Source: Ostreococcus lucimarinus
Lineage: Eukaryota
DNA: 64,000 nucleotides
Assembly: GCA_000092065.1 (NCBI GenBank)
Contig: CP000595.1
Strand: one strand, 5' to 3'
The notes under the pieces were generated by a model. The model was not told the origin of the DNA. It worked only from the letters and a program-made list of their open reading frames with translations, and made no database searches. Position 1 is the stretch's first letter. Each line of letters starts with the position of its first letter. Of this stretch, positions 1 through 64,000 are shown one piece after another. The position numbers were made by a program, and so were the translations under genes.

Positions 1-673
1 TTCGCAACTCCTCGACGAACGCGCGCAGACTAGGCCAAAACGGCCTGTCGTCGTGCGCGAAGATGAAAATCTTCGGCGCGTCGCCGACGTACGTTTCGCG
101 CAAAAACCACGCCATCGCGTCCACTTCGCGCGCTTGTGAATTCGGCATCTCCGCGCACATCCACGTCATCGCCCTCAAATCGTCGGTGAGCGCGTCGCAC
201 GCGCTCTCCGGCGTCTTCGCCGCGAAGACCAATCCGAGCGTCGTCGCCGCCAAACCGTCGAATCGTTTCGTCAAGTGCGCCACCGAGTTCCCGCAGCACC
301 ACGTCACGACGTACGCCACCTCGGGCACGACATCGCTTCGCCACGCGCCACTCACCGCGCCCCGCGCGAGATCCGCGGACGCCTCCGCGCGCGTCGCCGT
401 CGTCGCGTTCGCCGCCGCCGACCCCAAATCCAAATCCGCCTCCACCGTCTCCACCGTCTCCACCGCCGACCCCTCCACCGCCGCGCGCGACGCCTCGCCC
501 ACCTCTCCCGTCCCTCCCGACCTCACCGCGCGCGTCGCGATGCCTCGCGTCGCTCGCGCGTCGTCGAGCGCGCGTCGCGTCGACGCCCGCGCCGCGCCCC
601 GCCCCCTTCCCGCGCCGTCGCGCGCCGTCGTCCACGTCGTCGCCATCGTCGCGATCGCCGCGATCGCCAGCAT
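1..673 (-). CDS. Hypothetical protein. The 5' part lies in the window and the 3' end runs off the window start. The N-terminus is low complexity (DADADA, from a GGCGTC repeat). ATG candidates are at 673 and 646.
   Basis: An open minus-strand frame runs unbroken from 1 to beyond 1020. The protein-like stretch reads ...VVPEVAYVVTWCCGNSVAHLTKRFDGLAATTLGLVFAAKTPESACDALTDDLRAMTWMCAEMPNSQAREVDAMAWFLRETYVGDAPKIFIFAHDDRPFWPSLRAFVEEL. No family was recognised. It is absent from the ORF track because it has no stop inside the window. Confidence 0.35.
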   Translation of the reverse strand, partial: MLAIAAIATMATTWTTARDGAGRGRGAARASTRRALDDARATRGIATRAVRSGGTGEVGEASRAAVEGSAVETVETVEADLDLGSAAANATTATRAEASADLARGAVSGAWRSDVVPEVAYVVTWCCGNSVAHLTKRFDGLAATTLGLVFAAKTPESACDALTDDLRAMTWMCAEMPNSQAREVDAMAWFLRETYVGDAPKIFIFAHDDRPFWPSLRAFVEELR

Positions 674-756
674 CGTCCGCGCCGTCTCGCGCCGTCGCGT
701 CGTCCGCCGCGGCGTCGCGGTCGTTCGCGCGTCCCGTCGACGCCGCGGCGAATCGC

Positions 757-757
757 C

Positions 758-791
<34 letters not shown>

Positions 792-795
792 TCGC
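757..795. repeat. Hexanucleotide microsatellite (GGCGTC) of about 6 copies. It lies inside the N-terminal coding region of the partial minus-strand gene and encodes (DA)n.
   Basis: Direct reading shows ggcgtcggcgtcggcgtcggcgtcggcgtc. Confidence 0.8.
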
Positions 796-1084
796 GGCGC
801 GTCGCGGCGTCGTCCCGCGCGACGCGCGTCGCGGCGCGCGCCATCGGCGCGCGCGTCGCGGCGACGCGCGTCGCGATGCGTCGCGCGCCGCGCGCGTCAA
901 AGATTAAAAGATTGAAAATCTGCGACCGCCGCGCGCGCGCGCGACCCGGCGTCGCGCGTACGGGCGTCTTTAAAAAAAAAGACGCACCGCGAACGCGCGA
1001 CCGGGCGAACGTACGAACGCGGGTCGTTCGAATCGACCCCGCGCGCGACGCGGCCGTCGCGCGCGCGCGCGCGCGTGCCGGCGT

Positions 1085-1270
1085 CGCGCGACCGACCGTT
1101 TTTTCGGCGCGCGACCGACCGTTTTTTTTTTATCCACGCGCGCATTCGTAAGAACGCTCGAATGAACGCCATGTGCGCGCGCGGCCACCGCGCGCGACCG
1201 ACCGTTTTTTTTTTTGAATCCACGCGCGTATTCGTAAGAACGCTCGAATGCACGCCATGTGCGCGCGCGG
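1085..1270. repeat. Tandem repeat of about 81 bp, roughly 2.3 copies. Each unit reads gcgcgaccgaccg-T(9-12)-atccacgcgcg(c/t)attcgtaagaacgctcgaatg(a/c)acgccatgtgcgcgcgcgg and contains a cattcg...cgaatg hairpin. It sits in the divergent intergenic region between the partial minus-strand gene and FtsHi.
   Basis: Two nearly identical units at about 1110-1183 and 1190-1270, plus a truncated copy at 1085-1107. The long T runs are unusual in this GC-rich sequence. Confidence 0.75.
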
Positions 1271-1271
1271 C

Positions 1272-1326
1272 AAAACCCGTAATCGATCGCGCGCGCGCGC
1301 CCACCGCGCGATCGATTACGGGTTTT
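1272..1326. repeat. Inverted repeat (hairpin). Arms of 19 bp, aaaacccgtaatcgatcgc / gcgatcgattacgggtttt, with a loop of about 17 nt.
   Basis: The reverse complement of the left arm equals the right arm exactly. Confidence 0.75.
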
Positions 1327-1419
1327 TATCGCGCGCCGCCCTAGGTCGCGACGATCGCGCGTGCGCCGCGCGCGACGCCGCGACGCGCGTCACGTCGCGT
1401 CGATCGGACGCGCGCGCGC

Positions 1420-4092
1420 GTGGCGTCGCGTCTGATCGTCCGATCGACCCGCGGCGACGCGATGGCGCTCGGCGCGCGCGCGACGACGCGGGATTTCGCG
1501 ACGGGCGCGACGCGCGTCGCGCGACGACGACGACGACGCGCGACGACGACGACGACGACGCGGGATGTCGCGACGCGGGCGCGCGGTGACGACGGTGACG
1601 CGCGACGCGTCGCGCGCGCGGCGGTCGGCGACGACGCGGCGCCGATGGCGAGCGAGGACGGGGCGACGGCGACGGGGTCGGCGAGACGCGCGCTGGGGCG
1701 AGCGCTGAGCGTCGACGACGACGACGCGCCGGGACGACCGTCGGCGCTGATGAAGACGCCGCGACCGACGGTGAAGCCGACGAAGGTGCCGCGGTGGTTG
1801 GCGCCGCTGGTGGATCAGTATTTCGTCGATCACAAGGCGCAGGCGAGGGCGCTGCGAGAGGGTCGGAGGTGGGACGGCGAGGCGGAGGATAGGGAGTACG
1901 CGGCGGCGTTTAAACTGTTCAAGACGGACGAAAGCGAGCGACCGGTGGAGATGACGTATCTGTTGGAGGATTACCCGAAGTTGTTGAAGCGGATGGGGAA
2001 GATGCGCAAGGCGCGACGGGCGAGTCGGGCGCAGCGGGAGGACACGTACCCGGATCCCGACACGAAGACTGTGAAATTCGGGTACCAGCGAATCGCGGAG
2101 AAGATGGGCGTGTACCCGCGCATCGATGGCGAGGCGACGTACGCGCAGTTTTTGGAGTACCTCGAACGACGCGAGGTGACGCGGGTGTTGCTCTACGAAG
2201 AGGGGAACATGGCCATCGCGGAGATGGGCGGTCCGGCGACGCACTTGGATCCGAACGTCGACGTCATTCGGTGGAAGGTGCAAATCCCGGGCGACGCGCA
2301 CGATGAGGTGACGCGGGCGTGTCTGAAAGCGTTTTACACGAAACCACACAACCCGGAAGATTTGTTCACTCCGGCGCAAACGCCGTGCCACCTGTTCATG
2401 AACATCAAGCCTTGGAACGTGGGCGTGCACGGCGCGCGCAACTGGCTCATGGCGTCGACGTTTTTCTACCTCGCGGGTACCGTGTGCAAGGGGGTGATTC
2501 AGGCGGACAAGGATCCCGAGGTCAAAAAGCGACGCGCGTTGAGGCAAAAGATGAAGAACGAGCGCGCGGCGCTCGCGGGGCAGATGGGAAAATCCAAGGC
2601 GAAGCTGGTGAAGAAGAACCAATCCAAGGTGCGCTTCAAAGACGTCGCCGGTCAAGACATGGTGGTGAACGAATTCCAGACCATCATCGACGTCATGAAG
2701 GGCAATCCGAAATACAAGGGGCGTTACGTCGAGCCGCCGAAAGGGATCTTGTTGGAAGGACCGCCCGGCACGGGGAAGACGCTCTTGGCGAAAGCCGTCG
2801 CCGGCGAAGCCGGGTTGCCATTTTTTTACGCCAACGGTTCCGAGTTTGTGGAGATGTTCGTCGGCGTCGCCGCGAGTCGCATGCGCAACCTGTTCAAGCG
2901 CGCGCGTGAAAACGCGCCGTCGATCATTTTCATCGACGAGCTCGACACCATCGGTCGCGCTCGCAACGCTGGCGAACAGCGCGACTCGTCGACGTCTGAG
3001 CGCGAGCAAGGGTTGATGCAAATGTTAGTCGAGATGGATGGTTTCGACAACAAGGAGTCCGGTTGTGAGATCTTGGTCATCGGTGCGACAAACTTGGCGA
3101 CGCAACTCGATCCAGCGCTGCTGCGTTCGGGGAGATTCGATCGCACCTATCACATCGGCGTGCCGCCGACGTCCGAGGCTCGCATGCCGATTTTGCAAGT
3201 GCACGCTCGCAACTTAAACATCGACCGCGGAGGTGACGACAAGTACGAGAGCGATGCCTTCTTACATCGCGTTGCCGATCTCACCACCGGCTTCTCCGGC
3301 GCCGAGCTCGCGAACGTGCTCAACGAAGCCGCCATCTTGAGCGTTCGCGAAGGCAAGGACTCCATCGATATCAACGACATAGAAGCCGTTTTGGAAAAGC
3401 AAGCCGTCGGTCTCATCAGCGCTCCGCTGGACGATGGTTGGGGGAAAGAGCACTTGGCCATCATCGAAGCGGCCAAGGCTGTGATTTATTCCGCTCGCCC
3501 CGAGCTCGGCCCGGAGCTGCTGCAAGTCTCCATTCGCCCTCGAGGAACGCAAATGTCTGGCCTCATCTTGACGGAGCGCTCGAGCGAAGCCGAAGCCGAG
3601 ATTCGCACCAGGATAGGTCCGGACACGCTGGGTTTGTACATCGACGCTCTCGCCGTGACGTTGACTGGTCGATGCGCAGAGTTGCACTTTTTCGGTCCCG
3701 ACGGTGTGTCCATTCGAACGAATGAAGAAGTTTCCGCGGCGGCGGAGATGGCGTTCGACATCGTCACCACGTCGGGTCTGTACCCGGATAGCAAGTTTGC
3801 GCCGCACTTCGATATGGCCATGGTTCACCAGCTCAGAATTCCTCGAGAAAATATGGAAAAAGGCACGCTCGATGTCATCCTTCGCGCGCACACCAAGGGC
3901 ATGGAACTCATTAAGGAGTATGCGCCGCTCATCGAACGCGTCGCGAACGAGCTCATGGAGAACGAACGCTTGTACGGCTCCACGGTTCGCGCAATGGTGA
4001 AGAAATACCAGCAAGAAGAACTAGGCGGCAACTTTACGCGCACGCCGTCGTTCTACGAAAGGGCGGCGATGAATAGCGCATCCAGCAATTAG
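1420..4092 (+). CDS. FtsH-like AAA+ ATPase lacking the zinc-protease HEXXH motif (FtsHi-type, plastid import-motor / Ycf2-associated family). It has an N-terminal Arg/Thr-rich presequence.
   Basis: Walker A GPPGTGKT and Walker B IIFIDELD are present, as is the second region of homology ATNLATQLDPALLRSGRFDR. The position of the FtsH HEAGHA site instead reads KEHLAIIEAAKA, so the catalytic His-Glu are lost. Confidence 0.85.
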   Translation: MASRLIVRSTRGDAMALGARATTRDFATGATRVARRRRRRATTTTTTRDVATRARGDDGDARRVARAAVGDDAAPMASEDGATATGSARRALGRALSVDDDDAPGRPSALMKTPRPTVKPTKVPRWLAPLVDQYFVDHKAQARALREGRRWDGEAEDREYAAAFKLFKTDESERPVEMTYLLEDYPKLLKRMGKMRKARRASRAQREDTYPDPDTKTVKFGYQRIAEKMGVYPRIDGEATYAQFLEYLERREVTRVLLYEEGNMAIAEMGGPATHLDPNVDVIRWKVQIPGDAHDEVTRACLKAFYTKPHNPEDLFTPAQTPCHLFMNIKPWNVGVHGARNWLMASTFFYLAGTVCKGVIQADKDPEVKKRRALRQKMKNERAALAGQMGKSKAKLVKKNQSKVRFKDVAGQDMVVNEFQTIIDVMKGNPKYKGRYVEPPKGILLEGPPGTGKTLLAKAVAGEAGLPFFYANGSEFVEMFVGVAASRMRNLFKRARENAPSIIFIDELDTIGRARNAGEQRDSSTSEREQGLMQMLVEMDGFDNKESGCEILVIGATNLATQLDPALLRSGRFDRTYHIGVPPTSEARMPILQVHARNLNIDRGGDDKYESDAFLHRVADLTTGFSGAELANVLNEAAILSVREGKDSIDINDIEAVLEKQAVGLISAPLDDGWGKEHLAIIEAAKAVIYSARPELGPELLQVSIRPRGTQMSGLILTERSSEAEAEIRTRIGPDTLGLYIDALAVTLTGRCAELHFFGPDGVSIRTNEEVSAAAEMAFDIVTTSGLYPDSKFAPHFDMAMVHQLRIPRENMEKGTLDVILRAHTKGMELIKEYAPLIERVANELMENERLYGSTVRAMVKKYQQEELGGNFTRTPSFYERAAMNSASSN

Positions 4093-4162
4093 ACACTAGC
4101 CTACGAATTAATACCAGTTCTACAACAATGATTTGCTATTTTCTAAAAGCAAAGCTTTTCTT

Positions 4163-7100
4163 CTACGCGGCGCCCCTCGTGTTGCGACGCACTTCGACGT
4201 AGTGCTCGACGGCGTAAGACACACAGTTTGGACACGCGACCGCGCACTTTTGCAATTTATAGTCGCTTTCGAGTAACATGGACGACAGGGGTAAATCCAG
4301 AATCTTCAATCTCGCCTTTGCGTCGTTGACTTCGCGCTGCAACTCTTCAGAGCCGTAGCGGTGTCCGCACGTGAATGCCCAGCACTGCGCACCGTCGACT
4401 GAAGTCAGAGAGTCCAGTTCCATCGCGTCGAAAGCTCGCGTTTGAACAAACTCGGGGGAATCCAGGCGAGATGCTAGATCTTGCTTGATTTTCAACCAAA
4501 CGCTTTCGATTGTAGCGCCATCCTTCGAAGAATACTTTGACTCGTCCTCGGCTACTCGTTTCGTCGCGACGGCGAGAATGAATTGACCGCTGAATTGAAA
4601 TCCGAGATCACTTTGCAGTACAACTTGCATAGCCTCTGCGTGACCTTGAGAGACGAGTACGTCAAGAAACAAACGTTCGAGTTCGTCGATAGGCAATCCA
4701 TTCCTTTGCCAGCATCGTGCTACGTCTTCGATTGATTTCACTTGCGCGCGCGTGTCGACCACCCGCGCGACGTACGTCTCGACGCCCAGCTCGAGCTCAG
4801 CCTGTAAGGTTGACGGCGACGTCTCGCCCACAGCGGCGAGCTTTTGAACAGCGGCCACGTGGCACATAGCGGCGGTGGCAAAGTCTTCCATCTGTGACGC
4901 TGCCAACTCGGTGATGCGAAACTTTCGCTTGTCCAGACACTTGGACGCGATCCAACCAAACAACTTTGGATCGTCTTCCAACATGACTTCGATGCGCTCG
5001 GCAAGAGCGTTTTCGTCGTCCAAGTACAAAAGTATCGTTAGCTCGATTTCAGCTGCACCGGTGACGCCAAGATTTTTCGCCTCGCGCGCCATATCCGCGA
5101 GCGAGCGCAGCTCATCTCTCGTCAACATGTCGTACACAAGTTCCAAGGGCGACGCCTCGCACGTGTCCGTCGTGTCGCTGTCCAAACCGAGCACATGAAC
5201 GATGTCGTACAGATTTTCCATCGTCTGCGTAGCGATGACGTAGTACGTGACATTCGGATCCCAAAACACGAGTGGTTTGGACTCCCAAGTACGCACGGTG
5301 CCGCCGCTGTGCTCGGCTGCTTGCGTCATCAAATTCGCTGTGACGCCACCGAGCATGTGCAAGCTCTCAACGGTGGATGATGAGGACAACAGCATGGTGA
5401 ATAACGTTTTGATTCGATCTGAGTACTCGTTCGCCGCACACGACGAGATCACGGATGTGCTCACCGCGTTCGCAGCCTCGAACGCGACGACGGCGGCGCT
5501 CGCCGAGCACGCCACGTCGCGCTGCACGCCCGCGTCTTTGGTGGCTTCGATACCTTCACCGATGACGCGCAAAAGATCCTTCACCGCTTGTTCAGGGGAG
5601 CGTTCTTCTTTCAGGTTCAACTTTTGGAGCTTCGCTTGAATCGATTCTCCCAAATCGTGCGCGGCGGCGTTGTACGCGACTGCGTTCGACGCTTCGCACC
5701 ACGCGTGCAAATGCGCGTGCGCGGCGGCGGCCGTCTTCAACCACGAAAGGTTCGCCTGTCCTCCGTACGCCTCGACTGATTTTCCGTGGAAGTTCGTCAG
5801 TGCTTGCGACGCCTCCCACGCCTCTAAGCTCAGCGAGATGAAATCTTTGAGTGGCTTTCCAGTCTTCCCGAATAAATCGCGCGCTCGAGAGAAATTTTGT
5901 CGCTTGAGCTCCTGGCGCGCAGCCTCGACGAACACGGGCATGTGATCCTCGTCCAAGACGTGCGCGACGAGTTTTAAGCGTTCGTCTTGGTCGAGATCTA
6001 CGCTTAAAGCGTTGTCACCGAACTCGTCGCGTTCGATCGGCGCCCACGCGTCGCGGCGGGTCGAGGCAACGACCGCGTTCGGCGACATGAACGATCGCAG
6101 CGTAGACGCGATGTCGACTTTTGACTTAATTTCGTACACCCCGTACGATGTCCACAACATGCATCCGCACAGCGTCTCTCGTCTTCGCACGTACGTTTCC
6201 GGGAGCTCAGCCGCGAGGAACTTTTTTGGCACGCCCGCGGAGCGCGGCACGTGAAACGTCTGCAGCGTAAACGACTTGGAACCGTCGGTCCCGAATCTTC
6301 GCGCCAACACGTGCACGGACGCGGTGAATGAGGTTAAGTCTGCGAGATCTTCCTCACCGAAAACCGGTTCGCGCACCAAGGCGAATATTAAATCTTCAGT
6401 CACGTGCACGGCGACGGTGTGATTCGGCAACGCGTGCGTGGATTTTGGCTCGGTGGCGCGATCCACGTCGTACAACTCCAACGTACGGCGATCGATCAAC
6501 GCAGCGATGAGCGAATATCCATCGCTCTCGCCGGTCTCTTGCACGCTCAGCGTCACCTGCCGCCCCTCGCGAACGCCGTACTCATCCTTGAGCAGGTGCG
6601 CGGCGAATCCGTGCGAACCCGCGGCGTCCGGTAACGATTCAGCCTTGGTCGTCGTCTCCACCTTGCCTTTTTCGCTCGTCGACGTCTTCACCACGCGCGA
6701 CATTTTCTCCAGCATCAACGTCCAAACTTCGCCCTGAACACCGTTGATGACGAGAAATTGCTTCGTCGCGCCGCGCGCGAGCTCCGCGCTCGCGCACTTG
6801 GCGCCGACGACGCACGCGCCCAGAGGCGACCCCTCCTTCACGTCCCACGCCCGCACCTCCCCGTCCACGCCGACGCATATCCCCACCACCGGATCCTCGC
6901 GCTCGGGTTCGAGCGCGCGATACCACCACAGCGCGCTCGCCGGCTTCGGCCCTCTCGACGCCAACACCCGCATCGCCGGCGACGCCTCCGCGTCACGCGT
7001 CAACTCCAAAATCGGCACCACGTACACCCCTCCCGCGCTCGTGCAGCACAACAAGCTTTCCCCATCGCGCGAGTGCGCCATCGCGTGGATCCTCGCGCGC

Positions 7101-7588
7101 GATCCCTCGTACCACGGCGCCAACCGTTTCGTCGCGCGTCGTCTCGCCGCGATAAAATTTTCCACCTTGGCCGCTCGCGCGCTCCCGCTCGCGCCGAATC
7201 CGCTCACCGAGCACGCCAACGCGCGTCCTCGCGCGTCCGCGTCGCCCTCCTCGCCGCGCGCGCGTCCTCGCGCGCTCGACGCCGCGATGAATTCCATCGC
7301 CCCGTCGTCGAATTCTTCCCTCGCCGCCGCCTCCGCGCCCGCGCTCGCGCCGCCGTCCGTCTGCGCGTACCCGAACATGGCGCTGATGCTGAACGACCGC
7401 TCGACCGCGCCGTCGGGCGGTCGCGCGCGCGCCCGGCGCCGTCGGTCGACGCCGAGCGCGTCATCGACGACGAAGATTTCGCACTCCAATCGCGCGTCCG
7501 CCTCCGTCGACGCCCCGGACGCGTCGCGCGCGTCGCGAGCGCGCGCGTCGCGACGCTCGGCGCGCGTCTCGCGCGCGTCGGCGTCCAT
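4163..7588 (-). CDS. Large protein of 1141 aa with WD40/beta-propeller-like N-terminal regions and a C-terminal Cys/His zinc-finger-like motif. It may be an IFT-A or HOPS/CORVET-type coat protein; that assignment is uncertain.
   Basis: Long single ORF. WD-like segments include VRAWDVKEGSP. The C-terminus reads CWAFTCGHRY...CAVACPNC, a C-x4-C-x-H ... C-x3-C-x2-C pattern. Confidence 0.5.
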   Translation of the reverse strand: MDADARETRAERRDARARDARDASGASTEADARLECEIFVVDDALGVDRRRRARARPPDGAVERSFSISAMFGYAQTDGGASAGAEAAAREEFDDGAMEFIAASSARGRARGEEGDADARGRALACSVSGFGASGSARAAKVENFIAARRRATKRLAPWYEGSRARIHAMAHSRDGESLLCCTSAGGVYVVPILELTRDAEASPAMRVLASRGPKPASALWWYRALEPEREDPVVGICVGVDGEVRAWDVKEGSPLGACVVGAKCASAELARGATKQFLVINGVQGEVWTLMLEKMSRVVKTSTSEKGKVETTTKAESLPDAAGSHGFAAHLLKDEYGVREGRQVTLSVQETGESDGYSLIAALIDRRTLELYDVDRATEPKSTHALPNHTVAVHVTEDLIFALVREPVFGEEDLADLTSFTASVHVLARRFGTDGSKSFTLQTFHVPRSAGVPKKFLAAELPETYVRRRETLCGCMLWTSYGVYEIKSKVDIASTLRSFMSPNAVVASTRRDAWAPIERDEFGDNALSVDLDQDERLKLVAHVLDEDHMPVFVEAARQELKRQNFSRARDLFGKTGKPLKDFISLSLEAWEASQALTNFHGKSVEAYGGQANLSWLKTAAAAHAHLHAWCEASNAVAYNAAAHDLGESIQAKLQKLNLKEERSPEQAVKDLLRVIGEGIEATKDAGVQRDVACSASAAVVAFEAANAVSTSVISSCAANEYSDRIKTLFTMLLSSSSTVESLHMLGGVTANLMTQAAEHSGGTVRTWESKPLVFWDPNVTYYVIATQTMENLYDIVHVLGLDSDTTDTCEASPLELVYDMLTRDELRSLADMAREAKNLGVTGAAEIELTILLYLDDENALAERIEVMLEDDPKLFGWIASKCLDKRKFRITELAASQMEDFATAAMCHVAAVQKLAAVGETSPSTLQAELELGVETYVARVVDTRAQVKSIEDVARCWQRNGLPIDELERLFLDVLVSQGHAEAMQVVLQSDLGFQFSGQFILAVATKRVAEDESKYSSKDGATIESVWLKIKQDLASRLDSPEFVQTRAFDAMELDSLTSVDGAQCWAFTCGHRYGSEELQREVNDAKARLKILDLPLSSMLLESDYKLQKCAVACPNCVSYAVEHYVEVRRNTRGAA

Positions 7589-7666
7589 GACGCGCGACGC
7601 CGCGCCGTCGCGGCGTCGAGTGCGGATTCACCGTTGGCGCGCGAATCCGCTTCACCGCACTTCGCG

Positions 7667-8710
7667 ATGCGCGACGCGCTCGATCGCCTCGCGTCGGACG
7701 CGCTGGTGGTTCTGAACGACCTCGGCGACGCGGTCGACGCGCCGAGCGCGTACGGGGACGCGCACGGGACGCGCTTGAGCGCCGCGGATGCGAATTTGTT
7801 GAAAAAGTTGTTTCGCGCGTTCGCCGCGCGCGACGGCGGGGCGCCGTGGCGACGCGCGAGCGACGCGGACGGCGCGCGCGTGTATCGCCGCGCGTCGGCG
7901 AGCGCGGCGTCGAGGGCGCACCAAGTGCTGGGGGTGACGGAGACGAGGGCGAGCGCGGATGAGGTGTTCGCGTTCTTTAGCGAGGCGAGCGCGTTCGACG
8001 AACACTTTAAGATTCTGGACGACATGTTCAAGGGAGGGGACGTGCTGAGCTATAGGTTGTACGACGACATGGTGAAGACGACGGGGGGCGAGGGCGGTGC
8101 GGTCGAGCGCGCGGGGGCGGGTGGAGGAGAGGGGGCGAAAACGCGACGGCGCGCGCGGGGACTTTGGAATCGAGGCGCGAATTTCGGCGAGTTGTTCGAG
8201 CGGTTGGAGAGATCGGCCAAGGCGAAGGCGCGAGACGCGAAGGCGCGAGGGACGGGGCGCGCGAGCGAGGGGAATCGGTCGGCGATGGAGACGATCGAGT
8301 CGGTGCCGCCGGAGCGGCCCGACGCGAGTAATCCGCTCGGATGTCGTCCGGGACACGCGATTTTGCGAGGGACGTTTAGGCTTCCGTCCATCATACGCGA
8401 CCGCGATTTCGTGTGGGAGCAATTGACGATGAAGATGCCGAACGGGGCCGTCGTCGTCGCCGCGCAATCGATCGAAAATGGCGTCGTCAACGCCGTGGCG
8501 CCGCCGCTCGAGGGACACGTGCGCGGTGCAATTCTCGTTTCGGGATACTACGCCGTGCCGAATCGGGAGACCGGTGGATCGACGTTGTTTTACGTCGTTC
8601 AGGCCGACCCGAAAGGCGTGCTCCCGATGTGGGTGGTGAACTTGGTGGCGCCGGATCAAGCGCAAAACGTCGCTCGACTTCGTAACCACCTCGACGGGCC
8701 GAAGAAGTGA
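7667..8710 (+). CDS. START (StAR-related lipid transfer) domain protein.
   Basis: The C-terminal half ...YAVPNRETGGSTLFYVVQADPKGVLPMWVVNLVAPDQAQN matches the START-domain C-terminal beta-sheet/helix signature. The start was moved to the in-frame ATG at 7667, because the ORF-track start at 6758 overlaps the minus-strand gene and codes junk. Confidence 0.6.
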   Translation: MRDALDRLASDALVVLNDLGDAVDAPSAYGDAHGTRLSAADANLLKKLFRAFAARDGGAPWRRASDADGARVYRRASASAASRAHQVLGVTETRASADEVFAFFSEASAFDEHFKILDDMFKGGDVLSYRLYDDMVKTTGGEGGAVERAGAGGGEGAKTRRRARGLWNRGANFGELFERLERSAKAKARDAKARGTGRASEGNRSAMETIESVPPERPDASNPLGCRPGHAILRGTFRLPSIIRDRDFVWEQLTMKMPNGAVVVAAQSIENGVVNAVAPPLEGHVRGAILVSGYYAVPNRETGGSTLFYVVQADPKGVLPMWVVNLVAPDQAQNVARLRNHLDGPKK

Positions 8711-8799
8711 ATAGATTATTTCGCGGCGGCTCGCGCGCGCGGGCTAGGAACGCGTAACAACAACGCCGCTAACGTTCTAATGTGTATCTCTAAGGTAAT

Positions 8800-10329
8800 C
8801 TAAAACGCGTCGTCGACCTCGCACCCGAATAACGCGCGCGCCATTCGCCCGACGATCATCTCCAACAGCGCCGGTTCGCGCGCCGCGGCGTCGATGAAGC
8901 CTTCGACGTGGCGCAAACGTTCGTGGCCGTCGACGTCGACGTCGTCGTCGTCCGCGACGTTTCGCGGCGCTAATTTCACGCGCATCATAGCGCGCGTGGG
9001 GTTGACGTGCGCGTGCACGCACAGCAGTAGCGTTCGCACGGATTCGCGAAACGCCGCGGGAAAGTTTTTGTGCGACGCGCGACTCCAGCGCGTGGGATTG
9101 CCGACGCGCCAGCAGTGCGCGACGCCGCCGTCACACGTCGCGCCATACATCTCATCTCGAGCGGGCGTGATCGCGAGCAAGCTTGGAAGCGTTCGTCTGT
9201 GCCCGCTCGTGTCGTGAAAGTGCTGCGCCGGGTGAAGCGAGGTGATCAACGCGCCGTTGCCCGGATTGATGACCCAAATCGCGCCGTCGCGATGCGCCAA
9301 GAATAAGCTCCCGCCCACGCTGCACAGCGAACCGCAGTCGATGAAGACGTTGGACGCGCCGAGCCCTTCGATGCTAAACCGATTCACCTCCGCGCCGTCC
9401 TCGGCGTCTAAAATCACGAGCTTTACGGACGAATCCGGAGCCGCGTACGTCGTCCCGTGCACCATCTCCTCGCACGAGCACGTCGCCGCGCGAGACGACA
9501 ACGTCCCTCCCCTGTCGATCACGGCCGCGCCGGCGAGAAACACCCCTCGTCCCGGCTCGCGCCTCGAGCGCCAAATCAACCGCGCGCGCCCGAGATCGTT
9601 CACCTCCACCGCCGCGACGCTCTTTTGATCCATCGACGTCGCGACGAATCCGTCGCCGCCCAACGCCGCGTACGCCGACGTCGTCCCCAACCACGTGCTC
9701 TTCGCCATCGACGCGAATCCCTTCGCCTCTCCCGAAGCCGTCGACGGCGACAGCGTCTCGACGTCCCACACCGCCAGGCTCGCCCCCCCGGAGCCGTGCC
9801 GCGCGACCAACGTCCCCGCGCGCCGCGCTCGACCGACGACGACCAGCCGCGCGCACCGCGTCGCCGACGCGTCCCGCGCCCGACCCCATCCCGCGTCCCA
9901 TCCCGGCGGCGTCAGCGTCGCCACTTTACTCGCCTCCATCCCGCGCTCGCGCGCGCATCGATACACCCACACCGACCCGTCCGTCATCCCGACGGCGAAC
10001 TCGTCCGCGTCGTCGCGCGTCGCCGCCGCGCTCGCGCACCCTCGCGCGCCTCGCGCGCGCCGCCACACCCCCCGACCGCGCCCGCGCGGCGCGAAGTACA
10101 CGACGCCGTCCCCCGGCGCGCTCGGCGCGCATCCCGCGCACGCGACGACGCCGCGCGACGTCGCGAGCGCGTGACACTCGAACCGCGTCGCGCCTTCGTC
10201 GTCGCTCGACGCGTCGCCGTCGGCGTTCGAGACGCCGATCGAGACGCGACGCGCCGGGCGATCGACGTAGTCGTCCGCGGCGCGCTCGAGCACGACGGCG
10301 CTCCGCGAGCGCGCGCCGCGCGGACGCAT
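8800..10329 (-). CDS. Hypothetical protein of WD40/beta-propeller type.
   Basis: A 509-aa ORF with several WD-like strands (SVWVYRC, LAVWDVETL, VAHCWRV). It pairs divergently with the DOHH gene. Confidence 0.45.
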   Translation of the reverse strand: MRPRGARSRSAVVLERAADDYVDRPARRVSIGVSNADGDASSDDEGATRFECHALATSRGVVACAGCAPSAPGDGVVYFAPRGRGRGVWRRARGARGCASAAATRDDADEFAVGMTDGSVWVYRCARERGMEASKVATLTPPGWDAGWGRARDASATRCARLVVVGRARRAGTLVARHGSGGASLAVWDVETLSPSTASGEAKGFASMAKSTWLGTTSAYAALGGDGFVATSMDQKSVAAVEVNDLGRARLIWRSRREPGRGVFLAGAAVIDRGGTLSSRAATCSCEEMVHGTTYAAPDSSVKLVILDAEDGAEVNRFSIEGLGASNVFIDCGSLCSVGGSLFLAHRDGAIWVINPGNGALITSLHPAQHFHDTSGHRRTLPSLLAITPARDEMYGATCDGGVAHCWRVGNPTRWSRASHKNFPAAFRESVRTLLLCVHAHVNPTRAMMRVKLAPRNVADDDDVDVDGHERLRHVEGFIDAAAREPALLEMIVGRMARALFGCEVDDAF

Positions 10330-10406
10330 CCCGCGGTGTGACGATTACACGCCGCACTCGCCGACGCGCGACGACGCGCGACGACGCGCGTGCCGGCGTT
10401 CTCGAG

Positions 10407-11456
10407 ATGCCGGAAGACGCCGCGACAACCGACGCCGTCGCGCGCGCCACCGCGACGCTCGGCGACGCGCGCGCGCCGACGCCCGCGCGCTTCTCCGCGC
10501 TCTTCCAGCTCCGCGCGCTCGCGACGCCCGACGCCGTCGACGCGCTCGTCGAGCGGCTGCGCGCGTCGCGCTCGGATTCGGCGCTCGTGCGGCACGAGTG
10601 CGCGTTCGCGCTGGGGCAGATGCGCGCGCGACGCGCGATCGACGCGCTGATGGAGACGCTGCGGGACGGCGACGACGACGGGATGGTTCGACACGAGTGC
10701 GCCGAGGCGCTGGGCGCGATCGCGAGCGACGATGGACGATGCGCGACGGCGCTGAGGGAAGCGGCGGGGGATGCGCGCCGGGAGGTGGCGGAGACGGCGG
10801 CGCTGGCGCTGAGGAAACTGGAGATGTGCGGCGCGGGGGGCGCGAGGGACACGGGGAGCGCGACGGGGAGCGCGAAGGAACGCGCGAGTCGACGACGCGA
10901 CGACGGAGGGACGACGGGGGGGGCAGAGGAGGGTAAAACGGAGACGACGTGTTTGAGCGTCGATCCGATCCCGGCGATGCCGACGGAGACGCCGTTCGAG
11001 CGATTGAAGGCGGTGGTTTTGGACGACGCGCACGAAATGTGGGAGCGGTACGCGGCGATGTTCGCGTTGCGGAATAAATCGTGCGCCGATCGAGAATCCA
11101 GCGACGCGTGCGCGGACGTCCTGGGCGAGGTTTTGAGCGCGAGCGGGAGCGCGCTGCTGAAGCACGAGGTGTGCTACGTGTTGGGGCAATTACAGAGCGC
11201 GAGCCCGGGGGCGCGAGACGCGTTGATTCGATGCCTCGAAGACTCGCGCGAGCACCCCATGGTGCGTCACGAAGCCGCCGAAGCGCTCGGATCGATCGCG
11301 CATCCGAGCACGCGAGGGTACCTCGAGTCGTTCGCGTCCGATCCCGAGCCCATCATCGCCGAATCGTGCGAAGTGGCGCTCGAAATCATGCGCCGAGAGC
11401 GCGAGGGCGAAATCGTCACCGCCGACGGCGCCGTCGTCGCCGTCAAACGCGACTGA
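10407..11456 (+). CDS. DOHH: Deoxyhypusine hydroxylase (DOHH).
   Basis: Four His-Glu HEAT-repeat motifs: VRHECAFALGQM, MVRHECAEALGAI, LKHEVCYVLGQL and MVRHEAAEALGSI. This is the di-iron HE-motif architecture diagnostic of DOHH. Confidence 0.85.
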   Translation: MPEDAATTDAVARATATLGDARAPTPARFSALFQLRALATPDAVDALVERLRASRSDSALVRHECAFALGQMRARRAIDALMETLRDGDDDGMVRHECAEALGAIASDDGRCATALREAAGDARREVAETAALALRKLEMCGAGGARDTGSATGSAKERASRRRDDGGTTGGAEEGKTETTCLSVDPIPAMPTETPFERLKAVVLDDAHEMWERYAAMFALRNKSCADRESSDACADVLGEVLSASGSALLKHEVCYVLGQLQSASPGARDALIRCLEDSREHPMVRHEAAEALGSIAHPSTRGYLESFASDPEPIIAESCEVALEIMRREREGEIVTADGAVVAVKRD

Positions 11457-11498
11457 GCGCCACCGCGCGATACCGCGCGATACCGCGCGCGTCTACGT

Positions 11499-11505
11499 TT
11501 TATAA
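11499..11505 (+). promoter_or_regulatory. TATA-like box (TATAAAA) about 120 bp upstream of the SF3B6 ATG.
   Basis: An AT-rich ttttataaaatg stretch inside an otherwise GC-rich intergenic region. Confidence 0.35.
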
Positions 11506-11623
11506 AATGCGCACGCGCACGCATTCATCGCCGCGTATTCATCGCGCGCGCTCGAAGAGATTTCCTCGCGTCCCGACGCGCGTCCCGGTCGCCGCGGCGC
11601 AACCCTCCCCACAATCCCACGCC

Positions 11624-11992
11624 ATGACCGCCAACCTCGCCTCCCGTCCCCTCGCCCGCCTCCCGCCCGAGGTCAACCGCACGCTGTACGTCCGTAACCT
11701 CCCCTTCAACGTCAGCAGCGAGGACATGCACGAGATATTCGGTAAATACGGCGCCCTGCGACAGATTCGCCTCGGGACGACCAAGGCGACCAAGGGCACC
11801 GCCTACGTCGTCTACGAGGACATCCACGACGCCAAGCAGGCGTGCGAGCACCTCAGCGGATTCAACGTCGCGAACCGCTACCTGATCGTGCTGTATCACC
11901 AGAGCGGAAAGGCGACGCAGAGCGTCGAGCGACGCGCGGCGGAGACGGCGCGTCTGCAGCGCGAGCACGGCGTCTCGGGAACGCAAACCTGA
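11624..11992 (+). CDS. SF3B6: Splicing factor 3B subunit 6 (SF3b14a/p14), an RRM protein.
   Basis: MTANLASRPLARLPPEVNRTLYVRNLPFNVSSEDMHEIFGKYGALRQIRLGTTKATKGTAYVVYEDIHDAKQACEHLSGFNVANRYLIVLYHQ is near-identical in pattern to p14 (RLPPEVNRILYIRNLP...GTAYVVYEDIFDAK...LSGFNV.NRYLVVLYY). Confidence 0.85.
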   Translation: MTANLASRPLARLPPEVNRTLYVRNLPFNVSSEDMHEIFGKYGALRQIRLGTTKATKGTAYVVYEDIHDAKQACEHLSGFNVANRYLIVLYHQSGKATQSVERRAAETARLQREHGVSGTQT

Positions 11993-12407
11993 CGCTCGAC
12001 GCCCGCGAGCGCGATATTTTAGCGCGTGTAACGATAGTGATTAGCGTACTAGTGCCGAACGCGGCGCCGCGGACGCGGTCGGATTCATCGCGTCGCGTCG
12101 CGTCGCCGTCGTCGCCACTCGTCGCCTCGCGCGACGCGAATGCGCTCGAGCGCGCGACCGTACGTCGCGGGTGCGCTCATTTTGTGGGCCGTCGCGCTGC
12201 AGGCGCACGTGTGGAGCATCCCGGACGCGGAGTTGAGGCGATTGCGCGGAGATTCGCGCGTGTCTTTCGTCCCCAGCGCGCGCGGGGTGCATGCGCGCGG
12301 GGCGAGGCGCGACGGCGACGACGACGACGACGCGAGCGCGCGGCGACGCGATTAAAGCGAAACGCTCGAAGGTCGCGCGAACGACGCGCGCAAACGCGCG
12401 GCGAGTC

Positions 12408-14894
12408 ATGGCGGGAGAGGCGGCGGCGATCGACGTGACGACGCTGCTGTCGACGTGCGTCGACGCGGCGGGACGCGGGTGCGCGGAGATACGGCGAGTG
12501 CAAAAAGCGCGCGATGAAGCGGCGAGCGACGATGAGAGCGCGTTCGTGGTGACGAGAAAAGTGGCGAGCGATCCGCGGTCGGCGCTGACGGAGGCGGACG
12601 TGGCGGCGCAGAGCGCGATCGTGAGCGCGTTGAGGGCGCGGTGGCCGACGGTGAAAATCGTGGGCGAGGAGGACGAAAACGACGACGCGGCGCCGATGAG
12701 CCCGAAGCGAGGGGCGCCGCTACGCGAGGATTTGTGTGCGGCGATTGAAACGTGCGATGACGCGCGATTGCGGACGATGCGGGTGAAAAGCGAGGACGTG
12801 ACGGTGTTCATCGATCCCGTGGACGGGACGCGAGAATTCGTCGAGTCGCGTCTGCGCGCGGTGCAGTGCTTGATCGGAATCGCCGTGCGCGGACGCGCGG
12901 TGGCGGGTGCGATCGGGTTGCCGTTTCCTGATGGTGACGTCGCGTCGTCGGAGGCGTGCGTGGTGTACGGCGCGGTGGCGCCGGGGGCGAAGCGCGGCGC
13001 CGTGGGCGCGCACGGCGAGCGCGGCGCCGCTCTCGAGATACGATTCGACGCAGAGAACGCGCAGGTGCGCTCGGTGACGGGAGATTCCAAAAATGCGGCG
13101 TTAATCGCGGCGAAAGAGATTTTGCGAGAGACGGCGACGAAAAGCGGGGCGACGTACGCGCACGGCTCGATCGGCGGCGCCGGGAATAAATTGCTCGCCG
13201 TCGCGGAAGGTCGCGCCGAGTACGCTTTGATGCACTTCGGGACGTCGCTGTGGGACACGTGCGCACCCGAAGCGATCGTTCGCGCGTGCGGGGGGAAAGT
13301 GACGGATTTATACGGCGCGCCGCTGATGCATTACGAAGACTCGCCGGGGGGGTTGGTGAACCAACTCGGCGTCGTCGGTTCGTCCGCCGCGTGCGAAGGC
13401 GCGATTTCGCACGACGCCGTGTGCTCGGAGATGCGTGGAAACGAAGACTTGAAGAAGATGCTGAATCGCTTCACGGGTGGTGATAGCTCGCTCGCATTCG
13501 GCGGCGATGAAATTCAGGCGAGCGACGTCGCGCGGTGTTTGGGCGGCGGACCGTTGTCGGCGCGAGACGTCGGCGACCGCGTCGCGCGCGCCGTCGGCGC
13601 CGAAGGCGACGTCTCGCTTTCCGGATACTCCGCCCCCGAGCGCGACGCCGTGCGCGGTTTGATGAGCGATGCGTGTCGTATCTATTTCAAATGGTCCACA
13701 GACGACGACGGTCGTCTGCCCCGGTCGGCGTTCTACAAAAAAGTCGACATGGGCAATCTCGAATACATGCGCACCAAGCAAGTCACGCAACCGCTCAAAA
13801 TTGCGCGCGACAGTAAATCGTACGCCGTCGAGGCGTCGTTTCTCGCCTCGGACGCGTGTAAGGCGCTCGAAGAAGCGGGCATCGGCGTACCGATATGCTA
13901 CGCCGCCGACTTGCGACCGGTGCACGACGACCCGATCGAGAGCAAGTTTTCCCTCTTGCTCGAAGACTTTCACCCGAGCGACGGTTGGGAACAGGCGAAG
14001 ATGCTTCGACCGGATCAAGCCAAATGCGCGCTCAGAGCGCTCGCGCGCATGCACGCGTTCTTCCTTCCGGGAAGTCGCTTCCGAAAGTCATCGAAAGCCG
14101 CGAATGAGGATCTTCTCGCCACGGTTTGGAGCTCGGGCGGATATTGGCAACCGAACATGCAACCGGACGATCAGATGGACGTCGTGGCGAGCGCGTGGGA
14201 GCAGCATATGTCCAGCTTCGGCGCCGCGATTGAGGCCGAGCCGACGATCGACATCGCCGTGGCGCGAACCGTCGGTGCGAGATTACAGTCGCACGCGCGT
14301 CGAATAGGCGCGGAGACGCACCCGTTTTCGGGATGTCCGGGCGCCGACGACGCGTTGCGACACGGCGGCGAGAGACTGGCGGCGCTGCAAACCGTCATCC
14401 ACGGTGATCCGAAATCGGGTAACATTTTTGAGCGACGCGCGGGGGAGTCCGACGAATGGGAAATCGGTCTGATCGATTTCCAATGGACCGGGATCGGGCT
14501 CGGCGGTACGGATGTCGGGCATTTTATGTGCGCGTCCGTGGCGCCGGAGGGGCTGAGCGCCGACGGCGCCGCGGAAAACGCACTCGTCGACGTGTACTAC
14601 GACGCGTTTTGTGAAGCCGCGGCGGAATTCGGCGCGGTGTCGAGTAAAGAAAACGCTGGCGAAGAGTTGCTCACGCGAGAAGAGTTACAAGTGCAGTATG
14701 AAAACGGAGTATTGGATACGATGCGATGCGTGTTTGGCTACCAGTGGCTTCGCGTCAAGGCGTCGCCCGAGTCGCTCGCGAAGAACGCACAGTCCATAGG
14801 GCGCAACAGTTACAACAAGTCGCTCCCGAACGCGTTGTGGATGATTCGCACTGCGGATTTGTATCTCAAGGCGCGCGAAGCGAGAGCGCATTAA
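12408..14894 (+). CDS. Two-domain fusion protein. The N-terminal domain is inositol-monophosphatase / 3'(2'),5'-bisphosphate-nucleotidase (PAP phosphatase) family. The C-terminal domain is an aminoglycoside-phosphotransferase / choline-kinase / EcKinase-like small-molecule kinase.
   Basis: The phosphatase part carries metal-site motifs IVGEEDE, DPVDGTREF and WDTCAPEAIV (DPIDGT / WD-x-AAG family). The kinase part has a Brenner-type catalytic loop IHGDPKSGNIF and a DFG-equivalent LIDFQWTG. It is one continuous ORF of 829 aa from the ATG at 12408. Confidence 0.7.
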   Translation: MAGEAAAIDVTTLLSTCVDAAGRGCAEIRRVQKARDEAASDDESAFVVTRKVASDPRSALTEADVAAQSAIVSALRARWPTVKIVGEEDENDDAAPMSPKRGAPLREDLCAAIETCDDARLRTMRVKSEDVTVFIDPVDGTREFVESRLRAVQCLIGIAVRGRAVAGAIGLPFPDGDVASSEACVVYGAVAPGAKRGAVGAHGERGAALEIRFDAENAQVRSVTGDSKNAALIAAKEILRETATKSGATYAHGSIGGAGNKLLAVAEGRAEYALMHFGTSLWDTCAPEAIVRACGGKVTDLYGAPLMHYEDSPGGLVNQLGVVGSSAACEGAISHDAVCSEMRGNEDLKKMLNRFTGGDSSLAFGGDEIQASDVARCLGGGPLSARDVGDRVARAVGAEGDVSLSGYSAPERDAVRGLMSDACRIYFKWSTDDDGRLPRSAFYKKVDMGNLEYMRTKQVTQPLKIARDSKSYAVEASFLASDACKALEEAGIGVPICYAADLRPVHDDPIESKFSLLLEDFHPSDGWEQAKMLRPDQAKCALRALARMHAFFLPGSRFRKSSKAANEDLLATVWSSGGYWQPNMQPDDQMDVVASAWEQHMSSFGAAIEAEPTIDIAVARTVGARLQSHARRIGAETHPFSGCPGADDALRHGGERLAALQTVIHGDPKSGNIFERRAGESDEWEIGLIDFQWTGIGLGGTDVGHFMCASVAPEGLSADGAAENALVDVYYDAFCEAAAEFGAVSSKENAGEELLTREELQVQYENGVLDTMRCVFGYQWLRVKASPESLAKNAQSIGRNSYNKSLPNALWMIRTADLYLKAREARAH

Positions 14895-14927
14895 ATGATT
14901 TGTTGAGTAAGATATGAGTTGAAATTT

Positions 14928-16388
14928 TCACGCGCACACGCTCTTCTTCGATCGAAGCTCGACGGTGTATTTGTCTGGAATCGCGTCGCGCTCCATTTCT
15001 TTGACTTTACGCTCGCGAATTTGTTCAAGTAAAACGTGCGTTTGTCTTTCGCGCCGGCGCGCCTCTTCAGCCTCTTCAGCCGCGCGCGCCTCCGCCCGTC
15101 GTTTCGCCTCTTCGTTGGATTGCATTTGATGGATTAAATCGCGCTTGTGCGCCGCCGCTGCCTCGCGCCGCGCCTCCTCTCTCTGCCGCTCCGCCAGCAG
15201 CTGCGCCTCGTACTCTCGTTTCAAACGTTCGGCGTTTTCTTTTTCGTTCTCCTTCTCGATGCGCTGCAATCGCACCTTTTCTTCGTGCTGCGCCACGCGA
15301 GCGGCGGCTAAATCTTCAAGCATTTGGCGTCGCTTGGCGCGTTCGGCGCGTTCCTTCTCGCGCGTCTGTCTGTCGTACTCATCTTGCAGCTTTTGAGCGC
15401 GAATAAAGTCTTGCTCGGCGCGACCATCGATGTACTTTTCTTGCATCGAACGAAGACGCGCGGTCTCGAGTTCGCGCGCTCGGCGCTGCGCTTCCTCCTC
15501 GGCGGCTTTGGCGGCGTCGCGCTCGGCTTTCAATCGCAAGTACTCCATCACGCGTTCATCTTCCGCGCGTTCGGCGCGCTCGGCCTCGGCTTTGCGCTTG
15601 ATTTGTTCTTCGTTTTCAGCGTTTATCTCGTCCAGAAGTTTCAGCGCGGCCACGCGCTTGCGCTGCTTGTCCGCGGCGTCCTCTTCGAAGGCGCGCTCGA
15701 TGTCTTCGACGCGCTTGCGAGATTCCCGCTCGCGGCGTTCCTGCTCCATCGCGCGCGCGCGCTCGCGCTCCGCGATTTGCTCGCGCAGCGTATCTGCGCC
15801 GAGTTTCATCTCGAACCTACGCTCGCGTTCGCGACGTTCCATGCGCGCGATCGCGGCGACGCGATCGCGCTCCATCTCCTCGTCCAACCGTCGCCGCTCC
15901 GCCTCGGCGGCGATTCGCAGCGCGCGCTTCTCCTCCACCTGCGCGTCTCGCGACGTCATAACCTTGCCGTACAAAACCATAGAATTCATCTCGCGCACGT
16001 CCGCGAGATCATTCTCGAGCTCAGCCGCCGCGCGCGCTCGAGTCTCCCCATCCGTCTCCTCTCGCACGGTGCGCCTCGGCGCCGCCGCGTCGCCCTCCCG
16101 CGCGTCCTCCGCGCCCCGATTCGTCTCCGCCTTCCCTCGCGCGCGCGCAGCGTCCGCCGCGCGCATGCGCTCGCGCCGCGCGCGCTCGCGCGCCGCCGCC
16201 TCCGTCCCACCGTCGCCCGCGCCCGCGTCCGCGTCCGCGTCCGCGTCCGCGCGCGTCGCTTCGTCTCGCTCCTCCCCGCCGTCGTCCCACCGCCCGCGCG
16301 CGCGTCGCGCCATCGCGCGCGCCTCCTCGCGCGTCACGCGCGAAAACCCACCGCGCGCGCCCGCCGCCGCGCGGTGGGTCGTCGCCAT
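14928..16388 (-). CDS. Charged coiled-coil protein (ER/K-rich, trichohyalin-plectin-homology type; CFAP45/CCDC-like).
   Basis: A 486-aa ORF dominated by ERRERE, EEKR and AEAERA heptad-like repeats. The N-terminus encodes DADADADAGAG from a (CGCGTC)n microsatellite. Confidence 0.5.
   Translation of the reverse strand: MATTHRAAAGARGGFSRVTREEARAMARRARGRWDDGGEERDEATRADADADADAGAGDGGTEAAARERARRERMRAADAARARGKAETNRGAEDAREGDAAAPRRTVREETDGETRARAAAELENDLADVREMNSMVLYGKVMTSRDAQVEEKRALRIAAEAERRRLDEEMERDRVAAIARMERRERERRFEMKLGADTLREQIAERERARAMEQERRERESRKRVEDIERAFEEDAADKQRKRVAALKLLDEINAENEEQIKRKAEAERAERAEDERVMEYLRLKAERDAAKAAEEEAQRRARELETARLRSMQEKYIDGRAEQDFIRAQKLQDEYDRQTREKERAERAKRRQMLEDLAAARVAQHEEKVRLQRIEKENEKENAERLKREYEAQLLAERQREEARREAAAAHKRDLIHQMQSNEEAKRRAEARAAEEAEEARRRERQTHVLLEQIRERKVKEMERDAIPDKYTVELRSKKSVCA
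16215..16252. repeat. Hexanucleotide microsatellite (CGCGTC) of about 5 copies, inside the coiled-coil gene.
   Basis: Direct reading shows cgcgtccgcgtccgcgtccgcgtccgcg. Confidence 0.8.
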
Positions 16389-16678
16389 CGTCGCGCGCCG
16401 GTCTCTCGCGTCGACGCGTCGACGCGTCGATTCGTCGATTCGCGTCGCTATTTTTAGCCGCGACGCGTCCGGTCGCCCCGCGCCCTCGCCGACGACGATC
16501 GCGCCCGAACGCGTCGCGCGATCGCGCGCGGCGGTATTATTTAACGCGCGCGTTTCGTTCGCGCGTCGTTCACGCGTCGTTTTCGCGTCGTTTCGGCGTC
16601 GTTTTCGCGTCGTTTTAAATCTTCAAGTCTCGAGACGCTCGAGCGAAACGATCGATTTTCGCGTCTGTGCGCGACGTT

Positions 16679-16709
<31 letters not shown>

Positions 16710-16717
16710 TCGTCGCG

Positions 16718-17767
16718 ATGGCGCGCGCGATACCGTCCGCGATGACGCGCGTCGACGCCGCGCCGTCGGCGAGCGCGTCGGCGCGCGCGTCGTCGGCGAC
16801 GCGCCGACACGCGCTCATGTTCGCGTGGCTCGGATTGATTCACGTCGACGTCGCGGTGACGGCGCTGGCGGTGTGGACGCTGCCGAGCGCGATGGCGGTG
16901 ACGGCGCTCGCGACGCTGGTCGCGGCGGCGGCGATCCCGCGGACGGTGGCGACGCCGAGGTGGGGCGCGCGGTTGGCGCGCGCGGTGACGAGGACGGCGA
17001 CGGCGTACTTTCCGACGCGATTGGAATTCGAAGACGAGGAGGCGTATCTGCGAGCGGTGAGGAACGAAGAGGCGTGCGTGATAGGACTGGAACCGCACGG
17101 GGTGCTGCCGCTGAGCGTGATATCGTTCGCGGAGTATTTTATGCACGATGAGGAGGGGGCGCGGCGACGAGGATTGACGCCGGCGGCGAGACGAGGCGCG
17201 CGGGCGCTGGCGAGCGCGGCGATATTTAAAGTCCCGCTCGTGAAACATCTGTGGACGTGGTTGGGGTTGGATCCGATCTCGAAGGCGTGCATGCTGAGGA
17301 TGCTGCGAGCGGGGAAGACGGCGGTGATCATTCCCGGCGGCGTCGCCGAGTGCATGGCGATGGAACGCGGCGTGGAGACGTTGTATTTGCGCAAGCGATA
17401 CGGATTCGTGAAGATCGCCATCGTGACCGGAGCGAAACTGATTCCCGCGTACACGTTCGGACAAAGTCGGACGTACGGGTACTGGCGGCTCGGGCCGCCG
17501 ATCGTGCCGAAATTCGTGGCGGATTGGATCGGGAAGACGTTTTCGTTCGCGCCGATTATTTTCTGGGGGAAATTTTGCACGCCCATCCCGTACGCGACGG
17601 CGCTCAACACGGTCGTGGGCAAACCGATCGAGGTTGAAAAAAACCCAGATCCGAGCAAGGAAGAGGTTCAGGCGAAATTGGACGAGTTTATCGACGCCAT
17701 GCGTTCGCTGTACGACAGTCACAAGGCGAGATTCGGTTACGAAGACGTTCGACTCGTGATTTGTTAG
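16718..17767 (+). CDS. Diacylglycerol O-acyltransferase type 2 / MGAT family acyltransferase.
   Basis: DGAT2-family motifs are present: EPHGVLPL (HPHG), AVIIPGGVAECM, and KLIPAYTFGQS / FGYWRLGPP. The hydrophobic N-terminus fits a membrane anchor. Confidence 0.75.
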   Translation: MARAIPSAMTRVDAAPSASASARASSATRRHALMFAWLGLIHVDVAVTALAVWTLPSAMAVTALATLVAAAAIPRTVATPRWGARLARAVTRTATAYFPTRLEFEDEEAYLRAVRNEEACVIGLEPHGVLPLSVISFAEYFMHDEEGARRRGLTPAARRGARALASAAIFKVPLVKHLWTWLGLDPISKACMLRMLRAGKTAVIIPGGVAECMAMERGVETLYLRKRYGFVKIAIVTGAKLIPAYTFGQSRTYGYWRLGPPIVPKFVADWIGKTFSFAPIIFWGKFCTPIPYATALNTVVGKPIEVEKNPDPSKEEVQAKLDEFIDAMRSLYDSHKARFGYEDVRLVIC

Positions 17768-17878
17768 GATTTGTTAGACACATCGAGCGGCCGCGCGATG
17801 TTAAATATAACGTTACAACGACGACAACGACGACAAACGCGGTCCGACGCGGCGCGCTATCGCCGCCTCAAACGCGCG

Positions 17879-18523
17879 CTATCGCACCGAACCAACCCGT
17901 TGCGTGAACAAAAAGTCCGGATACACCTTAGTCAGTCGCTCCAAGCTCGGCATCGTCATGTTCGCGATGATCTTCTCATTCTTCTCCACCAACGTCTTAA
18001 ACTCCTTCATGGAAATCACCCCATCCTTCGTCAAATCGCAATCCTCGAACGTTTTGTTCAGCACCGCCTCCATCATCTCCTTCGTCAGCGTCATCGCCTT
18101 CGACTGTCGCAGCACCGCCTCCAACATCTCTCGCACGTCCTCCCTTTCGATCGCGCCCGTCCCGCGCAAGTCATACACCCTAAATGCAAACTCCGTCTTC
18201 TCGTTTCGCGTCGCTTGCGGATGAAACACGCTCAAGCCTTTCACAAATTCCTCAAACGTCAACTGTCCGTCCCGCGCGCTGTCAAAGCACGCGAAGATTC
18301 GTTCGCTAAACAAATCTCTCGTCTTCCCTCCGTTCACTTCGCGGCCGAAGAGCGCGAGTTGGAACTCATCCGCGTCGATCGCGCCGTCGGCGTCGTGCGA
18401 GCGGCTCACCTTGGAGAAGACATCGCGCAAGACTCGAATTTGTCCCGGTCGAAAGTGTGTCTGGTCGGCGAGGCGTTGGCGCTCGCGCTCCTCGTCCACG
18501 GGACCGGAGGCGACGCAGCCCAT
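17879..18523 (-). CDS. Calcineurin B-like (CBL) EF-hand calcium sensor, N-myristoylation type.
   Basis: MGCVAS N-terminus, EF-hand loops (DADGAIDADEF, DSARDGQLTFEEF, DLRGTGAIEREDV, DLTKDGVISMKEF), and the CBL C-terminal signature NMTMPSLERLTKVYPDFLF (the FPSF motif region). Confidence 0.8.
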   Translation of the reverse strand: MGCVASGPVDEERERQRLADQTHFRPGQIRVLRDVFSKVSRSHDADGAIDADEFQLALFGREVNGGKTRDLFSERIFACFDSARDGQLTFEEFVKGLSVFHPQATRNEKTEFAFRVYDLRGTGAIEREDVREMLEAVLRQSKAMTLTKEMMEAVLNKTFEDCDLTKDGVISMKEFKTLVEKNEKIIANMTMPSLERLTKVYPDFLFTQRVGSVR

Positions 18524-18651
18524 GCGCGCGGGTGACGCGACGTTCGTCGCGCCGATTCGATGCGCGGTCGGACGAGGCGCGCGGCGCGGCGCGGCGCGGA
18601 GTGAGGCGAGCCCCTGCGGCGGTTTGGAATTGGTTTCGCGGCCAACAAGAG

Positions 18652-20085
18652 CTAAAGGAAATCGAACAATCGCAAAATGGCGTCGAAGACGCCGACGGCG
18701 ACTTTTTCATCCATCACGGCGTCGACATCGATGGCGACTTCGTCAGCCATGAGGGCGGTTTCCGCGATTTTCTGAAACGCGTATTGCGCGGCGATTAACG
18801 CCGCGATGGCGGCGGTTTTCGCGTTGACGGCGTTGGGAGAGCTAATGTCGGAATCTTCGCGTTGACACGCGTTCATGGTGTTCACGTGCTCGCCCTCGTC
18901 GTCGCGAATGTTGCTAAAGACGTCGAACAGCGATCTGATTTGCGGACGTCTCAAGCGCACCTCTCTCGCGGTTTGGAACTCGTCGAAAAGGTACAAATCG
19001 GCGGCTTCGTAATATTCGACGGCGATTCTCGGCGCGGGCATGCTCTTCAGGAGCTCGGCGTTTTGATCGACGAATTGCCCGTACGTGTCCACGGCGTGTC
19101 CCTCGATGAGCTCTGAGAAGTTATACGCCAACGCCGGAGATATGAGCCACAGCGCGACGAGCACGAAGTAATACACGATGGCGGCGTGCTGGCCCAAAAA
19201 ACGATCCCGCCAACACGCGTCGCCGCCGAGCGACTCCATGACGAGCAGATGATGATACTCGTTCCATTCCTCCGCGAAGTGCACTTTACGAAGCTCCGAG
19301 CTTCGTCGCCACCATCCCAAGATTTCATAAAACGTCAGCATGGACGTGTAACTAAAGTACGGCATCCTCGCGACGGTTTCAAGAAACCAAAACCGTTGCA
19401 CCGGCTGCGTCTCGTCGAACAATTTATCCAACATCACGCACAGCGCCACGTACGGCACCTTCAGTATCCAAGGCGCCGAAATCTCCGGCCTCGCTCGCTC
19501 CCGCGCCCAAATCGCGTCCGCGTCCAATCGCAGCGCGTCCATCTTCGCCCGCAACTCGGCCGGCATCGCGTCTCGCGCCTTCTCCGTCTCTGGCGTATTC
19601 GCGTCGAAATACGCCATCATCTCTCTGAGCTCGCGCGCGAAGTTCTCGGTGCCGCTCTGCAAAAACCCTCGCGGCACACCGTGTCGTTCGATGTCGATGT
19701 AGCACCCTCGCAAGCTCGCGATGTAGCCGTACGAACACGAAAACTCGACGTCGTCGTCGTCGTCTCGCGACGCCTCCCTCGCGAGCGTCGCCGCCGCGTA
19801 CGCCAGCTCCGCTTTCGCCAGCGCCGCCTTCGCCGCGTCGCGAGACGCCCGCAGGGCGTCGACGTCGGTGTTTCGCGCGATCGCGGCCCTCGTTTCGCGC
19901 GTCGTCGCGCTCGCGAAGGCGTCGGCGACGTCTTCCGGGACGTCGGCACCGTCCTCGACGCCGTCGCGCGTCGCGCGCGCGCGACGCCGCGCGCGCGACG
20001 TCGCGAGACGCCGACCGCGCCTCGGTCCGTTCGCGCGCGCGACGACGCGCGCGCGCGACGGCGCGACGGCGCGCGGCGTCGTCAT
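18652..20085 (-). CDS. Alternative oxidase family di-iron quinol oxidase, most like plastid terminal oxidase (PTOX/IMMUTANS).
   Basis: Iron-ligand motifs FLETVARMPYF, EEWNEYHHLLVME, ELIEGHAVDTY and IRDDEGEHVNTM. The PYF and HHLL variants favour PTOX over mitochondrial AOX. The track's 5' extension from 20943 is low-complexity, so the start was moved to the ATG at 20085 (MTTPRAV...). Confidence 0.7.
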   Translation of the reverse strand: MTTPRAVAPSRARVVARANGPRRGRRLATSRARRRARATRDGVEDGADVPEDVADAFASATTRETRAAIARNTDVDALRASRDAAKAALAKAELAYAAATLAREASRDDDDDVEFSCSYGYIASLRGCYIDIERHGVPRGFLQSGTENFARELREMMAYFDANTPETEKARDAMPAELRAKMDALRLDADAIWARERARPEISAPWILKVPYVALCVMLDKLFDETQPVQRFWFLETVARMPYFSYTSMLTFYEILGWWRRSSELRKVHFAEEWNEYHHLLVMESLGGDACWRDRFLGQHAAIVYYFVLVALWLISPALAYNFSELIEGHAVDTYGQFVDQNAELLKSMPAPRIAVEYYEAADLYLFDEFQTAREVRLRRPQIRSLFDVFSNIRDDEGEHVNTMNACQREDSDISSPNAVNAKTAAIAALIAAQYAFQKIAETALMADEVAIDVDAVMDEKVAVGVFDAILRLFDFL

Positions 20086-20114
20086 GACGCCGACCGCCGA
20101 CGACGCGCCAAACA

Positions 20115-21305
20115 ATGACGCGATGTTCGACGGCTCGCCTCGCGACGCCGAGCCCGCGCGCGCGCGCGCGCGACGCGCGCGCTCGAGCGGTTCGCGACGA
20201 CGCCCCCGCGCGCTGGCGATGTCCGGCGTGCCTTCGACGGGGCGCGCGGGAGCGGTTGCGGTCGGAGCGGGACGCCAACTGTATCGACGGCGGCGATGAA
20301 AAACGCGCCGCGGCGACGTATCGCTGCGCGAACGGACACGCGCTCGACGCGAGCGCGTCTGGGTACGTGAATTTGTTCGTCGGGAAGCGCGCGCGAGGGG
20401 ACTCGAGGGCGCAGCTGCGCGCGAGACGGCGATTTTTGGTCGAGGGCGGGCACTTCGGCGCGCTGAGCGAGGCGGTGGCGGACGCGGTGTTGGGACGCGC
20501 GGCGGACGCGCGCGATGGGGACGCGGAATTAGGGTTAGCGGTAGAATTAAGGTCTGGAGGCGATGCGGCGTCGACGACGGCGACGTCGCCACGAGCGAGA
20601 CGCATGGCGCGGAAGCGGGAAGCGAGGAGCGAAGCGCGCGCGGCGAATCCGAACGCGGCGAACCCGAACGCGGCGTCGGCGAAGGTGAAGGCGAAACCGC
20701 TCCGAGTGGTCGATTTCGGGTGCGGTGAGGGCTATTATTCATCCGTCGTGCTCGAGCGCGCGAGAGCGCGGGATGACGTCGAGTTGGAACTCGCGGCGTT
20801 GGACGCTTCGAAGGACGCCGCCGATTTGTGCGCGGCGGCCATCGGCCGATTCGCGCGCGTCGCCGTCGCTGACGCGACGCGCGATTTGCCCCTGGACGAT
20901 GATAGCGTAGACGTCGCCATGAGTGTATTCGCACCGCGTTCACCGACGGAGCTCGCGAGGGTACTAAGGAAAGGCGGTCGAGCCGTCGTCGCGAGTCCGG
21001 ACGACGATCACATGGTCGAGCTTCGCGACGCGTTCCGGGACGACGACAAAATCACCGTCCTCGGCGTCGAGCCGAACAAGTCCACTCGCGTTGATGAAGC
21101 TTTTCTTGCCGCCGGGTTCGACGTCGTGTTCCGACGCGCGATTCGCGACGTGGTTCCGCTTCCCGCCGACGCCGTAGCCGATCTCGTCTTCATGGGTCCG
21201 AGTGGCTTTCACAACCCAGAATCAGCTATTCGCGACGCAGTCGGCGATGCCCCGCGTGTCGTGACGATATCGTTTAACGTTGTCGTGTACGCTTTGCTTC
21301 GGTGA
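20115..21305 (+). CDS. RlmA/RrmA-like class I SAM-dependent methyltransferase (23S rRNA G-N1 methyltransferase family) with an N-terminal zinc ribbon.
   Basis: Zinc ribbon WRCPACLRRG...YRCANGHALDASASGYVNLF (RlmA-like CPxC...C..GH..GYVNLL). SAM motif I VVDFGCGEGYY and motif II-like VDVAMSVFAP. Confidence 0.65.
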   Translation: MTRCSTARLATPSPRARARDARARAVRDDAPARWRCPACLRRGARERLRSERDANCIDGGDEKRAAATYRCANGHALDASASGYVNLFVGKRARGDSRAQLRARRRFLVEGGHFGALSEAVADAVLGRAADARDGDAELGLAVELRSGGDAASTTATSPRARRMARKREARSEARAANPNAANPNAASAKVKAKPLRVVDFGCGEGYYSSVVLERARARDDVELELAALDASKDAADLCAAAIGRFARVAVADATRDLPLDDDSVDVAMSVFAPRSPTELARVLRKGGRAVVASPDDDHMVELRDAFRDDDKITVLGVEPNKSTRVDEAFLAAGFDVVFRRAIRDVVPLPADAVADLVFMGPSGFHNPESAIRDAVGDAPRVVTISFNVVVYALLR

Positions 21306-21411
21306 TGCTGTGCCCATAGACTCCCGTATCGTCGTGTTGTTTGTCAATCAAGCAATCAATTGTGTGCTCGCGCTACAATATCTAGTTAAAAATTCAAAGA
21401 ATGGAACTGGT

Positions 21412-23280
21412 TTACTGATTGATGGACGCCATCGTGCGCACGACGACGTGCCCGAGTCCTTCGTCAAAGGCGATACCGTTCTGAGTCAACCAGCGCATGA
21501 TGTCGCCGTGAATAACGCGTCCGCCGCGGCTGTGATTCCCTCGCCCGGTGATGAGTTTGATTGACCAGTCCGAACTCACCATTGGCGCTATCTTCAGCAG
21601 TTCGCGCTCGAGACGTCGAATCGCGTCCAACCTATCGTAACCGTGGAAATCAATGACGCGATTGAAGCCTCGATTATCGTTGTCCGCTGTCGAAGGTGCT
21701 ACAACCTCGGTATCAATCGACTCGAGCGCCTGCTTCAATTTCGCCTTTTCGCCGAGCAACGCCGCGGCGCGTGTATCGCCCCTATCTCTCTGCACTCGCA
21801 AGCGCGACATTTCTTCAGAGAGCTCTTCTAGACGCGCGGCGTTTCTATCCGACAAATTTACGCTTAACCTCTGCGTCTTCGCCTTTGGACCTTGTAGGAA
21901 CGCCAAGTGTTTTGCAGCGTTTATGATTTCCGCGCGCGCCCCGCTGACTTCCCAATTCGGCGTCGAGCTGGGCGGCGGCTTAGAGACCCAAGTCGTCCCG
22001 CTCGTGATTGTCACCTCTCGTCGGTCGGTACCTAATCCGGCGGCTTGGAGACGGCGCGTAGTTTCCTCATCACGAGCTTTCCGACGTTGCGCTTTCGCTT
22101 GTGCGCGGCGGATCTTCTTGCTCAGCCCTTTGCTGATTCCTTCCTTCTTGGAAGAATTGTCTTCGGATTCGGGTTCGGAGTCATATTCGGATTCGGATCC
22201 ATATTCGTCGTCTTCCGTATCGTACTCCGAATAGTATTCATCGTTGTCGTACATGTCCTCGATGTCCGGCGCGATGCTGGCCAACAAATCTTGCGCCGTC
22301 GCCTCCATGTCGTAGCCAAATCGAATGAACGTCGTCTTCACAAACTCTGGATGATGCTCCTCGAACATCTCGCACAAGCTCAAGTACTCGCGTCGTATGT
22401 TATTTCGTCGTTTTTCCTCCTTCAGTGCCTGCTTTTTCGCCTCGGCGACGGCGCGTTCCGCCATTTCCTCCGCCGTCAACGGCCGCGCCTCCTCGCGCGC
22501 CTTTGCCTTCGCCTTCGCCGCCGCGATTTGTTTCTTCGTCATATACTCCGGTCGCGTCGACGTCGCGCGCGGTGCCGCCTCGCTCGTTCGCCCCAACGAG
22601 TGTTTGTTCTTAGTCGGACTCGCCAATCCCGGAATCGCCGACGAAGATCCCGAGTGCCGCCCCGAATCGCTCGTCTCGCCCCCGAATCCAAAATCGACGC
22701 TGCCGTCTCTCATCTTCACTCCTAGCCGACACTCCAACCGCAGCGCCTCATCGCTCGCGCCCAACGCCCGCAAATCCAACCCCTCGTCTCGCGCCAAATC
22801 CTCCGCGACGACGTCGCCCAGAGTTCTCCACTCCATCGTCTCCGGCGCGAACACCGACACGTGCGGCGTCGCCGGCGTCTCCAGCCCCGTCAGCTCGCGA
22901 TCCATCTCGATCGACACCGCCATCACCATCGCGCGCGGTCGCACGCACGCGTGCGTCATCGTCACCGTCACCGCGCGCGATCGCCGTCGCCGCGCGAGCT
23001 CGAGCACTCGCGTCGTCGCGTCTCGATCCGGCGCGTGCGCGAGCGTCACGTGATCCGCCGACGATTTCGCGCCCGGCGGCGCGCACGACATCCCCAGCAG
23101 TCGGTGCGCGAGCGCCCACACCTTTCGGCGCGCGTCGGCGTCCAGGAACAGGCCGGCGTAGTGCGCGTCGCCGTCGCCGTCGTCATCATCGCGCGCCATG
23201 ATGTGAAGCGACGCGCGCGCGCGGCGTCGTCCGTCGGCACACGGCGACGCGCGCGCGCGCGGCGTCGCGAGCGAACGCAT
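21412..23280 (-). CDS. Smr (small MutS-related) domain protein of the DUF1771/N4BP2-like type.
   Basis: C-terminus VIDFHGYDRLDAIRRLERELLKI...LITGRGNHSRGGRVIHGDIMRWL matches the Smr signature (LH....A.......TGKG.HS.). Confidence 0.6.
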   Translation of the reverse strand: MRSLATPRARASPCADGRRRARASLHIMARDDDDGDGDAHYAGLFLDADARRKVWALAHRLLGMSCAPPGAKSSADHVTLAHAPDRDATTRVLELARRRRSRAVTVTMTHACVRPRAMVMAVSIEMDRELTGLETPATPHVSVFAPETMEWRTLGDVVAEDLARDEGLDLRALGASDEALRLECRLGVKMRDGSVDFGFGGETSDSGRHSGSSSAIPGLASPTKNKHSLGRTSEAAPRATSTRPEYMTKKQIAAAKAKAKAREEARPLTAEEMAERAVAEAKKQALKEEKRRNNIRREYLSLCEMFEEHHPEFVKTTFIRFGYDMEATAQDLLASIAPDIEDMYDNDEYYSEYDTEDDEYGSESEYDSEPESEDNSSKKEGISKGLSKKIRRAQAKAQRRKARDEETTRRLQAAGLGTDRREVTITSGTTWVSKPPPSSTPNWEVSGARAEIINAAKHLAFLQGPKAKTQRLSVNLSDRNAARLEELSEEMSRLRVQRDRGDTRAAALLGEKAKLKQALESIDTEVVAPSTADNDNRGFNRVIDFHGYDRLDAIRRLERELLKIAPMVSSDWSIKLITGRGNHSRGGRVIHGDIMRWLTQNGIAFDEGLGHVVVRTMASINQ

Positions 23281-23424
23281 CGCGCAAACCGCGCGTCGAG
23301 CGCTCGACGTCGCGCGCGAACCGCGACGCGAAATCGTCGAACGGCGCGCGAATCGTCGCGAATCGCGAGAGGCAACGGTGACGGACGAGACGACGACGCG
23401 CGGCGTCGCGCGACGACGGCGACG

Positions 23425-23604
23425 ATGCTGCTGCGGCGTGGAGAGTTTGTGTTTCTAGCGGCGGTGCTCGTGGGGGCGTACGGCGTCGATCGAGGGATCA
23501 CGGCGCTGGTGGCGGCGACGTGCGCGTACTACGCGGCGAGGTGGGCGACGAGGCGACGAGGCGAGACGGACGCGCGAGGGAACGAAGACGACGAACGACG
23601 ACGA

Positions 23605-23636
<32 letters not shown>

Positions 23637-26600
23637 ACTGACGGGAGGCGGTGGTGCTGCGCGACGTAGGTTTTTCTTGCTGAAGCGAGCGATACGGGCG
23701 ATACGAAGATTGAAAGAGCTGCGCGAGGCGGCGATGAAGCGGTCGAACGAGCTTCGAGGGGTGTTGCTCGAGGAGTATAAGATTCGAGCGTTTCAGAGCG
23801 TGTCGCTGAAGTTGTTCGACATGCCGCATCAGCCGCGGCGAATGCGACAGGCGGTGCGAATTTGGCGGGCGTGGCGGGTGCAGACGAAGCTCAAGGCGAA
23901 ATTAAAGGATATTCGCGGCGACGGGTTGAGCGTGCTGCACAAGACGGAGGAGGATTTGCGAGAGGCGATGTCGGCGCACGGATTGGCGACGATGCCGCCG
24001 AGCGGGGGAGCGATGCATTTAGATCCGACGTTGGAGGCTTTGAAGGCGTGCTCGGCGTGTCGTGGGATGTCGGAGAGCGCTTTGGCGACGCTTCGCTCGC
24101 GGGCGAAAACCGTCGTCGTGCGCCCGAAAGAGCGCGTGGGCGAATCGGTGGCGCGCGACGAGTTGACCGTGTTGGTCGACGGCGAGGTTGATTTGCGAGG
24201 ACAGATAGAGATTGATGTGAGTGTGCGAGGAGACGTCGAGCAGAAAGCGATGACGACTTTGTGTTCGCGGCCGGGAACGTGCTTGAATTCTTTCATGGAT
24301 ATATTAGAACACATTCCGGCGCCGGCTGAGGCGAACGAAGGAGAAGACGCGGCGCGTGCGCTTTCGTCACCATCGGTTGACGGTTTGGGCGAAGAATCGA
24401 CGCCAGCGATGTCACTGAAATCTCATGACGAGAGTGGAGAGCGCGTGCGCGTGCGTCTGACGTTTGGTTCGGATCACGAGCTTCACCGGCGCGATCGCGT
24501 GCGCGTCTCTGCGCGCGCCGCCAATCGAGGTTGCGTCTTAGCGGTGTTTCGCATGTCGGATTATCACGAGTGCGCTGGCACTGTGATTGGCACCCAAGGG
24601 GTGGCGCTGAGACTCGCGAGTGGGTTCGCGGCGGTGTGCAAGTATGTGGGCATGATGGGGGACATGAGATCGCTCTGGGTGCACGATAGAGGCGCCGACG
24701 AGCCGCAACCGAGCGACAGCGACGAAGAGGCACTTGTATGCACACACGCGTTATCTCGGATGCTGGACGCCAAAGTAGTGAGCTTGATTGATACGAGTGG
24801 CGTTATTGCTACGTTGGAGCGACATGGGTACAGAAAACGTAGCTCCGGAGCGGCGTCGAAGAGCGGCGGATTCTTCGCTAGGCGCAAGGAAAAGAAGAAC
24901 GCTGAGCCAGAACCAGAGCCGACGTCGGAAGTCTCGGTCGAGACGAAAGTGTTTCCTCCTGGTGCGATCGTGTTACAACAAGGTGCTTCAGCCGCTGCAC
25001 TCATCGTCGAACGAGGCTCGCTAGAAGCGCTCGTCGAAGCAGTACCATCCTCGAGACGAGAAAAGCCACCGCTACCGAATTCCTCGCCGCGAATTCGTCA
25101 GGCATCAGAGACGCCAATTTTCACCGCCAACGTCGGCGACATCGTTGGTTCACATTTGCTGTTGACTGGTCAGCGCAGCGGTCTGACGATTCGTGCTGGT
25201 TCGAGCGGTGCCGTTGTGGTTTTGCTTCCGTTGAGTACCCTGGCTCGCTTGGGCCGCACGCGCGCTGCCATAACACATAAGATGGTCGTGTCACTCGCAC
25301 GAAGAGTGCGCGACGCACCGAGCTCACTGATTTGGGATCGATGTGGCGCTGAAATGGAAACGCTCGAGGCGGGTGAAGCTTTAAATGCGCGTGCAGGCGG
25401 CGTGCACATCGTCGTCACGGGTTGCCTGCGGGAACAGATGGAAGAACCCCACGGGCTATCGCGCGCGAATTCTTCGCAAAATTTGTTCAAGCGACGAAAG
25501 TCGCAAAGTGGTAAGTCTACCGCTGCGTACGTTCCAAGTGGTCCTGGCTACGTCGTGAGCCCTGGCGAGGCGACTGGAGAAGATTCGGTTCTCATGGAAA
25601 CCACCGCATCGCGACCCATGGCGGCGACGCCGAGATCGAGACGGCAGAGCTTGATGGCACCCGCGGCTAGGTTCACAGCGCGTGCTGTGCGAGACTCGCA
25701 AGTGTTATGGATATCATCCGCCGGATTGGACACGCTCGCGTTCGCCGCGCCCACGGCATTCGTACGCCTGGCGCGCGGTTTGGGTTTGCGTCAGGCCAAT
25801 CGTACGGCGGCGTTGTCCGGAACCGCGCACACGGCGCCTCTGATTCCTGGTTTAGTGCTTTCCCAGAAGGCGTCCAACGCGCCGAAGACAGTCTCAGTCA
25901 TTCCCGTCACCGAAGGTGCCGCCGTTCATTTGGACGAATTTTGCTACTCCTTAGCCTTCGCGCTGAGTAAGATTTGTCGCGCGAGAACAGTGGACTCCGC
26001 GTGCCGGCTTGGGGAACTCGGACAAGCCGCTATCGGACCGCTCGCACAAGAAGCGACGGCGAATTGGCTTTCTCAACTTGAATCAGCGTATGACGTCGTG
26101 ATCTTGAAAGGGGATCCTTTCCCGTCGCCTTGGTGCGCACAATGCGCTCGACACAGCGATACCATTTTGCTCGTCGCCAACGCAAACGATCAAGCGCCGA
26201 CGCACGAGGAAGGGCAAACTCTACAAGATCGCCTTCTTCACGGTCTCGGTGAGACAAAATTTCAACGCGTCTTGCTTGCTCAACGAGAACTTGTGCTTTT
26301 GCACCAAGACGCCGATGTGACGCCCAAGGATACGAAATCTTGGCTCACGGCGTTCAGCGTCCAACGTCATCATCACGTCGCCATGCAGGCGTCTTCTGGT
26401 CTCGTGCCGTCGCATGCCGCGCGTCTCGCCCGCTCACTTCGCGAGTTATCCGTTGGTTTAGTCATGGGTGGTGGAGGTGCACGTGGGTTGGCTCACGTGG
26501 GTGTTCTCGCGGCGATGGAAGAAGAGGGCGTTCCGATCGACGCCGTCGGCGGTACGTCCATCGGCGCCATGGTCGGCGGCATGTACGCTCGCGACCCTAG

Positions 26601-27648
26601 CGCCCTTCTCGTTCGCATCATGGTGACGAAGTTTGCCAAGGAAATGTCTAGCGCGTGGGGACGCGTGATCGATCTCACCCTTCCCGTCGTCAGTTACTTC
26701 ACCGGCTGGGGCATGAACCGTGCGCTCGGCATAAATCTCGGCGAAACGAAAATCGAAGACTGCTGGCTGCCGTTCTTTTGCTGCACGCTCGATTTAATCT
26801 CGTGCATGCCAATCGTGCACCGAAACGGTACGCTTTGGCGCTACGTGCGCGCGAGCATGGCACTTGTCGGTTTTTTACCTCCCGTGTGTGACACCGAGCA
26901 AGGACAACAGAAGAACATGCACGTGCTCGTGGACGGCGGATACGTCAATAATCTACCCACGGATGTCATGCGCGCGTTGGGCGCGCACTACGTCATCGCC
27001 GTCGACGTCGCGGGCGAAGGCTTGGATGGGCAATCGCTTACGCCTTGGGGCGATGGTATCAGCGGCACGTGGTTGCTTTTGCGACGACTCCTTCCGCGAT
27101 GGCTCGGTGGTGGACATTCCATCCCGACCATGGCGGACATGCAAGGGCAGCTTCCGTTTGTCACCGACACCGTCAAGCACCAAACGCGCTTGGAAGACAT
27201 CGACGTGTACATTCGTCCGAATGTCTCGAGCATCGGGATTTTGGAATTCAACAAGTACAGCGCCATCATTCGTCACGGTTACGACATCGGTATCAAGATG
27301 GCGCGCGAGTGGAAGTCTGAAAATCCCGACGTCGCGTTACTACTCGAGCAAGGGAGAAACATTCGTCGCGGCTTGACGACGATGCGGTCGGCTCGCTCGG
27401 GCAATCCGAGCGCGACAAACTCACGAGAATCCATCGCTAGCGACTCGGGCAGTGACGCAACCTCGGCGTACGGCAGCGCGGAGGATTTGCACAACCACCG
27501 TCACACCCTCAAGCCACTCAGCGAAGGTTTGCTGAGCGAATTCTCCGACGACGACGACGTCCATGTCCGCTCCCTGCTGCGAACCAATAGTTCATTCGCG
27601 AGCTGGACACCCGCACCGAAACAAAAACGGCCACCAGACATGTTTTAA
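23425..27648 (+). CDS. Neuropathy target esterase / Swiss-cheese-like patatin phospholipase. It has an N-terminal transmembrane segment and cyclic-nucleotide-binding-like domains.
   Basis: Patatin motifs LVMGGGGARGLAHVGVL (GGxRG), VGGTSIGAMVGG (GxSxG) and VLVDGGYVNNLP (DGG dyad Asp). cNMP-binding-like regions lie upstream (PPGAIVLQQGASAAALIVERGSLEAL). The start was moved to ATG 23425 (MLLRRGEFVFLAAVLVGAYG, hydrophobic), because the track start at 22861 overlaps the Smr gene. Confidence 0.8.
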
Positions 27649-27681
27649 TTCGTGTACCACAACGCTGCTACGCTAGATAGA

Positions 27682-27693
27682 TGTAAATTTACA
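27682..27693. terminator. Palindromic poly(A)-signal element TGTAAATTTACA, which gives a TGTAA on both strands between two convergent genes.
   Basis: TGTAA is the usual green-algal poly(A) signal. The perfect palindrome sits in the 60-bp gap between the NTE stop (27648) and the zinc-finger gene stop (27709). Confidence 0.45.
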
Positions 27694-27708
27694 ATCATTT
27701 GTTTGTTT

Positions 27709-28437
27709 CTAAGAGTACGGTTTGTTCGAACGTGGCAGCTCCCCGCTGACGCGTTGGCGATGCCATTTCCCTTGAACATGTTCCGCCCGCTGCGCCTCGC
27801 TCGTGAACACTTTGCGACACAATTCACAGTGTGGTCCAGGAGGTGGTTTCACGTACCTCCGCCCACCAACACCGCTCGCGCCACCCCCCCCGGCAGCGCT
27901 TCGCACGTTGCTCAAATGCTTCTTCCCGCGCGCGTGCTCGGCGTACTGCGCGTCGCTCGTAAAGTCCATCTGGCACACCTCGCACCGCGGTCGATCCGCG
28001 CGTTTCGCCAAGCGCCGCTCGAGTTCATTTTTAAACGTCCCCGGCGCGTCCTTGCCCTCCCCGTCCGCGCGCGAACCAGCCGGAATCGGCGCGCCACGCG
28101 CGCCGACGCTCGACTTGCCCAAAAACGACCCTCGCGCCCCTTTCCCCTTGTAATCGTTCCCTTCCGGCAGCAACGCCGCGGGAAGCGGTTCTATGCGCGG
28201 TAAATCGTCTCCTCCCACGATGACCTCCACATCATCATCGCTCGACGCTTCCCGGCGCTTCCGTCGTCGTTTCTTTGCTTCCTTTTTTTCTTTTTTTTGC
28301 TTCTTCTTTCGCTTCTTTTCCTTTGACGACGACGACGACGACGCGCTTTCGCTCTCGCTCTCGCTCGGGAGCTCGGCGAGACGTTTTTCTAACGCCTCGA
28401 GCTCGGCATCGATCGCGTTCAGCGCCTCGCGCGGCAT
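27709..28437 (-). CDS. Zinc-finger protein with two U1/matrin-type C2H2 fingers and a Lys-rich region.
   Basis: CEVCQMDFTSDAQYAEHARGKKH and CELCRKVFTSEAQRAEHVQGKWH are C-x2-C-x12-H-x5-H matrin/U1-type fingers. There is also a KEKKRKKKQKKEKKEAKKRRRK stretch. Confidence 0.6.
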   Translation of the reverse strand: MPREALNAIDAELEALEKRLAELPSESESESASSSSSSKEKKRKKKQKKEKKEAKKRRRKRREASSDDDVEVIVGGDDLPRIEPLPAALLPEGNDYKGKGARGSFLGKSSVGARGAPIPAGSRADGEGKDAPGTFKNELERRLAKRADRPRCEVCQMDFTSDAQYAEHARGKKHLSNVRSAAGGGGASGVGGRRYVKPPPGPHCELCRKVFTSEAQRAEHVQGKWHRQRVSGELPRSNKPYS

Positions 28438-28439
28438 CG

Positions 28440-28490
28440 CGGGCGTGTCCCAGTGTAACGACTTTCACTGGGACACCGCATTGGGACACG
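28440..28490. promoter_or_regulatory. Three copies of TGGGACAC (one inverted, two direct) inside a 55-bp divergent promoter between the zinc-finger gene and the RluA gene.
   Basis: cgtgtcccagtgtaacgactttcactgggacaccgcattgggacacgc. The 11-bp inverted repeat gtgtcccagtg / cactgggacac is separated by 13 nt and followed by a third direct copy. Confidence 0.5.
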
Positions 28491-28491
28491 C

Positions 28492-29829
28492 ATGCGATCG
28501 CGCGACGACGACGATTCGGACGCCCTCGACCGGTCGTTCACGTGCGGAGGTTTACGTTACGTCGAGCCGTATCGCCGACGCGTGCGCGTGCGCGTGTCGA
28601 AGCGTCACGAAGGTGCTTTTCGTGACGTGCTCGTCAATCAAGTCTCAAAGTCAGAGTTTGCGGCGCGGAATTCGGACGATGTAGACGCGTACTGGGCGAC
28701 AGCGCTCGCGGCGCGACGCGTGCGGTGCGTGATAGATGCGCTGCGAAAGATGCCGCGCGGCGGGGAGGCGACGGAGGAGATGTGGACGGAGATGGGTGTG
28801 GAACATTTGGACGAGTTCGTCCCGGCGGGGACGCTGCTCGAAATCGAGCGGTGCGTGCACGAGCGGTGCGTCGCGGATGCGATGCCAGAGATCGTGTTTG
28901 AGTGTGAAAAGACTGGGTTAGTCGTGGTGGAGAAACCTGCGGGCGTGCCGGTGCTCGCGGGGGCGGCGCCAGGGTGGCAAGGGTACGGGAATTTGGCGGC
29001 GTTGACGTCGGCGCTGCGGCGTCGCCGCGCGGCGAAGGACGACGCGGCGGACGAAACGCGGCGGACGAAACGCGCGCGCGCGACCGGCGATGCGGGTAAG
29101 GTCTGGGCTGTGAATAGGATCGACGCTCCGGTGAGTGGGATTTGGCTCGCGGCGACGTCGCCGAAATTGGCGGCCAAGGCGAACGTGTGGATGTCGAAAA
29201 CGTCGCTCGGGAAGACGTATTTGGCGCTCGTTCGAGGCGCTCAAATCGAGTGTGGCGTGCGCATCGACTCGCCCCTCGCGAAAGACAAAGAATCATCGTT
29301 AGCCGTGGTTTCGGAAAAGGACGGAAAGCCGTGCGCGACGCGCGTCGTTGTCTTGCAAAGGCGCGAGAGCGAAGACGTCGCCCTCGTAGCGTGTCGTCTG
29401 GAATCGCACGGGCGCTACCACCAGATTCGCGCGCATCTCTCATCCATCGGGCATCCGATCGTCTTCGATAGTGCATACGGCGATGAAGACCCAGAGTCGT
29501 CTTACGCCGGTCGCGCGTACGCCGACGACGCCGAGACCCGGGTCGTCGCTCGAAAGCTCGCCGAGCGTCGAGACGCCGCGTGCGCCGAATGCGACGCCCT
29601 CATCGCCCTCACCGCCTCCGACGACGCCACCACCAAACCCCTCGCCGCCAAGCGCATCCATCTCCACGCCCTTCGATACCAATTCTCCATCCGAGACGTG
29701 AATTACGATTTACGTTCGCTTCGGCTTCCCGAATTCGCGCTCGACGCCCTCGGCGCCGCCGTCTCCGTCGACGACGTCGTCGCCCGCGTCGACGCCCGCG
29801 TCGACGAAATCGAATCCTCTCGCGAGTAG
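28492..29829 (+). CDS. RluA-family pseudouridine synthase.
   Basis: VVVEKPAGVPV, catalytic-Asp motif NRIDAPVSGIWLAATS (HRLDxxTSG equivalent), YLALVRG and HQIRAHLSSIGHPIVFDSAYG (HQIRVHL..LGHPIVGD). Confidence 0.75.
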   Translation: MRSRDDDDSDALDRSFTCGGLRYVEPYRRRVRVRVSKRHEGAFRDVLVNQVSKSEFAARNSDDVDAYWATALAARRVRCVIDALRKMPRGGEATEEMWTEMGVEHLDEFVPAGTLLEIERCVHERCVADAMPEIVFECEKTGLVVVEKPAGVPVLAGAAPGWQGYGNLAALTSALRRRRAAKDDAADETRRTKRARATGDAGKVWAVNRIDAPVSGIWLAATSPKLAAKANVWMSKTSLGKTYLALVRGAQIECGVRIDSPLAKDKESSLAVVSEKDGKPCATRVVVLQRRESEDVALVACRLESHGRYHQIRAHLSSIGHPIVFDSAYGDEDPESSYAGRAYADDAETRVVARKLAERRDAACAECDALIALTASDDATTKPLAAKRIHLHALRYQFSIRDVNYDLRSLRLPEFALDALGAAVSVDDVVARVDARVDEIESSRE

Positions 29830-29986
29830 CGCGTCGTCCTGTGATTTATCTAGCGCTCGAGCGCCGGACGCCGGCGCTCGACGCCGATCCGCGCCGTCCG
29901 CGCGCGCGCCGTCCCGATGTTCCATAGTTAAGGCTCTAATCATCGCAGCCGCCAGGCGTCGCGCGCACTTCGCGCCGCGCGTCGCG

Positions 29987-31582
29987 ATGTTCGGCGCGCC
30001 GCCCGCGAGCGATGGCGCGCGCGACGCGCGGAGCGTGCTGTGCTGCCTGTGCGCGATCCCGATGCACCCGAACCCGAGCGGCATGTGCGTCGAGTGCGTG
30101 CGCACGCAGGTTGACATCACCGAGGGCATCAGCAAAAACTGCGTCGTCACGTATTGCTCGCAGTGCGAGCGCTACCTGCAGCCGCCCAAGCACTGGATCC
30201 GCGCCGATCTCGAGAGCAAAGAGCTGCTGACGTTTTGCATCAAGCGCATCAAGGGATTGCAAAAGGTGAAGCTCGTGGACGCGGGCTTCGTGTGGACGGA
30301 GCCGCACAGTAAACGACTGAAGACGAAGCTGACCATACAGAAGGAAGTGCTGAACGGAGCGATACTGCAGCAGACGTTCGTGACGGAATTTGTGGTGGAG
30401 TGGAGGATGTGCGATGCGTGCGCGCGGAGCGCGGCGAATAGTGATCAGTGGAACGCGTGCGTGCAGGTGCGGCAAAAAGTGGAACATAAGCGGACGTTTT
30501 TGTTCCTCGAGCAGATGATTTTGAAGCACGGCATGGAGCGAGACGCGATCGGGATCAAGAGTCAGCCGGATGGGTTAGATTTTTATTACGGTCATCGATC
30601 GCATGGGTTGAGGTTTGTAGATTTTTTGGGCAGCGTGGTGGCGACGCGGTCGAGGGGCGACAAGCAGTTGGTGTCGCACGACGCGAATAGTAATACGTAC
30701 AATTACAGGTTTACTTTCTTCGTGGAGATCGTGCCGGTGTGCAAGGAAGATTTGGTGGTGATTCCTTTCAAGCTTTCGAAGGAGTTTGGGAGCGTTGGGC
30801 CGGTGATGCTGTGCACGCGGGTGTCGAATTCTTTGCAGTTTACGGATCCGGTGACGATGCGACAGATTTGGATCGATCAGGAAAAGTATTGGCGCCAACC
30901 GTTTCGCGCGGCGGCGACGGCGAAGCAGATGATAGAGTACGTCATCCTTGACGTTGAAGTCGATCAATCCACGAGACAAGGGAAGTTGTGCATGGCGGAT
31001 GTCGAAGTCGCGCGCTCAAGCGATTTCGGCGTCAACGACACGACGTTTTTCGTCAAGACGCACTTGGGGAATATCTTACAAGCGGGCGACACCGCGCTTG
31101 GATACGATTTGACAAATTTGCAAATCGTCGATCCAGAGATGGAGAAGTACTCGGGTAAACATCAAGGCGTTGTGCCGGATGTTTTCCTCGTGAAGAAGTC
31201 GTATGCCGAGAGTCGTCGACGAAGGCGCGAGCGAGGCGTGGCTAGAAATTGGCGTTTACAGCGCATGCAAGTGGAAGAAGACGAAGAAACGCAACAAAGG
31301 TCTCGCGGGAGCGCTGATCGCATGGCTCAGGACGAAGAGTTGTTCTATCAAGAGTTGGAAGAAGACGAGGAAACGCGAGCGCAAGTACAAATTTTCAAGG
31401 ATGAAAACGCCATAAACGCCAACGTCACCGCGGCGGCTGGCGACGACGACGACGACGACGACGACGCACCAGAGGTGCCGATCGAGGAGCTTCTGGATGA
31501 GTTGACTCTATTGCAGCGCCAAGCTGACGACGAGGACGACGAGAACGATCTCGACGATCTCGACGATTCCATGCAAGAGTGA
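29987..31582 (+). CDS. NMD3: 60S ribosomal subunit export adaptor NMD3.
   Basis: N-terminal Cys clusters LCCLCAIPMHPNPSGMCVECVRTQVDITEGI...YCSQCERYLQPPKHW match the NMD3 zinc-binding N-domain. The length (531 aa) and the acidic C-terminus also fit. Confidence 0.85.
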   Translation: MFGAPPASDGARDARSVLCCLCAIPMHPNPSGMCVECVRTQVDITEGISKNCVVTYCSQCERYLQPPKHWIRADLESKELLTFCIKRIKGLQKVKLVDAGFVWTEPHSKRLKTKLTIQKEVLNGAILQQTFVTEFVVEWRMCDACARSAANSDQWNACVQVRQKVEHKRTFLFLEQMILKHGMERDAIGIKSQPDGLDFYYGHRSHGLRFVDFLGSVVATRSRGDKQLVSHDANSNTYNYRFTFFVEIVPVCKEDLVVIPFKLSKEFGSVGPVMLCTRVSNSLQFTDPVTMRQIWIDQEKYWRQPFRAAATAKQMIEYVILDVEVDQSTRQGKLCMADVEVARSSDFGVNDTTFFVKTHLGNILQAGDTALGYDLTNLQIVDPEMEKYSGKHQGVVPDVFLVKKSYAESRRRRRERGVARNWRLQRMQVEEDEETQQRSRGSADRMAQDEELFYQELEEDEETRAQVQIFKDENAINANVTAAAGDDDDDDDDAPEVPIEELLDELTLLQRQADDEDDENDLDDLDDSMQE

Positions 31583-31592
31583 GAGAGTACAT

Positions 31593-31604
31593 TGTAAAAT
31601 TACA
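31593..31604. terminator. Near-palindromic TGTAAAATTACA, giving a TGTAA on both strands between convergent genes (NMD3 and the following hypothetical gene).
   Basis: It lies in the 78-bp gap between stops at 31582 (+) and 31661 (-). Confidence 0.4.
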
Positions 31605-31660
31605 TAAAGTCGGTTTATGAACAGAGTTTGTTAAAAGAAAGCGCCGGCCCGGGTCAATGA

Positions 31661-33280
31661 TCACTCCGTGGATGTATAGTCTATCCAATCTCCTTCGTCG
31701 GCTTCCCAATCATCCTCGTCGTCGTCGTCATCGAAATCGTCGTCGTCGTCATCGAGATCGTCGAAAACGTCGCCGTAGGGGCGCGGGCTGTTCATGTTCA
31801 TGAAAGATTTAAGGGGCATGCGCAAGCTTCGGATGTGGTCCTCCAAAACCTCTTGAACCGTGCTAAGGTCCGTCTCATCGGATTTGTGTTCGTCTGGCGA
31901 CATTCTGTGGGTGTTGCTCCGTACGTCAGGGCGCCAACCTTCGAGATGTGACACGTGCGTGCAAATTATATTTGTAACATTTCGCACGGTATCCAAGTCG
32001 TTCGCGATCGCCTGCGCGTTGTACTCGGGCAAAAGGTATTTTTGCTTAATGCCGACGATTTGCGACCCTTGCGTTTTGCGATCACTCTTCGCTTGAACAA
32101 CTTTCTCGTAGCACGATCTCAGCATGTGCAGCAAGGCTTCGACGCGATGCCGCAGCGTGCACCCGTGCAACATCATTCGAAGTTCCGGGCTCCGGCTCAC
32201 AATCGTACGAACCATCGCAGTCGCGACGAACTCCATGCTATGAGTGTCGTCGTAGGGGGGTTGTTCATTGCCTTCTTTCACGTGCTCGAGAAATAGGGCT
32301 TCCAGCACTACGTCCACGCGCGGTGACCCGCTCGACTCTGCGAACGGCGGATACTCCCTCGCCTTCAACGTTCGCCCGAACCACTCCCAGCCGACGTATT
32401 TGTTCAGCGTGTACATCATCACATTTTCGTCCAAAACAGACAAAATGCTTCCCGGATCCCGCATTCCGCGCAGCATCGTGCGCACGACTTCCTGAAACTC
32501 GCTCGGAAACCGCGCGTGAATCTCGCGTTCGGGTTGCCACAACATCCATCGCACCCCGTACGACACCATCCCGACGAATCGTCGATCTTTCCTCAAACTC
32601 GACACCATAGTTTCATCCTCCGCGTACCACGGCGCTGCCTTCCCGAACGGCTCGTGACTCAGATGCGCGTATCCCGGATATATCTGCAACACCCCGTCGC
32701 ACTTCGGCCGTCCCAGCACGTCTCGTTCGTCGTCGTACACCAACCCCTTATCGCTCCGCGCGTCCGTGTGCACGTACACCTGCACCTTTTCCCCCACTCG
32801 CAGCGTGATCGGCGCATTCAGCTTCAGCGCCACCAACTCGTCGTAGCTCGGTCGATGTTCCTCGTCGTACGCCGGTTCGCCCCACGCCTCGGCGTCCATC
32901 AAATCCGCCACGTTCGCGTCGTTCGCGCTGTAATGCCCGTACCGCTCGCTCACGTCCACCGGCGGCAGCGCGTCGTCGAAAGTCTTCAAGTGCACGTTTT
33001 TCGCGTACACTCGCACCCTGCCGAGGTTTCCGCGCACGGATATCGCGCTGATTTCGATCGAATCGATGGGCAACGCGGTGGCGCATCCGAGCGAGAAAAA
33101 CATCCCGGAAAAGCTGTGATCCTCGCGATCGGGCGTGGGGGCGGTGAATTCGGAGTAGTGCAAGTCATCGCTCGCGCGCGCGAGCTCGCGGATGGGCATG
33201 GCGGGCGATGGCGCGCGCGACGATGCGCGGCGCGGCGCGAGGGCGGCGCGAAGGCTAACCGAAACGCGAGCGAGAGTCAA
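31661..33280 (-). CDS. Hypothetical protein of 539 aa with a poly-Asp/Glu C-terminal tail. No family recognised.
   Basis: A clean ORF with protein-like composition (…YPGYAHLSHEPFGKAAPWYAEDETMVSS…LNKYVGWEWFGRTLKAREYPPF…). The tail reads DDLDDDDDDFDDDDDEDDWEADEGDW. Confidence 0.45.
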   Translation of the reverse strand: MTLARVSVSLRAALAPRRASSRAPSPAMPIRELARASDDLHYSEFTAPTPDREDHSFSGMFFSLGCATALPIDSIEISAISVRGNLGRVRVYAKNVHLKTFDDALPPVDVSERYGHYSANDANVADLMDAEAWGEPAYDEEHRPSYDELVALKLNAPITLRVGEKVQVYVHTDARSDKGLVYDDERDVLGRPKCDGVLQIYPGYAHLSHEPFGKAAPWYAEDETMVSSLRKDRRFVGMVSYGVRWMLWQPEREIHARFPSEFQEVVRTMLRGMRDPGSILSVLDENVMMYTLNKYVGWEWFGRTLKAREYPPFAESSGSPRVDVVLEALFLEHVKEGNEQPPYDDTHSMEFVATAMVRTIVSRSPELRMMLHGCTLRHRVEALLHMLRSCYEKVVQAKSDRKTQGSQIVGIKQKYLLPEYNAQAIANDLDTVRNVTNIICTHVSHLEGWRPDVRSNTHRMSPDEHKSDETDLSTVQEVLEDHIRSLRMPLKSFMNMNSPRPYGDVFDDLDDDDDDFDDDDDEDDWEADEGDWIDYTSTE

Positions 33281-33309
33281 TAATTACAAACGACGCGACG
33301 ACGACGCGA

Positions 33310-34356
33310 TCAGGACGCGGCGGTTCGATCGCCGGCGCGGGGGGAGGGGACGTCGTCGGTGGCGGAGGGTGAGCCGGCGCTGGGGCTGGGGGCGTCGGAA
33401 ACCTCAGACGCGGAGGGCTCGGCGCGGACGCGCGCGGCTCGGGACTTGTCGCGCTTGACGTGGCGGGGAAGCGCGCTCTTGGGACTGGCGCGCTTCTTTT
33501 TGACGGCAGACGCGGCGTTCTGGACGACGCGCGCGCGGAGGACCTCCTCGAGCACGGCGACGTCTTCGGGCGCGCGCAACGCCGGCGTTTGGTTGTTCAC
33601 CGGGCACACCTTGATTTTATACCCGTTTTCCAGCGTGTTGAGGGCCTCGATGTTCTCCATGCGCTGCAGCGGCGTCGTGTCGTTGGAATCGTCGACGAGC
33701 GTTCTCAAGTACATCGCGTCGTAACACGAGCAGCCGAGGACGTGCCAGTGCATCGCCGCCGCGTCGAGACGGTTCTTCGTCTCGCGCTTCGTCGGCGTGA
33801 GATCGAGCTCGCCCGTCATCGTCTCCCGCGGCTTCGACCCGATCGCCGGGATCACCGCGCGCGTCAAATATAACGCGAATCCTTGCTTATCGAACACGCA
33901 TCGCGGTCTGGTTTCGCTCTCAAACCGCGCGGGATCCGTCGCCGCCACGCACGTCGACGCGACGCACCACTCGTCCGCGTTCGCCTCCATCTCCATCACG
34001 CACGCGTCCACGGAGTCCGCGTCGATCAAGCACTCGTCCACCTTCAACGTGACGACGAAATCCCATCCTCCGCCCGTCAGCTTCGCCGCCTGGCGCGCGT
34101 AAGTACTCGCCGTTCGCCTCGCGTCTTGCGCCACCAAAACCGTCTCGATTCCGTACTCCTTCGCCGTCTCCACGATTCTATAATCATCCGTCGCCACCAC
34201 CACTCGATCCAATCGCGCGCACCTCTTCATGCTCTCCGCCGCCCTCGCGAACGCCGGCTTCCCGTGCACGATCATCAGCGCTTTCCCCGCGAATTGATCG
34301 TCCTCGCCGTCCTCGTACGGCGCCGAAACCACCCCCAGGACGAAATTCGCGCTCAT
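33310..34356 (-). CDS. 3-deoxy-manno-octulosonate cytidylyltransferase (CMP-Kdo synthetase, KdsB-like) with a charged C-terminal extension.
   Basis: MIVHGKPAFARAAESMKRCARLDRVVVATDDYRIVETAKEYGIETVL and the following motifs resemble the KdsB nucleotidyltransferase fold (…GKPMI.H…RVIVATD…). The start was moved to ATG 34356 (MSANFVLGVV…), because the track's 5' extension is low-complexity and antisense to the mannosidase gene. Confidence 0.65.
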   Translation of the reverse strand: MSANFVLGVVSAPYEDGEDDQFAGKALMIVHGKPAFARAAESMKRCARLDRVVVATDDYRIVETAKEYGIETVLVAQDARRTASTYARQAAKLTGGGWDFVVTLKVDECLIDADSVDACVMEMEANADEWCVASTCVAATDPARFESETRPRCVFDKQGFALYLTRAVIPAIGSKPRETMTGELDLTPTKRETKNRLDAAAMHWHVLGCSCYDAMYLRTLVDDSNDTTPLQRMENIEALNTLENGYKIKVCPVNNQTPALRAPEDVAVLEEVLRARVVQNAASAVKKKRASPKSALPRHVKRDKSRAARVRAEPSASEVSDAPSPSAGSPSATDDVPSPRAGDRTAAS

Positions 34357-34749
34357 CCGCCTTCGCGTCCCGCGCTTCCCGCCCGCCGCGCGCGCCCGCG
34401 CGTCGCGCGCGCTCGCGTCCGCGTCCTCATCGACCGCATCGCTCGCGCGCGCCTCGGGCCGTCGCCTCGCGCGCCACCGCGCGCGGTTTTTCCGCCGTCG
34501 AATGAATTTCTGAAGCTCGATCGTCCCGTCGCCGTCCGCGCTCGTCGCGCGGAACGCGACGACGAACGCGATCGCCGACGCGATCGCGCGCCATCGCGAC
34601 GCCACCCTCGCGAGCGCGCCGAGCATGGAGGCGACGCGCGCCGTTCGCGACGCGACGGAAAATTCGATTCGCGCGACGACGAGTGACGACACACGGCGGC
34701 GCGGCGCGCGCGACGCCGCACCGGCGCGGCGCGCGCGATCGCGTCGCGA

Positions 34750-36402
34750 ATGCCGCCGTCGACGCGTCGGCGTCGCGCGGCGCGACGGTGCGCGCGCGCG
34801 ATCGGCGTCGTCGCGTCGCTGTTCGCGACGCGGTCCGTCATCGCGCGCGCGCGCGCGGCGCCGCGAGCGACGCGCGACGCCGAGCGCGAGGGCGGCGATG
34901 CGTCGACGCGCGACGACGCGACGCGCGACGCGTCGACGCGCGACGGGACGTTCTGGGCGCGCGCGCGCGCGGACGCGGGACGACGGGACGAGGTGAAGGC
35001 GGCGATGCGAGAGGCGTTCGGGGCGTACAGGACGCACGCGCTGGGACACGACGAGCTCGCGCCGCGCGCGCGGACGGGGCGAGACGATTTCGGTGGGATC
35101 GGGGCGACGCTGATCGATAGCTTGGACACGCTGCACATCATGGGGTTGCGCGCGGAGTTCGACGAGGCGCTGCGGTATTTGAAAAAGCCGGGATCGGCGT
35201 TTCGGGATTTGGTGCAGGGCGAGACGGACAGAGACGTGAGCGTGTTCGAGACGAACATTCGCGTTCTGGGAGGGCTGCTGGCGGCGCACGATTTATCGGG
35301 CGACGCGGACGTTTTAGAGCTCGCGGAATCCATCGCGGCGAGACTTTCGGCGGCGTTCGACACCCCGAGCGGAGTGCCGCACTCGTTCGTGAACGTCAAG
35401 ACTGGGAACTCGTTTGGGTTACCTTGGACGAAAGGCGCGTCCATACTCGCCGATTTCGGGTCGATGCATTTGGAGTGGGCGACGCTGAGCGCGCGCACGA
35501 AGAATCCGGTGTACGAGGCGCACACGAATCACGTGTTCGAGACGGTCTCATCCCTGGGACGACGAGGCAAAAGTGGCGCTAGCACCAAGGGTTTGTTTTC
35601 CGCGCATTTTAACGTCGATACCGGAGAGTTTGCGGGCGGAGACGTCACTTTCGGTGCGCTCGGCGATAGCTTTTACGAATACTTGATCAAGTGTTGGCGT
35701 TCGCTCGGCGATTTAAAAGACGCCGAGACGTGGCGCGAGATGTTCGACGAAGCCATGCTCGGGATGAAAACGAGTTTGCTGCGAGACTGGAAAACGGACG
35801 AGGCGACTGGTGAGAAGTATTCGTACGTTTCTCCGATTGGAGGTTCCGGTGCCGGTTCGATGGAACATCTCGCGTGTTTCGTCCCGGGTATGCTCGTGCT
35901 CGGCGCGGCAGAGGCGCCCACGCCTACAACCGCCGATGAGTACGTGCAAATAGCGAAGGATATCGCGCGTACGTGTGTAGAAATGTATTCTTCTCAGCCT
36001 TGCGGCCTATCCGCGGATCACGTGCGATTCGACTCGGGTTCAAAGACCATCTCGAACATCAACGGCAAAAATATTCAACGCCCGGAAACGGTGGAATCTT
36101 TGTTTTATTTGTATCGCAAAACTGGAGATGAAATTTATCGGACACAAGCTTGGAAAATCTTTCAATCCATGAAGTCAGCTTATCGAGTCCCCGAAAGTGG
36201 CGGCTGGCAAGGCGTGCTCGACGTCTCGAAGACCCCGACGGCGGGCGACGACAAGATGCAATCATTCTTCCTCGCCGAGACGTTGAAGTATTTATATCTC
36301 ATCTTCACCGACAGTGATACAATGCACTTGGATGAGTGGGTTTTCAACACCGAGGCACATCCACTGAGAATCACAAAGGCACGTGAACGACTGAACGATT
36401 GA
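34750..36402 (+). CDS. Glycoside hydrolase family 47 class I alpha-1,2-mannosidase (ER/Golgi mannosidase I / MNS type).
   Basis: The GH47 hallmarks FETNIRVLGGLLAAHDLSGD and GALGDSFYEYLIK are present. An N-terminal hydrophobic signal-anchor reads AIGVVASLFATRSVIA. Confidence 0.85.
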   Translation: MPPSTRRRRAARRCARAIGVVASLFATRSVIARARAAPRATRDAEREGGDASTRDDATRDASTRDGTFWARARADAGRRDEVKAAMREAFGAYRTHALGHDELAPRARTGRDDFGGIGATLIDSLDTLHIMGLRAEFDEALRYLKKPGSAFRDLVQGETDRDVSVFETNIRVLGGLLAAHDLSGDADVLELAESIAARLSAAFDTPSGVPHSFVNVKTGNSFGLPWTKGASILADFGSMHLEWATLSARTKNPVYEAHTNHVFETVSSLGRRGKSGASTKGLFSAHFNVDTGEFAGGDVTFGALGDSFYEYLIKCWRSLGDLKDAETWREMFDEAMLGMKTSLLRDWKTDEATGEKYSYVSPIGGSGAGSMEHLACFVPGMLVLGAAEAPTPTTADEYVQIAKDIARTCVEMYSSQPCGLSADHVRFDSGSKTISNINGKNIQRPETVESLFYLYRKTGDEIYRTQAWKIFQSMKSAYRVPESGGWQGVLDVSKTPTAGDDKMQSFFLAETLKYLYLIFTDSDTMHLDEWVFNTEAHPLRITKARERLND

Positions 36403-36704
36403 CAAACACGCCGAGCAATACGGAAGGTGGATATTTATCACAACTTTGTAATAGGATAGCATAGAAAGTAGAAGTAGAAACGGCGTGCGGCGATGCTGCG
36501 TATTACTGCGTAGTTTACTTTGAGCTTCATGCGTTGCTTTGATGATACGGACACGCTCGCTCGCGACGAAGAAGACGACTCCAGCGCTTTCCTCGCGCCA
36601 GCGAGACTTGAATGGATGAAACAAGAATTGAAACAATTGAAAGAATGATCGTCATTTGCGACGAACGTAATGAATTCGTTTGGAATCTTACCACGAATGA
36701 CGCT

Positions 36705-38108
36705 CTATTCGTCGAATCGAAACGGTGTAGATTCCCTCGACGTCGTCCTCTCTTCGACGACGACCTTGGTGACTTTACTCTCGCCGCGCCGCGGCGGATA
36801 GAGATACTGGCGCATGTCGGCGCAAGTGTAAGAATTGAGCTTTAATTCGCGGTACGTAGACGTCGGTGATGCATCGATGAGCTCACTCGCGGTGATGCGT
36901 TTGGTGTGATCCTTACGCAAACACGCCGATAACAACGCGCGCAGTGCGTTTGAGACGGCGTCTTCGCCGTCGACGGCGCCGGCGACGTCGATGTCGTCGT
37001 CCATGATTTGTATCACCAACCCCAGTGGGCCGCCGTCTTCGATATCGAACACGTGCTTTCCCATGACACTTTCGAGGACTGTGAGACCCATGCCCCAGAC
37101 GTCGGCTTCGGGCCCGCATCTCGCGGCGCTCGATTCCAAGCGTTCGGGCGACATGTACATGATGGTTCCGAGCGAGTCGTGCGCGTCGTCTTCGACATCG
37201 CCACCCGTGAAGGGCGTGCACAGACCAAAGTCGCTCAGTTTACACTCCCCGCACTCGTTTATCAACACATTGCTCGGCTTCACGTCGCGATGTACGATCT
37301 CGAGAGTGTCGTGTAAATACGCCAACCCGTTGGCGACGCACCTCGCCGCGCACATCGCCGCCCGCGGCGCGAAACGCATCGACCCGCGCAACCTCACGAC
37401 GTCTTCCAACGATCCGAAATGCATGAGTTCGAGCGTGATCGACACCTCGTTTTTAACCGCATCGTACCCGAACCCAAAACATCGCACGAGCCCTTCGTAA
37501 GTCGGCGCGCTCTCCGTTTCCTCGTCGTCCTCCGCCGCCGTCGGGTCAACGCCGAGCGCGCCTCGCGCGGTCAACGAAGACCACCCTTCGACGTCCCCAT
37601 TCCTATCGAACCGCGCGTTCACCGACGACGACGAAATGCGCTGAAACGTCCACATTTCCCGCTTCGCTTGCACCGCCATCGCGCGATCGTCCGCTCGGAT
37701 GCGTTTCGTCGCTCGCCTCGCGTCTTCGCCGCGCGTCACCACGCTCGAGCTTCCTCGACCGAGCACGCGCGACGACCCCCCCCCCAGCGTCGACCCGCCG
37801 CCGACCGCCGCCGCGCTCGACCTCAGCGACGCGCTCGACGACGACGACGACACCGACCGCGACGGCCTCGGTTTCTTCGCGCGCGCGCCCGCGTCGTCGC
37901 GTCGTCGTCGCGCGGGCATCTCCGATAAAGCGCCACCCCAAAAAAGTGCATCGCCGTCGCGCGCGTCCTCGCGCGCGCCGATGCGCGTCCGCGCCGACGC
38001 GCGCGCGCCGACGCCACCGAAATCCAAATCATCGCTCGACGACGACGACGACGACGACGCCATCGCGCGCCGTCGACTCGCGTCGCCGCGCGCGACGCGG
38101 GTCGTCAT
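36705..38108 (-). CDS. Ser/Thr protein kinase, MAP kinase kinase (STE7)-like.
   Basis: Kinase subdomains IVHRDVKPSNVLIN, KLSDFGLC, GTIMYMSPERL and DVWGMGLTVLE, after an Ala/Ser-rich N-terminus. Confidence 0.7.
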   Translation of the reverse strand: MTTRVARGDASRRRAMASSSSSSSSDDLDFGGVGARASARTRIGAREDARDGDALFWGGALSEMPARRRRDDAGARAKKPRPSRSVSSSSSSASLRSSAAAVGGGSTLGGGSSRVLGRGSSSVVTRGEDARRATKRIRADDRAMAVQAKREMWTFQRISSSSVNARFDRNGDVEGWSSLTARGALGVDPTAAEDDEETESAPTYEGLVRCFGFGYDAVKNEVSITLELMHFGSLEDVVRLRGSMRFAPRAAMCAARCVANGLAYLHDTLEIVHRDVKPSNVLINECGECKLSDFGLCTPFTGGDVEDDAHDSLGTIMYMSPERLESSAARCGPEADVWGMGLTVLESVMGKHVFDIEDGGPLGLVIQIMDDDIDVAGAVDGEDAVSNALRALLSACLRKDHTKRITASELIDASPTSTYRELKLNSYTCADMRQYLYPPRRGESKVTKVVVEERTTSRESTPFRFDE

Positions 38109-38498
38109 TAAAGCGCACGGCGACCGCGCGACGTCGCGCCGTTCGTCCGAGTCGTCCGCCCGCGCGCCGCGCGCGGCGAGTCAGGACTCGCGCCGCGCGC
38201 GCGTCTCCGGCCGTTCGCCGCCGATTCGTCTACCGGCGACGCGCGGCGCGACCTTTGACGACGCGAGAAGACGAACCGTCGTCCGCGCGTCCGAATTTTC
38301 CGTATGTCCGAACCGACACACTGCCACCATACGAAAGCGTCCGAATTCCGCGTTCGCGAGGGGGTCGCGATGAGTCGGACTCGTCGCGCGCGTCGCGCGA
38401 GCCAATCGAAACGCTCGATCCGAGCGCGCGCGCGCTCGAGCGTGAGGCGATCGCGCGCGCGCGCGCCGGCCGGCACACGACGACGCACCGCACGAAAG

Positions 38499-39006
38499 AT
38501 GTCTGGACGAGGTAAAGGAAAATCCGGCAAGAAGGCCACGAGCCGATCCGCCAAGGCGGGCTTGCAATTCCCGGTCGGCCGGGTCGCGCGCTACCTGAAG
38601 GCTGGCAAGTACGCGACGCGCGTCGGCGCCGGTGCGCCGGTGTACTTGGCGGCTGTCATGGTGAGTGGTTTTTTGAAATTTGAAATTTGAAATCGAGCGT
38701 TCGCGGCGCGCGCGGCGATGGGCTCGGGATGGTGGACGAAGACTGACGCGTTGAATCGTTGTGTTTTACGCCGCGTAGGAATACTTGTGCGCCGAAGTGC
38801 TCGAACTCGCGGGTAACGCCGCGCGCGACAACAAGAAGTCGCGCGTCGTGCCGCGCCACATCCAACTCGCGATCCGCAACGACGAAGAGCTCTCCAAGCT
38901 CCTCGGCACCGTCACGATCGCGGCGGGTGGTGTTTTGCCGAACATCCACTCCGTTTTGTTGCCGAAGAAGTCCAAGAAGTCTGGCTCGGCGTCCCAAGAA
39001 TACTAA
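38499..39006 (+). CDS. Histone H2A (H2A.X type, C-terminal SQEY) encoded in two exons, 38499..38660 and 38779..39006, with a 118-nt GT-AG intron.
   Basis: Exon 1: [54 protein letters not shown], followed by gtgagt. Exon 2 after cgcgtag: [75 protein letters not shown]. The frames join to give 129 aa. Confidence 0.8.
38661..38778 (+). other. Spliceosomal intron of the H2A.X gene (GTGAGT...CGCGTAG). It is low in GC for this sequence and contains (GAAATTT)3.
   Basis: Removing it restores the canonical H2A sequence. The donor gtgagt and acceptor tag are as expected. Confidence 0.75.
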
Positions 39007-39022
39007 ATCTTTTCTCAGATTT
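39005..39022 (+). other. Stem-loop (6-bp stem aaatct/agattt, 6-nt loop tttctc) starting inside the H2A stop codon. A possible histone-mRNA 3' end-processing hairpin.
   Basis: taAATCTtttctcAGATTTtg. It differs from the metazoan consensus GGCYCTTYTNAGRGCC but has similar dimensions and a U-rich loop. Confidence 0.35.
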
Positions 39023-39154
39023 TGAATTTTTAGCGCCTCGCGCGCGCAAACAAAACAAACCAAAAAAATTACTTGGTGTTCATTCAACACCACCACGAGA
39101 AGAAAGAATGTTTCACTATGCGCATTACATCATCATAATTAATCGTTCGCGTCA

Positions 39155-42052
39155 TCAAGCCGGCTGGATGGCTAAGCGCTCGACGACGTTGCTCCTGGAA
39201 TCTCTCGCGAGCTTGTCGAGAGGGAACGCCGTGCGTACCATGTACTCGACGCCCTTGCGACCTTTTTGGTACGGACGCGCGATGCCCAAGAACTCCAACT
39301 CGGCCACGGCGCGAGTAAATCGCGCCTGAAGCTGCCATAATTTTTCTCGCGGCAAACCGAACGTGCCTTTACCGCGAGCCGCCGCCGCTGCATCGCCGCG
39401 TTTCATCTCCGACCCCGCTTTACTCTCGCAAAAACTTTGAAACCAGTCGTATATGGGCGCTCGTTCGCCGAATCGCGCGAGTAGGCGATACGCCGCGGCG
39501 GTGTCAGGCAACGTTTCCGGCACGCGTCGACCGTTCGCCAAGGCGTAGTCATCGTGACGACAGCACGCGCATCGCAGCAGCTCGCTCGGATCCGTGAGCG
39601 TGTTCTCCAACGACAAACGAGGCGACGCCTGAAGCGCGGCGCGAACGCATTCGACGTCGGTGACGACGAATATTCCGCTCGCATCGATCGATTCCGGTGG
39701 GTGACTCCCGTACTTGCGCGCGATGGCGCGAAGAATGTCGCAAAATTCATTCGCCGCCGCGGATTTCGCCGAGTCGAGTCGAGGTCGTTCTGGCTTCGCC
39801 GCCGTTGCCACCGTCGTCGTCACCAAAGCTAGGGCGTTGGCTTCACTCCTCGCCGGTGCGCTTCGACCGCGCGGTGGAGACTTAGGAAGTACCAAACCAT
39901 CGTTCGCCGCGGCGTCTTCATCGCGCGTTGAAGTCCTCGGCGCCGGCGTGAGGCTCGTCGCAAACGCCGCGCCGTTTCCACGCCGTTTCCGTGCGTTTAA
40001 GATTGCCTCCATCGCTAGTCGCTGATCTTCCGCGTTCGTCTCGTCGTGCGCCAGTTTTTCAGCCGTTGCATTGGCATTCGACGCAGCGATGACGAGACCG
40101 CGCCGTTCGTCGCCACCTTCGTTCGTCGGCGTGGATGCCAAAATTGCCGCCTCTCGCCGTCGAGCGTCCTCCGCGTCGAACGAGCCGTCCTCTATGTTTG
40201 ACAGTAAAAAGCGCAGCTCCGAACCTTCTGCCGACCGCATGACCTCATCATCGTCCAAGAATTTCAGCATAGACTTGACCAAATCACCGATTTCCGCCGT
40301 CGTGAACTCGTCCCGAATGCGCGAGAACGCGACGTTGAGCAACGTCCCGCCTTGACTCTTGGGGTTGAATTCTCCAGCACCACCAAAGTATCCTTTTCGC
40401 GACGCGTCGAGGAGTAAGTCTGCCATCGTCGTCACGCTCTTTTTGAACTTTTTCTCCGTCGCCGCGCACGCGACTTGAATGCAACGCAACGAGAGTGCCC
40501 ACCGTCGCCGCAAGCGGTACACATCCTTCAGCGCCGCGCTCAGTTCGCTCTTCGTGTGCGTCGTTGAAGACGCGGAGTCGCCGTCCCCGTCTCGCATCGA
40601 CTTTGCACCGAATCCGTGCTTGATGCGCGCGTACTCCACCGCGTTCGGATCGAGATCTCGAACGAATTGGTCGATGGCGTCGCCGTACTCGTCGTCGCTC
40701 TCGTCGCCGTCGGCGCAAGGCTCGCTCGAATCTTTAGCGAGCAGCGGCAACACCGCGCTCAGCGGCTCTGTCATGAAGTGTGTGATCGTGAGCAAATGGA
40801 GCGCACGACGCACGGCGGCGAGGGAAAAGTCGTGCTCTTTAAAGCGCGTGTGCAAAACGTTCAACACCTCGCTTCCAAACGCGGGCACGCGCTCGGGGCT
40901 CAACAGCACGCGCTCTTGCACAGCCTCCATCATTTGCCCGGGCGCCCAAAGCTGGAACGCCTGCGCGTTCATCAACGATGCCGTGGCGGCTGGTAACATC
41001 CCTTGAAGCGAACTCACACTCGTGGCCAAGCCCAAGAGGACGACGACGGGCACGCTCGAGACGAATTCCGAAACGCTTCGAATAAACGAATCCAACACGC
41101 GCACGTCGAAACTTTCCGTATCCTCGACGACGATAACCACCGGACAATCGCGACCTTGAATCACTGGATATAACGTCCTTTCGTCGTCGCCCGCGCGCTC
41201 CACGTCATCTCTCGCGCGCCGCTTCGACCGTCTCGCCGGCGACGTCGCGCGCGAATCTGTCGCCGCCCGCTTCTTCCCCCCCCGCGCGCGAACGTCGTCG
41301 CCCTCTCCCGATGCGCGCGAATCACCGCCATTGTACACCGTCAACGCGTTCCCGATCGGCGACGGCACCGTCGACGCCGCGATGAGCCCGTCTCGACGCG
41401 CCCCCGACGTCTCCTCGTGCCATCGCCGCAGCGCGCGCATGCTCTTCCCCCCCCAATGCCCCCCCGTGCGGTCCAACTGCCGCATGATCACCCCAAACGC
41501 CACCCCTAGCCCCCCGGTCCCGGCCCCCGCGCGCGCCTTCAGATCTCTCGACCGCAACAGCGCCACGTGCGCGTCTCCGCTCTTCCTCAACGATTTCGTC
41601 AGCGCCGCGAACGTCTCCTCGTGATCGTCGCTGTTCACCCCTCCCGCCAGCACCACGCCCACCGGCACGCGTCGATCGCCGCCGTTATTTTTTTCCTCCG
41701 TTTCTCGCGCGCGTTCGACCCGCGTCGCGCCCTGCTCGCGGACGAACCTCCTCACCCTCGCGAACGCCTCCGCGTTCGCCTCGTCGGCGACGCGTTGACA
41801 GTGTCCATCCAGCGCCTCCCACGCCCGCGCGCACGCCGCCGCGCGCCGCTCTCGCGCGCCGCGCGTTTCATCCCGCAACACCGGTTCGAACGCGTTCAGT
41901 CGCGACGCCTCGTCGCCTCGCGGCGCCGCGCGCGCGGATTTCAGCACGAAGACGCCCGACTTTAAACCATCGTTCGTCTTGAACGCCCCGATTTCTCGCG
42001 CGTCCGGCGCCGCGCGCGTCGACGCGTCGACCCGCTTGGCGCGGGACGTCAT
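39155..42052 (-). CDS. Large protein of about 965 aa, possibly origin recognition complex subunit 3 (ORC3)-like.
   Basis: Long ORF with a protein-like central and C-terminal region (…AAVRRALHLLTITHFM…IYDWFQSFCESKAG…LEFLGIARPYQKGRKGVEYM…). The ORC3 call rests on loose pattern memory only. The start was moved to ATG 42052 (MTSRAKRVD), because the track's upstream part is low-complexity. Confidence 0.4.
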   Translation of the reverse strand: MTSRAKRVDASTRAAPDAREIGAFKTNDGLKSGVFVLKSARAAPRGDEASRLNAFEPVLRDETRGARERRAAACARAWEALDGHCQRVADEANAEAFARVRRFVREQGATRVERARETEEKNNGGDRRVPVGVVLAGGVNSDDHEETFAALTKSLRKSGDAHVALLRSRDLKARAGAGTGGLGVAFGVIMRQLDRTGGHWGGKSMRALRRWHEETSGARRDGLIAASTVPSPIGNALTVYNGGDSRASGEGDDVRARGGKKRAATDSRATSPARRSKRRARDDVERAGDDERTLYPVIQGRDCPVVIVVEDTESFDVRVLDSFIRSVSEFVSSVPVVVLLGLATSVSSLQGMLPAATASLMNAQAFQLWAPGQMMEAVQERVLLSPERVPAFGSEVLNVLHTRFKEHDFSLAAVRRALHLLTITHFMTEPLSAVLPLLAKDSSEPCADGDESDDEYGDAIDQFVRDLDPNAVEYARIKHGFGAKSMRDGDGDSASSTTHTKSELSAALKDVYRLRRRWALSLRCIQVACAATEKKFKKSVTTMADLLLDASRKGYFGGAGEFNPKSQGGTLLNVAFSRIRDEFTTAEIGDLVKSMLKFLDDDEVMRSAEGSELRFLLSNIEDGSFDAEDARRREAAILASTPTNEGGDERRGLVIAASNANATAEKLAHDETNAEDQRLAMEAILNARKRRGNGAAFATSLTPAPRTSTRDEDAAANDGLVLPKSPPRGRSAPARSEANALALVTTTVATAAKPERPRLDSAKSAAANEFCDILRAIARKYGSHPPESIDASGIFVVTDVECVRAALQASPRLSLENTLTDPSELLRCACCRHDDYALANGRRVPETLPDTAAAYRLLARFGERAPIYDWFQSFCESKAGSEMKRGDAAAAARGKGTFGLPREKLWQLQARFTRAVAELEFLGIARPYQKGRKGVEYMVRTAFPLDKLARDSRSNVVERLAIQPA

Positions 42053-42104
42053 GCGTCGCTCTCGCGCGCGCGTCTCGCGTCGCGCGGCGCGCGCCGCGAC
42101 GCGC

Positions 42105-42158
42105 TGTGCGGTCGAACGTCGTCGATGATTTGAATCATCGACGACGTTCGACCGCACA
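42105..42158. promoter_or_regulatory. 54-bp perfect inverted repeat (26-bp arms, 2-nt centre): tgtgcggtcgaacgtcgtcgatgatt-tg-aatcatcgacgacgttcgaccgcaca. It lies in the divergent intergenic region.
   Basis: Reverse-complementing shows the arms are exact. It lies between the minus-strand start at 42052 and the plus-strand start at 42239. Confidence 0.7.
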
Positions 42159-42238
42159 ATCGAGCGCTCGCGCGCGAACGCGACGCGAACGTCGCCCCGA
42201 ACGCGGCGAGCGACGCGGAACTCGTCATCGCGCGCGTC

Positions 42239-42763
42239 ATGGCGCCGAAGAAACCGGCGCAGAAGAGCGCGAAGGCGCAGATCAAGGAGCAAAGAGATCA
42301 GATTCGGCAACAAATCAAAACCATTCGAGACGAATCCGCGTCGACGCACGTCCTGGACAGCCTGTACGACGCCGCGCTGGGGCTCGAACTGTGGCTGCGA
42401 ACGAACTCGAGCGCGTTTCCGAGCGCGGCGGTGAAACAGAAGACGGAGCGACTGGGGGAGATCGCGACGCAGGCGACGAGAGGGACGCTGGACGCGGACG
42501 CGGCGTACTGGGAACTGGCGGGACTGTACACGATCATCCATCGCGAGTGCCAGAAGGAAGATTTGGGGTTGGTGTTTCCGTCGTTCGTGTTTCCGGACGG
42601 AGGGATGCCCGCGCTCGGGGAGGGGGACGCGCTGACGCTGGCGGACGTGCGAGAGGCGATCGGGTGCGAACTCACGGCGGAGGCGCTGGACGCGAAGATC
42701 GCGGAGTTGGAGGAGATCGAACGCGCGAAGGCGGCGCTGGAGGCGATGGACGCGGACGCGTGA
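42239..42763 (+). CDS. Hypothetical small protein of 174 aa. No family recognised.
   Basis: A clean ATG-initiated ORF (MAPKKPAQKSAKAQIKEQRDQIRQQIKTIRDE…) with balanced composition. It is not antisense to a better gene. Confidence 0.35.
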   Translation: MAPKKPAQKSAKAQIKEQRDQIRQQIKTIRDESASTHVLDSLYDAALGLELWLRTNSSAFPSAAVKQKTERLGEIATQATRGTLDADAAYWELAGLYTIIHRECQKEDLGLVFPSFVFPDGGMPALGEGDALTLADVREAIGCELTAEALDAKIAELEEIERAKAALEAMDADA

Positions 42764-42854
42764 GAGGGTGAGGGTAGAGATGGAGACGGTTGTAAATTAC
42801 GGAGTGATGTTGACATCGATAAAACTAAGCGTACAGCGCGACGAGGCGCGGCGA

Positions 42855-44402
42855 TTACGTCGAGCCTTCGCGGCGCGCGACGGCGGCGCGCATCAACTCG
42901 AGCGCGGATTTGAGAAACGTGGCGTTGGACTTGATGGATGAGATCGTGAACTCGGCGGCGGTGATGATGTCTCTCCACTCGTGTCCGCCGACGGCGACGC
43001 AGAGCTTGATATCGCCCTTGGCGACGGCGCCGACGCGCGCGGCGATGGCGACGCGGCTGAGACGCCACGTCGCGCGCGCGACGCCGGCGATGGTTTCCAA
43101 CGCCATGGTGATTTCTTCGACGGTGATGGACGAGTTTGGTGCGAGCTCCGACGTGCCGGTTTCGGCGGCGACGGAGGTCAGCATGGAAACCTCGGGCGCG
43201 CCCGCGGCGGCGACGGCGGCTTGGCACTGCGCTATGTCGATGGCGCTCTCACTGATTTGAATGAAATCCACACACGTTTTCGACGCCGTCGTCGTCGTGG
43301 ACGAGCGCGGGAGCTTGTCGAACTCGAGCGTGGTGGTGGCTTCTTCAGATTTCACCGCGCGAGATTTTCCGGGCAAAAGTCCCGTCGCCTCCGCCCGCGT
43401 CGTCGTCGCGTCCTCCGAGTGCGTCGTCGCGTCGTCGCTCAAATTCACCTCGTTCACGATCTTCTCGGTGCCGAACTGTTTCAACTGCGCCGAGAGCGCG
43501 ACGTGGTTATCCATGTGTTCGTGCATGTGTTTCAACCCTTGCTCGATTTTTTCGCGCTCTTCGCGAATTAAGCGAAATTGCGAATTAAGCGCCGAACGAC
43601 TCACGCCGCGTTGCTTCCCGCTCGCGTCCTCAGTCTTCGACGTCTTCTTCGCCGGCGCGCTCTTCGCCGCGCCATCCTGCTTCGCCGCGACTACTTTCTC
43701 TTCCGCTTCCTCCATTTCCGCCTCCACCAACGCTTTCGGTCGCGGGTGCAGCGTCATCTGATACTTTTGCAACTCGGTGAGCTTCCACGGTTCCGACTTC
43801 ACCTTGCCCCACTTGCATCGAAGCGTCGCGTGCCAGTGATTCTTGATGGCGTTCTCCGGTCGTCCGGTCAAGAGCTTGGCGAGCGCGGCCCACTTCGTGC
43901 CCAGCACTTTGTGCCCCTCGACGAGGATCAGCTCCTCCTCCTTGCTCCACTCCCCAGTCTTGATTCCGGGTCGAAGGTGGTTCAGGTAACGATCTCGACA
44001 CTGCTTTCCGCGTCTGTGACGCATTAAACTCGCGATGTAACTCCACCGTTTCGCGCCGTATTTATCGATCAACTGCAGCAACTCCTTGTCCTCGCGCACG
44101 GTCCACTGTTGCGTCATCCCTTTAAGTTTACCCTCGCGCATCTCCGCCTCGTACGCGTCGTCTTCGCTCGCGTCGCCGTCGCCGTCGCCGTCGCTCGTCG
44201 AGGCCAACCCGGCGGCGGCGCGCGCCGCCGACCGCGCCGCCATCCCCCGAACCGTCTCTCGCACCTCCGTCTCCACCGTCCCCGCCGTCGCCGCCGTCGA
44301 TTGTCTCTTCATCGGCGGTCGCCCTCGTCGCGCGCGTTTCGTCCTCTCTCGCTCCGGCGCCGCGTTTTCCGCCGCCTGCGCGCGCGTCGCCCGAAAAGTC
44401 AA
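42855..44402 (-). CDS. R2R3-type Myb DNA-binding transcription factor with an AT-hook-like RGRPP near the N-terminus.
   Basis: Two Myb repeats: …LLQLIDKYGAKRWSYIASLMRHRRGKQCRDRYLNHLRPGIKTGEWSKEEELILVEGHKVLGTKWAALAKLLTGRPENAIKNHWHATLRCK. The track start at 44402 is a TTG. The first ATG gives MKRQSTAATAG. Confidence 0.8.
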   Translation of the reverse strand: MTFRATRAQAAENAAPERERTKRARRGRPPMKRQSTAATAGTVETEVRETVRGMAARSAARAAAGLASTSDGDGDGDASEDDAYEAEMREGKLKGMTQQWTVREDKELLQLIDKYGAKRWSYIASLMRHRRGKQCRDRYLNHLRPGIKTGEWSKEEELILVEGHKVLGTKWAALAKLLTGRPENAIKNHWHATLRCKWGKVKSEPWKLTELQKYQMTLHPRPKALVEAEMEEAEEKVVAAKQDGAAKSAPAKKTSKTEDASGKQRGVSRSALNSQFRLIREEREKIEQGLKHMHEHMDNHVALSAQLKQFGTEKIVNEVNLSDDATTHSEDATTTRAEATGLLPGKSRAVKSEEATTTLEFDKLPRSSTTTTASKTCVDFIQISESAIDIAQCQAAVAAAGAPEVSMLTSVAAETGTSELAPNSSITVEEITMALETIAGVARATWRLSRVAIAARVGAVAKGDIKLCVAVGGHEWRDIITAAEFTISSIKSNATFLKSALELMRAAVARREGST

Positions 44403-44405
44403 CCG

Positions 44406-44774
44406 TCAGTCGTCGCGCGCGCCCTCGCGTCTCGCCTCGATCCCGACCTTCCCGCATCTCCCGTTTCGCGCGTCGCCTCGCTCGATCCCGCGCACCTCGA
44501 CCAACCAAAACAACGATCCCGCGTCCTCGACCGCCTTCGCCTTGGGCGGTCGACCGCGTCGTCGTTTCTTCGTCGTCGCCCTCGGTTCCGGCTCTCGCCG
44601 CGCGCGCGCCGTCGCCGCGATCGCCCCTTCGTTCGCCCGCGCCGCGCCGTGCGTCGCCGCCGACAAGTCGTGTTCGCCGGCGACGTCAGTGTCGTTCATT
44701 TTCGCGTCGCCCGCGTCGCGCGCGTGGTTCGCGTCGTCGCGCGACGGCGATTCGTTCGCCGCGACGATCGTCAT
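44406..44774 (-). CDS. Upstream ORF of 122 aa carrying an AT-hook (KKRRRGRPPKAK). It is in the same frame as the Myb gene and separated from it only by a TGA and one Arg codon. It may be an N-terminal extension, a uORF or an artefact.
   Basis: Frame arithmetic: the start 44774 and the Myb start 44402 fall in the same minus-strand phase. The stop is TGA at 44408..44406. The motif RRGRPP occurs on both sides of it. Confidence 0.3.
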   Translation of the reverse strand: MTIVAANESPSRDDANHARDAGDAKMNDTDVAGEHDLSAATHGAARANEGAIAATARARREPEPRATTKKRRRGRPPKAKAVEDAGSLFWLVEVRGIERGDARNGRCGKVGIEARREGARDD

Positions 44775-45022
44775 GAAACGCTCACGCGTTGACGATCGTC
44801 GCGCGTTTCCGTCGCGCGCGCGTCGTCGCGCGCGCGCGCGGCGAGGGCGACGTCCGGAGTCGCGGTTTTATCGACGCGTGTCGTTTCGCGCGCGCGTCGA
44901 TCGATCGCGCGACGGGAACGCGCGGTCGACGCGCGGGCACGTGACGCATCATTGGGGTTTCGCTCGAGCGTTTCATTTTTTTCATTTTCGGCGCCGCGTG
45001 TGGACTCGCGCGAGCGCGAGCG

Positions 45023-47176
45023 CTAGAAATCGGCGTCGAAGGCGGCGACGCGAGCGACGATGGACTCGAGACGCTCCCACTCGTCGTAATAGAGCGCCTG
45101 CTTGGCGAGCTTTTCGTCCTTTTGGCGCTGAAGATCGAGGGCGCGAGCGACGTCGGCGCCGGCGGCGACGAGGTCGGCGTCGAGCGCGGCGATTCGGGCG
45201 TCGAGGACGGCGAGCGCGCGCTCGATTTTGTCGATGGTTTTGGGGGCGTTGGCGGCCTCTTTTTCCATCGCGCGACGGGATTTGCGGGCTCGTTCGTCGT
45301 CGGTGGCGTCGGCGGCGGCGGCGGCGGTGGGGGGGGGTGGACGCTCGGTCGGCGGCGCTCGCGCGGCGTAGTCGCCGACGCCGAGCTCGTCGCCGGCGAC
45401 GCGCATTCGCGCGGAGAACGCGCCGTTTTCAACCTTGGCGACGATCGTGGGGTTGAGCGCGGCGGCGAAGGCGGGGTTGTGCGTGATTGCGATCACCGCG
45501 CCTTCCCACCCGCGCAATCCATCGCACAAGGCTTCGATGGCGGTGCCGTCTAAATGATTCGAGGCTTCGTCGAGGAGTAACACGTTGACCGGTTTCAGCA
45601 CGAACGCGGCCAAGGCGACTCGAGCTTTTTCGCCGCCGGACAGACTGCCGATCGTGCGATCGACTGCTGCGGAACCAGTGATGCCGAGTGCGCCCAGAAC
45701 GCCGCGCGCGCGCTCCATCGTAATCGATTTATCAACCTTGCGCGCGACGTCGAGCACGTGTGTCAACGCGTCCACCTCCGCGGGCAGCTGCTGCGCCAAG
45801 TCTTGCGAAAAGTATCCCACGACGCAACCCTCGCCGCGCTCGACCGTTCCGCTCATCTCGGGTAACTCCCCGCCGATCGTTTTCAGGAACGTCGACTTGC
45901 CGGCGCCGTTCGGTCCGATGACGAGTAACCGGTCGCCCTTGGTCACGGTCACGTTGACGTCGGTGACCAACGTCGAGCCGACGGCTGCGTAGCCGACGGC
46001 TAAATCTTTCGCGATGAGAATTTCTCTCGCGCCTTGCGGTGGATTTGGAAGTCTCAAGACGACTTTTTTAGCGTCACCCGGCCCTTCTCCCAGATCGCCT
46101 TCTCCCGCGAGTTCGGTCAAGTCTTCGATTTTTTCTTGCACCTTGTCGAGGGCTTTCGCCTTGGACTTCGCCGCGGACGCCTTCGTGGCCTTGGCGCCGA
46201 ATTTCGTGATAAACTCATTCAATTTAGCCGCTTTTTGTCCCTCTTTCTCGAGCGACGAGAGCGCTTGCGCGCGTCGCGCCTCTCTCTCCTTGAGAAACCG
46301 CGCGTAGTCGCCCTTGAAATTGCCCAACTTTCCGCCGCGCACTTCGACTATGCGATCCACGCACGCGAGCAATTCCTCGTCGTGGGACACCAACACCACC
46401 GTGCCGGCGTACGATTTGATCCAATTCACGAGCCACGCCCGCGCGTCGCCATCCAAGTGATTGCTCGGCTCGTCCAGCAGCAACAGCCCGCCCTTGACGC
46501 CCGCCTCGCGAGAGTCTCCGGCCGGCGACAGCAGCGTCCTTGCGAGCGCGACTCGCATCTGCCATCCCCCGCTCAGCGTGTCGCACCGCGCCCGCATCAC
46601 CGCCTCGCTGAACCCAAGTCCTTTCAGCACGCTCGACGCGCGCTTCTCCGCCGTCGCGCCGCCGACCGCGTCGTATCTCTCCCGCGCGTCCGCCAACCGC
46701 GCCGCCGCGCCCGCCTCATCCGCCGCCAACGCGCGCGTCGCCCGCTCCACCGCCGCTTCCGCGTCTCGCACGTGCGTCATCCTCGACGTCGCTTCCTCGA
46801 ACACCATCAATTTGCTTCCGCTCGTCGCAGTCTGTTCCAGCGCGCCGACCGTGACTCCCATCGCGACGCCGAAGCCGACGCCGTTCGCGTCCCGCTCGCC
46901 GAGCAGCGCTCGCACGAGCGTCGTCTTCCCGCACCCGTTCGCGCCGACGACGCCGCATATCTCCCCCGGCTCCACGCGCACTGGATCGCCGTCGCGCGTG
47001 CCCGCGATGAGGTCGCGCGCGCCCGTCGTCACGCGCACGTCGGCGTCGAAAACGACGACGGCGCCGGCGGTTTCGCCGCGCGGGACGCTCGCGGGACGCG
47101 CGAGGTCGCGACGCGCGCGCCGGCGCGCGGGACCGCGCGCGCACACCGCGCGCGCGGTCGCGGGGCGCGTCGACAT
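45023..47176 (-). CDS. ABC-F family ATPase: two ABC nucleotide-binding domains and no transmembrane domain (GCN20/EF3-like; a translation-associated ABCF).
   Basis: Two Walker A motifs (GANGCGKTTL, GPNGAGKSTFL), two ABC signatures (LSGGWQMRVALA, LSGGEKARVALA), two Walker B motifs (LLLDEPSNHLD, LLLDEASNHLD), and an inter-domain charged linker. Confidence 0.85.
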   Translation of the reverse strand: MSTRPATARAVCARGPARRRARRDLARPASVPRGETAGAVVVFDADVRVTTGARDLIAGTRDGDPVRVEPGEICGVVGANGCGKTTLVRALLGERDANGVGFGVAMGVTVGALEQTATSGSKLMVFEEATSRMTHVRDAEAAVERATRALAADEAGAAARLADARERYDAVGGATAEKRASSVLKGLGFSEAVMRARCDTLSGGWQMRVALARTLLSPAGDSREAGVKGGLLLLDEPSNHLDGDARAWLVNWIKSYAGTVVLVSHDEELLACVDRIVEVRGGKLGNFKGDYARFLKEREARRAQALSSLEKEGQKAAKLNEFITKFGAKATKASAAKSKAKALDKVQEKIEDLTELAGEGDLGEGPGDAKKVVLRLPNPPQGAREILIAKDLAVGYAAVGSTLVTDVNVTVTKGDRLLVIGPNGAGKSTFLKTIGGELPEMSGTVERGEGCVVGYFSQDLAQQLPAEVDALTHVLDVARKVDKSITMERARGVLGALGITGSAAVDRTIGSLSGGEKARVALAAFVLKPVNVLLLDEASNHLDGTAIEALCDGLRGWEGAVIAITHNPAFAAALNPTIVAKVENGAFSARMRVAGDELGVGDYAARAPPTERPPPPTAAAAADATDDERARKSRRAMEKEAANAPKTIDKIERALAVLDARIAALDADLVAAGADVARALDLQRQKDEKLAKQALYYDEWERLESIVARVAAFDADF

Positions 47177-47251
47177 CGCGCGCGCGCGCGGCCGGCGTCC
47201 CGGCGCGCGCGCGGCGACGCGGCGCGAACTGAAGGTCGAGCGTCGAGCGCG

Positions 47252-48115
47252 TCAGCCCTCGGCGGCGTCCCGCTCGCGAAGACGCGTCGAGCTCAACTTG
47301 AGCTCCTCGCCCTCGCCGCCGCGCACGAGATCGACGACGACGACGCGCAGCGGCGCGAGACCACCGCTCGAACGCATGTCGTTCAGCGCCTCCGCCCCGG
47401 CCACGGTCTCGCGGCTGACGACGAGGCCGGACATGTCGCGAACCGTCGCCGCGAGCGGCGGCGACGCGTCGAGCGGACCCACTCGAACCTCGATCGAAGA
47501 TTCCGGATCGCACAGCGCCAAGAACGCGCGCGCGTTCGCCGTGCGATCCGCGTACGACTCCACGAGCGCGCCGTACGCCTTATTCGCGAGCAATTCCGCG
47601 GACGTAACGCCGACGTACAAAACGCCGCCGCCGGCGACGGCGCGAGACGCCGACGCGAGCAACAGTCGGTGCCCGGCGTGCAAACGATCGAACGTCCCGC
47701 CCACGCTCACCTTATCCATCGTCCCATCGCTCCCGTCATCGCGCGTCGTCGCGTTCGGCGCGCTCCAGGACGCGACGCGCGCGCGCACCGCGCGCTCGAC
47801 CTCCGCGTCCGCGTCGTCGTCTCGCGTCTCTTCGTCTTCCTCTTCGTCCTCGCGCGCGTCGCCCCGCGTCCCGACGTCGTCGCCGCCGCCGCGTCCCTCG
47901 AACACCGGGTACACCTCGCGCCGCGGATCAATCGCCGACACCACGTCGTACACCTTCCACAGCGCGCGAGCCGTCGCGAAGTCGTCGCTCGAGCGCACGG
48001 CGACGCCGCGCGAGGCGTCGCCGCCGCACGCGCGCGCGAGCGCGAGCGCCGACCCGAGCTCGTCCTCGCGTCGCCAGCGCACCTCGATCGGCGCCGGCGC
48101 GACGCGCGCGAACAT
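47252..48115 (-). CDS. Phosphopantetheine adenylyltransferase (eukaryotic PPAT/CoaD-type cytidylyltransferase-fold enzyme).
   Basis: KVSVGGTFDRLHAGHRLLL carries the (H/T)xGH nucleotidyltransferase motif in the PPAT context. The start was moved to ATG 48115 (MFARVAP…), because the upstream track ORF is Arg-rich junk. Confidence 0.65.
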   Translation of the reverse strand: MFARVAPAPIEVRWRREDELGSALALARACGGDASRGVAVRSSDDFATARALWKVYDVVSAIDPRREVYPVFEGRGGGDDVGTRGDAREDEEEDEETRDDDADAEVERAVRARVASWSAPNATTRDDGSDGTMDKVSVGGTFDRLHAGHRLLLASASRAVAGGGVLYVGVTSAELLANKAYGALVESYADRTANARAFLALCDPESSIEVRVGPLDASPPLAATVRDMSGLVVSRETVAGAEALNDMRSSGGLAPLRVVVVDLVRGGEGEELKLSSTRLRERDAAEG

Positions 48116-48269
48116 CGTCGACGCGCGCGGACGTCGAGACGCGCCGCGCGCGCGTCGTCGCGACGCGAAAGCGTCGTCGTGTGACTGATTTCGAAACGAA
48201 TCGCGTTCGCGCGTCGTTCGCGCGCGCGCGCGCGCGACGCGCGCGACGCGCGGCGACGCGGGACGCGCG

Positions 48270-49127
48270 ATGGTTACGCGCGGCGTCGCGCGCGCGCTCG
48301 GCGCGAGTCGCGGCGTCGCGCGCGCGCGCTCGCGCGCCGAGGTGTGCGACCGACGACGCGCGCGCGGCACATCTCGACGCGACATGCGCGCGCTTCGCGC
48401 GACGAGCGCGCGCGCGACGACGCGCGACGGCGCGAAGCGCGCGTCGCGCGCGCGTCGCTCGTCCCGCGTCGCTCGAAACGCGTCGAGCGCGACGCACGAG
48501 CCGTGGGAACTCGGGCTGGGCGAATTGCACTTTTCGACGCGCGACGTCGACGCGCTCGCGGGCGCGAGCGCGCGCGACGACGCGCTCGGCGCGCTCTCGC
48601 CGACGTGGCGAATGCTGTTGCTGAGCGATGGGAGCGTGACGCGACACCTGAGCGTGCTGGGACGGGCGGAGAGGACGGAGGTGGAGGTGACGCGGCGAAG
48701 CGCGCGGGACGACGGGACGCGCGCGCGGGGACGACCGTCGCGACCGAGCGACGTGGAGGCGATGCTGCGGGGACCGATCGTGCGTCGAGAGGTGTACCTG
48801 CGCGCGGGAGAGGTGCGAGGCGCGGACGGGCGACCGGCGGTGTACGCGGCGTCGTGGTGGAACGAGGACGCGCTCGCGGCGTATCTGCCGGACGAGGACG
48901 CGTCGATGTGGGCGAATCTGCGAACGCGGCACGTGGAGTTGCACCGAGAGATTCGAGAGGTGTATTACGGCGAGAGCGAGGGTTTAGAGGCGGCGTTCGG
49001 CGAGCGCGGGCCGTTTTGGGGGCGGCATTATATTTTTTGGAGCGGCGGCGCGCCCATCACCGTCGTGTACGAAGTCTTCAATCCCGCGGCGTTTGAAAGG
49101 GCGCTCGGGCCTTTGAAGGCGGCGTAG
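48270..49127 (+). CDS. Chorismate-lyase-fold (UbiC/DUF98-like) protein.
   Basis: …WRMLLLSDGSVTRHLSVLG… resembles the LLLxDGSxTxxL core of the chorismate pyruvate-lyase/DUF98 family. The assignment is weak. Confidence 0.4.
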   Translation: MVTRGVARALGASRGVARARSRAEVCDRRRARGTSRRDMRALRATSARATTRDGAKRASRARRSSRVARNASSATHEPWELGLGELHFSTRDVDALAGASARDDALGALSPTWRMLLLSDGSVTRHLSVLGRAERTEVEVTRRSARDDGTRARGRPSRPSDVEAMLRGPIVRREVYLRAGEVRGADGRPAVYAASWWNEDALAAYLPDEDASMWANLRTRHVELHREIREVYYGESEGLEAAFGERGPFWGRHYIFWSGGAPITVVYEVFNPAAFERALGPLKAA

Positions 49128-49175
49128 CGCTAGGAAAAGTATTGTCGTATTCTTCATCTATGATTGTCTAGTCAG

Positions 49176-51035
49176 CTACGCGTTCACGCGCTCGAAGGTG
49201 TCGAAACATCTCGACATTTCGCTCGTGGTAAAGATGGACGTGAAAGGCTCGGCGCGACTGGCGAGCGGGACTTTTTTCACCCGCGCGTCCAACTCCTCCG
49301 CCGTGAGCGAGCCGTAGCTCGCGCCGCACAAATCGCCCATCTCTAATTCTTTCGTTTTCACGCGGTCGGTGAGGTCGCGCTCGAGCAAGGCTACCATTTT
49401 AGGGATTTGCGGAAAGTAGTGCGCTCGGAGCGTCTCGACCTCCCACAGCGAACTCTTCAACGCGTTCGTTTTGGCCGGATCGCGCTCGTCGGCGTCAAAC
49501 GGGTCGGCGTCGATGAGTTTCGCCGCCTCGCCTTCGACGCGCTCGCGATGCACGAGCACCACGCACGACTTGTGCCGACGCAAGAGATTATGAATGAATC
49601 CGACGCACACCATCGCGCCCGCCGGCGGCGCCGACAGCGCCAGTCGCGCAAAGCGCTTGATGAAACTCGCCACCAAGTACGCCGGTAACGCGGGCGATTT
49701 CAAGAAGACATCCATGAGGGAGAAGAAACCGCGACGGTGATTGGCGTGAAAGCACGATGCGTCGAGCAATTCGTACAAACGGTTGTAAAACGTCGGATAT
49801 TCTAACCCGTGTTGCGTCATGAGAATGAACAACCCGTTCAACGCGAGCATCCCCGTGAGGCCGCCGACGTCGATGGAATCGACGCAAAAATCGCTCAACA
49901 ACTGCGGATTCACCATGTGCGGCATCACGTCCACGTGCAGGCGCATCAAAATTTTTCGGTAAATATCCTCGGGAAAATCTGCGCGCAACAGCGCGAGCCA
50001 GGCGTCGCTGAACGCGCGTCGATGCCGCGCGCCCTCGGTCCACTTTGGCTTGCCGCCGCCCGACGTCTTTCTCTTCTTTTTCGCCGCCTCGAGATCGATC
50101 ACGCTCCCCTCGGCGTCCTCGCACCACGGTCCTCGCTTCTTTTCGCCTTCATCATCGACGCTCTCGCCGCGCAATTTCGCCAGCATCGCCGCGAAATCCG
50201 CGCGTCCGTCTTCGTCCTCGGCTCCCGCTTCGTCGCCTCGATAATCGTCAAACGCGCGCGGCGTCGCGTTGAGCACGTCGTACACGTTCCTCGCCACGTC
50301 CACCGCCGCCGCCTCCCCCTCGCCCGGCGCGTACGTCTTCAATTCCTCCGCCAATTTCCGCATCGCGCCGTACGTGTGATACCGCACGTCCACGCGCGTC
50401 AGATACCTCGCCTTGAGCGTCCCCAGCAGCGCCTCGCTCCACGATTTCGCCCGCGTCGCGCGCCGCAGCGCGTCCTCGTACAATTCATTCGAAAACTTCC
50501 CCGGCGTCTCGCACCGCGCGCACTCCATGATCACCCCGAGCGCCAGGCACCGCGCGCGCTCGTCCAGCTCGCCGTCCACGACGCACCCCACGCACCGCTC
50601 GACGAACACTCTTCGATGCTTCGCGAACCACGCCAAGTACGCGTCCCTCGCGTCGTCGTCGCCGCCCTCCTCTCGCCCTCCCTCGTCCCGTTTTCGCCGC
50701 GCCCGCGACTCGGCGAGCTCGCCCGCCGCCGTGCGCTCGCAGAAGAACCGCTCGAGCGCGACGAGGGCGTCCGCGACGTCCTCGCGCGGCCGCCGCGACG
50801 GATCCCTGAGCGTCCCGAGCAGCGCCAGCGCGCCGTTCGGGTCGTTCGTCGACGCGTTCAGCGCGATCGCGCCGTCTCGAATCCCGCGACGCGCCGCCGT
50901 CGACGCGACCGACGTCGACGCGCGCTTTTTCGGCGCCATCGCGACGAGAGACGCGCGCGCGACGACGCGCGGCGCGGAATGACGTCGCCGGTCGCCGCGC
51001 ATCGAGTGGCGGCGGCGCATCGATCGCGCGCGCAC
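49176..51035 (-). CDS. Nucleolar complex protein 4 (NOC4/UTP19), CBF/Mak21-domain ribosome-biogenesis factor.
   Basis: The CBF-domain core …[31 protein letters not shown]…[24 protein letters not shown]… matches the Noc4/CBF family pattern (LNGLF.LM..H.LEYP.FY.KLY.LL). Confidence 0.7.
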
Positions 51036-51109
51036 TTCACCGCGCGTCGCGATTCATCGCGCGCGCGTCCGCCGGACGATCCGCGACCCCGTCGCGCGTC
51101 TCGGGCGCC

Positions 51110-51841
51110 ATGGCGGAGCACCTGGCGAGCATCTTCGGCACGGAAAAGGACCGCGTGAACTGTCCGTTTTACTTTAAGATCGGCGCGTGTCGTCACGGCG
51201 ATCGCTGCTCGCGGCTGCACAACAAGCCCACGGCGTCGCAGACGATCCTGCTGACGAATCTGTACCGTCCGGACGTCGAGGTGGCGGCGGACCCGCGGGC
51301 GGCGACGAGCGGGGCGGCGAGCCGGGCGGGGCGAGGGCAGGAGGGATTCGAGGCGTTCGTCGAGGACGTCTTCGAGGAGCTGGACGAGTGCGGAGAGATC
51401 GAGGGCGTGAACGTGTGCGATAACGTCACGGATCACATGATGGGGAACGTGTACGTGAAGTTCGTCGAGGAGGAGGCGGCGGGTCGAGCGGTGGAGAAAT
51501 TGAGAGGGAGGTATTACGACGGACGACCGATCGCGGCGGAATTTTCGCCGGTGACGGATTTCAGGGAGAGCACGTGCAGGCAGTACGAGGAGAATTCGTG
51601 CACGCGGGGGGGGTACTGCAACTTCATGCACTTGAAACCGATCGGACGAGGCATGCGGAAGCGGTTGTACGGACGGTACTTGGGAGGAGGGCGACGCGAA
51701 CGACGCGAGGGCGAGCGGAGTCCGGGGCGAAAGCGCGAGAGAGACGACGGGGAGGACGACGGTCGAGTCACCGCCAAGGGGATGTCGGACGACGCGCGAC
51801 GGGCGATGTTCGCGTCTTGGAACGACGCCGACGACGAATGA
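51110..51841 (+). CDS. U2AF1: U2 snRNP auxiliary factor small subunit (U2AF35).
   Basis: [52 protein letters not shown] is near-identical to the U2AF35 N-terminal CCCH zinc finger. It is followed by a UHM/RRM, a second CCCH ([19 protein letters not shown]) and an RS/RG-rich tail. Confidence 0.9.
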
Positions 51842-51995
51842 GTGAATGAATGAATCCGCGAATCTGCGATTCTGCGATTGATTGATTCGAATGTAGCGCG
51901 CGTTGAAACGAAACGAAAGTTGATTTCTACACTGGTGCGTCGGTGATTTACACGTCAAACTAAACTATTTTTTCATTTTTTTCGTCCCTCACGCG

Positions 51996-53450
51996 TCAAT
52001 GCGCCACCGCGAACGCGGAGCGAATCAAGAATGGGTTGTTTCCGTCGTCGTCGCTGTCCATTTCGTCGTCGCTATCGACACTGAACGCTTCGCGAGTGAT
52101 AGGATCCTTCCTGTCGAAGATAATGCGACCGCTGCGACCGTAACGGGGTCGACACTGCTTGAGATTGACGCCGAGCGGAAGCAAGAACGTTCGCACCGCG
52201 GCCATGGATGGAGACTTGGTGAACAGCATCTCGATGTCTGGAATCTCCGGCGGCGGTTGATACGGCAACACGGGAATTTGGACTCTCGGGCGAGGCGCGT
52301 AACCGCCGAGCGCGGCAAGACCGAGCTCGCGACGACGCTTGCGTCCGGCGAGATCGCCCATGTCGTCGCCCAACACGACGTATTGTCCATCGGGTTTCTT
52401 GATGAGTTCCACCGCGCCACCGGCGAGGACGATGTTCTTGTTCGGCGGAATCTCCGGCGTCTCCGTCTTGAAGCGCTTCTTGTCCGCCTCCATGACTTTT
52501 TGCTCGATCGCCTCGAGCGACGCCTTGGGCTCGTGTCGAAGCTTGATTTGGAGTTTTTGCAGCTCCTGCTCGACGGTGAGCAACTCGCTCTTGCGTTTCT
52601 CACGCTTCACTACGAGCTCGAGCACGCCTATGGAAATGTCGAGCGACTTGCGCAGCTGACGAAGCTTGTCGTAGCTCGTCACGTCGTTCTCGCGACGTCG
52701 ACGAGTCTGCGGTCTAGAAATCTTCTCGCGCGGCCGGAACACGTTGAACGGGTTACTGTCGTTCGGTGCCGGTGGCGGTTGTAACCGACGCAGAAGCGGC
52801 TTCTTCAAGCGCTGGCGCCTGTCCGTCCAGTACTCGTACACCGCCGTGAGAATGGCTTGCTTGCCACTGATTTCTTGAAGCAACTCCAACGCTTTATCTT
52901 TGGGTAGGTTTGTCACGACACCCAGCGCGTCCACTTTTTCTTGGTAGCTGATCACTTGCCCGCGCGCCGCGGCCATAGCCGTGTTCGCCTTCATGATCTT
53001 CTCGTTCGCCTCGGCGCACGCCAATTCCAACTTCCACAGCATCTCCTCGAATTTCTCCGCGCTCAGCACTTCGGAGCCATCGTTATAATTCTCCAACCAA
53101 TCCTCATCCTCGTTATCCAAATCATACTCCACGTAACTCGTCGTCTCCGTCGGCGGCAGCCCGCACGTCAATTTTGAGCGCAAGTAATAATCCGGCTGCT
53201 TATAATTCGTCGGATAATCCGATTCGTACGACGACACGTTCAAAATCTCAGGAATAGGAATTTCACTCACCCCAGTCGTCGTTTCCTTCGTCAGCACCTC
53301 CTCGTTCTCTTTATCCAGCGCCTTGTGCGCGTGCGTCACCTCGCGTTGTACCACCTGCTCATCCTTAATCGCATCTGGATCGCGCAACAGGGCCAACTGC
53401 GACGTGATATCGATAGGTCGCGCCCTGAACGATGTCTGTCGAGTCGCCAT
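51996..53450 (-). CDS. Enhancer of polycomb-like protein (EPL1/EPC, NuA4 complex subunit).
   Basis: The N-terminal EPcA pattern SFRARPIDI…IPIPEILNVSSYESDYPTNYKQPDYYL…YVEYDLDNEDEDWLENYN…EKFEEMLWKLE matches EPC1 (SFRARALD…YYESIYP..FK.P..…YDLD.EDE.WL…FEEM…LE). Confidence 0.75.
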   Translation of the reverse strand: MATRQTSFRARPIDITSQLALLRDPDAIKDEQVVQREVTHAHKALDKENEEVLTKETTTGVSEIPIPEILNVSSYESDYPTNYKQPDYYLRSKLTCGLPPTETTSYVEYDLDNEDEDWLENYNDGSEVLSAEKFEEMLWKLELACAEANEKIMKANTAMAAARGQVISYQEKVDALGVVTNLPKDKALELLQEISGKQAILTAVYEYWTDRRQRLKKPLLRRLQPPPAPNDSNPFNVFRPREKISRPQTRRRRENDVTSYDKLRQLRKSLDISIGVLELVVKREKRKSELLTVEQELQKLQIKLRHEPKASLEAIEQKVMEADKKRFKTETPEIPPNKNIVLAGGAVELIKKPDGQYVVLGDDMGDLAGRKRRRELGLAALGGYAPRPRVQIPVLPYQPPPEIPDIEMLFTKSPSMAAVRTFLLPLGVNLKQCRPRYGRSGRIIFDRKDPITREAFSVDSDDEMDSDDDGNNPFLIRSAFAVAH

Positions 53451-53773
53451 CGCGCTTCGTCCTCGACAGCGCGCTTCTGTCGAGCGCTACGACGGCAATG
53501 CCGCGATTTCGCTTCAAATTGCCGAATGCGCGCGATCGCACGCGAGAATCTCGCGTTTACGCGTCGACGCGCGCGCACGAACGGTCTTGTGCGAGCGCAA
53601 ACTCGAGATCGGACGTTCGCAGACGCGCTCGCGGCGTAAGACGCGGCGCCGTCGCGCGCGGCGCGCTCTGCGGCGGCGAATTCGCGGCGAATTGGCCTAG
53701 GTCACGCGAGCCGAAAGTCCTATTTAAAAGTCTACACTATGGAAGCGGCGCGCGCGCGAACGCGAAACAAAGC

Positions 53774-56700
53774 TCAGAAGAACTTCTTCACGAGATGACG
53801 CTTTAAAACCTCGGATGAACACGAAGGACACTTGCCAGGACCTTTTGGCTTGACGAGACGAAGCCAACAGGCGTAGCACGCGATGTGCTTGCAGGTGGAC
53901 GCCTCGAAGGGCTTGTCGCACGTGGCGCCGCAGGCGACGCACGCGCGAGGAGGAGCGACGACAGCCAAGCCGGGAGGGGCGCCAGCGGCGGATTTCTGAG
54001 CCTTGACTTTTTCTTGACGCTCTATCAGAGCGCGGCGATGCTTTTCGTAGATGGGCTTGTGCGCCGCAGGGACGAATTCGCCGAAGAGGGCGTACAAGCC
54101 TTTCGGGTTCTCCGGCGCCTTGAGCACGCGACTGGCGACGCGAAGGAGGTCACCAATATCGAACGCCTCGGTCTTCACTTTGTCAAGCTCGGCGATGAGT
54201 TCGTCGTAGGAATCACACGAGAGTTCAAGACGCGCACGACGCATAAAAAGCTTGGTACGATCTGCGCTCGGCGGCGCCTCGTTTTGATCGCTCGCGCTCG
54301 CCGAGTCCTTCTCATTCTGCTGCCCACTCGTCTTTGAGAGCTGAAGGAGAAGGGTCGACCTTTTCATCGCCTCTTGCGTTTTTTTACCATGCTTTTCGCG
54401 GAAGATTTCTGCTGCCGTCGTTTGAAGCGGGACTTTTTGCTTTGACACAAGCATAAACTTTTGGCGAGCCACTTCGTCTTCGCCACCACCTTGGTCCTTC
54501 GTGAATTGACGAACGAGCGACGTGATCGACGTACCCGCTTGCGTGAAATCTTGTTTGTTCTGTGACTTTTTCACGAAAGCAGCGCCCGAGGTTTTTGGTT
54601 TCACCTGCGCGATATCGACGAATTTGGCGGGCGCGGCGGCTTTCACCTTTGCGCCCGCTCTCGCGTGCTCTTGGAAGAATTCCTTCAAGCCGTGCACAGC
54701 ACTGTGAAACACCGAGTGCACTTGCACTGACGGTCGAAGCCAAAGTGAAAGTTGATTTCGCGCGTTTTCGTTCGCGAAACGCTCGTCGGCAAGGATAACG
54801 GCGCCGAAGTCATCCTTGTGGCGAATGACACGCCCAAGCGCCTGGTTCACTGCGCGCATCGCGGTTTGAGAGTACCACTCGTTCCCAGAGTACGCACCCC
54901 CGTTGTCCGCTTTTCGCTTATCCAAATACGTTCGCTTGTGCATCACGAGTGGATCCTTCGCGCCCGCGTACGGAATACCAGTGAGAATCACGCCACGGCA
55001 CGCCTTGTCTGCGAAATCGATGCCTTCGCTCAGCTTACCCCTACACACGGCGAAGAACGCCGCACCGCGCCTCGAATCCTCTTCAAGCGCCTTGTTGTAG
55101 CTATCGTAGCACGCATGAAATTCATCTGCATTGCTTGGCTCAACCAAGCACGTTTTGTTCGTCTCGAGCTGGTTCCAAAGCCCAGTCGATCTCCAGTGAT
55201 TGACGCACGAGTGCATGACGCCGTACGACGGAAAGAACACGAGCAATCCATCGGGTACGATTCTTGCCGTACTTAAAATCACGCTCCCTATCTCTGTCTT
55301 ATACTCGCGCGTATCGCGAAATCTAAATGAGCTGTTCAGCACGCCGTTATTCGGCCCGTGCGTGACGACTCCGCCCCAAACTTGATTCCTTTTGATCACG
55401 TGCGGATTCTCCAAGCGCACGGGAAAATCCAATGCGAGCTCTGACGCGAAAGATTCCATGGGGGAGAGCGTACCAGAGGCAAGCAAAAATGTTCCAACGC
55501 CTTTATCGATCAGTGCCTTGAGGCAAAGACCTGGAAAGAAGCACCAGTACGACAACGTCGGCCCGGCGCGCGCGCGATTGCTTGTCTTAAACTTCTCCAT
55601 ATCCGGCCCAAGTCTCGTGACGAAATACTGCTCATATCGATGCACGAATATCCTCTCTATGAAATTACCGATTTCCATTAACGGTGTTTCGTTTTGTGTC
55701 GGCTGCGCCATGAAATCGCTCCCGAGTTGCACCGTCCGCGAAGCGCTCTTAATGAGCTTTGTGATGTGCTCGTAAGTATCCGCCGTGATGTTCAACTCGG
55801 CGAGAATAACGTAGATGAACGCGCCGTCACCAATACGCTCGCCGAGACCTCCTTCGTGCTTGGCGTTCGGCGCCTTGGCCGCCTCACGACAAATACTATC
55901 GAGCAACCCTTCGAGTTGCACCAACACGCCCGTTAACATTTTAAAATCTTCACCCTTGAACGCCGCAGCGTCCTTGTCCATCCCTCTGCTAAAAAGTTGC
56001 AAATCTGCCTCGCTCACGATTCCTTCCCCGCTAGTGTCTTCTAAAGTCAACTTTGTCTCGTAAGCTCTCTCCGATTCCTTGATGGCTTTCGCCAATTTCG
56101 CCGCGGTGAGGGAATAACTCATGCTATCAGAAGCGCTCGACTCGAGGTTGTGCGCCTCGTCCACGATAATCACCGCGTTCTCCCACGCGATTTCCAATCC
56201 TTTGCGCACGCTCTCATCGAGCAGGTAATTATAAGGCATAAAAATTATCTCCGCCTCCGCGCACTTCGTGCGGGCGAGATAAAACGGACACGGCCCCCTC
56301 GCCTTGGCCTTGGACACCAAATCCTCGATGTCTTGCACGCCGTCGCTGAATAAATCGAATCGCCCATCCCGCCCCTGCAGCGCCCGATCGAGCGTCACTT
56401 TCGCCCCACACTTTTGCTGCTGCACCAATTTAGCGCATCTATTTTTCTGTTCCGTCCCATTCAACGCTCGAACGTCGTCCCGCGCGCACGCGTGCCGCCG
56501 ACTCGCGAGCGTCGTCGCGCGCGTCGTCGAATCAAACAATTTCAACTCTCGCACCACTTGATCCACCTGCGAGTGCGTCCTCGTCGCGTACACAATCACC
56601 GGCGCGCGCGTGCGCTCCTTTTTTTCCACGTCATCCACGAACTCCCGTCCCGACGTCCCCGCGACGTCGTCGGCGTCTCCGGCGCCGCCTCGCCCATCTC

Positions 56701-57085
56701 TCACTTCCTCCCTAAATTTCCGCTTCCTTGCCCGTCCTTCGCTCCGCACGAACGCCAGCGCGCTCGCAAGCAAGCACAGCGTCTTCCCCGTGCCCGTGGG
56801 CGACTCCAAGAGCGCGTGTTCGCCGCGACACATCGCCAAGAGTGCTTTTTCCATGAAAACGAGCTGATTGTCGTACGCTTCGAACGGAAAGTCAACCGTG
56901 AACGCGCGCTTGTGCGCGATCTTGACCCCGTCCGCGGGCACGGTGATGGTGTACGAGTGCATCGTGCCCATGATGCGGCCGAGCGCGGCGGACGACGCCG
57001 CGCGCGCCGCGCGGCGGAGTGATGATGGAGAACGCGAAGGGACGACAGCTGGGGCGCGGCGTTTGAAATCGAAAGCGACGGACAT
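53774..57085 (-). CDS. Rad3/XPD-family Fe-S DNA helicase (RTEL1/FANCJ-like) with a C-terminal C4C4 RING-like zinc finger.
   Basis: Walker A LLESPTGTGKTLCLL, a DEAH box IVDEAHNLE, and four Fe-S-cluster Cys (RRHACARD…CAKLVQQQKCGAKV…CPFY). The N-terminus YTITVPADGVKIAHKRAFTVDFPFEAYDNQLVFM is typical of this family. The C-terminus is CVACGATCDKPFEASTCKHIACYACWLRLVKPKGPGKCPSC. Confidence 0.8.
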   Translation of the reverse strand: MSVAFDFKRRAPAVVPSRSPSSLRRAARAASSAALGRIMGTMHSYTITVPADGVKIAHKRAFTVDFPFEAYDNQLVFMEKALLAMCRGEHALLESPTGTGKTLCLLASALAFVRSEGRARKRKFREEVRDGRGGAGDADDVAGTSGREFVDDVEKKERTRAPVIVYATRTHSQVDQVVRELKLFDSTTRATTLASRRHACARDDVRALNGTEQKNRCAKLVQQQKCGAKVTLDRALQGRDGRFDLFSDGVQDIEDLVSKAKARGPCPFYLARTKCAEAEIIFMPYNYLLDESVRKGLEIAWENAVIIVDEAHNLESSASDSMSYSLTAAKLAKAIKESERAYETKLTLEDTSGEGIVSEADLQLFSRGMDKDAAAFKGEDFKMLTGVLVQLEGLLDSICREAAKAPNAKHEGGLGERIGDGAFIYVILAELNITADTYEHITKLIKSASRTVQLGSDFMAQPTQNETPLMEIGNFIERIFVHRYEQYFVTRLGPDMEKFKTSNRARAGPTLSYWCFFPGLCLKALIDKGVGTFLLASGTLSPMESFASELALDFPVRLENPHVIKRNQVWGGVVTHGPNNGVLNSSFRFRDTREYKTEIGSVILSTARIVPDGLLVFFPSYGVMHSCVNHWRSTGLWNQLETNKTCLVEPSNADEFHACYDSYNKALEEDSRRGAAFFAVCRGKLSEGIDFADKACRGVILTGIPYAGAKDPLVMHKRTYLDKRKADNGGAYSGNEWYSQTAMRAVNQALGRVIRHKDDFGAVILADERFANENARNQLSLWLRPSVQVHSVFHSAVHGLKEFFQEHARAGAKVKAAAPAKFVDIAQVKPKTSGAAFVKKSQNKQDFTQAGTSITSLVRQFTKDQGGGEDEVARQKFMLVSKQKVPLQTTAAEIFREKHGKKTQEAMKRSTLLLQLSKTSGQQNEKDSASASDQNEAPPSADRTKLFMRRARLELSCDSYDELIAELDKVKTEAFDIGDLLRVASRVLKAPENPKGLYALFGEFVPAAHKPIYEKHRRALIERQEKVKAQKSAAGAPPGLAVVAPPRACVACGATCDKPFEASTCKHIACYACWLRLVKPKGPGKCPSCSSEVLKRHLVKKFF

Positions 57086-57157
57086 TCGGCTCGAACGGTC
57101 GATCGGTGCGGTGCGTTTCTCGATTGATATAGCTACGGTGAGTGCGAACGTGCGTCG

Positions 57158-58294
57158 CTAGAGGAAATCGGCGTATCGCGAGGTGAAGTCGCTCTTGCTG
57201 CGTTGGCACCACCCGCTCGAACTGCTGTCGCTCGGATTGACCACGATGTTGTTGTCGAAGTAGATGACGGATCCTGTTTCGAACTCTTCTTTTTCGTTGA
57301 TGATTTTCGGACGGTCGAGTCTCGCGAACCACGTGCCGAGAATCTTGTGAAAACGCCACGAGGAGGCGTGGAGCTCGTTCGCTGCGAGCAATTTGAGTCT
57401 GTCTCTGCCGTAATAGAACGTGAAAAACAAGGCGTCGCTATCGAGACGTTTGAAGAGCGCCGGGTTGTCCAACTGGCATCCGGGCGGTATGTCTCGAGGT
57501 GATCGCGGATACGACGATGGCGTCGCGATTTTACTCTTTTGCGGCGCCGACGCGGATTTCTTTGCGTTCTTCTCGCTCGATAACCGCCAATTCGCATCCG
57601 CGCTGAGTCCTTCGCGCGGAAGCTTGGCGCACGCGATTTCGAGCAAGCGATGGCTGACATGTCGGTCATTTATAACGACGCCGCGAATCGACACGCCCGA
57701 TGGAATATCGGCGTGTTCGAGAGCCATGGCACCGCCGCTCTCGGGCGAAATCTCACCGTACGCGTGTCCGCCGCGCGACAGTTCATCCAGGCTCAACAAT
57801 CCATTCCCGGGTAAATCGAAAATACACGCGTCCGGATGCATCCCGGTCGTAACCTTCGCGCGCGAAGTCGACGCAGACGACTTTTTCGGCGACGTCGCCT
57901 CGAATTTCGCCTGCAAACGATTTACCGCCGCGCCTTCGTCGCCGCCGTCCTCCGAGCGTTTCGGCTTCTTCGCCTGCGCCTCCGCCGGGGTCGAAGGCGT
58001 CGACGTCCCCGACGTCGACGCTTCATCTACCGCCGCTCGCATCGCGCCGTCTTTCCCCGGCGTTTCCAAACGCTCGACGTCCGCCTCGCTCGCCTCGGCT
58101 CCCGCCTCATCGTCGCCGTCGCCGTCCTTCGTCGCGTCCGCCGCCAAAACGCTCTCAAACCACCCGATATCCGCCGCGCACTCCCGCATCGCGTCCTCGA
58201 TCTTCGCCGTCACCGCGTCGTCGACGTCATTGTTTTCTCTGTATTCCATCAACTCCCGCACGAGGTCGCGCAGGCGCGCGATCTCTCGAGTCAA
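57158..58294 (-). CDS. CCR4-NOT complex subunit with a NOT2/NOT3/NOT5 C-terminal domain.
   Basis: C-terminal …LFKRLDSDALFFTFYYGRDRLKLLAANELHASSWRFHKILGTWFAR…IYFDNNIV matches the NOT-box (LFFIFY…QYLAA.EL…WR.HK…W). The track start at 58294 is a TTG. The first in-frame ATG is slightly downstream (…RELMEYREN). Confidence 0.65.
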   Translation of the reverse strand: MTREIARLRDLVRELMEYRENNDVDDAVTAKIEDAMRECAADIGWFESVLAADATKDGDGDDEAGAEASEADVERLETPGKDGAMRAAVDEASTSGTSTPSTPAEAQAKKPKRSEDGGDEGAAVNRLQAKFEATSPKKSSASTSRAKVTTGMHPDACIFDLPGNGLLSLDELSRGGHAYGEISPESGGAMALEHADIPSGVSIRGVVINDRHVSHRLLEIACAKLPREGLSADANWRLSSEKNAKKSASAPQKSKIATPSSYPRSPRDIPPGCQLDNPALFKRLDSDALFFTFYYGRDRLKLLAANELHASSWRFHKILGTWFARLDRPKIINEKEEFETGSVIYFDNNIVVNPSDSSSSGWCQRSKSDFTSRYADFL

Positions 58295-58943
58295 CTCCGT
58301 CTGCCCGTTCGTTCGTCGATTCGACGCGATTTCTCTCGTCAGTCTCGTCGCCGTTGACCGACCCTCTCGTCACCGACGCGCCGCCGCGCGCCTTCGCGGC
58401 GACCATCGCGCGCTCGTTCGTCTCGAATCATCGTCCGCGATCGCGTCGCGCACCTCGGCGCGTCGACGCGCGGCGTCGTCGTCGGCGGCGTTCGTCTCGC
58501 GAATCAGCTCGACCGCGCGCGCGGCGTGTTCGCGACACCCATCGATGCGCTTCGTTCGGCTCTGTATCTCCGCCGCGTGTCGTCCGGGAAGCGTCATGCG
58601 CGCGCGATTCGGTCGCGCGCGCGCGCGCGCGGCGCGTCGCGGTCGGCGGCGCCGCGCGCGTCGATGAGTGGCGATTTTGACGCGCCGAGAGACGAACAGA
58701 CACTTCGACGCCGACGCCGCGGCGCGTCGACCGGAACGAAGGGCGATATCATACAAATTTATCGTAACACTCGACGCGGGCGCTTCGCGAGACGCGACGA
58801 TCGAGCGCGGTCGTCGTCGACCCGCGCGCGCGTTCGCGGCGTCAGCCGTGCGAACAAACTTTACGCGCGCGAGCGTCACCTCGCCGCGCTCGATCGTCGC
58901 GCCGTCGCGCGAGTCGCCCTTCGCGTCGTTCGCGTCGCTCGCG

Positions 58944-59402
58944 TCACCCGCATCCGGCGCCCGAGGACGCGTCGCCCGTCAACCCTAAATCATCCGCGCT
59001 CAGCTCGCGCTCGAGGGCCTCGATGATCTCCAGCGCGCTCGGCGGTCGGCCTCGCGAGAGCGCGCTGAACGCGGCGTCCTTCGCGCGCGCCCCCTCGAGA
59101 TCCGCCTCTCCCGACCCATCGTCCAGGCTGTCGCACACCACCACCTCGAACGCCCCCGGTCGAGGTCCCGCGTCGCCGACGACGCGCGCGTCGTTGCCGT
59201 CCACCATCAATCGCGGGAACGCGTCCTCGACGGCGTCGGCGACGGCGAGAAATGCATTTAAATGCTTCCCTTCGTCGTATTCGACGTGAATCGTCCTCGG
59301 CGGCGCGTTCCCGAGCGCGCTTCGTCACGCGTACGCGCGGTAGACGACGCGCGCGCGAAGTCGCTCGCATCCGCGCCGCGCGAGCGCGCGGAGCGCGGAC
59401 AT
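58944..59402 (-). CDS. SelW/Rdx-fold-like small protein. Its ATG at 59402 is in frame with an internal TGA at 59327..59325 (candidate selenocysteine or readthrough). The track shows only the TGA-downstream part, 58944..59210.
   Basis: Minus-strand translation gives MSALRALARRGCERLRARVVYRAYA-TGA-RSALGNAPPRTIHVEYDEGKHLNAFLAVADAVEDAFPRLMVDGNDARVVGDAGPRPGAFEVVVCDS…AAFSALSRGRPPSALEIIEALEREL. This aligns with the SelW pattern VRVVYCGAUGY…LEDEFPGRL…GFFEV.V.G.L.FSK…GGFP….LI.AI. No ATG lies between the TGA and the conserved domain. Confidence 0.4.
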
Positions 59403-59465
59403 GACGACGTCGAAGCGGCGAAACGTCGCGCAGTGACGCTTTATCCGGGACACCGCGACGTCACG

Positions 59466-60500
59466 ATGACGCGCGTCGCGCGGCGGCTGCGACGCGCGAG
59501 CGCGACGCTCGCGCGCGCGATGACGTCGATGGTTCATCACTCCGCGACGCGGCACGCGCCGGGGGCGAACGGCGCGGTGCCCGTGGTGCATCACGCGAGC
59601 TACAGCAAACCAGTCATGCCGCGCGGGCACAGATTTCCGATGACTGTTTTCCAGCGCGTGCACGACATCCTGCGCGAAGAGGGCGTCATCGCGAGAGGGC
59701 AGACGAATTGCTTCGTCCCGGGACGCGCGCCGAGCGTGGACGAGCTGTGTCGAGCGCACGATGAAGATTACGTGAGAGACGTGCGCGCGAGCGCGCTGGA
59801 CGCGAAGCGCGAGAGAGAAATCGGACTGCCGTGGAGCGACGCGCTCGTGGAGAGAACGCTGATGGAGGTTTCGGGGACGATGCTGACGGTGGATTTGGCG
59901 ATGAAGGTGGGATTGTGCGTGAACACGGCGGGAGGGACGCATCACGCGCATCGCGATAGGGGGAGCGGGTTTTGCATCGTCAACGATTTGGCGGTGTCGG
60001 CGCTGAGGGCGATCGATTCGGGGGCGGTGTCGAGGGTGATGATTATAGATTTAGACGTGCATCAAGGCGATGGGACGGCGGCGATTTTAGCGAACGAACC
60101 GGGCGTGTTTACGTTTTCGGCGCACGCGAAGTCTAATTTTCCGGCGCGAAAGCAACAGAGCACGCGAGACGTCGAGCTGCCGCGCGGGATGACGGACGAC
60201 GCGTACATGGCCGTCGTCGCGGCGGCGATGCGAGAGTCTCTCGAAGACTTTCGGCCAGAGTTGGTGATTTACGACGCAGGCGTGGACGTGACGTCGAACG
60301 ACACACTCGGACATCTCGATCTCACCGTCGAAGGGCTGTATCGACGCGAGCGCATGGTGATGGACACCGTGCTCGGCGCCGGCATTCCCCTCGCGGGGGT
60401 CGTCGGGGGTGGGTACTCACCGGATATAGATGAGCTCGCGAGTCGTCACGCAGTCTTGCATCGCGTGGCGCGCGAAATGTTCGTCGATCACGGGTTGTAA
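59466..60500 (+). CDS. Histone-deacetylase-fold (arginase/deacetylase superfamily; HDA/AcuC-like) protein.
   Basis: …PVVHHASYSKPVMPRGHRFPM…GGTHHAHRDRGSGFCIVNDLAV…VMIIDLDVHQGDGT…FTFSAH contains the HDAC signatures (HH..Y, GG.HHA……GFC..ND, D.D.HHGDG). The start was set to in-frame ATG 59466, because the track start at 59262 overlaps the divergent minus-strand gene. Confidence 0.75.
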   Translation: MTRVARRLRRASATLARAMTSMVHHSATRHAPGANGAVPVVHHASYSKPVMPRGHRFPMTVFQRVHDILREEGVIARGQTNCFVPGRAPSVDELCRAHDEDYVRDVRASALDAKREREIGLPWSDALVERTLMEVSGTMLTVDLAMKVGLCVNTAGGTHHAHRDRGSGFCIVNDLAVSALRAIDSGAVSRVMIIDLDVHQGDGTAAILANEPGVFTFSAHAKSNFPARKQQSTRDVELPRGMTDDAYMAVVAAAMRESLEDFRPELVIYDAGVDVTSNDTLGHLDLTVEGLYRRERMVMDTVLGAGIPLAGVVGGGYSPDIDELASRHAVLHRVAREMFVDHGL

Positions 60501-60521
60501 ACTAAATTAATAGTATCGTAG

Positions 60522-61403
60522 TCATCCGGCATCTGTGACCCGTCGCCGTTCTTCGTCGATCTCCGGTAGCAACGCGTCCACGCGCGCCGCTCTGTGCGCT
60601 TCGTCATACAGTCGTCTGTGCTCTCGCCAGAAAGGCAAGATTTCGCGAAGGGAGACGTGCCCGCCGTCGGCGTCGTGTCGATGCCGATGTCGAGAAAGTG
60701 CGATTTCGAGACCGATTACCGCGTCGGCGTCCGGGAGAATCGGCATCGCTACTTTTTCCCAGGTGAGTCGTAGACTCTGCGCGTGTGGATGCTCTCGCTC
60801 AATCAGGAAGAGTATGACTTCCATGTTCCCATTTGACATGGCACAAAAGTACGTCTTCGCGTCCCAAGGACACCCGTGCTCGTGCGCGTACTTCAAACAC
60901 TCCAAATGTCCATAATTGGCGGCATACCAGCACGTCCACACGTTCCAAGGACACCCTTGCTCGTGTGCGTACTTCAAACACTCCAAATGTCCATTCTTGG
61001 CGGCATACCAGCACGTCTCCTCGTCCCAAGGACACCCGCGCTTGTGCGCGTACTTCAAACACTCCAACTGTCCATTCGAGGCGGCATCACGGCACGTCCA
61101 CACGTCCCAAGGACACCCGCGCTCGTGCGCGTACTTCAAACACTCCAAATGTCCATAACGGGCGGCATTCGCGCACGTCTTCGCGTTCCAAGGATACCCG
61201 AGCGCGCGCGCCTCTACGAGAAGGTCCAACCTCCCCACGGCGGCGCACGCACCAGACACAGTTCCTTGCGCATCCTCTTCCGGTCGTATACCGTCGTCCA
61301 AGGTGGCGATAGCATCCTCAATTGTGTTTCTATACAACCAGTCCACGTTTTCTTCCGCGATTGCCACGAGCGCGGCTCTCAAACGCGCCTGAACTTCACT
61401 CAT
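60522..61403 (-). CDS. Ankyrin-repeat protein, paralog A (5 repeats of the NGHLECLKYAHE.GCPWD..TC type).
   Basis: Repeats …RYGHLECLKYAHERGCPWDVWTCRDAASNGQLECLKYAHKRGCPWDEETCWYAAKNGHLECLKYAHEQGCPWNVWTC…. The ATG at 61403 gives MSEVQARLRAALVAIAEE. GC content is below the window average. Confidence 0.7.
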   Translation of the reverse strand: MSEVQARLRAALVAIAEENVDWLYRNTIEDAIATLDDGIRPEEDAQGTVSGACAAVGRLDLLVEARALGYPWNAKTCANAARYGHLECLKYAHERGCPWDVWTCRDAASNGQLECLKYAHKRGCPWDEETCWYAAKNGHLECLKYAHEQGCPWNVWTCWYAANYGHLECLKYAHEHGCPWDAKTYFCAMSNGNMEVILFLIEREHPHAQSLRLTWEKVAMPILPDADAVIGLEIALSRHRHRHDADGGHVSLREILPFWREHRRLYDEAHRAARVDALLPEIDEERRRVTDAG

Positions 61404-61572
61404 GTGTGTCTCGCGAGTCGATGTGTGAGGACGCGCCGCCGATAGTCGCGCTCGACCACTCGATGACATTTTCAAGCGCGATCGTATCGTACGACGCGGC
61501 GATTCAGTGACGATAAACTAAACTAATCGTAGGTAGGGAGGTGCACGTTACATCATCGCGTCGTCATCGTCG

Positions 61573-62697
61573 TCATCCGGCATCTGTGACCCGTCGCCGT
61601 TCTTCGTCGATCTCCGGTAGCGACGCGTCCACGCGCGCCGCTCTGTGCGCTTCGTCATACAGTCGTCTGTGCTCTCGCCAGAAAGGCAAGATTTCGCGAA
61701 GGGAGACGTGCCCGCCGTCGGCGTCGTGTCGATGCCGATGTCGAGAAAGTGCGATTTCGAGACCGATTACCGCGTCGGCGTCCGGGAGAATCGGCATCGC
61801 TACTTTTTCCCAGGTGAGTCGTAGACTCTGCGCGTGTGGATGCTCTCGCTCAATCAGGAAGAGTATGACTTCCATGTTCCCATTTGACATGGCACAAAAG
61901 TACGTCTTCGCGTCCCAAGGACACCCGCGCTCGTGCGCGTACTTCAAACACTCCAAATGTCCATACTTGGCGGCATACCAGCACGTCTTCGCGTCCCAAG
62001 GACACCCTTGCTCGTGCGCGTACTTCAAACACTCCAAATGTCCATTCTTGGCGGCATACCAGCACGTCTCCTCGTCCCAAGGACACCCGCGCTTGTGCGC
62101 GTACTTCAAACACTCCAACTGTCCATTCGAGGCGGCATCACGGCACGTCCACACGTCCCAAGGACACCCGCGCTTGTGCGCGTACTTCAAACACTCCAAC
62201 TGTCCATTCGAGGCGGCATGCGCGCACGTCCACACGTCCCAAGGACACCCGCGCTCGTGCGCGTACTTCAAACACTCCAAATGTCCATTATTGGCGGCAA
62301 ATGAGCACGTCGACGTGTTCCAAGGACACCCGTTCTCGTGCGCGTACTTCAGACAGTCCAAATGTCCACCATCGGCGGCATCCATGCACGTCTTCTCGTC
62401 CCAAGGACACCCGTGCTCGTGCGCGTACTTCAAAATCCTAAAATATCCAGACGAGGCGGCATTCGCGCACGTCTTCGCGTTCCAAGGATACCCGAGCACG
62501 CGCGCCTCTACGAGAAGGTCCAACCTCCCCACGGCGGCGCACGCACCAGACACAGTTCCTTCCGCATCCTCTTCCGGTCGTATACCGTCGTCCAAGGTGG
62601 CGATAGCATCCTCAATTTCTTCTTCATACAAAGCGTTCACGTCTTCTTCCGCGATTGCCACGAGCGCGGCTCTCAAACGCGCCTGAACTTCACTCAT
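61573..62697 (-). CDS. Ankyrin-repeat protein, paralog B (9 repeats). The N- and C-terminal regions and the flanking non-coding DNA are near-identical to paralog A.
   Basis: The same MSEVQARLRAALVAIAEE N-terminus and …MSNGNMEVILFLIEREHPHAQSLRLTWEKVAMPILPDADAVIGLEIALSRHRHRHDADGGHVSLREILPFWREHRRLYDEAHRAARVDA(L/S)LPEIDEERRRVTDAG C-terminus as paralog A. It has more internal repeats. Confidence 0.7.
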   Translation of the reverse strand: MSEVQARLRAALVAIAEEDVNALYEEEIEDAIATLDDGIRPEEDAEGTVSGACAAVGRLDLLVEARVLGYPWNAKTCANAASSGYFRILKYAHEHGCPWDEKTCMDAADGGHLDCLKYAHENGCPWNTSTCSFAANNGHLECLKYAHERGCPWDVWTCAHAASNGQLECLKYAHKRGCPWDVWTCRDAASNGQLECLKYAHKRGCPWDEETCWYAAKNGHLECLKYAHEQGCPWDAKTCWYAAKYGHLECLKYAHERGCPWDAKTYFCAMSNGNMEVILFLIEREHPHAQSLRLTWEKVAMPILPDADAVIGLEIALSRHRHRHDADGGHVSLREILPFWREHRRLYDEAHRAARVDASLPEIDEERRRVTDAG

Positions 62698-62887
62698 GTG
62701 TGTCTCGCGAGTCGATGTGTGAGGACGCGCCGCCGATAATCGCGCTCGACCACTCGATGACATTTTCAAGCGCGATCGTATCGTACGACGCGGCGATTCA
62801 GTGACGATAAAGCGCTCGTGATTCTATAATCTATTCGAACGCGTCTACTTCTAGTCCTTCCGGCGCGCCATCGTCGCGACGGCGCGT

Positions 62888-63859
62888 CTAAACCTCTACG
62901 TCTAATCTCGCGAGCAAATCGTCAATGCGATGCAACGCCTCGCTCGCCGCCGGCGGACAAAACTGGCGCGCGCGCTCGAGCAAGTCGCGTATCTTCTCCG
63001 TATCCGCGGGTTTCCGTTCGTCCGCGGCGGATTTCAACAACCAAACCGCCGTCCTGTACGCATCATCCGCCAACGACGCGTCCGTATCGCTCCAACCCGT
63101 CTCCGAATCGGCGCCTTCGGCGTCGTGGAACTCGTCGCCGGCGTCGTCAAAGTCTCGCGAGTCGTCGAACTCGTCATCATCGCGCGAAACGAATTCGTCG
63201 TCATCACCCTCGTCCTCGTCCTCTTGTTCCAGCAAAGCTCGCGTCTGGGCGATCGTTTTCAACAACTTTTCCTTGGCCTCCGTCATCGAGCGAGGACAGC
63301 ACGACTCCGCGTACACAAATCTTCGCAACGCCTCGTTCAAATCGCCCCGTTTCAACGCGCGCACGCCAGCCTTAAACTCTTCATCCGCGATCACGGCGTC
63401 TTCATCGTCATCCCGCTCGTCGTCTTCATCGTCGACGTCCGAATCCCCCGAAGCCGCCGCCGCGCTCGCGTCGCCGTCTTCGTCCACTTCGCGCGCCCGT
63501 CGTCCCCACTCATCCTCCCCAGGTTTCGCCGCGCCGTAAATAACCGAACACGCATCCATCGCGTACCCTCGCCGCGCCCGCCGAGCCGCGTTTTCTTCAA
63601 TCTCTCGCTCCGCGCGTCGCATCAAATCCATTGGATTCTGATTTTGCATTTGATTCTGCGCTCGTTTCTGATTCTGATTCCGTCCTTCGCGCGCGCGCGC
63701 GCTCGACGCGCTCGCGCCGTCGTCGCGCGTCGCGTCGGCGACGCCGCGCTCCATGTCGACGGACTCCCGCGCGGACGCGCGCGACGAAGTGACGCGAACG
63801 AATCCAATCCAATCCAATCCACACCGGTCGGTCGCCGTCTCGGGACGACATGGGGACAC
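62888..63859 (-). CDS. Hypothetical highly acidic protein (Asp/Glu-rich, with a Gln/Asn-rich N-terminus). No family recognised.
   Basis: A 323-aa ORF with protein-like segments (…KAGVRALKRGDLNEALRRFVYAESCCPRSMTEAKEKLLKTIAQTRALLEQ…). GATTCT and CAAAAT-type short repeats encode the QNQ region. Confidence 0.4.
   Translation of the reverse strand: MSPCRPETATDRCGLDWIGFVRVTSSRASARESVDMERGVADATRDDGASASSARAREGRNQNQKRAQNQMQNQNPMDLMRRAEREIEENAARRARRGYAMDACSVIYGAAKPGEDEWGRRAREVDEDGDASAAAASGDSDVDDEDDERDDDEDAVIADEEFKAGVRALKRGDLNEALRRFVYAESCCPRSMTEAKEKLLKTIAQTRALLEQEDEDEGDDDEFVSRDDDEFDDSRDFDDAGDEFHDAEGADSETGWSDTDASLADDAYRTAVWLLKSAADERKPADTEKIRDLLERARQFCPPAASEALHRIDDLLARLDVEV
63803..63823. repeat. Pentanucleotide microsatellite (AATCC)4.
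   Basis: Direct reading shows aatccaatccaatccaatcc. Confidence 0.8.
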
Positions 63860-63892
63860 CTCTCAGACGGCACTCTGAGACGCGCCGCTCGC

Positions 63893-63950
63893 TCGAACGA
63901 ACGAACGAACGAACGCGACCGAACGAAAAAAACGAACGAACGAAACCCTT
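63893..63950. repeat. (GAAC/CGAA)n tetranucleotide-type microsatellite.
   Basis: gaacgaacgaacgaacgaacgcgaccgaacgaaaaaaacgaacgaacgaaac. Confidence 0.7.
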
Positions 63951-64000
63951 CATGCTCTGCTCCGCGCTGAACGCGCGAACGACGACGTGCGGACGAACGA

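Follow-up and report, generated by a model that had tools for sequence, protein, structure and literature searches.

Phosphatases of the IMPase superfamily share the signature D-Xn-EE-Xn-DP(I/L/V)D(S/G/A)T-Xn-WD-X11-GG. One of them, BPNT1, is a 3'(2'),5'-bisphosphate nucleotidase (PAP phosphatase) and takes one phosphate off a doubly phosphorylated small molecule. PAP (3'-phosphoadenosine 5'-phosphate) is made by sulfotransferases and phosphopantetheinyl transferases, and it is also a substructure of CoA. In rat BPNT1 we take Thr195, His198 and Lys224 to be the nucleotide-binding residues, with His198 as the presumed ligand of the nucleotide 5'-phosphate.

MJ0917, the NAD kinase/NADP phosphatase of Methanocaldococcus jannaschii, combines activities that add and remove the 2'-phosphate on the ribose of an adenosine-containing molecule (PMC8553519). 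In ACAD10, which joins an HAD phosphatase, an APH-like kinase and an acyl-CoA dehydrogenase, and in ACAD11 the domains serve one lipid pathway (PMC13596139); the kinases of both proteins require the CoA moiety to recognise their substrate (PMC12440821). Members of the EcKL kinase family are predicted to phosphorylate secondary alcohols (bioRxiv 10.1101/2020.02.17.951962).

Here we analyzed a gene of Ostreococcus lucimarinus in which a BPNT1-like phosphatase domain is fused to a small-molecule kinase domain. The gene lies in a 64,000-nucleotide stretch of contig CP000595.1 (the window). This architecture had not been recognised as a described enzyme when it was first noticed, and full-text literature searches likewise revealed no description. 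In particular, no account of the fusion protein was found in the literature on EcKL+IMPase fusions, diatom bisphosphate nucleotidase, the BPNT1 structure or SAL1/PAP in Phaeodactylum, and such a protein is absent from the main survey devoted to gene fusions in sulfate assimilation. The same architecture is present in public databases for many algae, by automatic annotation.

A single intron-free gene encodes both domains

The gene is organized as follows; residues are numbered throughout according to the 828-aa form that starts at 12408.

12291..14894, + strand: complete CDS, 867 aa from the first ATG, with the stop codon TAA at 14892-14894
12408, + strand: alternative start at the second ATG (Met40 of the longer form), giving the 828-aa form
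12291..12407, + strand: optional R/A/T-rich N-terminal extension of 39 aa, MRAGRGATATTTTTRARGDAIKAKRSKVARTTRANARRV

The single reading frame that had been proposed was found to be uninterrupted from 12291 or 12408 to 14894, with an in-frame stop at 12234 upstream of the CDS. A transcript-derived protein from MMETSP (P0122, 867 aa, annotated as 'type:complete') is identical to the CDS product at 864 of 867 positions, without gaps. Thus, the gene corresponds to one mRNA and has no intron, as the original prediction supposed. The same 828-aa gene was also called in an independent assembly, L009 (P0001). Trivial explanations could be discarded. An artefact or hidden intron is ruled out by the full-length homologs, the gene call in L009 and the 99.7%-identical ungapped transcript protein, and a chance reading frame in GC-rich DNA is ruled out by 178 homologs, most of which cover 97-100% of the ORF. 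The gene is real, expressed and free of introns, and it places a phosphatase and a kinase on one chain.

The 39-aa extension, which is present in the transcript ORF (P0122), contains nine arginines, nine alanines, eight threonines and one acidic residue. A comparable basic S/T/A-rich stretch precedes an internal Met in P0008, P0010 and P0014. The extension may serve as a targeting peptide that directs a longer isoform to an organelle.

The N-terminal half is a BPNT1-like phosphatase domain

The first domain was assigned from Pfam, PDB relatives, Foldseek and invariant residues, and the expected motifs GEEDE, DPVDGT and WDxCAP were all located in it.

12426..13397, + strand: BPNT1-like Mg2+-dependent phosphatase domain, aa 7-330
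12663-12677, + strand: GEEDE metal-site motif
12813-12830, + strand: DPVDGT metal-site motif
13077-13094, + strand: TGDSKN, where BPNT1 has TRSHSN
13173-13190, + strand: GGAGNK with the conserved lysine
13251-13295, + strand: WD-x11-GG metal-site motif (WDTCAP(x)GG)

The assignment of this half to the IMPase/bisphosphate nucleotidase family was borne out by a match to Pfam Inositol_P (PF00459; 2.8e-32, 112.7 bits against a cutoff of 27, aa 28-308). The superfamily signature is complete and consists of D64, E87-E88, D136-P-V-D139-G-T141 and W282-D283-x11-G295-G296. Thirteen positions (T61, D64, E87, E88, D136, P137, D139, T141, K261, W282, D283, G295 and G296) are invariant in an alignment of 60 sequences, and all metal-binding residues are kept in about 174 of 197 long homologs. 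Such strict conservation of the metal site indicates selection for catalysis.

The best relatives of solved structure in terms of sequence are human and rat BPNT1 (100 and 99 bits; 1e-27), followed by the Entamoeba PAP phosphatase with 60 bits and by IMPases and CysQ with at most 28 bits. The predicted five-layer alpha/beta sandwich fold was matched by Foldseek to BPNT1, SuhB, IMPA2 and CysQ with probability 1.0 and TM(target) of 0.70-0.75, the value for the BPNT1 structures 2wef/1jp4 being 0.75. Scores against NCBIfam equivalogs were far below the cutoffs (62.8 versus 228.8 bits for TIGR01331 CysQ; 28.2 versus 267 bits for TIGR01330 HAL2), in a library that contains no BPNT1-specific model.

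In a gapped alignment, Lys224 of rat BPNT1 corresponds to the invariant K261 and Thr195 to T224, a position occupied by T or S. His198 falls on S227 within TGDSxN, where no conserved histidine is present, with the register uncertain by about one residue. The replacement of the BPNT1 motif TRSHSN by TGDSxN means that PAP may not be the substrate. Taken together, as far as conserved residues and fold can tell, the N-terminal half is best explained as a Mg2+-dependent phosphomonoesterase that is competent for catalysis, belongs to the lithium-sensitive IMPase superfamily and has BPNT1 as its nearest characterised relative.

The C-terminal half is a divergent small-molecule kinase

13503..14891, + strand: small-molecule kinase module, aa 366-828
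13503-13556, + strand: conserved lead-in QAxDVARxLxGxPL
13653-13667, + strand: N-lobe loop RGLMS
13731-13742, + strand: FYKK with the ATP lysine K444
within 13797-13835, + strand: alphaC glutamate E475
14397-14429, + strand: catalytic loop IHGDPKSGNIF
14469-14486, + strand: metal-binding LIDFQW
14802-14822, + strand: family-specific RNSYNKS

A kinase related to APH, choline kinases and EcKinase had been proposed for this half, and both catalytic motifs on which that proposal was based, IHGDPKSGNIF and LIDFQ, are in place and intact. Of the Pfam families suggested for the protein, Inositol_P and EcKL were matched above threshold, while APH (PF01636), with 23.0 bits, remained just below its 23.2-bit cutoff. 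The EcKL match (PF02958; 2.5e-6, 27.5 bits against a cutoff of 22, aa 659-737) covers only profile positions 213-288 of 294; homologs score 51-71 bits with longer coverage. Other family members pass the APH threshold, e.g., P0097 (54.3 bits) and P0226 (39.6 bits).

All main elements of the bilobal kinase fold are present, including the beta3 lysine, the alphaC glutamate, the HxDxxxxN loop and the metal-binding aspartate, and the catalytic residues are invariant in the 60-sequence alignment. Identity to any solved kinase or structural neighbour is 9-16%. When solved structures were searched with a profile of the kinase alone, the best match was the kinase domain of ACAD11 (E 4.4e-4, about 50 residues). 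In total, 601 matches to the kinase family were found among 1.84 billion representatives, almost only in this fusion and restricted to protists. Within the EcKL/APH/choline-kinase fold the kinase forms a small branch of its own that is nearly confined to the IMPase fusion, and its motifs are best explained by a catalytically competent ATP-dependent O-kinase of a small molecule.

The two domains are predicted to pack rigidly

13398..13502, + strand: helical interdomain connector, aa 331-365 (from secondary structure and pLDDT blocks)

Continuity of the frame near 13.3-13.6 kb was the point at which a misreading had been considered possible. It proved to be real: the connector encoded there holds invariant and near-invariant residues, the latter including H335 and R343. 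AlphaFold models have a pLDDT of 92.6 and a pTM of 0.90, and their confidence dips only in the connector (pLDDT 66-79) and in a phosphatase loop at aa 41-60 (48-68). Models of this quality suggest that the two domains pack rigidly against each other.

Distribution and natural variants of the fusion

Proteins with the full-length fusion number more than 170 and come from prasinophytes, haptophytes, diatoms, bolidophytes, Diplonema and Amoebophrya; every host that is named is a marine protist. The original prediction raised the question of whether orthologs are fused or split: distantly related marine protists share the full-length fusion, and there are kinase-only genes as well. The genuine kinase-only genes are P0178 and diatom paralogs that occur alongside a fused gene. 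Five other apparent stand-alone kinases (P0182, P0184, P0186, P0321 and P0322) were rejected as fragments of fused genes.

In one subclade (P0212, P0215 and P0218), the EE, DPxDGT, GGAGNK and WD motifs of the phosphatase are lost; the fold of the N-terminal domain and an intact kinase are kept. Both this subclade and the kinase-only paralogs nest within the fused clade, which makes the kinase the constant element of the family. The fused state is probably ancestral. The same variants show that the kinase is able to work without linked phosphatase activity, so that coupling is not obligatory.

Other fusion partners were not confirmed among matches of odd length, all of which were Inositol_P+EcKL or fragments thereof. 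A single protein, P0195, combines His_Phos_1 with the kinase; it is a singleton, represented by one cluster on one contig, and may have arisen as an artefact of assembly. No relatives were found in the viral contigs searched.

Eight distant prokaryotic loci were detected, with 23-35% identity over parts of the protein. In the nearest relative, from Pseudoalteromonas (24% identical), the kinase gene lies 135 bp downstream of a gene for a FadE-type acyl-CoA dehydrogenase and also adjoins an EamA transporter gene. In Desulfobulbales the kinase genes overlap a Pyr_redox_2 oxidoreductase gene. We rejected operon context as a clue to the substrate, because the contexts conflict and the proteins are too distant for transfer of function.

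Possible function of the fusion

On balance, we favor a bifunctional enzyme, kinase and bisphosphate phosphatase in one, that acts on a single phosphorylated metabolite, probably similar to a nucleotide or a sugar, and consider it somewhat more probable than not. A phosphorylated compound that probably resembles ribose, a nucleotide or a cyclitol would receive a phosphate from the kinase on one of its hydroxyls, and the BPNT1-like domain would then strip a phosphate from the resulting or a related bisphosphate, both activities thus serving one metabolite pool. The two might work against each other to control how much of the metabolite is present, as in 6-phosphofructo-2-kinase/fructose-2,6-bisphosphatase and MJ0917, or the phosphatase might perform a second step that trims the bisphosphate. 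In either case the kinase would be the core activity and the phosphatase accessory. The coupled phosphorylation/dephosphorylation module envisaged from the start would fit both the conserved fusion and the confident rigid two-domain model.

It is also conceivable, with perhaps one chance in four, that the domains belong to one pathway and act on different molecules. The N-terminal domain would be the BPNT1-type PAP phosphatase of the cell and the kinase would act on a separate acceptor, such as a sterol, a xenobiotic or an osmolyte alcohol, in a pathway that serves conjugation or is related to sulfur, the fusion serving only co-expression. This agrees with BPNT1 being the closest characterised relative, with the invariant metal site and GGAGNK lysine, with EcKL being the best Pfam family of the kinase, with the life of the hosts in a sulfate-rich medium, and with the kinase-only paralogs, which show an independent kinase. 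However, the position equivalent to His198 of BPNT1 is not conserved, and no sulfotransferase link was found, nor does the fusion figure in the sulfate-assimilation survey. Mere co-expression would also predict neither the rigid conserved interface (pTM 0.90) nor the retention of the fold in the dead N-terminal domain. Steroid substrates in these protists are speculative.

An improbable reading is a dedicated two-step 'phosphate-relocation' or signalling module for a nucleotide. The kinase could convert 3'-NMP to pNp and the phosphatase pNp to 5'-NMP, a mononucleotide counterpart of polynucleotide kinase/3'-phosphatase; or the pair could make and destroy a regulator in marine protists, namely PAP or some other adenosine compound phosphorylated at the 3' position. 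Either version, if true, would explain why a phosphatase of a type whose characterised members require a bisphosphate is welded to a kinase.

CoA esters are a still more doubtful substrate. Here the kinase would phosphorylate an acyl-CoA hydroxyl, as in ACAD10/11 and LvaA, and the role of the BPNT1-like domain would be to recognise the 3'-phosphate on the 3'-phospho-ADP portion of CoA, or to remove it. The ACAD11 kinase domain is indeed the best solved match and has the same unusual HGDxKxxN lysine, and the Pseudoalteromonas relative is adjacent to an acyl-CoA dehydrogenase gene. Membership in the ACAD10/11/LvaA group is contradicted by the similarity being limited to about 50 residues, by the lack of any ACAD domain found in members of the fusion-kinase family, and by the adjacency occurring only in that one distant relative.

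Finally, it is very unlikely that the N-terminal domain serves the kinase chiefly as a non-catalytic module for ligand binding or scaffolding (a sensor of a PAP-like nucleotide or a dimerisation platform), with phosphatase chemistry secondary: the dead-phosphatase subclade and the predicted rigid packing speak for such a role, but the metal-binding residues are strictly kept in the Ostreococcus protein, in 60 of 60 aligned homologs and in most of the long ones.

The fusion makes a promising candidate for a metabolic step that has yet to be discovered, rather than for a new kind of biology. It is conserved in dominant marine primary producers (diatoms, haptophytes and prasinophytes) and in heterotrophic and parasitic marine protists, and the automatic label 'bisphosphate nucleotidase' overlooks more than half of the protein. 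Identification of the substrate would probably uncover an undescribed metabolite or a salvage or regulatory step in marine eukaryotes, possibly in connection with the turnover of sulfur/PAP or of nucleotides. The natural variants (active fusion, dead-phosphatase fusion and kinase-only paralog) provide built-in controls.

Comparison with known systems

BPNT1 (PDB 2wef, 1jp4) and the phosphatase half have the same fold, and both contain the complete metal-binding signature, the conserved GGAGNK lysine and a long insertion between EE and DPxDGT. They are about 25% identical and differ in the TRSHSN/TGDSxN motif; BPNT1 is a stand-alone enzyme of 308 aa, whereas the Ostreococcus domain is permanently fused to a kinase.

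The fusion kinase differs from EcKLs in a near-universal lysine of the HGDxKxxN catalytic loop, a position at which insect EcKLs have tryptophan. The motifs RGLMS, YWQP and NSYNK are specific to the family and set it apart from EcKL, APH and choline kinases. ACAD10 similarly unites a phosphatase and an APH-like small-molecule kinase in one polypeptide, and the ACAD11 kinase, the top PDB profile match, shares the HGDxKxxN loop. In contrast to our protein, ACAD10 has a HAD-type phosphatase and an ACAD domain, and the similarity is confined to the catalytic loop (22 bits).

In its logic, MJ0917 is the closest precedent, since it also carries an IMPase-family phosphatase and a kinase on one chain. 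It is archaeal, however, with a kinase of the NAD-kinase fold and an archaeal IMPase/FBPase-type phosphatase, and is homologous only at the level of the phosphatase superfamily. 6-Phosphofructo-2-kinase/fructose-2,6-bisphosphatase likewise pairs a kinase with a bisphosphate phosphatase in a bifunctional enzyme and controls the level of one metabolite. It is built from a P-loop kinase and a histidine phosphatase, the superfamily to which His_Phos_1 of P0195 belongs, and has no sequence relationship to the Ostreococcus protein. The likeness to these two enzymes would thus be a functional analogy and not membership, the architecture alone being analogous.

Gene structure and transcript

A single ORF joining a phosphatase-family domain to a kinase-family domain had been claimed in the original prediction; the frame holds without interruption on the + strand from 12291 to 14894, and the fusion was confirmed by Pfam and by a single transcript. 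The motifs GEEDE, DPVDGT, WDTCAP, IHGDPKSGNIF and LIDFQ were all found at their predicted places. An in-frame stop lies 5' of the ORF at 12234. Residues are numbered in the 828-aa form from Met40.

Features of the fusion gene region
10338-11456, + strand, HEAT-repeat protein with repeated His-Glu motifs, upstream of the fusion gene
11639-11992, + strand, small RRM protein, upstream of the fusion gene
12291..14894, + strand, uninterrupted fusion gene ORF, 867 aa from the first ATG
12408, + strand, alternative start Met40, giving 828 aa
12041-13258, - strand, antisense ORF of 405 aa overlapping the fusion gene, low-complexity, R/A/S-rich
13308-14054, - strand, antisense ORF of 248 aa overlapping the fusion gene, low-complexity, R/A/S-rich
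14928-16388, - strand, TPH-domain (trichohyalin-plectin-homology) gene, 486 aa, E/R-rich coiled coil (TPH 1e-55)

The fusion-gene stretch has about 66% G+C and its other frames are full of long spurious ORFs, so ORF length by itself is no proof of a gene. That this ORF is a real gene follows from its homologs, which match across nearly the whole length (178 database proteins match; among the best 120, most span 97-100% of the query). The same gene (828 aa), flanked by the same neighbours, is called on an independent assembly (locus L009). In addition, P0122, an MMETSP transcriptome ORF labelled 'type:complete' from the 90%-identity cluster of the window protein, agrees with the 867-aa translation at 864/867 positions with 0 gaps. 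This dismisses both a split into two genes and a misreading of the frame at about 13.3 kb. The gene has no intron, and its mRNA takes in the upstream ATG too.

The extension encoded at 12291-12407, within the transcript-derived ORF, comprises 39 aa, is R/A/T-rich and almost acid-free. Comparable extensions precede an internal Met in the homologs P0008, P0010 and P0014. Alternative starts may yield organelle-targeted and cytosolic isoforms.

The neighbours of the fusion gene are eukaryotic. The HEAT-repeat protein presumably resembles deoxyhypusine hydroxylase, and the RRM protein is one we take to be SF3b14/p14-like; the HEAT-repeat/RRM/fusion gene order is repeated at L009. The TPH gene is convergent with the fusion gene, with 33 bp between the stop codons, and gene packing at this pair is extremely tight. 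The two antisense ORFs are almost certainly not genes, their translations being typical of GC-rich DNA. Across the window (1-64000) G+C varies from 0.54 to 0.71 in 2-kb windows, with lows at about 4-6, 30-32 and 54-56 kb and highs at 0-2 and 10-12 kb.

Domain architecture

The AlphaFold model of the full-length protein has a mean pLDDT of 92.6 and a pTM of 0.90. The only low-confidence stretch is an early loop (aa 41-60, pLDDT 48-68); part of the connector falls to 66-79. With 330 + 460 residues in one chain, such a pTM suggests that the predicted domain interface is confidently placed. The conserved QAxDVARxLxGxPL motif (aa 371-383) is still present in kinase-only relatives and therefore counts as part of the kinase, which leaves roughly aa 331-365 as the true connector.

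The expected Inositol_P family was found by Pfam at aa 28-308 (2.8e-32). Among solved structures, the N-half is closest to human and rat BPNT1 (1e-27, about 100 bits), followed by Entamoeba PAP phosphatase (60 bits), while IMPases, SuhB, CysQ, INPP1 and Hal2p each reach <=28 bits. Foldseek with the full-length model concurs that BPNT1 is nearest. In an alignment of 60 full-length homologs, T61, D64, E87, E88, D136, P137, D139, T141, K261, W282, D283, G295 and G296 are invariant, which makes up the complete superfamily signature D..EE..DPxDxT..WD-x11-GG together with the lysine of GGAGNK. Metal-dependent phosphomonoester hydrolysis is thus a well supported prediction for this half. The domain falls below the NCBIfam equivalog cutoffs for both CysQ and HAL2. 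The family has TGDSxN where BPNT1 has TRSHSN, whose His198 we take to be a ligand of the nucleotide 5'-phosphate. PAP appears a plausible but not secure substrate.

In the kinase half EcKL was detected (2.5e-6, covering only profile positions 213-288), and the window protein is narrowly under the APH cutoff. Elsewhere in the family, EcKL scores of 50-70 bits or APH scores as high as 54 bits occur.

Distribution and evolutionary history

Full-length fusions with a named host were found in Cymbomonas, Prymnesium, Cylindrotheca, Nitzschia, Pseudo-nitzschia, Thalassiosira, Skeletonema and Bolidomonas. They also occur in Diplonema papillatum, which is heterotrophic, and in the parasitic Amoebophrya; this is therefore a marine-protist family, not specific to photosynthesis. 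An exhaustive HMMER scan of 1.84 billion representatives with the kinase domain alone returned only 601 proteins at E<=1e-3, 246 at 1e-10 and 114 at 1e-30, and most of the full-length ones are fused. Among the retrieved proteins with a length of 700 aa or more, 174/197 matched strict patterns of all five core motifs.

The search for fused versus split orthologs showed that the fusion is widespread, but genuine kinase-only genes exist too. One is P0178, preceded at a distance of 225 bp by a divergent MatE gene; others form a paralog group that is widespread in diatoms and occurs in species which also carry the fused gene, such as Thalassiosira sp. AJA248-18 and Cylindrotheca closterium. These diatom paralogs (P0190 and its relatives P0332, P0334, P0335, P0342, P0356 and P0377) have about 450-540 aa and an N-terminal extension of roughly 100 aa, which in P0190 starts with a signal-peptide-like hydrophobic stretch. 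They may reside in another compartment than the fused enzyme. A rough and quick distance tree of the kinase domains (neighbour-joining) places kinase-only forms within fused clades, so the fusion looks ancestral and the phosphatase appears to have been lost secondarily.

In P0212, P0215 and P0218 the N-domain fold is kept and the kinase is fully intact, and the EE, DPxDGT, GGAGNK and WD motifs are gone; this subclade is a predicted pseudo-phosphatase joined to an intact kinase. Its N-domain retains the fold-end motif A-x-x-A-x-x-x-A-x-GG-x-VT, without any metal-binding motif. In P0195 (L013 81-2294) a histidine-phosphatase domain (His_Phos_1, 3e-30) precedes a kinase of the same family. Non-homologous replacement of the partner is here a lead only, since the protein comes from one metagenomic cluster on one contig. 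Domain scans of the homologs revealed no further fusion partners beyond Inositol_P and that of P0195.

Distant bacterial relatives of the kinase differ in gene context. In Pseudoalteromonas (L001 5404-9619, L003 5365-9583) the gene is flanked by a FadE-type acyl-CoA dehydrogenase of 771 aa on one side and an EamA transporter on the other; in Desulfobulbales (L006 5965-8504, L008 4454-7013) the kinase and a pyridine-nucleotide disulfide oxidoreductase are translationally coupled.

Proposed function

Strong purifying selection acts on both catalytic centres. The constant part of the family is the kinase, which has a single recurrent partner, the BPNT1-like domain. Characterised BPNT1-type enzymes take bisphosphates (PAP, Ins(1,4)P2), not monophosphates, and enzyme fusions usually connect steps on one metabolite. 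The reading we prefer on these grounds is a kinase/bisphosphate-phosphatase couple whose two activities share one phosphorylated small molecule. The two activities could counteract each other, as in PFK-2/FBPase-2 or MJ0917, or act in sequence, the kinase making a bisphosphate that the phosphatase would trim. According to the main rival explanation, the N-domain would be no more than a PAP phosphatase, and the kinase would phosphorylate another acceptor within the same broad pathway. As the subclade with the dead phosphatase shows, the N-domain can serve a non-catalytic role as well; strict conservation outside that subclade is an argument for the importance of catalysis in the window protein.

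Comparison with known systems

Public-database names are automatic only ('3'(2'),5'-bisphosphate nucleotidase', 'PAPS 3'-phosphatase/thiamine kinase-like enzyme'). In agreement with the original prediction, which did not recognise the architecture as a described enzyme, full-text literature searches found no description of the BPNT1-like plus EcKL/APH-like combination, and the words 'phosphatase' and 'nucleotidase' are absent from a survey devoted to sulfate-assimilation gene fusions. The fusion is real, conserved and ecologically widespread. Both halves come from known superfamilies, and enzymes that combine a kinase with a phosphatase are themselves a known kind, with PFK-2/FBPase-2, MJ0917 and ACAD10 as examples. 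In MJ0917, an archaeal NAD kinase/NADP phosphatase, an IMPase-type domain is likewise fused to an opposing kinase (PMC8553519).

Follow-up and report, generated by a model that had tools for sequence, protein, structure and literature searches.

The described systems closest to the locus analysed here are found in green algae and in giant viruses. In the Mamiellales, the ankyrin family pico-PLAZA HOM000035 is expanded and contains many tandem duplicates, and it has no assigned function in the family description of the Bathycoccus genome paper (Moreau et al. 2012, PMC3491373). The copy numbers listed there are 149 for Bathycoccus, 56 and 9 for two Micromonas genomes, 17 for O. lucimarinus, and six each for RCC809 and O. 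tauri. Among giant viruses, Bodo saltans virus carries 148 ankyrin-repeat copies (Deeg et al. 2018, PMC5871332). Giant-virus arrays consist of tandem copies in the same orientation, with 4 to 17 repeats per gene and near-identical recent duplicates, and were interpreted as a genomic 'accordion' operating in an arms race (PMC5871332).

The locus studied in this work lies in the window, a stretch of 64,000 nucleotides of contig CP000595.1 of Ostreococcus lucimarinus. It consists of two adjacent minus-strand ankyrin genes, as reported in a preliminary description of this DNA. Gene A (60522-61403; stop codon 60522-60524, ATG 61401-61403) encodes an ankyrin-repeat protein of 293 aa, and gene B (61573-62697; start assigned to the ATG of MSEVQ) encodes a 374-aa paralog with three more repeat units. 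By exact look-up, the product of gene A was identical to XP_001421728.1 (UniRef A4S899) of O. lucimarinus CCE9901; neither the 374-aa nor the 396-aa version of the gene B product had an identical entry in the protein collection. Both products scored above the gathering cut-offs of the ankyrin superfamily profiles (PF00023/PF12796/PF13637), those of Ank_4 by far: 83.9 bits for Ank_4 (cut-off 22.7), 64.6 for Ank_2 (27.3) and 41.6 for Ank (21.1) with gene B, and 60.6, 50.5 and 36.3 bits, respectively, with gene A. Besides genes A and B, no family member was found within the 64-kb window. Outside the duplicated pair, a histone-deacetylase-family gene to the left (59262-60500, plus strand; Pfam PF00850, 214.9 bits) and, to the right, a gene for an acidic protein of 288 aa (62888-63754, minus strand; recognised by exact look-up and orthologs, and left without assigned function) were used as synteny anchors. 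The pair is likely to represent two paralogous nuclear genes of strain CCE9901 that go back to a very recent tandem copying of a single ankyrin-repeat gene.

As judged from sequence, the proteins are soluble. Their N-terminus is short, acidic and helical, their central solenoid is made of 27-residue ankyrin units, and their C-terminal module, about 90 residues long, has so far been seen only in Ostreococcus-type sequences. They resemble the HOM000035 family in combining ankyrin repeats with sequence lacking database matches and in being tandemly duplicated. In contrast to that family, for which the repeats are placed at the C-terminus in PMC3491373, the repeats of genes A and B are central and are followed by the conserved module. 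The 27-residue period, the variable helix face and the population variation described below do not figure in the treatment of HOM000035 in that paper.

The preliminary description had given the DNA period of the internal repeats as 99 bp and their numbers as five and nine. Tandem Repeats Finder returned a period of 81 bp (27 codons) instead, with 4.3 and 7.5 copies. In agreement with this period, matches of the 26-mer quoted earlier as recurrent were 81 bp apart; the 26-mer was indeed found nine times with at most one mismatch, against zero occurrences expected. Repeat number does differ between the genes, and the count of nine holds for gene B, but gene A has six. Unit parsing and a mismatch matrix resolved four well-formed 81-bp units in gene A (60852-61175), flanked by a degenerate C-cap (60771-60851) and a degenerate N-cap (61176-61256), and seven well-formed units in gene B (61903-62469) between its C-cap (61822-61902) and N-cap (62470-62550), all on the minus strand. 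The two proteins differ in length by exactly 81 aa, equivalent to three units.

Units were nearly identical even at synonymous positions, as had been claimed, with two synonymous differences among the 11 well-formed units. In the mismatch matrix (Au and Bu denoting units of genes A and B), Au2 and Bu5 were identical (0/81 mismatches), Au4 was close to Bu7 (two mismatches) and Au3 to Bu6 (five mismatches), and Au1 was equidistant from Bu3 and Bu4 (seven mismatches each). Bu4 is an additional in-register unit copy, and the unit map includes hybrid and duplicated units. This in-register map and the 27-aa length steps seen in metagenomes support the earlier suggestion of unequal crossing-over or conversion among units, by which array length changes in exact 81-bp register.

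To delimit the duplication, blastn self-alignment was combined with inspection of the breakpoint sequences. Copy 1 (60498-61513) comprises gene A, its 3' flank and a 114-bp upstream region, and copy 2 (61514-62811) comprises gene B with its flanks. Copy 1 begins on the left with a TAAA overlapping the deacetylase stop codon. The same four bases recur between the copies (61514-61517) and where copy 2 ends on the right (62808-62811), and the A-B junction is marked by the k-mer TCAGTGACGATAAACTAA. Copy 2 exceeds copy 1 by 243 bp (three units) plus an indel of about 35 bp in the 3'-UTR. Identity between 60515-60814 and 61566-61865 was 99% in the self-alignment. The near-identity of termini and promoter-proximal DNA noted previously was borne out by one mismatch in 330 positions of the C-terminal coding part and one in the 114 nt upstream of the ATG. 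These features show that one gene unit was copied head-to-tail, taking along the 114 bp upstream of it and its 3' flank. An illegitimate exchange of the microhomology type is consistent with the 4-bp TAAA shared by the junction and the two breakpoints. No transposon-like ends were found around the duplicated unit, where inverted matches of 14-16 nt did not exceed chance level. The flanks of the two copies differ by about 0.5%, a value close to that seen among wild relatives in the adjacent genes, which indicates a duplication that is either recent or homogenised.

Every metagenome contig spanning the interval carried one ankyrin gene only, and the 18-mer of the A-B junction was absent from all metagenome loci examined. 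The tandem pair might hence be suspected to be an artefact of the reference assembly, in which allelic or paralogous reads of one gene were laid down twice. We consider this extremely improbable. The copies are joined by a unique junction sequence and differ in an N-terminal patch, in unit content, in the 35-bp 3'-UTR indel and in one private base upstream of gene A. The CCE9901 reference is presumably a finished assembly of a clonal, haploid culture, in which two distinct sequences imply two loci. Moreover, assembly from short reads would be expected to collapse a duplication of this kind or to break within it, and many contigs do break there. We thus retain the pair as a genuine tandem duplicate.

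The N-terminal difference between the copies is concentrated in one place. Of the 13 A/B mismatches in this segment, 11 fall inside a hypervariable patch that reads ENVDWLYRNT in gene A (61324-61349, minus strand) and EDVNALYEEE in gene B (62618-62643, minus strand). Both patch types, and others, were present among metagenome alleles. As the two types occur there separately, the two copies may have captured two pre-existing allele types. A diversity-generating retroelement was considered as a mechanism and dismissed: the region contains neither a reverse transcriptase nor a template repeat, the variable codons show no adenine specificity, and the organism is eukaryotic.

The C-terminal module of about 90 aa (60525-60800 in gene A, 61576-61851 in gene B, both minus strand), which includes PDADAVIGLEIALSRHRHRHDADGGHVSLREILPFWREHRRLY, could not be assigned a function, and its modelled structure had low pLDDT. 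In a search of 1.84 billion representative proteins, only about 10 clusters (50% identity) contained it, one of them being the O. lucimarinus paralog XP_001419030.1, which has the same architecture. No match to the module was detected in Pfam or among PDB sequences at E values up to 10, and the N-terminal 58 aa and C-terminal 92 aa were likewise without Pfam or PDB match. An EF-hand-like reading of DADGGHVSLREI was dropped since the spacing is unlike that of the canonical loop and profile support was lacking.

The unit consensus is T-C-x-x-A-A-x-x-G-H-L-E-C-L-K-Y-A-H-E-x-G-C-P-W-D-x-x. With 27 residues, it falls short of the canonical 33-residue ankyrin period, and the Ank profile was matched only over positions 8 to 31/32 of 33. 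The AlphaFold2 model predicted a solenoid of six helix pairs that recur every 27 residues, with pLDDT exceeding 90 for residues ~30-180. The top Foldseek matches in the PDB were ankyrin proteins, FEM1C and DARPins (rmsd 2.1-2.9 Å over about 190 columns). The proteins thus share with canonical ankyrin domains and DARPins a stacked helix-turn-helix solenoid as well as Pfam and Foldseek matches. They depart from them in a unit that is six residues shorter (one residue in helix 1, five in the hairpin loop), in the absence of any beta strand or hairpin in the model (DSSP), and in the TPLH motif, of which T is retained, P is replaced by C, and the L and H positions are hypervariable (T-C-x-x).

Differences between units are located at positions 2, 3, 6, 7, 9, 19, 25 and 26 and are nearly all non-synonymous. 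In the reference units, 32 of 34 variants alter the amino acid, with a mean dN of 0.19 and a dS of 0.07. Across 43 distinct DNA units of the locus, entropy was 1.8-3.4 bits at positions 2, 3, 6, 7, 19, 25 and 26; position 9 had 1.05 bits, and no other position exceeded 0.8 bits. In the model, positions 25, 26, 2, 3 and 6 share a single face of helix 1 in each unit. Positions 13, 14, 2, 3 and 26 are reportedly the ones randomised in the 2003 DARPin design of Binz and colleagues. Aligned by eye, unit positions 6 and 7 (AAxxGH), 25 and 26 (before T), and 19 are taken by us to correspond to these five DARPin positions, in the order given. As in canonical ankyrin domains and DARPins, the variable face may act as the ligand-binding groove. 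In evolutionary mode only, the arrays also resemble TAL-effector repeats, whose units are near-identical down to their synonymous sites and differ in just a few specificity codons, and whose number is altered by in-register recombination. Fold, ligand (DNA) and organisms are unrelated, and no family relationship exists.

Variation of the locus was assessed in short-read metagenome assemblies only, which may collapse or chimerise units and paralogs; several were broken inside the array (L002-L006, L011-L014, L018 and L021). The alleles carried between one and seven units. Altogether, 54 distinct unit sequences were present in 45 proteins, and several unit types absent from the reference recurred in at least five independently assembled proteins. 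By exact look-up, no contig encoding the precise product of gene A was found. Length variants were nearly all whole-unit (27-aa) steps, and open reading frames were retained in all of the roughly 58 alleles. Variant density on these short-read contigs was 0.34 per codon versus 0.024 in the flanking genes (Fisher P = 1e-15). This difference of about 14-fold, together with the hypervariable unit positions, agrees with the previous characterisation of the array as fast-evolving.

Among contigs in which dS of the deacetylase gene was 0.004, the ankyrin N-termini had a dN of 0.058 and a dS of 0.021, and 23 of 26 N-terminal variants changed the amino acid. Tests for positive selection were marginal: the binomial test gave P = 0.06 when applied to the reference units and P = 0.10 when applied to the N-termini sampled from the population. 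The nonsynonymous to synonymous ratio of 23:3 did not differ from the 9:3 of the flanking genes (Fisher P = 0.36), and the variant-class ratio over all unit positions was near neutral (15:71 vs 13.7:67.3 sites). Positive selection is not claimed, as the formal evidence is marginal or non-significant.

These non-significant tests leave room for a purely mutational, non-adaptive origin of the hypervariability, namely conversion and unequal exchange with family members and between tandem copies under ordinary or relaxed constraint. Family members elsewhere have the same DNA framework and offer ample homology for conversion. Some metagenome proteins fuse the C-terminal half of this locus to N-termini of other paralogs, and N-terminal synonymous diversity is raised about five-fold (0.021 vs 0.004). 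Tracts from diverged paralogs should, however, bring synonymous differences with them, and the predominance of non-synonymous changes in both N-terminal and unit variants is at odds with this. Variation is also limited to one helix face with the framework residues invariant, reading frames stay open, and length changes keep to whole units. We therefore hold a solely mutational explanation to be unlikely. The fold and the pattern of variation suggest that the proteins may bind other proteins as adaptors and be diversifying in specificity; a biotic conflict, for instance between virus and host, would be the most plausible setting.

A decay of functionless duplicates would be a further way to account for two genes that are without functional annotation, have a C-terminal module belonging to no known family, and show a lower GC3 than their neighbours, with gene B missing from the protein collection. 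Both open reading frames are intact, however, the framework positions are invariant over the 43 units, and the caps are conserved. The C-terminal module has a dN of only 0.015 across alleles and is recognisable in paralogs at 39-56% identity, and the AlphaFold2 model is confident. Decay is thus a highly improbable account of this locus.

Base composition had been described as visibly lower than that of the surroundings. The GC content of 60501-62820 is indeed below that of the window (0.573 vs 0.627), but the deficit is mild and within the range of the window: 13% of equal-sized segments are as low or lower, and the intervals at 4-6 kb (0.548) and 54-56 kb (0.540) are GC-poorer. GC3 values of 0.636 and 0.652 compare with a neighbour mean of 0.759 (z = -1.8 and -1.6) and are the second and third lowest when each is ranked against 29 neighbouring ORFs. 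The idea that the low GC3 stems from A/T-ending framework codons of the repeats was rejected, as the termini (0.61) are lower than the units (0.70-0.72). In comparison with the relative L029, 92.7% of identical-residue codons in the framework were the same codon. A nucleotide-level constraint on the framework is not claimed from this value, which is only moderately higher than the 87% of the N-terminus and the 66% of the C-terminus.

The flanking cellular genes are conserved, and their order matches that in O. tauri and in a second, closer lineage of the genus. In contigs L026-L028, whose deacetylase is 79% identical, the ortholog of the 288-aa protein lies 105 bp past the deacetylase gene, and no ankyrin gene is found between the two. 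Likewise, no ankyrin homolog was detected within 6 kb of the syntenic site in two O. tauri assemblies. Syntenic single-copy orthologs in related algae, which would have spoken against an acquired array, were thus not seen, the site being empty in two Ostreococcus lineages. On the strength of this distribution, the gene appears to be lineage-specific at this site, and two losses could explain the pattern instead of one gain.

The preliminary description had associated the repeat flavour with giant viruses and raised a possible horizontal acquisition. The first point proved correct: 105 stretches in IMG/VR, including GVMAGs and pandoravirus-sized genomes, encode CLKYAHE-type arrays, and 283 of ~350 motif spacings in viral [EDV]CL[KER]YA[HR]E-type arrays are 27 aa, so that flavour and dominant spacing are shared with genes A and B. 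The best named match was Bodo saltans virus, whose arrays have the same short CLKYAHE/GCPW flavour and reach 63% identity in the repeat part. A recent transfer from a giant virus or prasinovirus, leaving a foreign island of lower GC, would also accord with the GC3 values, with the finding that the L029 relative is likewise the lowest-GC3 gene of its neighbourhood, and with the empty syntenic site. The same applies to the enrichment of ankyrin repeats among genes with non-green nearest neighbours, as reported in the Bathycoccus genome paper (PMC3491373).

Viral matches, however, are limited to the repeats, where identity is 40-65%, a level that any consensus-like ankyrin array would be expected to show. 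A scan for close relatives in 2.9 million viral contigs yielded one match, at 51% identity, and the gene concerned is a high-GC island within a virus contig of 40% GC, a composition that points, if anything, to alga-to-virus transfer. The nearest relatives of the pair are Ostreococcus paralogs with a common N-terminus and the same restricted C-terminal module, and the closest full-length relative, P0240, sits at a different locus. All Ostreococcus-type paralogs examined use identical framework codons, but the one viral gene examined uses different ones. In contrast to the giant-virus 'accordion' arrays, which are typically long and lie towards the periphery of a viral genome, only two copies are present here, on a cellular chromosome between conserved housekeeping genes, with the Ostreococcus-restricted module and without viral gene fragments. 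In view of these differences and of a GC deviation inside the range of the window, viral import is very unlikely, and the suggestion of horizontal acquisition was not upheld. The gene probably came from another Ostreococcus paralog rather than from a virus.

The pair is an ordinary recent tandem duplicate in a repeat-protein family already reported to be expanded and tandemly duplicated in Mamiellales. Its value lies in being a clean, small example of array evolution, with exact breakpoints, 4-bp microhomology, exchanges in 81-bp register, and a frozen framework set against a variable helix face. The repeat flavour in common with giant viruses is no evidence for a viral origin of the gene, which corrects a likely over-reading. 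A more speculative proposal, to which we attach little weight, is that of a polymorphic specificity locus, in which groove, N-terminal patch and unit number of a lineage-specific ankyrin adaptor are kept diverse by selection in a wild picoalga. The adaptor would serve as antiviral sensor, restriction factor or virus-targeted host factor in an arms race between Ostreococcus and prasinoviruses. Cassettes of 81 bp would be shuffled in register, as in TALEs, and differing alleles would be captured in tandem, both processes creating new specificities. The strongly variable ankyrin gene between near-invariant neighbours is a candidate locus for strain-level interaction specificity, for example towards viruses, in an ecologically important alga.

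Genes A and B are neighbouring minus-strand ankyrin-repeat genes located at 60522-61403 and 61573-62697, respectively; their open reading frames start at the ATG of MSEVQARLRAAL and encode proteins of 293 and 374 aa. Both products scored far above the gathering cut-offs of the Pfam families Ank_4 (60.6 bits for A and 83.9 for B; cut-off 22.7) and Ank_2 (50.5 and 64.6 bits; cut-off 27.3). By exact look-up, the product of gene A is XP_001421728.1 (UniRef A4S899, 'Ankyrin repeat protein') of O. lucimarinus CCE9901, placed on a 468,366-bp record, which identifies the window as nuclear DNA of this picoalga. Neither the 374-aa nor a 396-aa version of the gene B product had an exact match in a collection of 15 billion proteins, and gene B may be unannotated or differently modelled in the reference genome. 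The pair is bordered on the left by a plus-strand gene of the histone deacetylase family (59262-60500; PF00850, 214.9 bits) and on the right by a minus-strand gene for a 288-aa acidic protein without family (62888-63754). Upstream of the latter, short simple repeats are present at 63795-63950, of (CCAAT)n-like type near 63800 and of (ACGA/CGAA)n type around 63890-63945. Open frames of up to 381 aa also cover the arrays on the plus strand (61541-62686, 60876-61445 and others); they were rejected as genes, being by-products of periodic sequence, and the ankyrin matches are those of the minus-strand frames.

The ankyrin gene is duplicated in tandem. Copy 1 (60498-61513, gene A) and copy 2 (61514-62811, gene B) each comprise the whole gene plus its flanks. 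The adjacent arrangement and the near-identical ends noted in the preliminary description were recovered: identity is 99% between 60515-60814 and 61566-61865, with 1 mismatch in 330 nt of the C-terminal coding part and 1 in the 114 nt 5' of the ATG. Both outer edges of the duplicated stretch and its internal junction bear the motif TAAA (60498-60501 on the left, where it overlaps the stop codon of the deacetylase gene; 61514-61517 at the junction; 62808-62811 on the right), which would fit an illegitimate, microhomology-type exchange. The duplicated segment showed no transposon hallmarks such as terminal inverted repeats. The copies differ in (i) three units, corresponding to 243 bp; (ii) an indel of about 35 bp in the 3' UTR; (iii) an N-terminal patch (61324-61349) which holds 11 of 13 mismatches and encodes ENVDWLYRNT in A and EDVNALYEEE in B. 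These differences render it unlikely that the pair is an assembly artefact, although one gene was found in every contig spanning the interval and the A-B junction was seen in the reference alone, being absent from the fetched loci. The spanning contigs carried one (L001), three (L008, L015), four (L007) or seven units (L016), and L017 was more diverged. All population data come from short-read assemblies, in which collapse and chimerism may occur; many other contigs end in the array or just upstream of it (L002-L006, L011-L014, L018, L021). As each patch type was found separately among metagenome alleles, the most likely origin of the pair is an unequal exchange in which two pre-existing alleles would have come to lie in tandem. 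The longer, B-type 3' flank follows the deacetylase stop in L002 and L003 (11237-11299; compare window 60498-60521 and 61514-61572), so that the shorter flank of reference gene A probably reflects a derived deletion of about 35 bp. A recent, microhomology-bounded tandem duplication is well supported.

A 99-bp repeat unit and repeat numbers of five and nine had originally been assigned to the two genes. Tandem Repeats Finder returned a period of 81 bp instead (4.3 copies at 60860-61211, 7.5 copies at 61902-62505), and the 26-mer quoted in the preliminary description indeed recurs, with nine occurrences (none expected by chance) at 81-bp spacing inside each gene. Parsed in a 27-codon register, gene A consists of a degenerate N-cap, four well-formed units (Au1-Au4) and a C-cap, and gene B of an N-cap, seven units (Bu1-Bu7) and a C-cap; hence, the count of nine stands for gene B but gene A has six repeats. 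The two proteins differ in length by exactly 81 aa. In a mismatch matrix, Au2 was identical to Bu5 (0/81), Au4 was near Bu7 (2 mismatches) and Au3 near Bu6 (5 mismatches). Au1, whose CANAA start is common to Bu1, was equidistant from Bu3 and Bu4 (7 mismatches each), and Bu4, between Bu3 and Bu5, has the appearance of an additional copy inserted in register. Such a unit map would be expected of unequal exchange or slippage in the 81-bp register, and in-register unit exchange is well supported, in line with the unequal crossing-over or gene conversion initially proposed. The near-frozen synonymous sites were likewise confirmed. Among the 11 well-formed reference units (mean pairwise dN 0.19, dS 0.07) only two differences are synonymous; the remainder change the amino acid, at positions 2, 3, 6, 7, 9, 18, 19 and 24-26, with variation at positions 10-12 limited to Bu1 and Bu2.

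The region is lower in GC, as described (57.3% at 60.5-62.8 kb versus 62.7% in the window), but the contrast is weak: 13% of equal-sized windows are as GC-poor or poorer, and GC3 of the pair (0.636 and 0.652) deviates from that of 29 neighbouring ORFs (mean 0.759, sd 0.068) by z scores of -1.8 and -1.6 only. GC3 is low gene-wide (0.61 in the N- and C-termini, 0.70-0.72 in the units). The segments 4001-6000 (GC 0.548) and 54001-56000 (0.540) are poorer in GC than the ankyrin pair, and heterogeneity of such size is normal for the window. Both segments fall within long housekeeping-type ORFs, one at 4163-7588 and one encoding an RTEL-type helicase (53774-57085; GC3 0.672).

Metagenome contigs of a lineage that is closer than O. 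tauri (deacetylase identity 79% versus 68%) preserve the gene order of the window: helicase, NOT2, deacetylase, 288-aa ortholog, HSP20 and GMP synthase. On these contigs the 288-aa ortholog lies 105 bp past the deacetylase gene, and an ankyrin gene is absent from the syntenic site; in two O. tauri assemblies no ankyrin homolog was found up to 6 kb from the deacetylase gene. Lineage-specific occurrence of the ankyrin gene at this site is therefore well supported. These absences are most simply read as one gain, with two losses as a less simple alternative. The C-terminal module of about 90 residues had no match in Pfam or PDB and was covered by only about ten clusters when 1.84 billion cluster representatives were searched. 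Among these was XP_001419030.1, a second O. lucimarinus protein of the same architecture on a 783-kb record. The closest full-length relative from elsewhere, P0240, has a recognisably homologous N-terminus, and the representative of its cluster (P0163) was 56% identical to the C-terminal query. The P0240 gene has the lowest GC3 of its neighbourhood and lies at a different locus, between PGAP1- and His_Phos_2-family genes. The framework codons (TGC..GCC GCC..GGA CAT TTG GAG TGT TTG AAG TAC GCG CAC GAG..GGG TGT CCT TGG GAC..ACG) are identical in all Ostreococcus-type family members examined and differ in the one viral gene examined. Same-codon fractions versus the L029 locus were 92.7% in the units compared with 87% and 66% in the N- and C-termini, from which no special nucleotide-level constraint on the units is claimed.

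Many non-Ostreococcus proteins share an unannotated N-terminal module (roughly '..IPxYLxxSxFYxxL..DD..IxVPxxCFKxD..') before 27-aa ankyrin arrays (P0018, P0027, P0031, P0033, P0048, P0052, P0056, P0060, P0068, P0091, P0094, P0109, P0110, P0118), and this architecture appears to be widespread in marine metagenomes. By description, A and B can be set beside the ankyrin family pico-PLAZA HOM000035 of the Bathycoccus genome paper, which has 149 copies in Bathycoccus prasinos, 56 in Micromonas CCMP1545, 9 in Micromonas RCC299, 17 in O. lucimarinus and 6 each in Ostreococcus RCC809 and O. tauri; its tandem duplicates are numerous, its function is unassigned, and it is enriched in the set of genes whose nearest neighbours are non-green (PMC3491373).

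The giant-virus-like flavour of the repeats was borne out by a profile-based scan, which detected CLKYAHE-type arrays in 105 viral stretches (GVMAGs and pandoravirus-sized genomes) with motif spacings of 27 aa in 283 of about 350 cases. Bodo saltans virus gave the best named matches; its 148 ankyrin genes in tandem have been read as an arms-race 'accordion' (PMC5871332). This flavour is no proof of viral origin because consensus-like repeats match at 40-65% whatever their ancestry. A scan of 2.9 million viral contigs for close relatives yielded one locus, L010 3816-5114 (IMGVR_UViG_3300031637_000813), with 51% identity confined to the repeats, and the non-repeat parts of A and B point to Ostreococcus. 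Recent acquisition of the pair from a virus is thus unlikely, and the suggested horizontal origin was not upheld. The L010 gene, located between capping-enzyme and RNA polymerase subunit 2 genes, is of the Micromonas-like flavour 'LQWARANGCPW' and forms a high-GC island (56% in the 2-kb block with the gene) in a contig of about 40% GC; if this contig is not chimeric, transfer was from alga to virus. On giant-virus contigs of about 40-48% GC (L010, L049, L051, L054 (GVMAG-M-3300025626-8), L064), 27-aa ankyrin genes have 62-68% GC, which suggests either viral capture of algal genes or chimeric contigs or bins.

A protein search revealed dozens of near-relatives sharing both termini, with lengths (212, 239, 266, 293 and 294 aa) in 27-aa steps. 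The 45 proteins parsed contained one to seven units and 54 distinct unit sequences, and several non-reference unit types each occurred in at least five independently assembled proteins. On the same contigs, the ankyrin gene varies and the flanking genes are almost invariant, in agreement with the fast evolution proposed earlier. Variants per codon numbered 0.34 in the ankyrin N-terminus (dN 0.058, dS 0.021) and 0.12 in its C-terminal part (dN 0.015, dS 0.009), versus 0.024 in the deacetylase gene (dN 0.003, dS 0.004) and 0.007 in the 288-aa gene (dN 0.003, dS 0). Of the codon variants in the 76 N-terminal codons, 23 were non-synonymous and 3 synonymous (density versus the deacetylase gene, Fisher P = 1e-15). 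Tests for positive selection were marginal, with a binomial P of 0.06 in the reference units and 0.10 in the N-terminal sample; the non-synonymous/synonymous ratio did not differ between N-terminus and flanks (P = 0.36), and with all unit positions pooled the variant classes were near the neutral ratio. Hybrid proteins joining N-termini of other paralogs to the C-terminal half of the A/B locus were encoded at L009 1315-2283, beside the same deacetylase gene and a different upstream neighbour, and represented by P0036, P0075, P0083, P0084 and P0095; they are either real paralog recombinants or de Bruijn-graph chimeras formed via shared 81-bp units.

In 43 distinct DNA units of the A/B locus from the reference and metagenome contigs, amino-acid entropy was highest at position 2 (3.4 bits), followed by 3 and 6 (2.8 bits each), 26 (2.7), 25 (2.5), 7 and 19 (1.8 each) and 9 (1.05), and was at most 0.8 bits elsewhere. 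Because both reading frames are intact and the C-terminal module is conserved across alleles, decay of A and B as pseudogenes is unlikely. The AlphaFold2 model of gene A (mean pLDDT 79.9; >90 for residues ~30-180; C-terminal ~90 residues of low confidence) predicted six helix pairs with a 27-residue recurrence and no strands. If residue 77 is taken as the first of unit 1, helix 1 of the model crosses the unit boundary, beginning at position 25 and ending at position 6 of the following unit; helix 2 spans positions 10-18. Positions 25, 26, 2, 3 and 6, all variable (i, i+1, i+4, i+5, i+8), would thereby lie on one face of helix 1, with the invariant T27, C1, A4 and A5 on the opposite face. Foldseek searches against PDB retrieved ankyrin proteins, FEM1C and DARPins, the latter with an rmsd of 2.1-2.9 Å over ~190 columns. 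Compared to canonical ankyrin repeats, the hairpin loop is five residues shorter, helix 1 is shorter by one residue and TPLH is replaced by T-C-x-x; the units are therefore a shortened ankyrin variant. It is helix 1 that lines the concave groove used for binding by canonical ankyrin domains. Aligned by eye, unit positions 6/7, 25/26 and 19 presumably correspond to positions randomised in DARPin libraries.

A shortened-ankyrin gene with variation concentrated on one helix face is well supported. Its products may act as protein-binding adaptors with changing specificity, and they could play a role in virus-host conflict. The pair is a well-resolved addition, of modest interest, to a known type of fast-evolving repeat-gene family.
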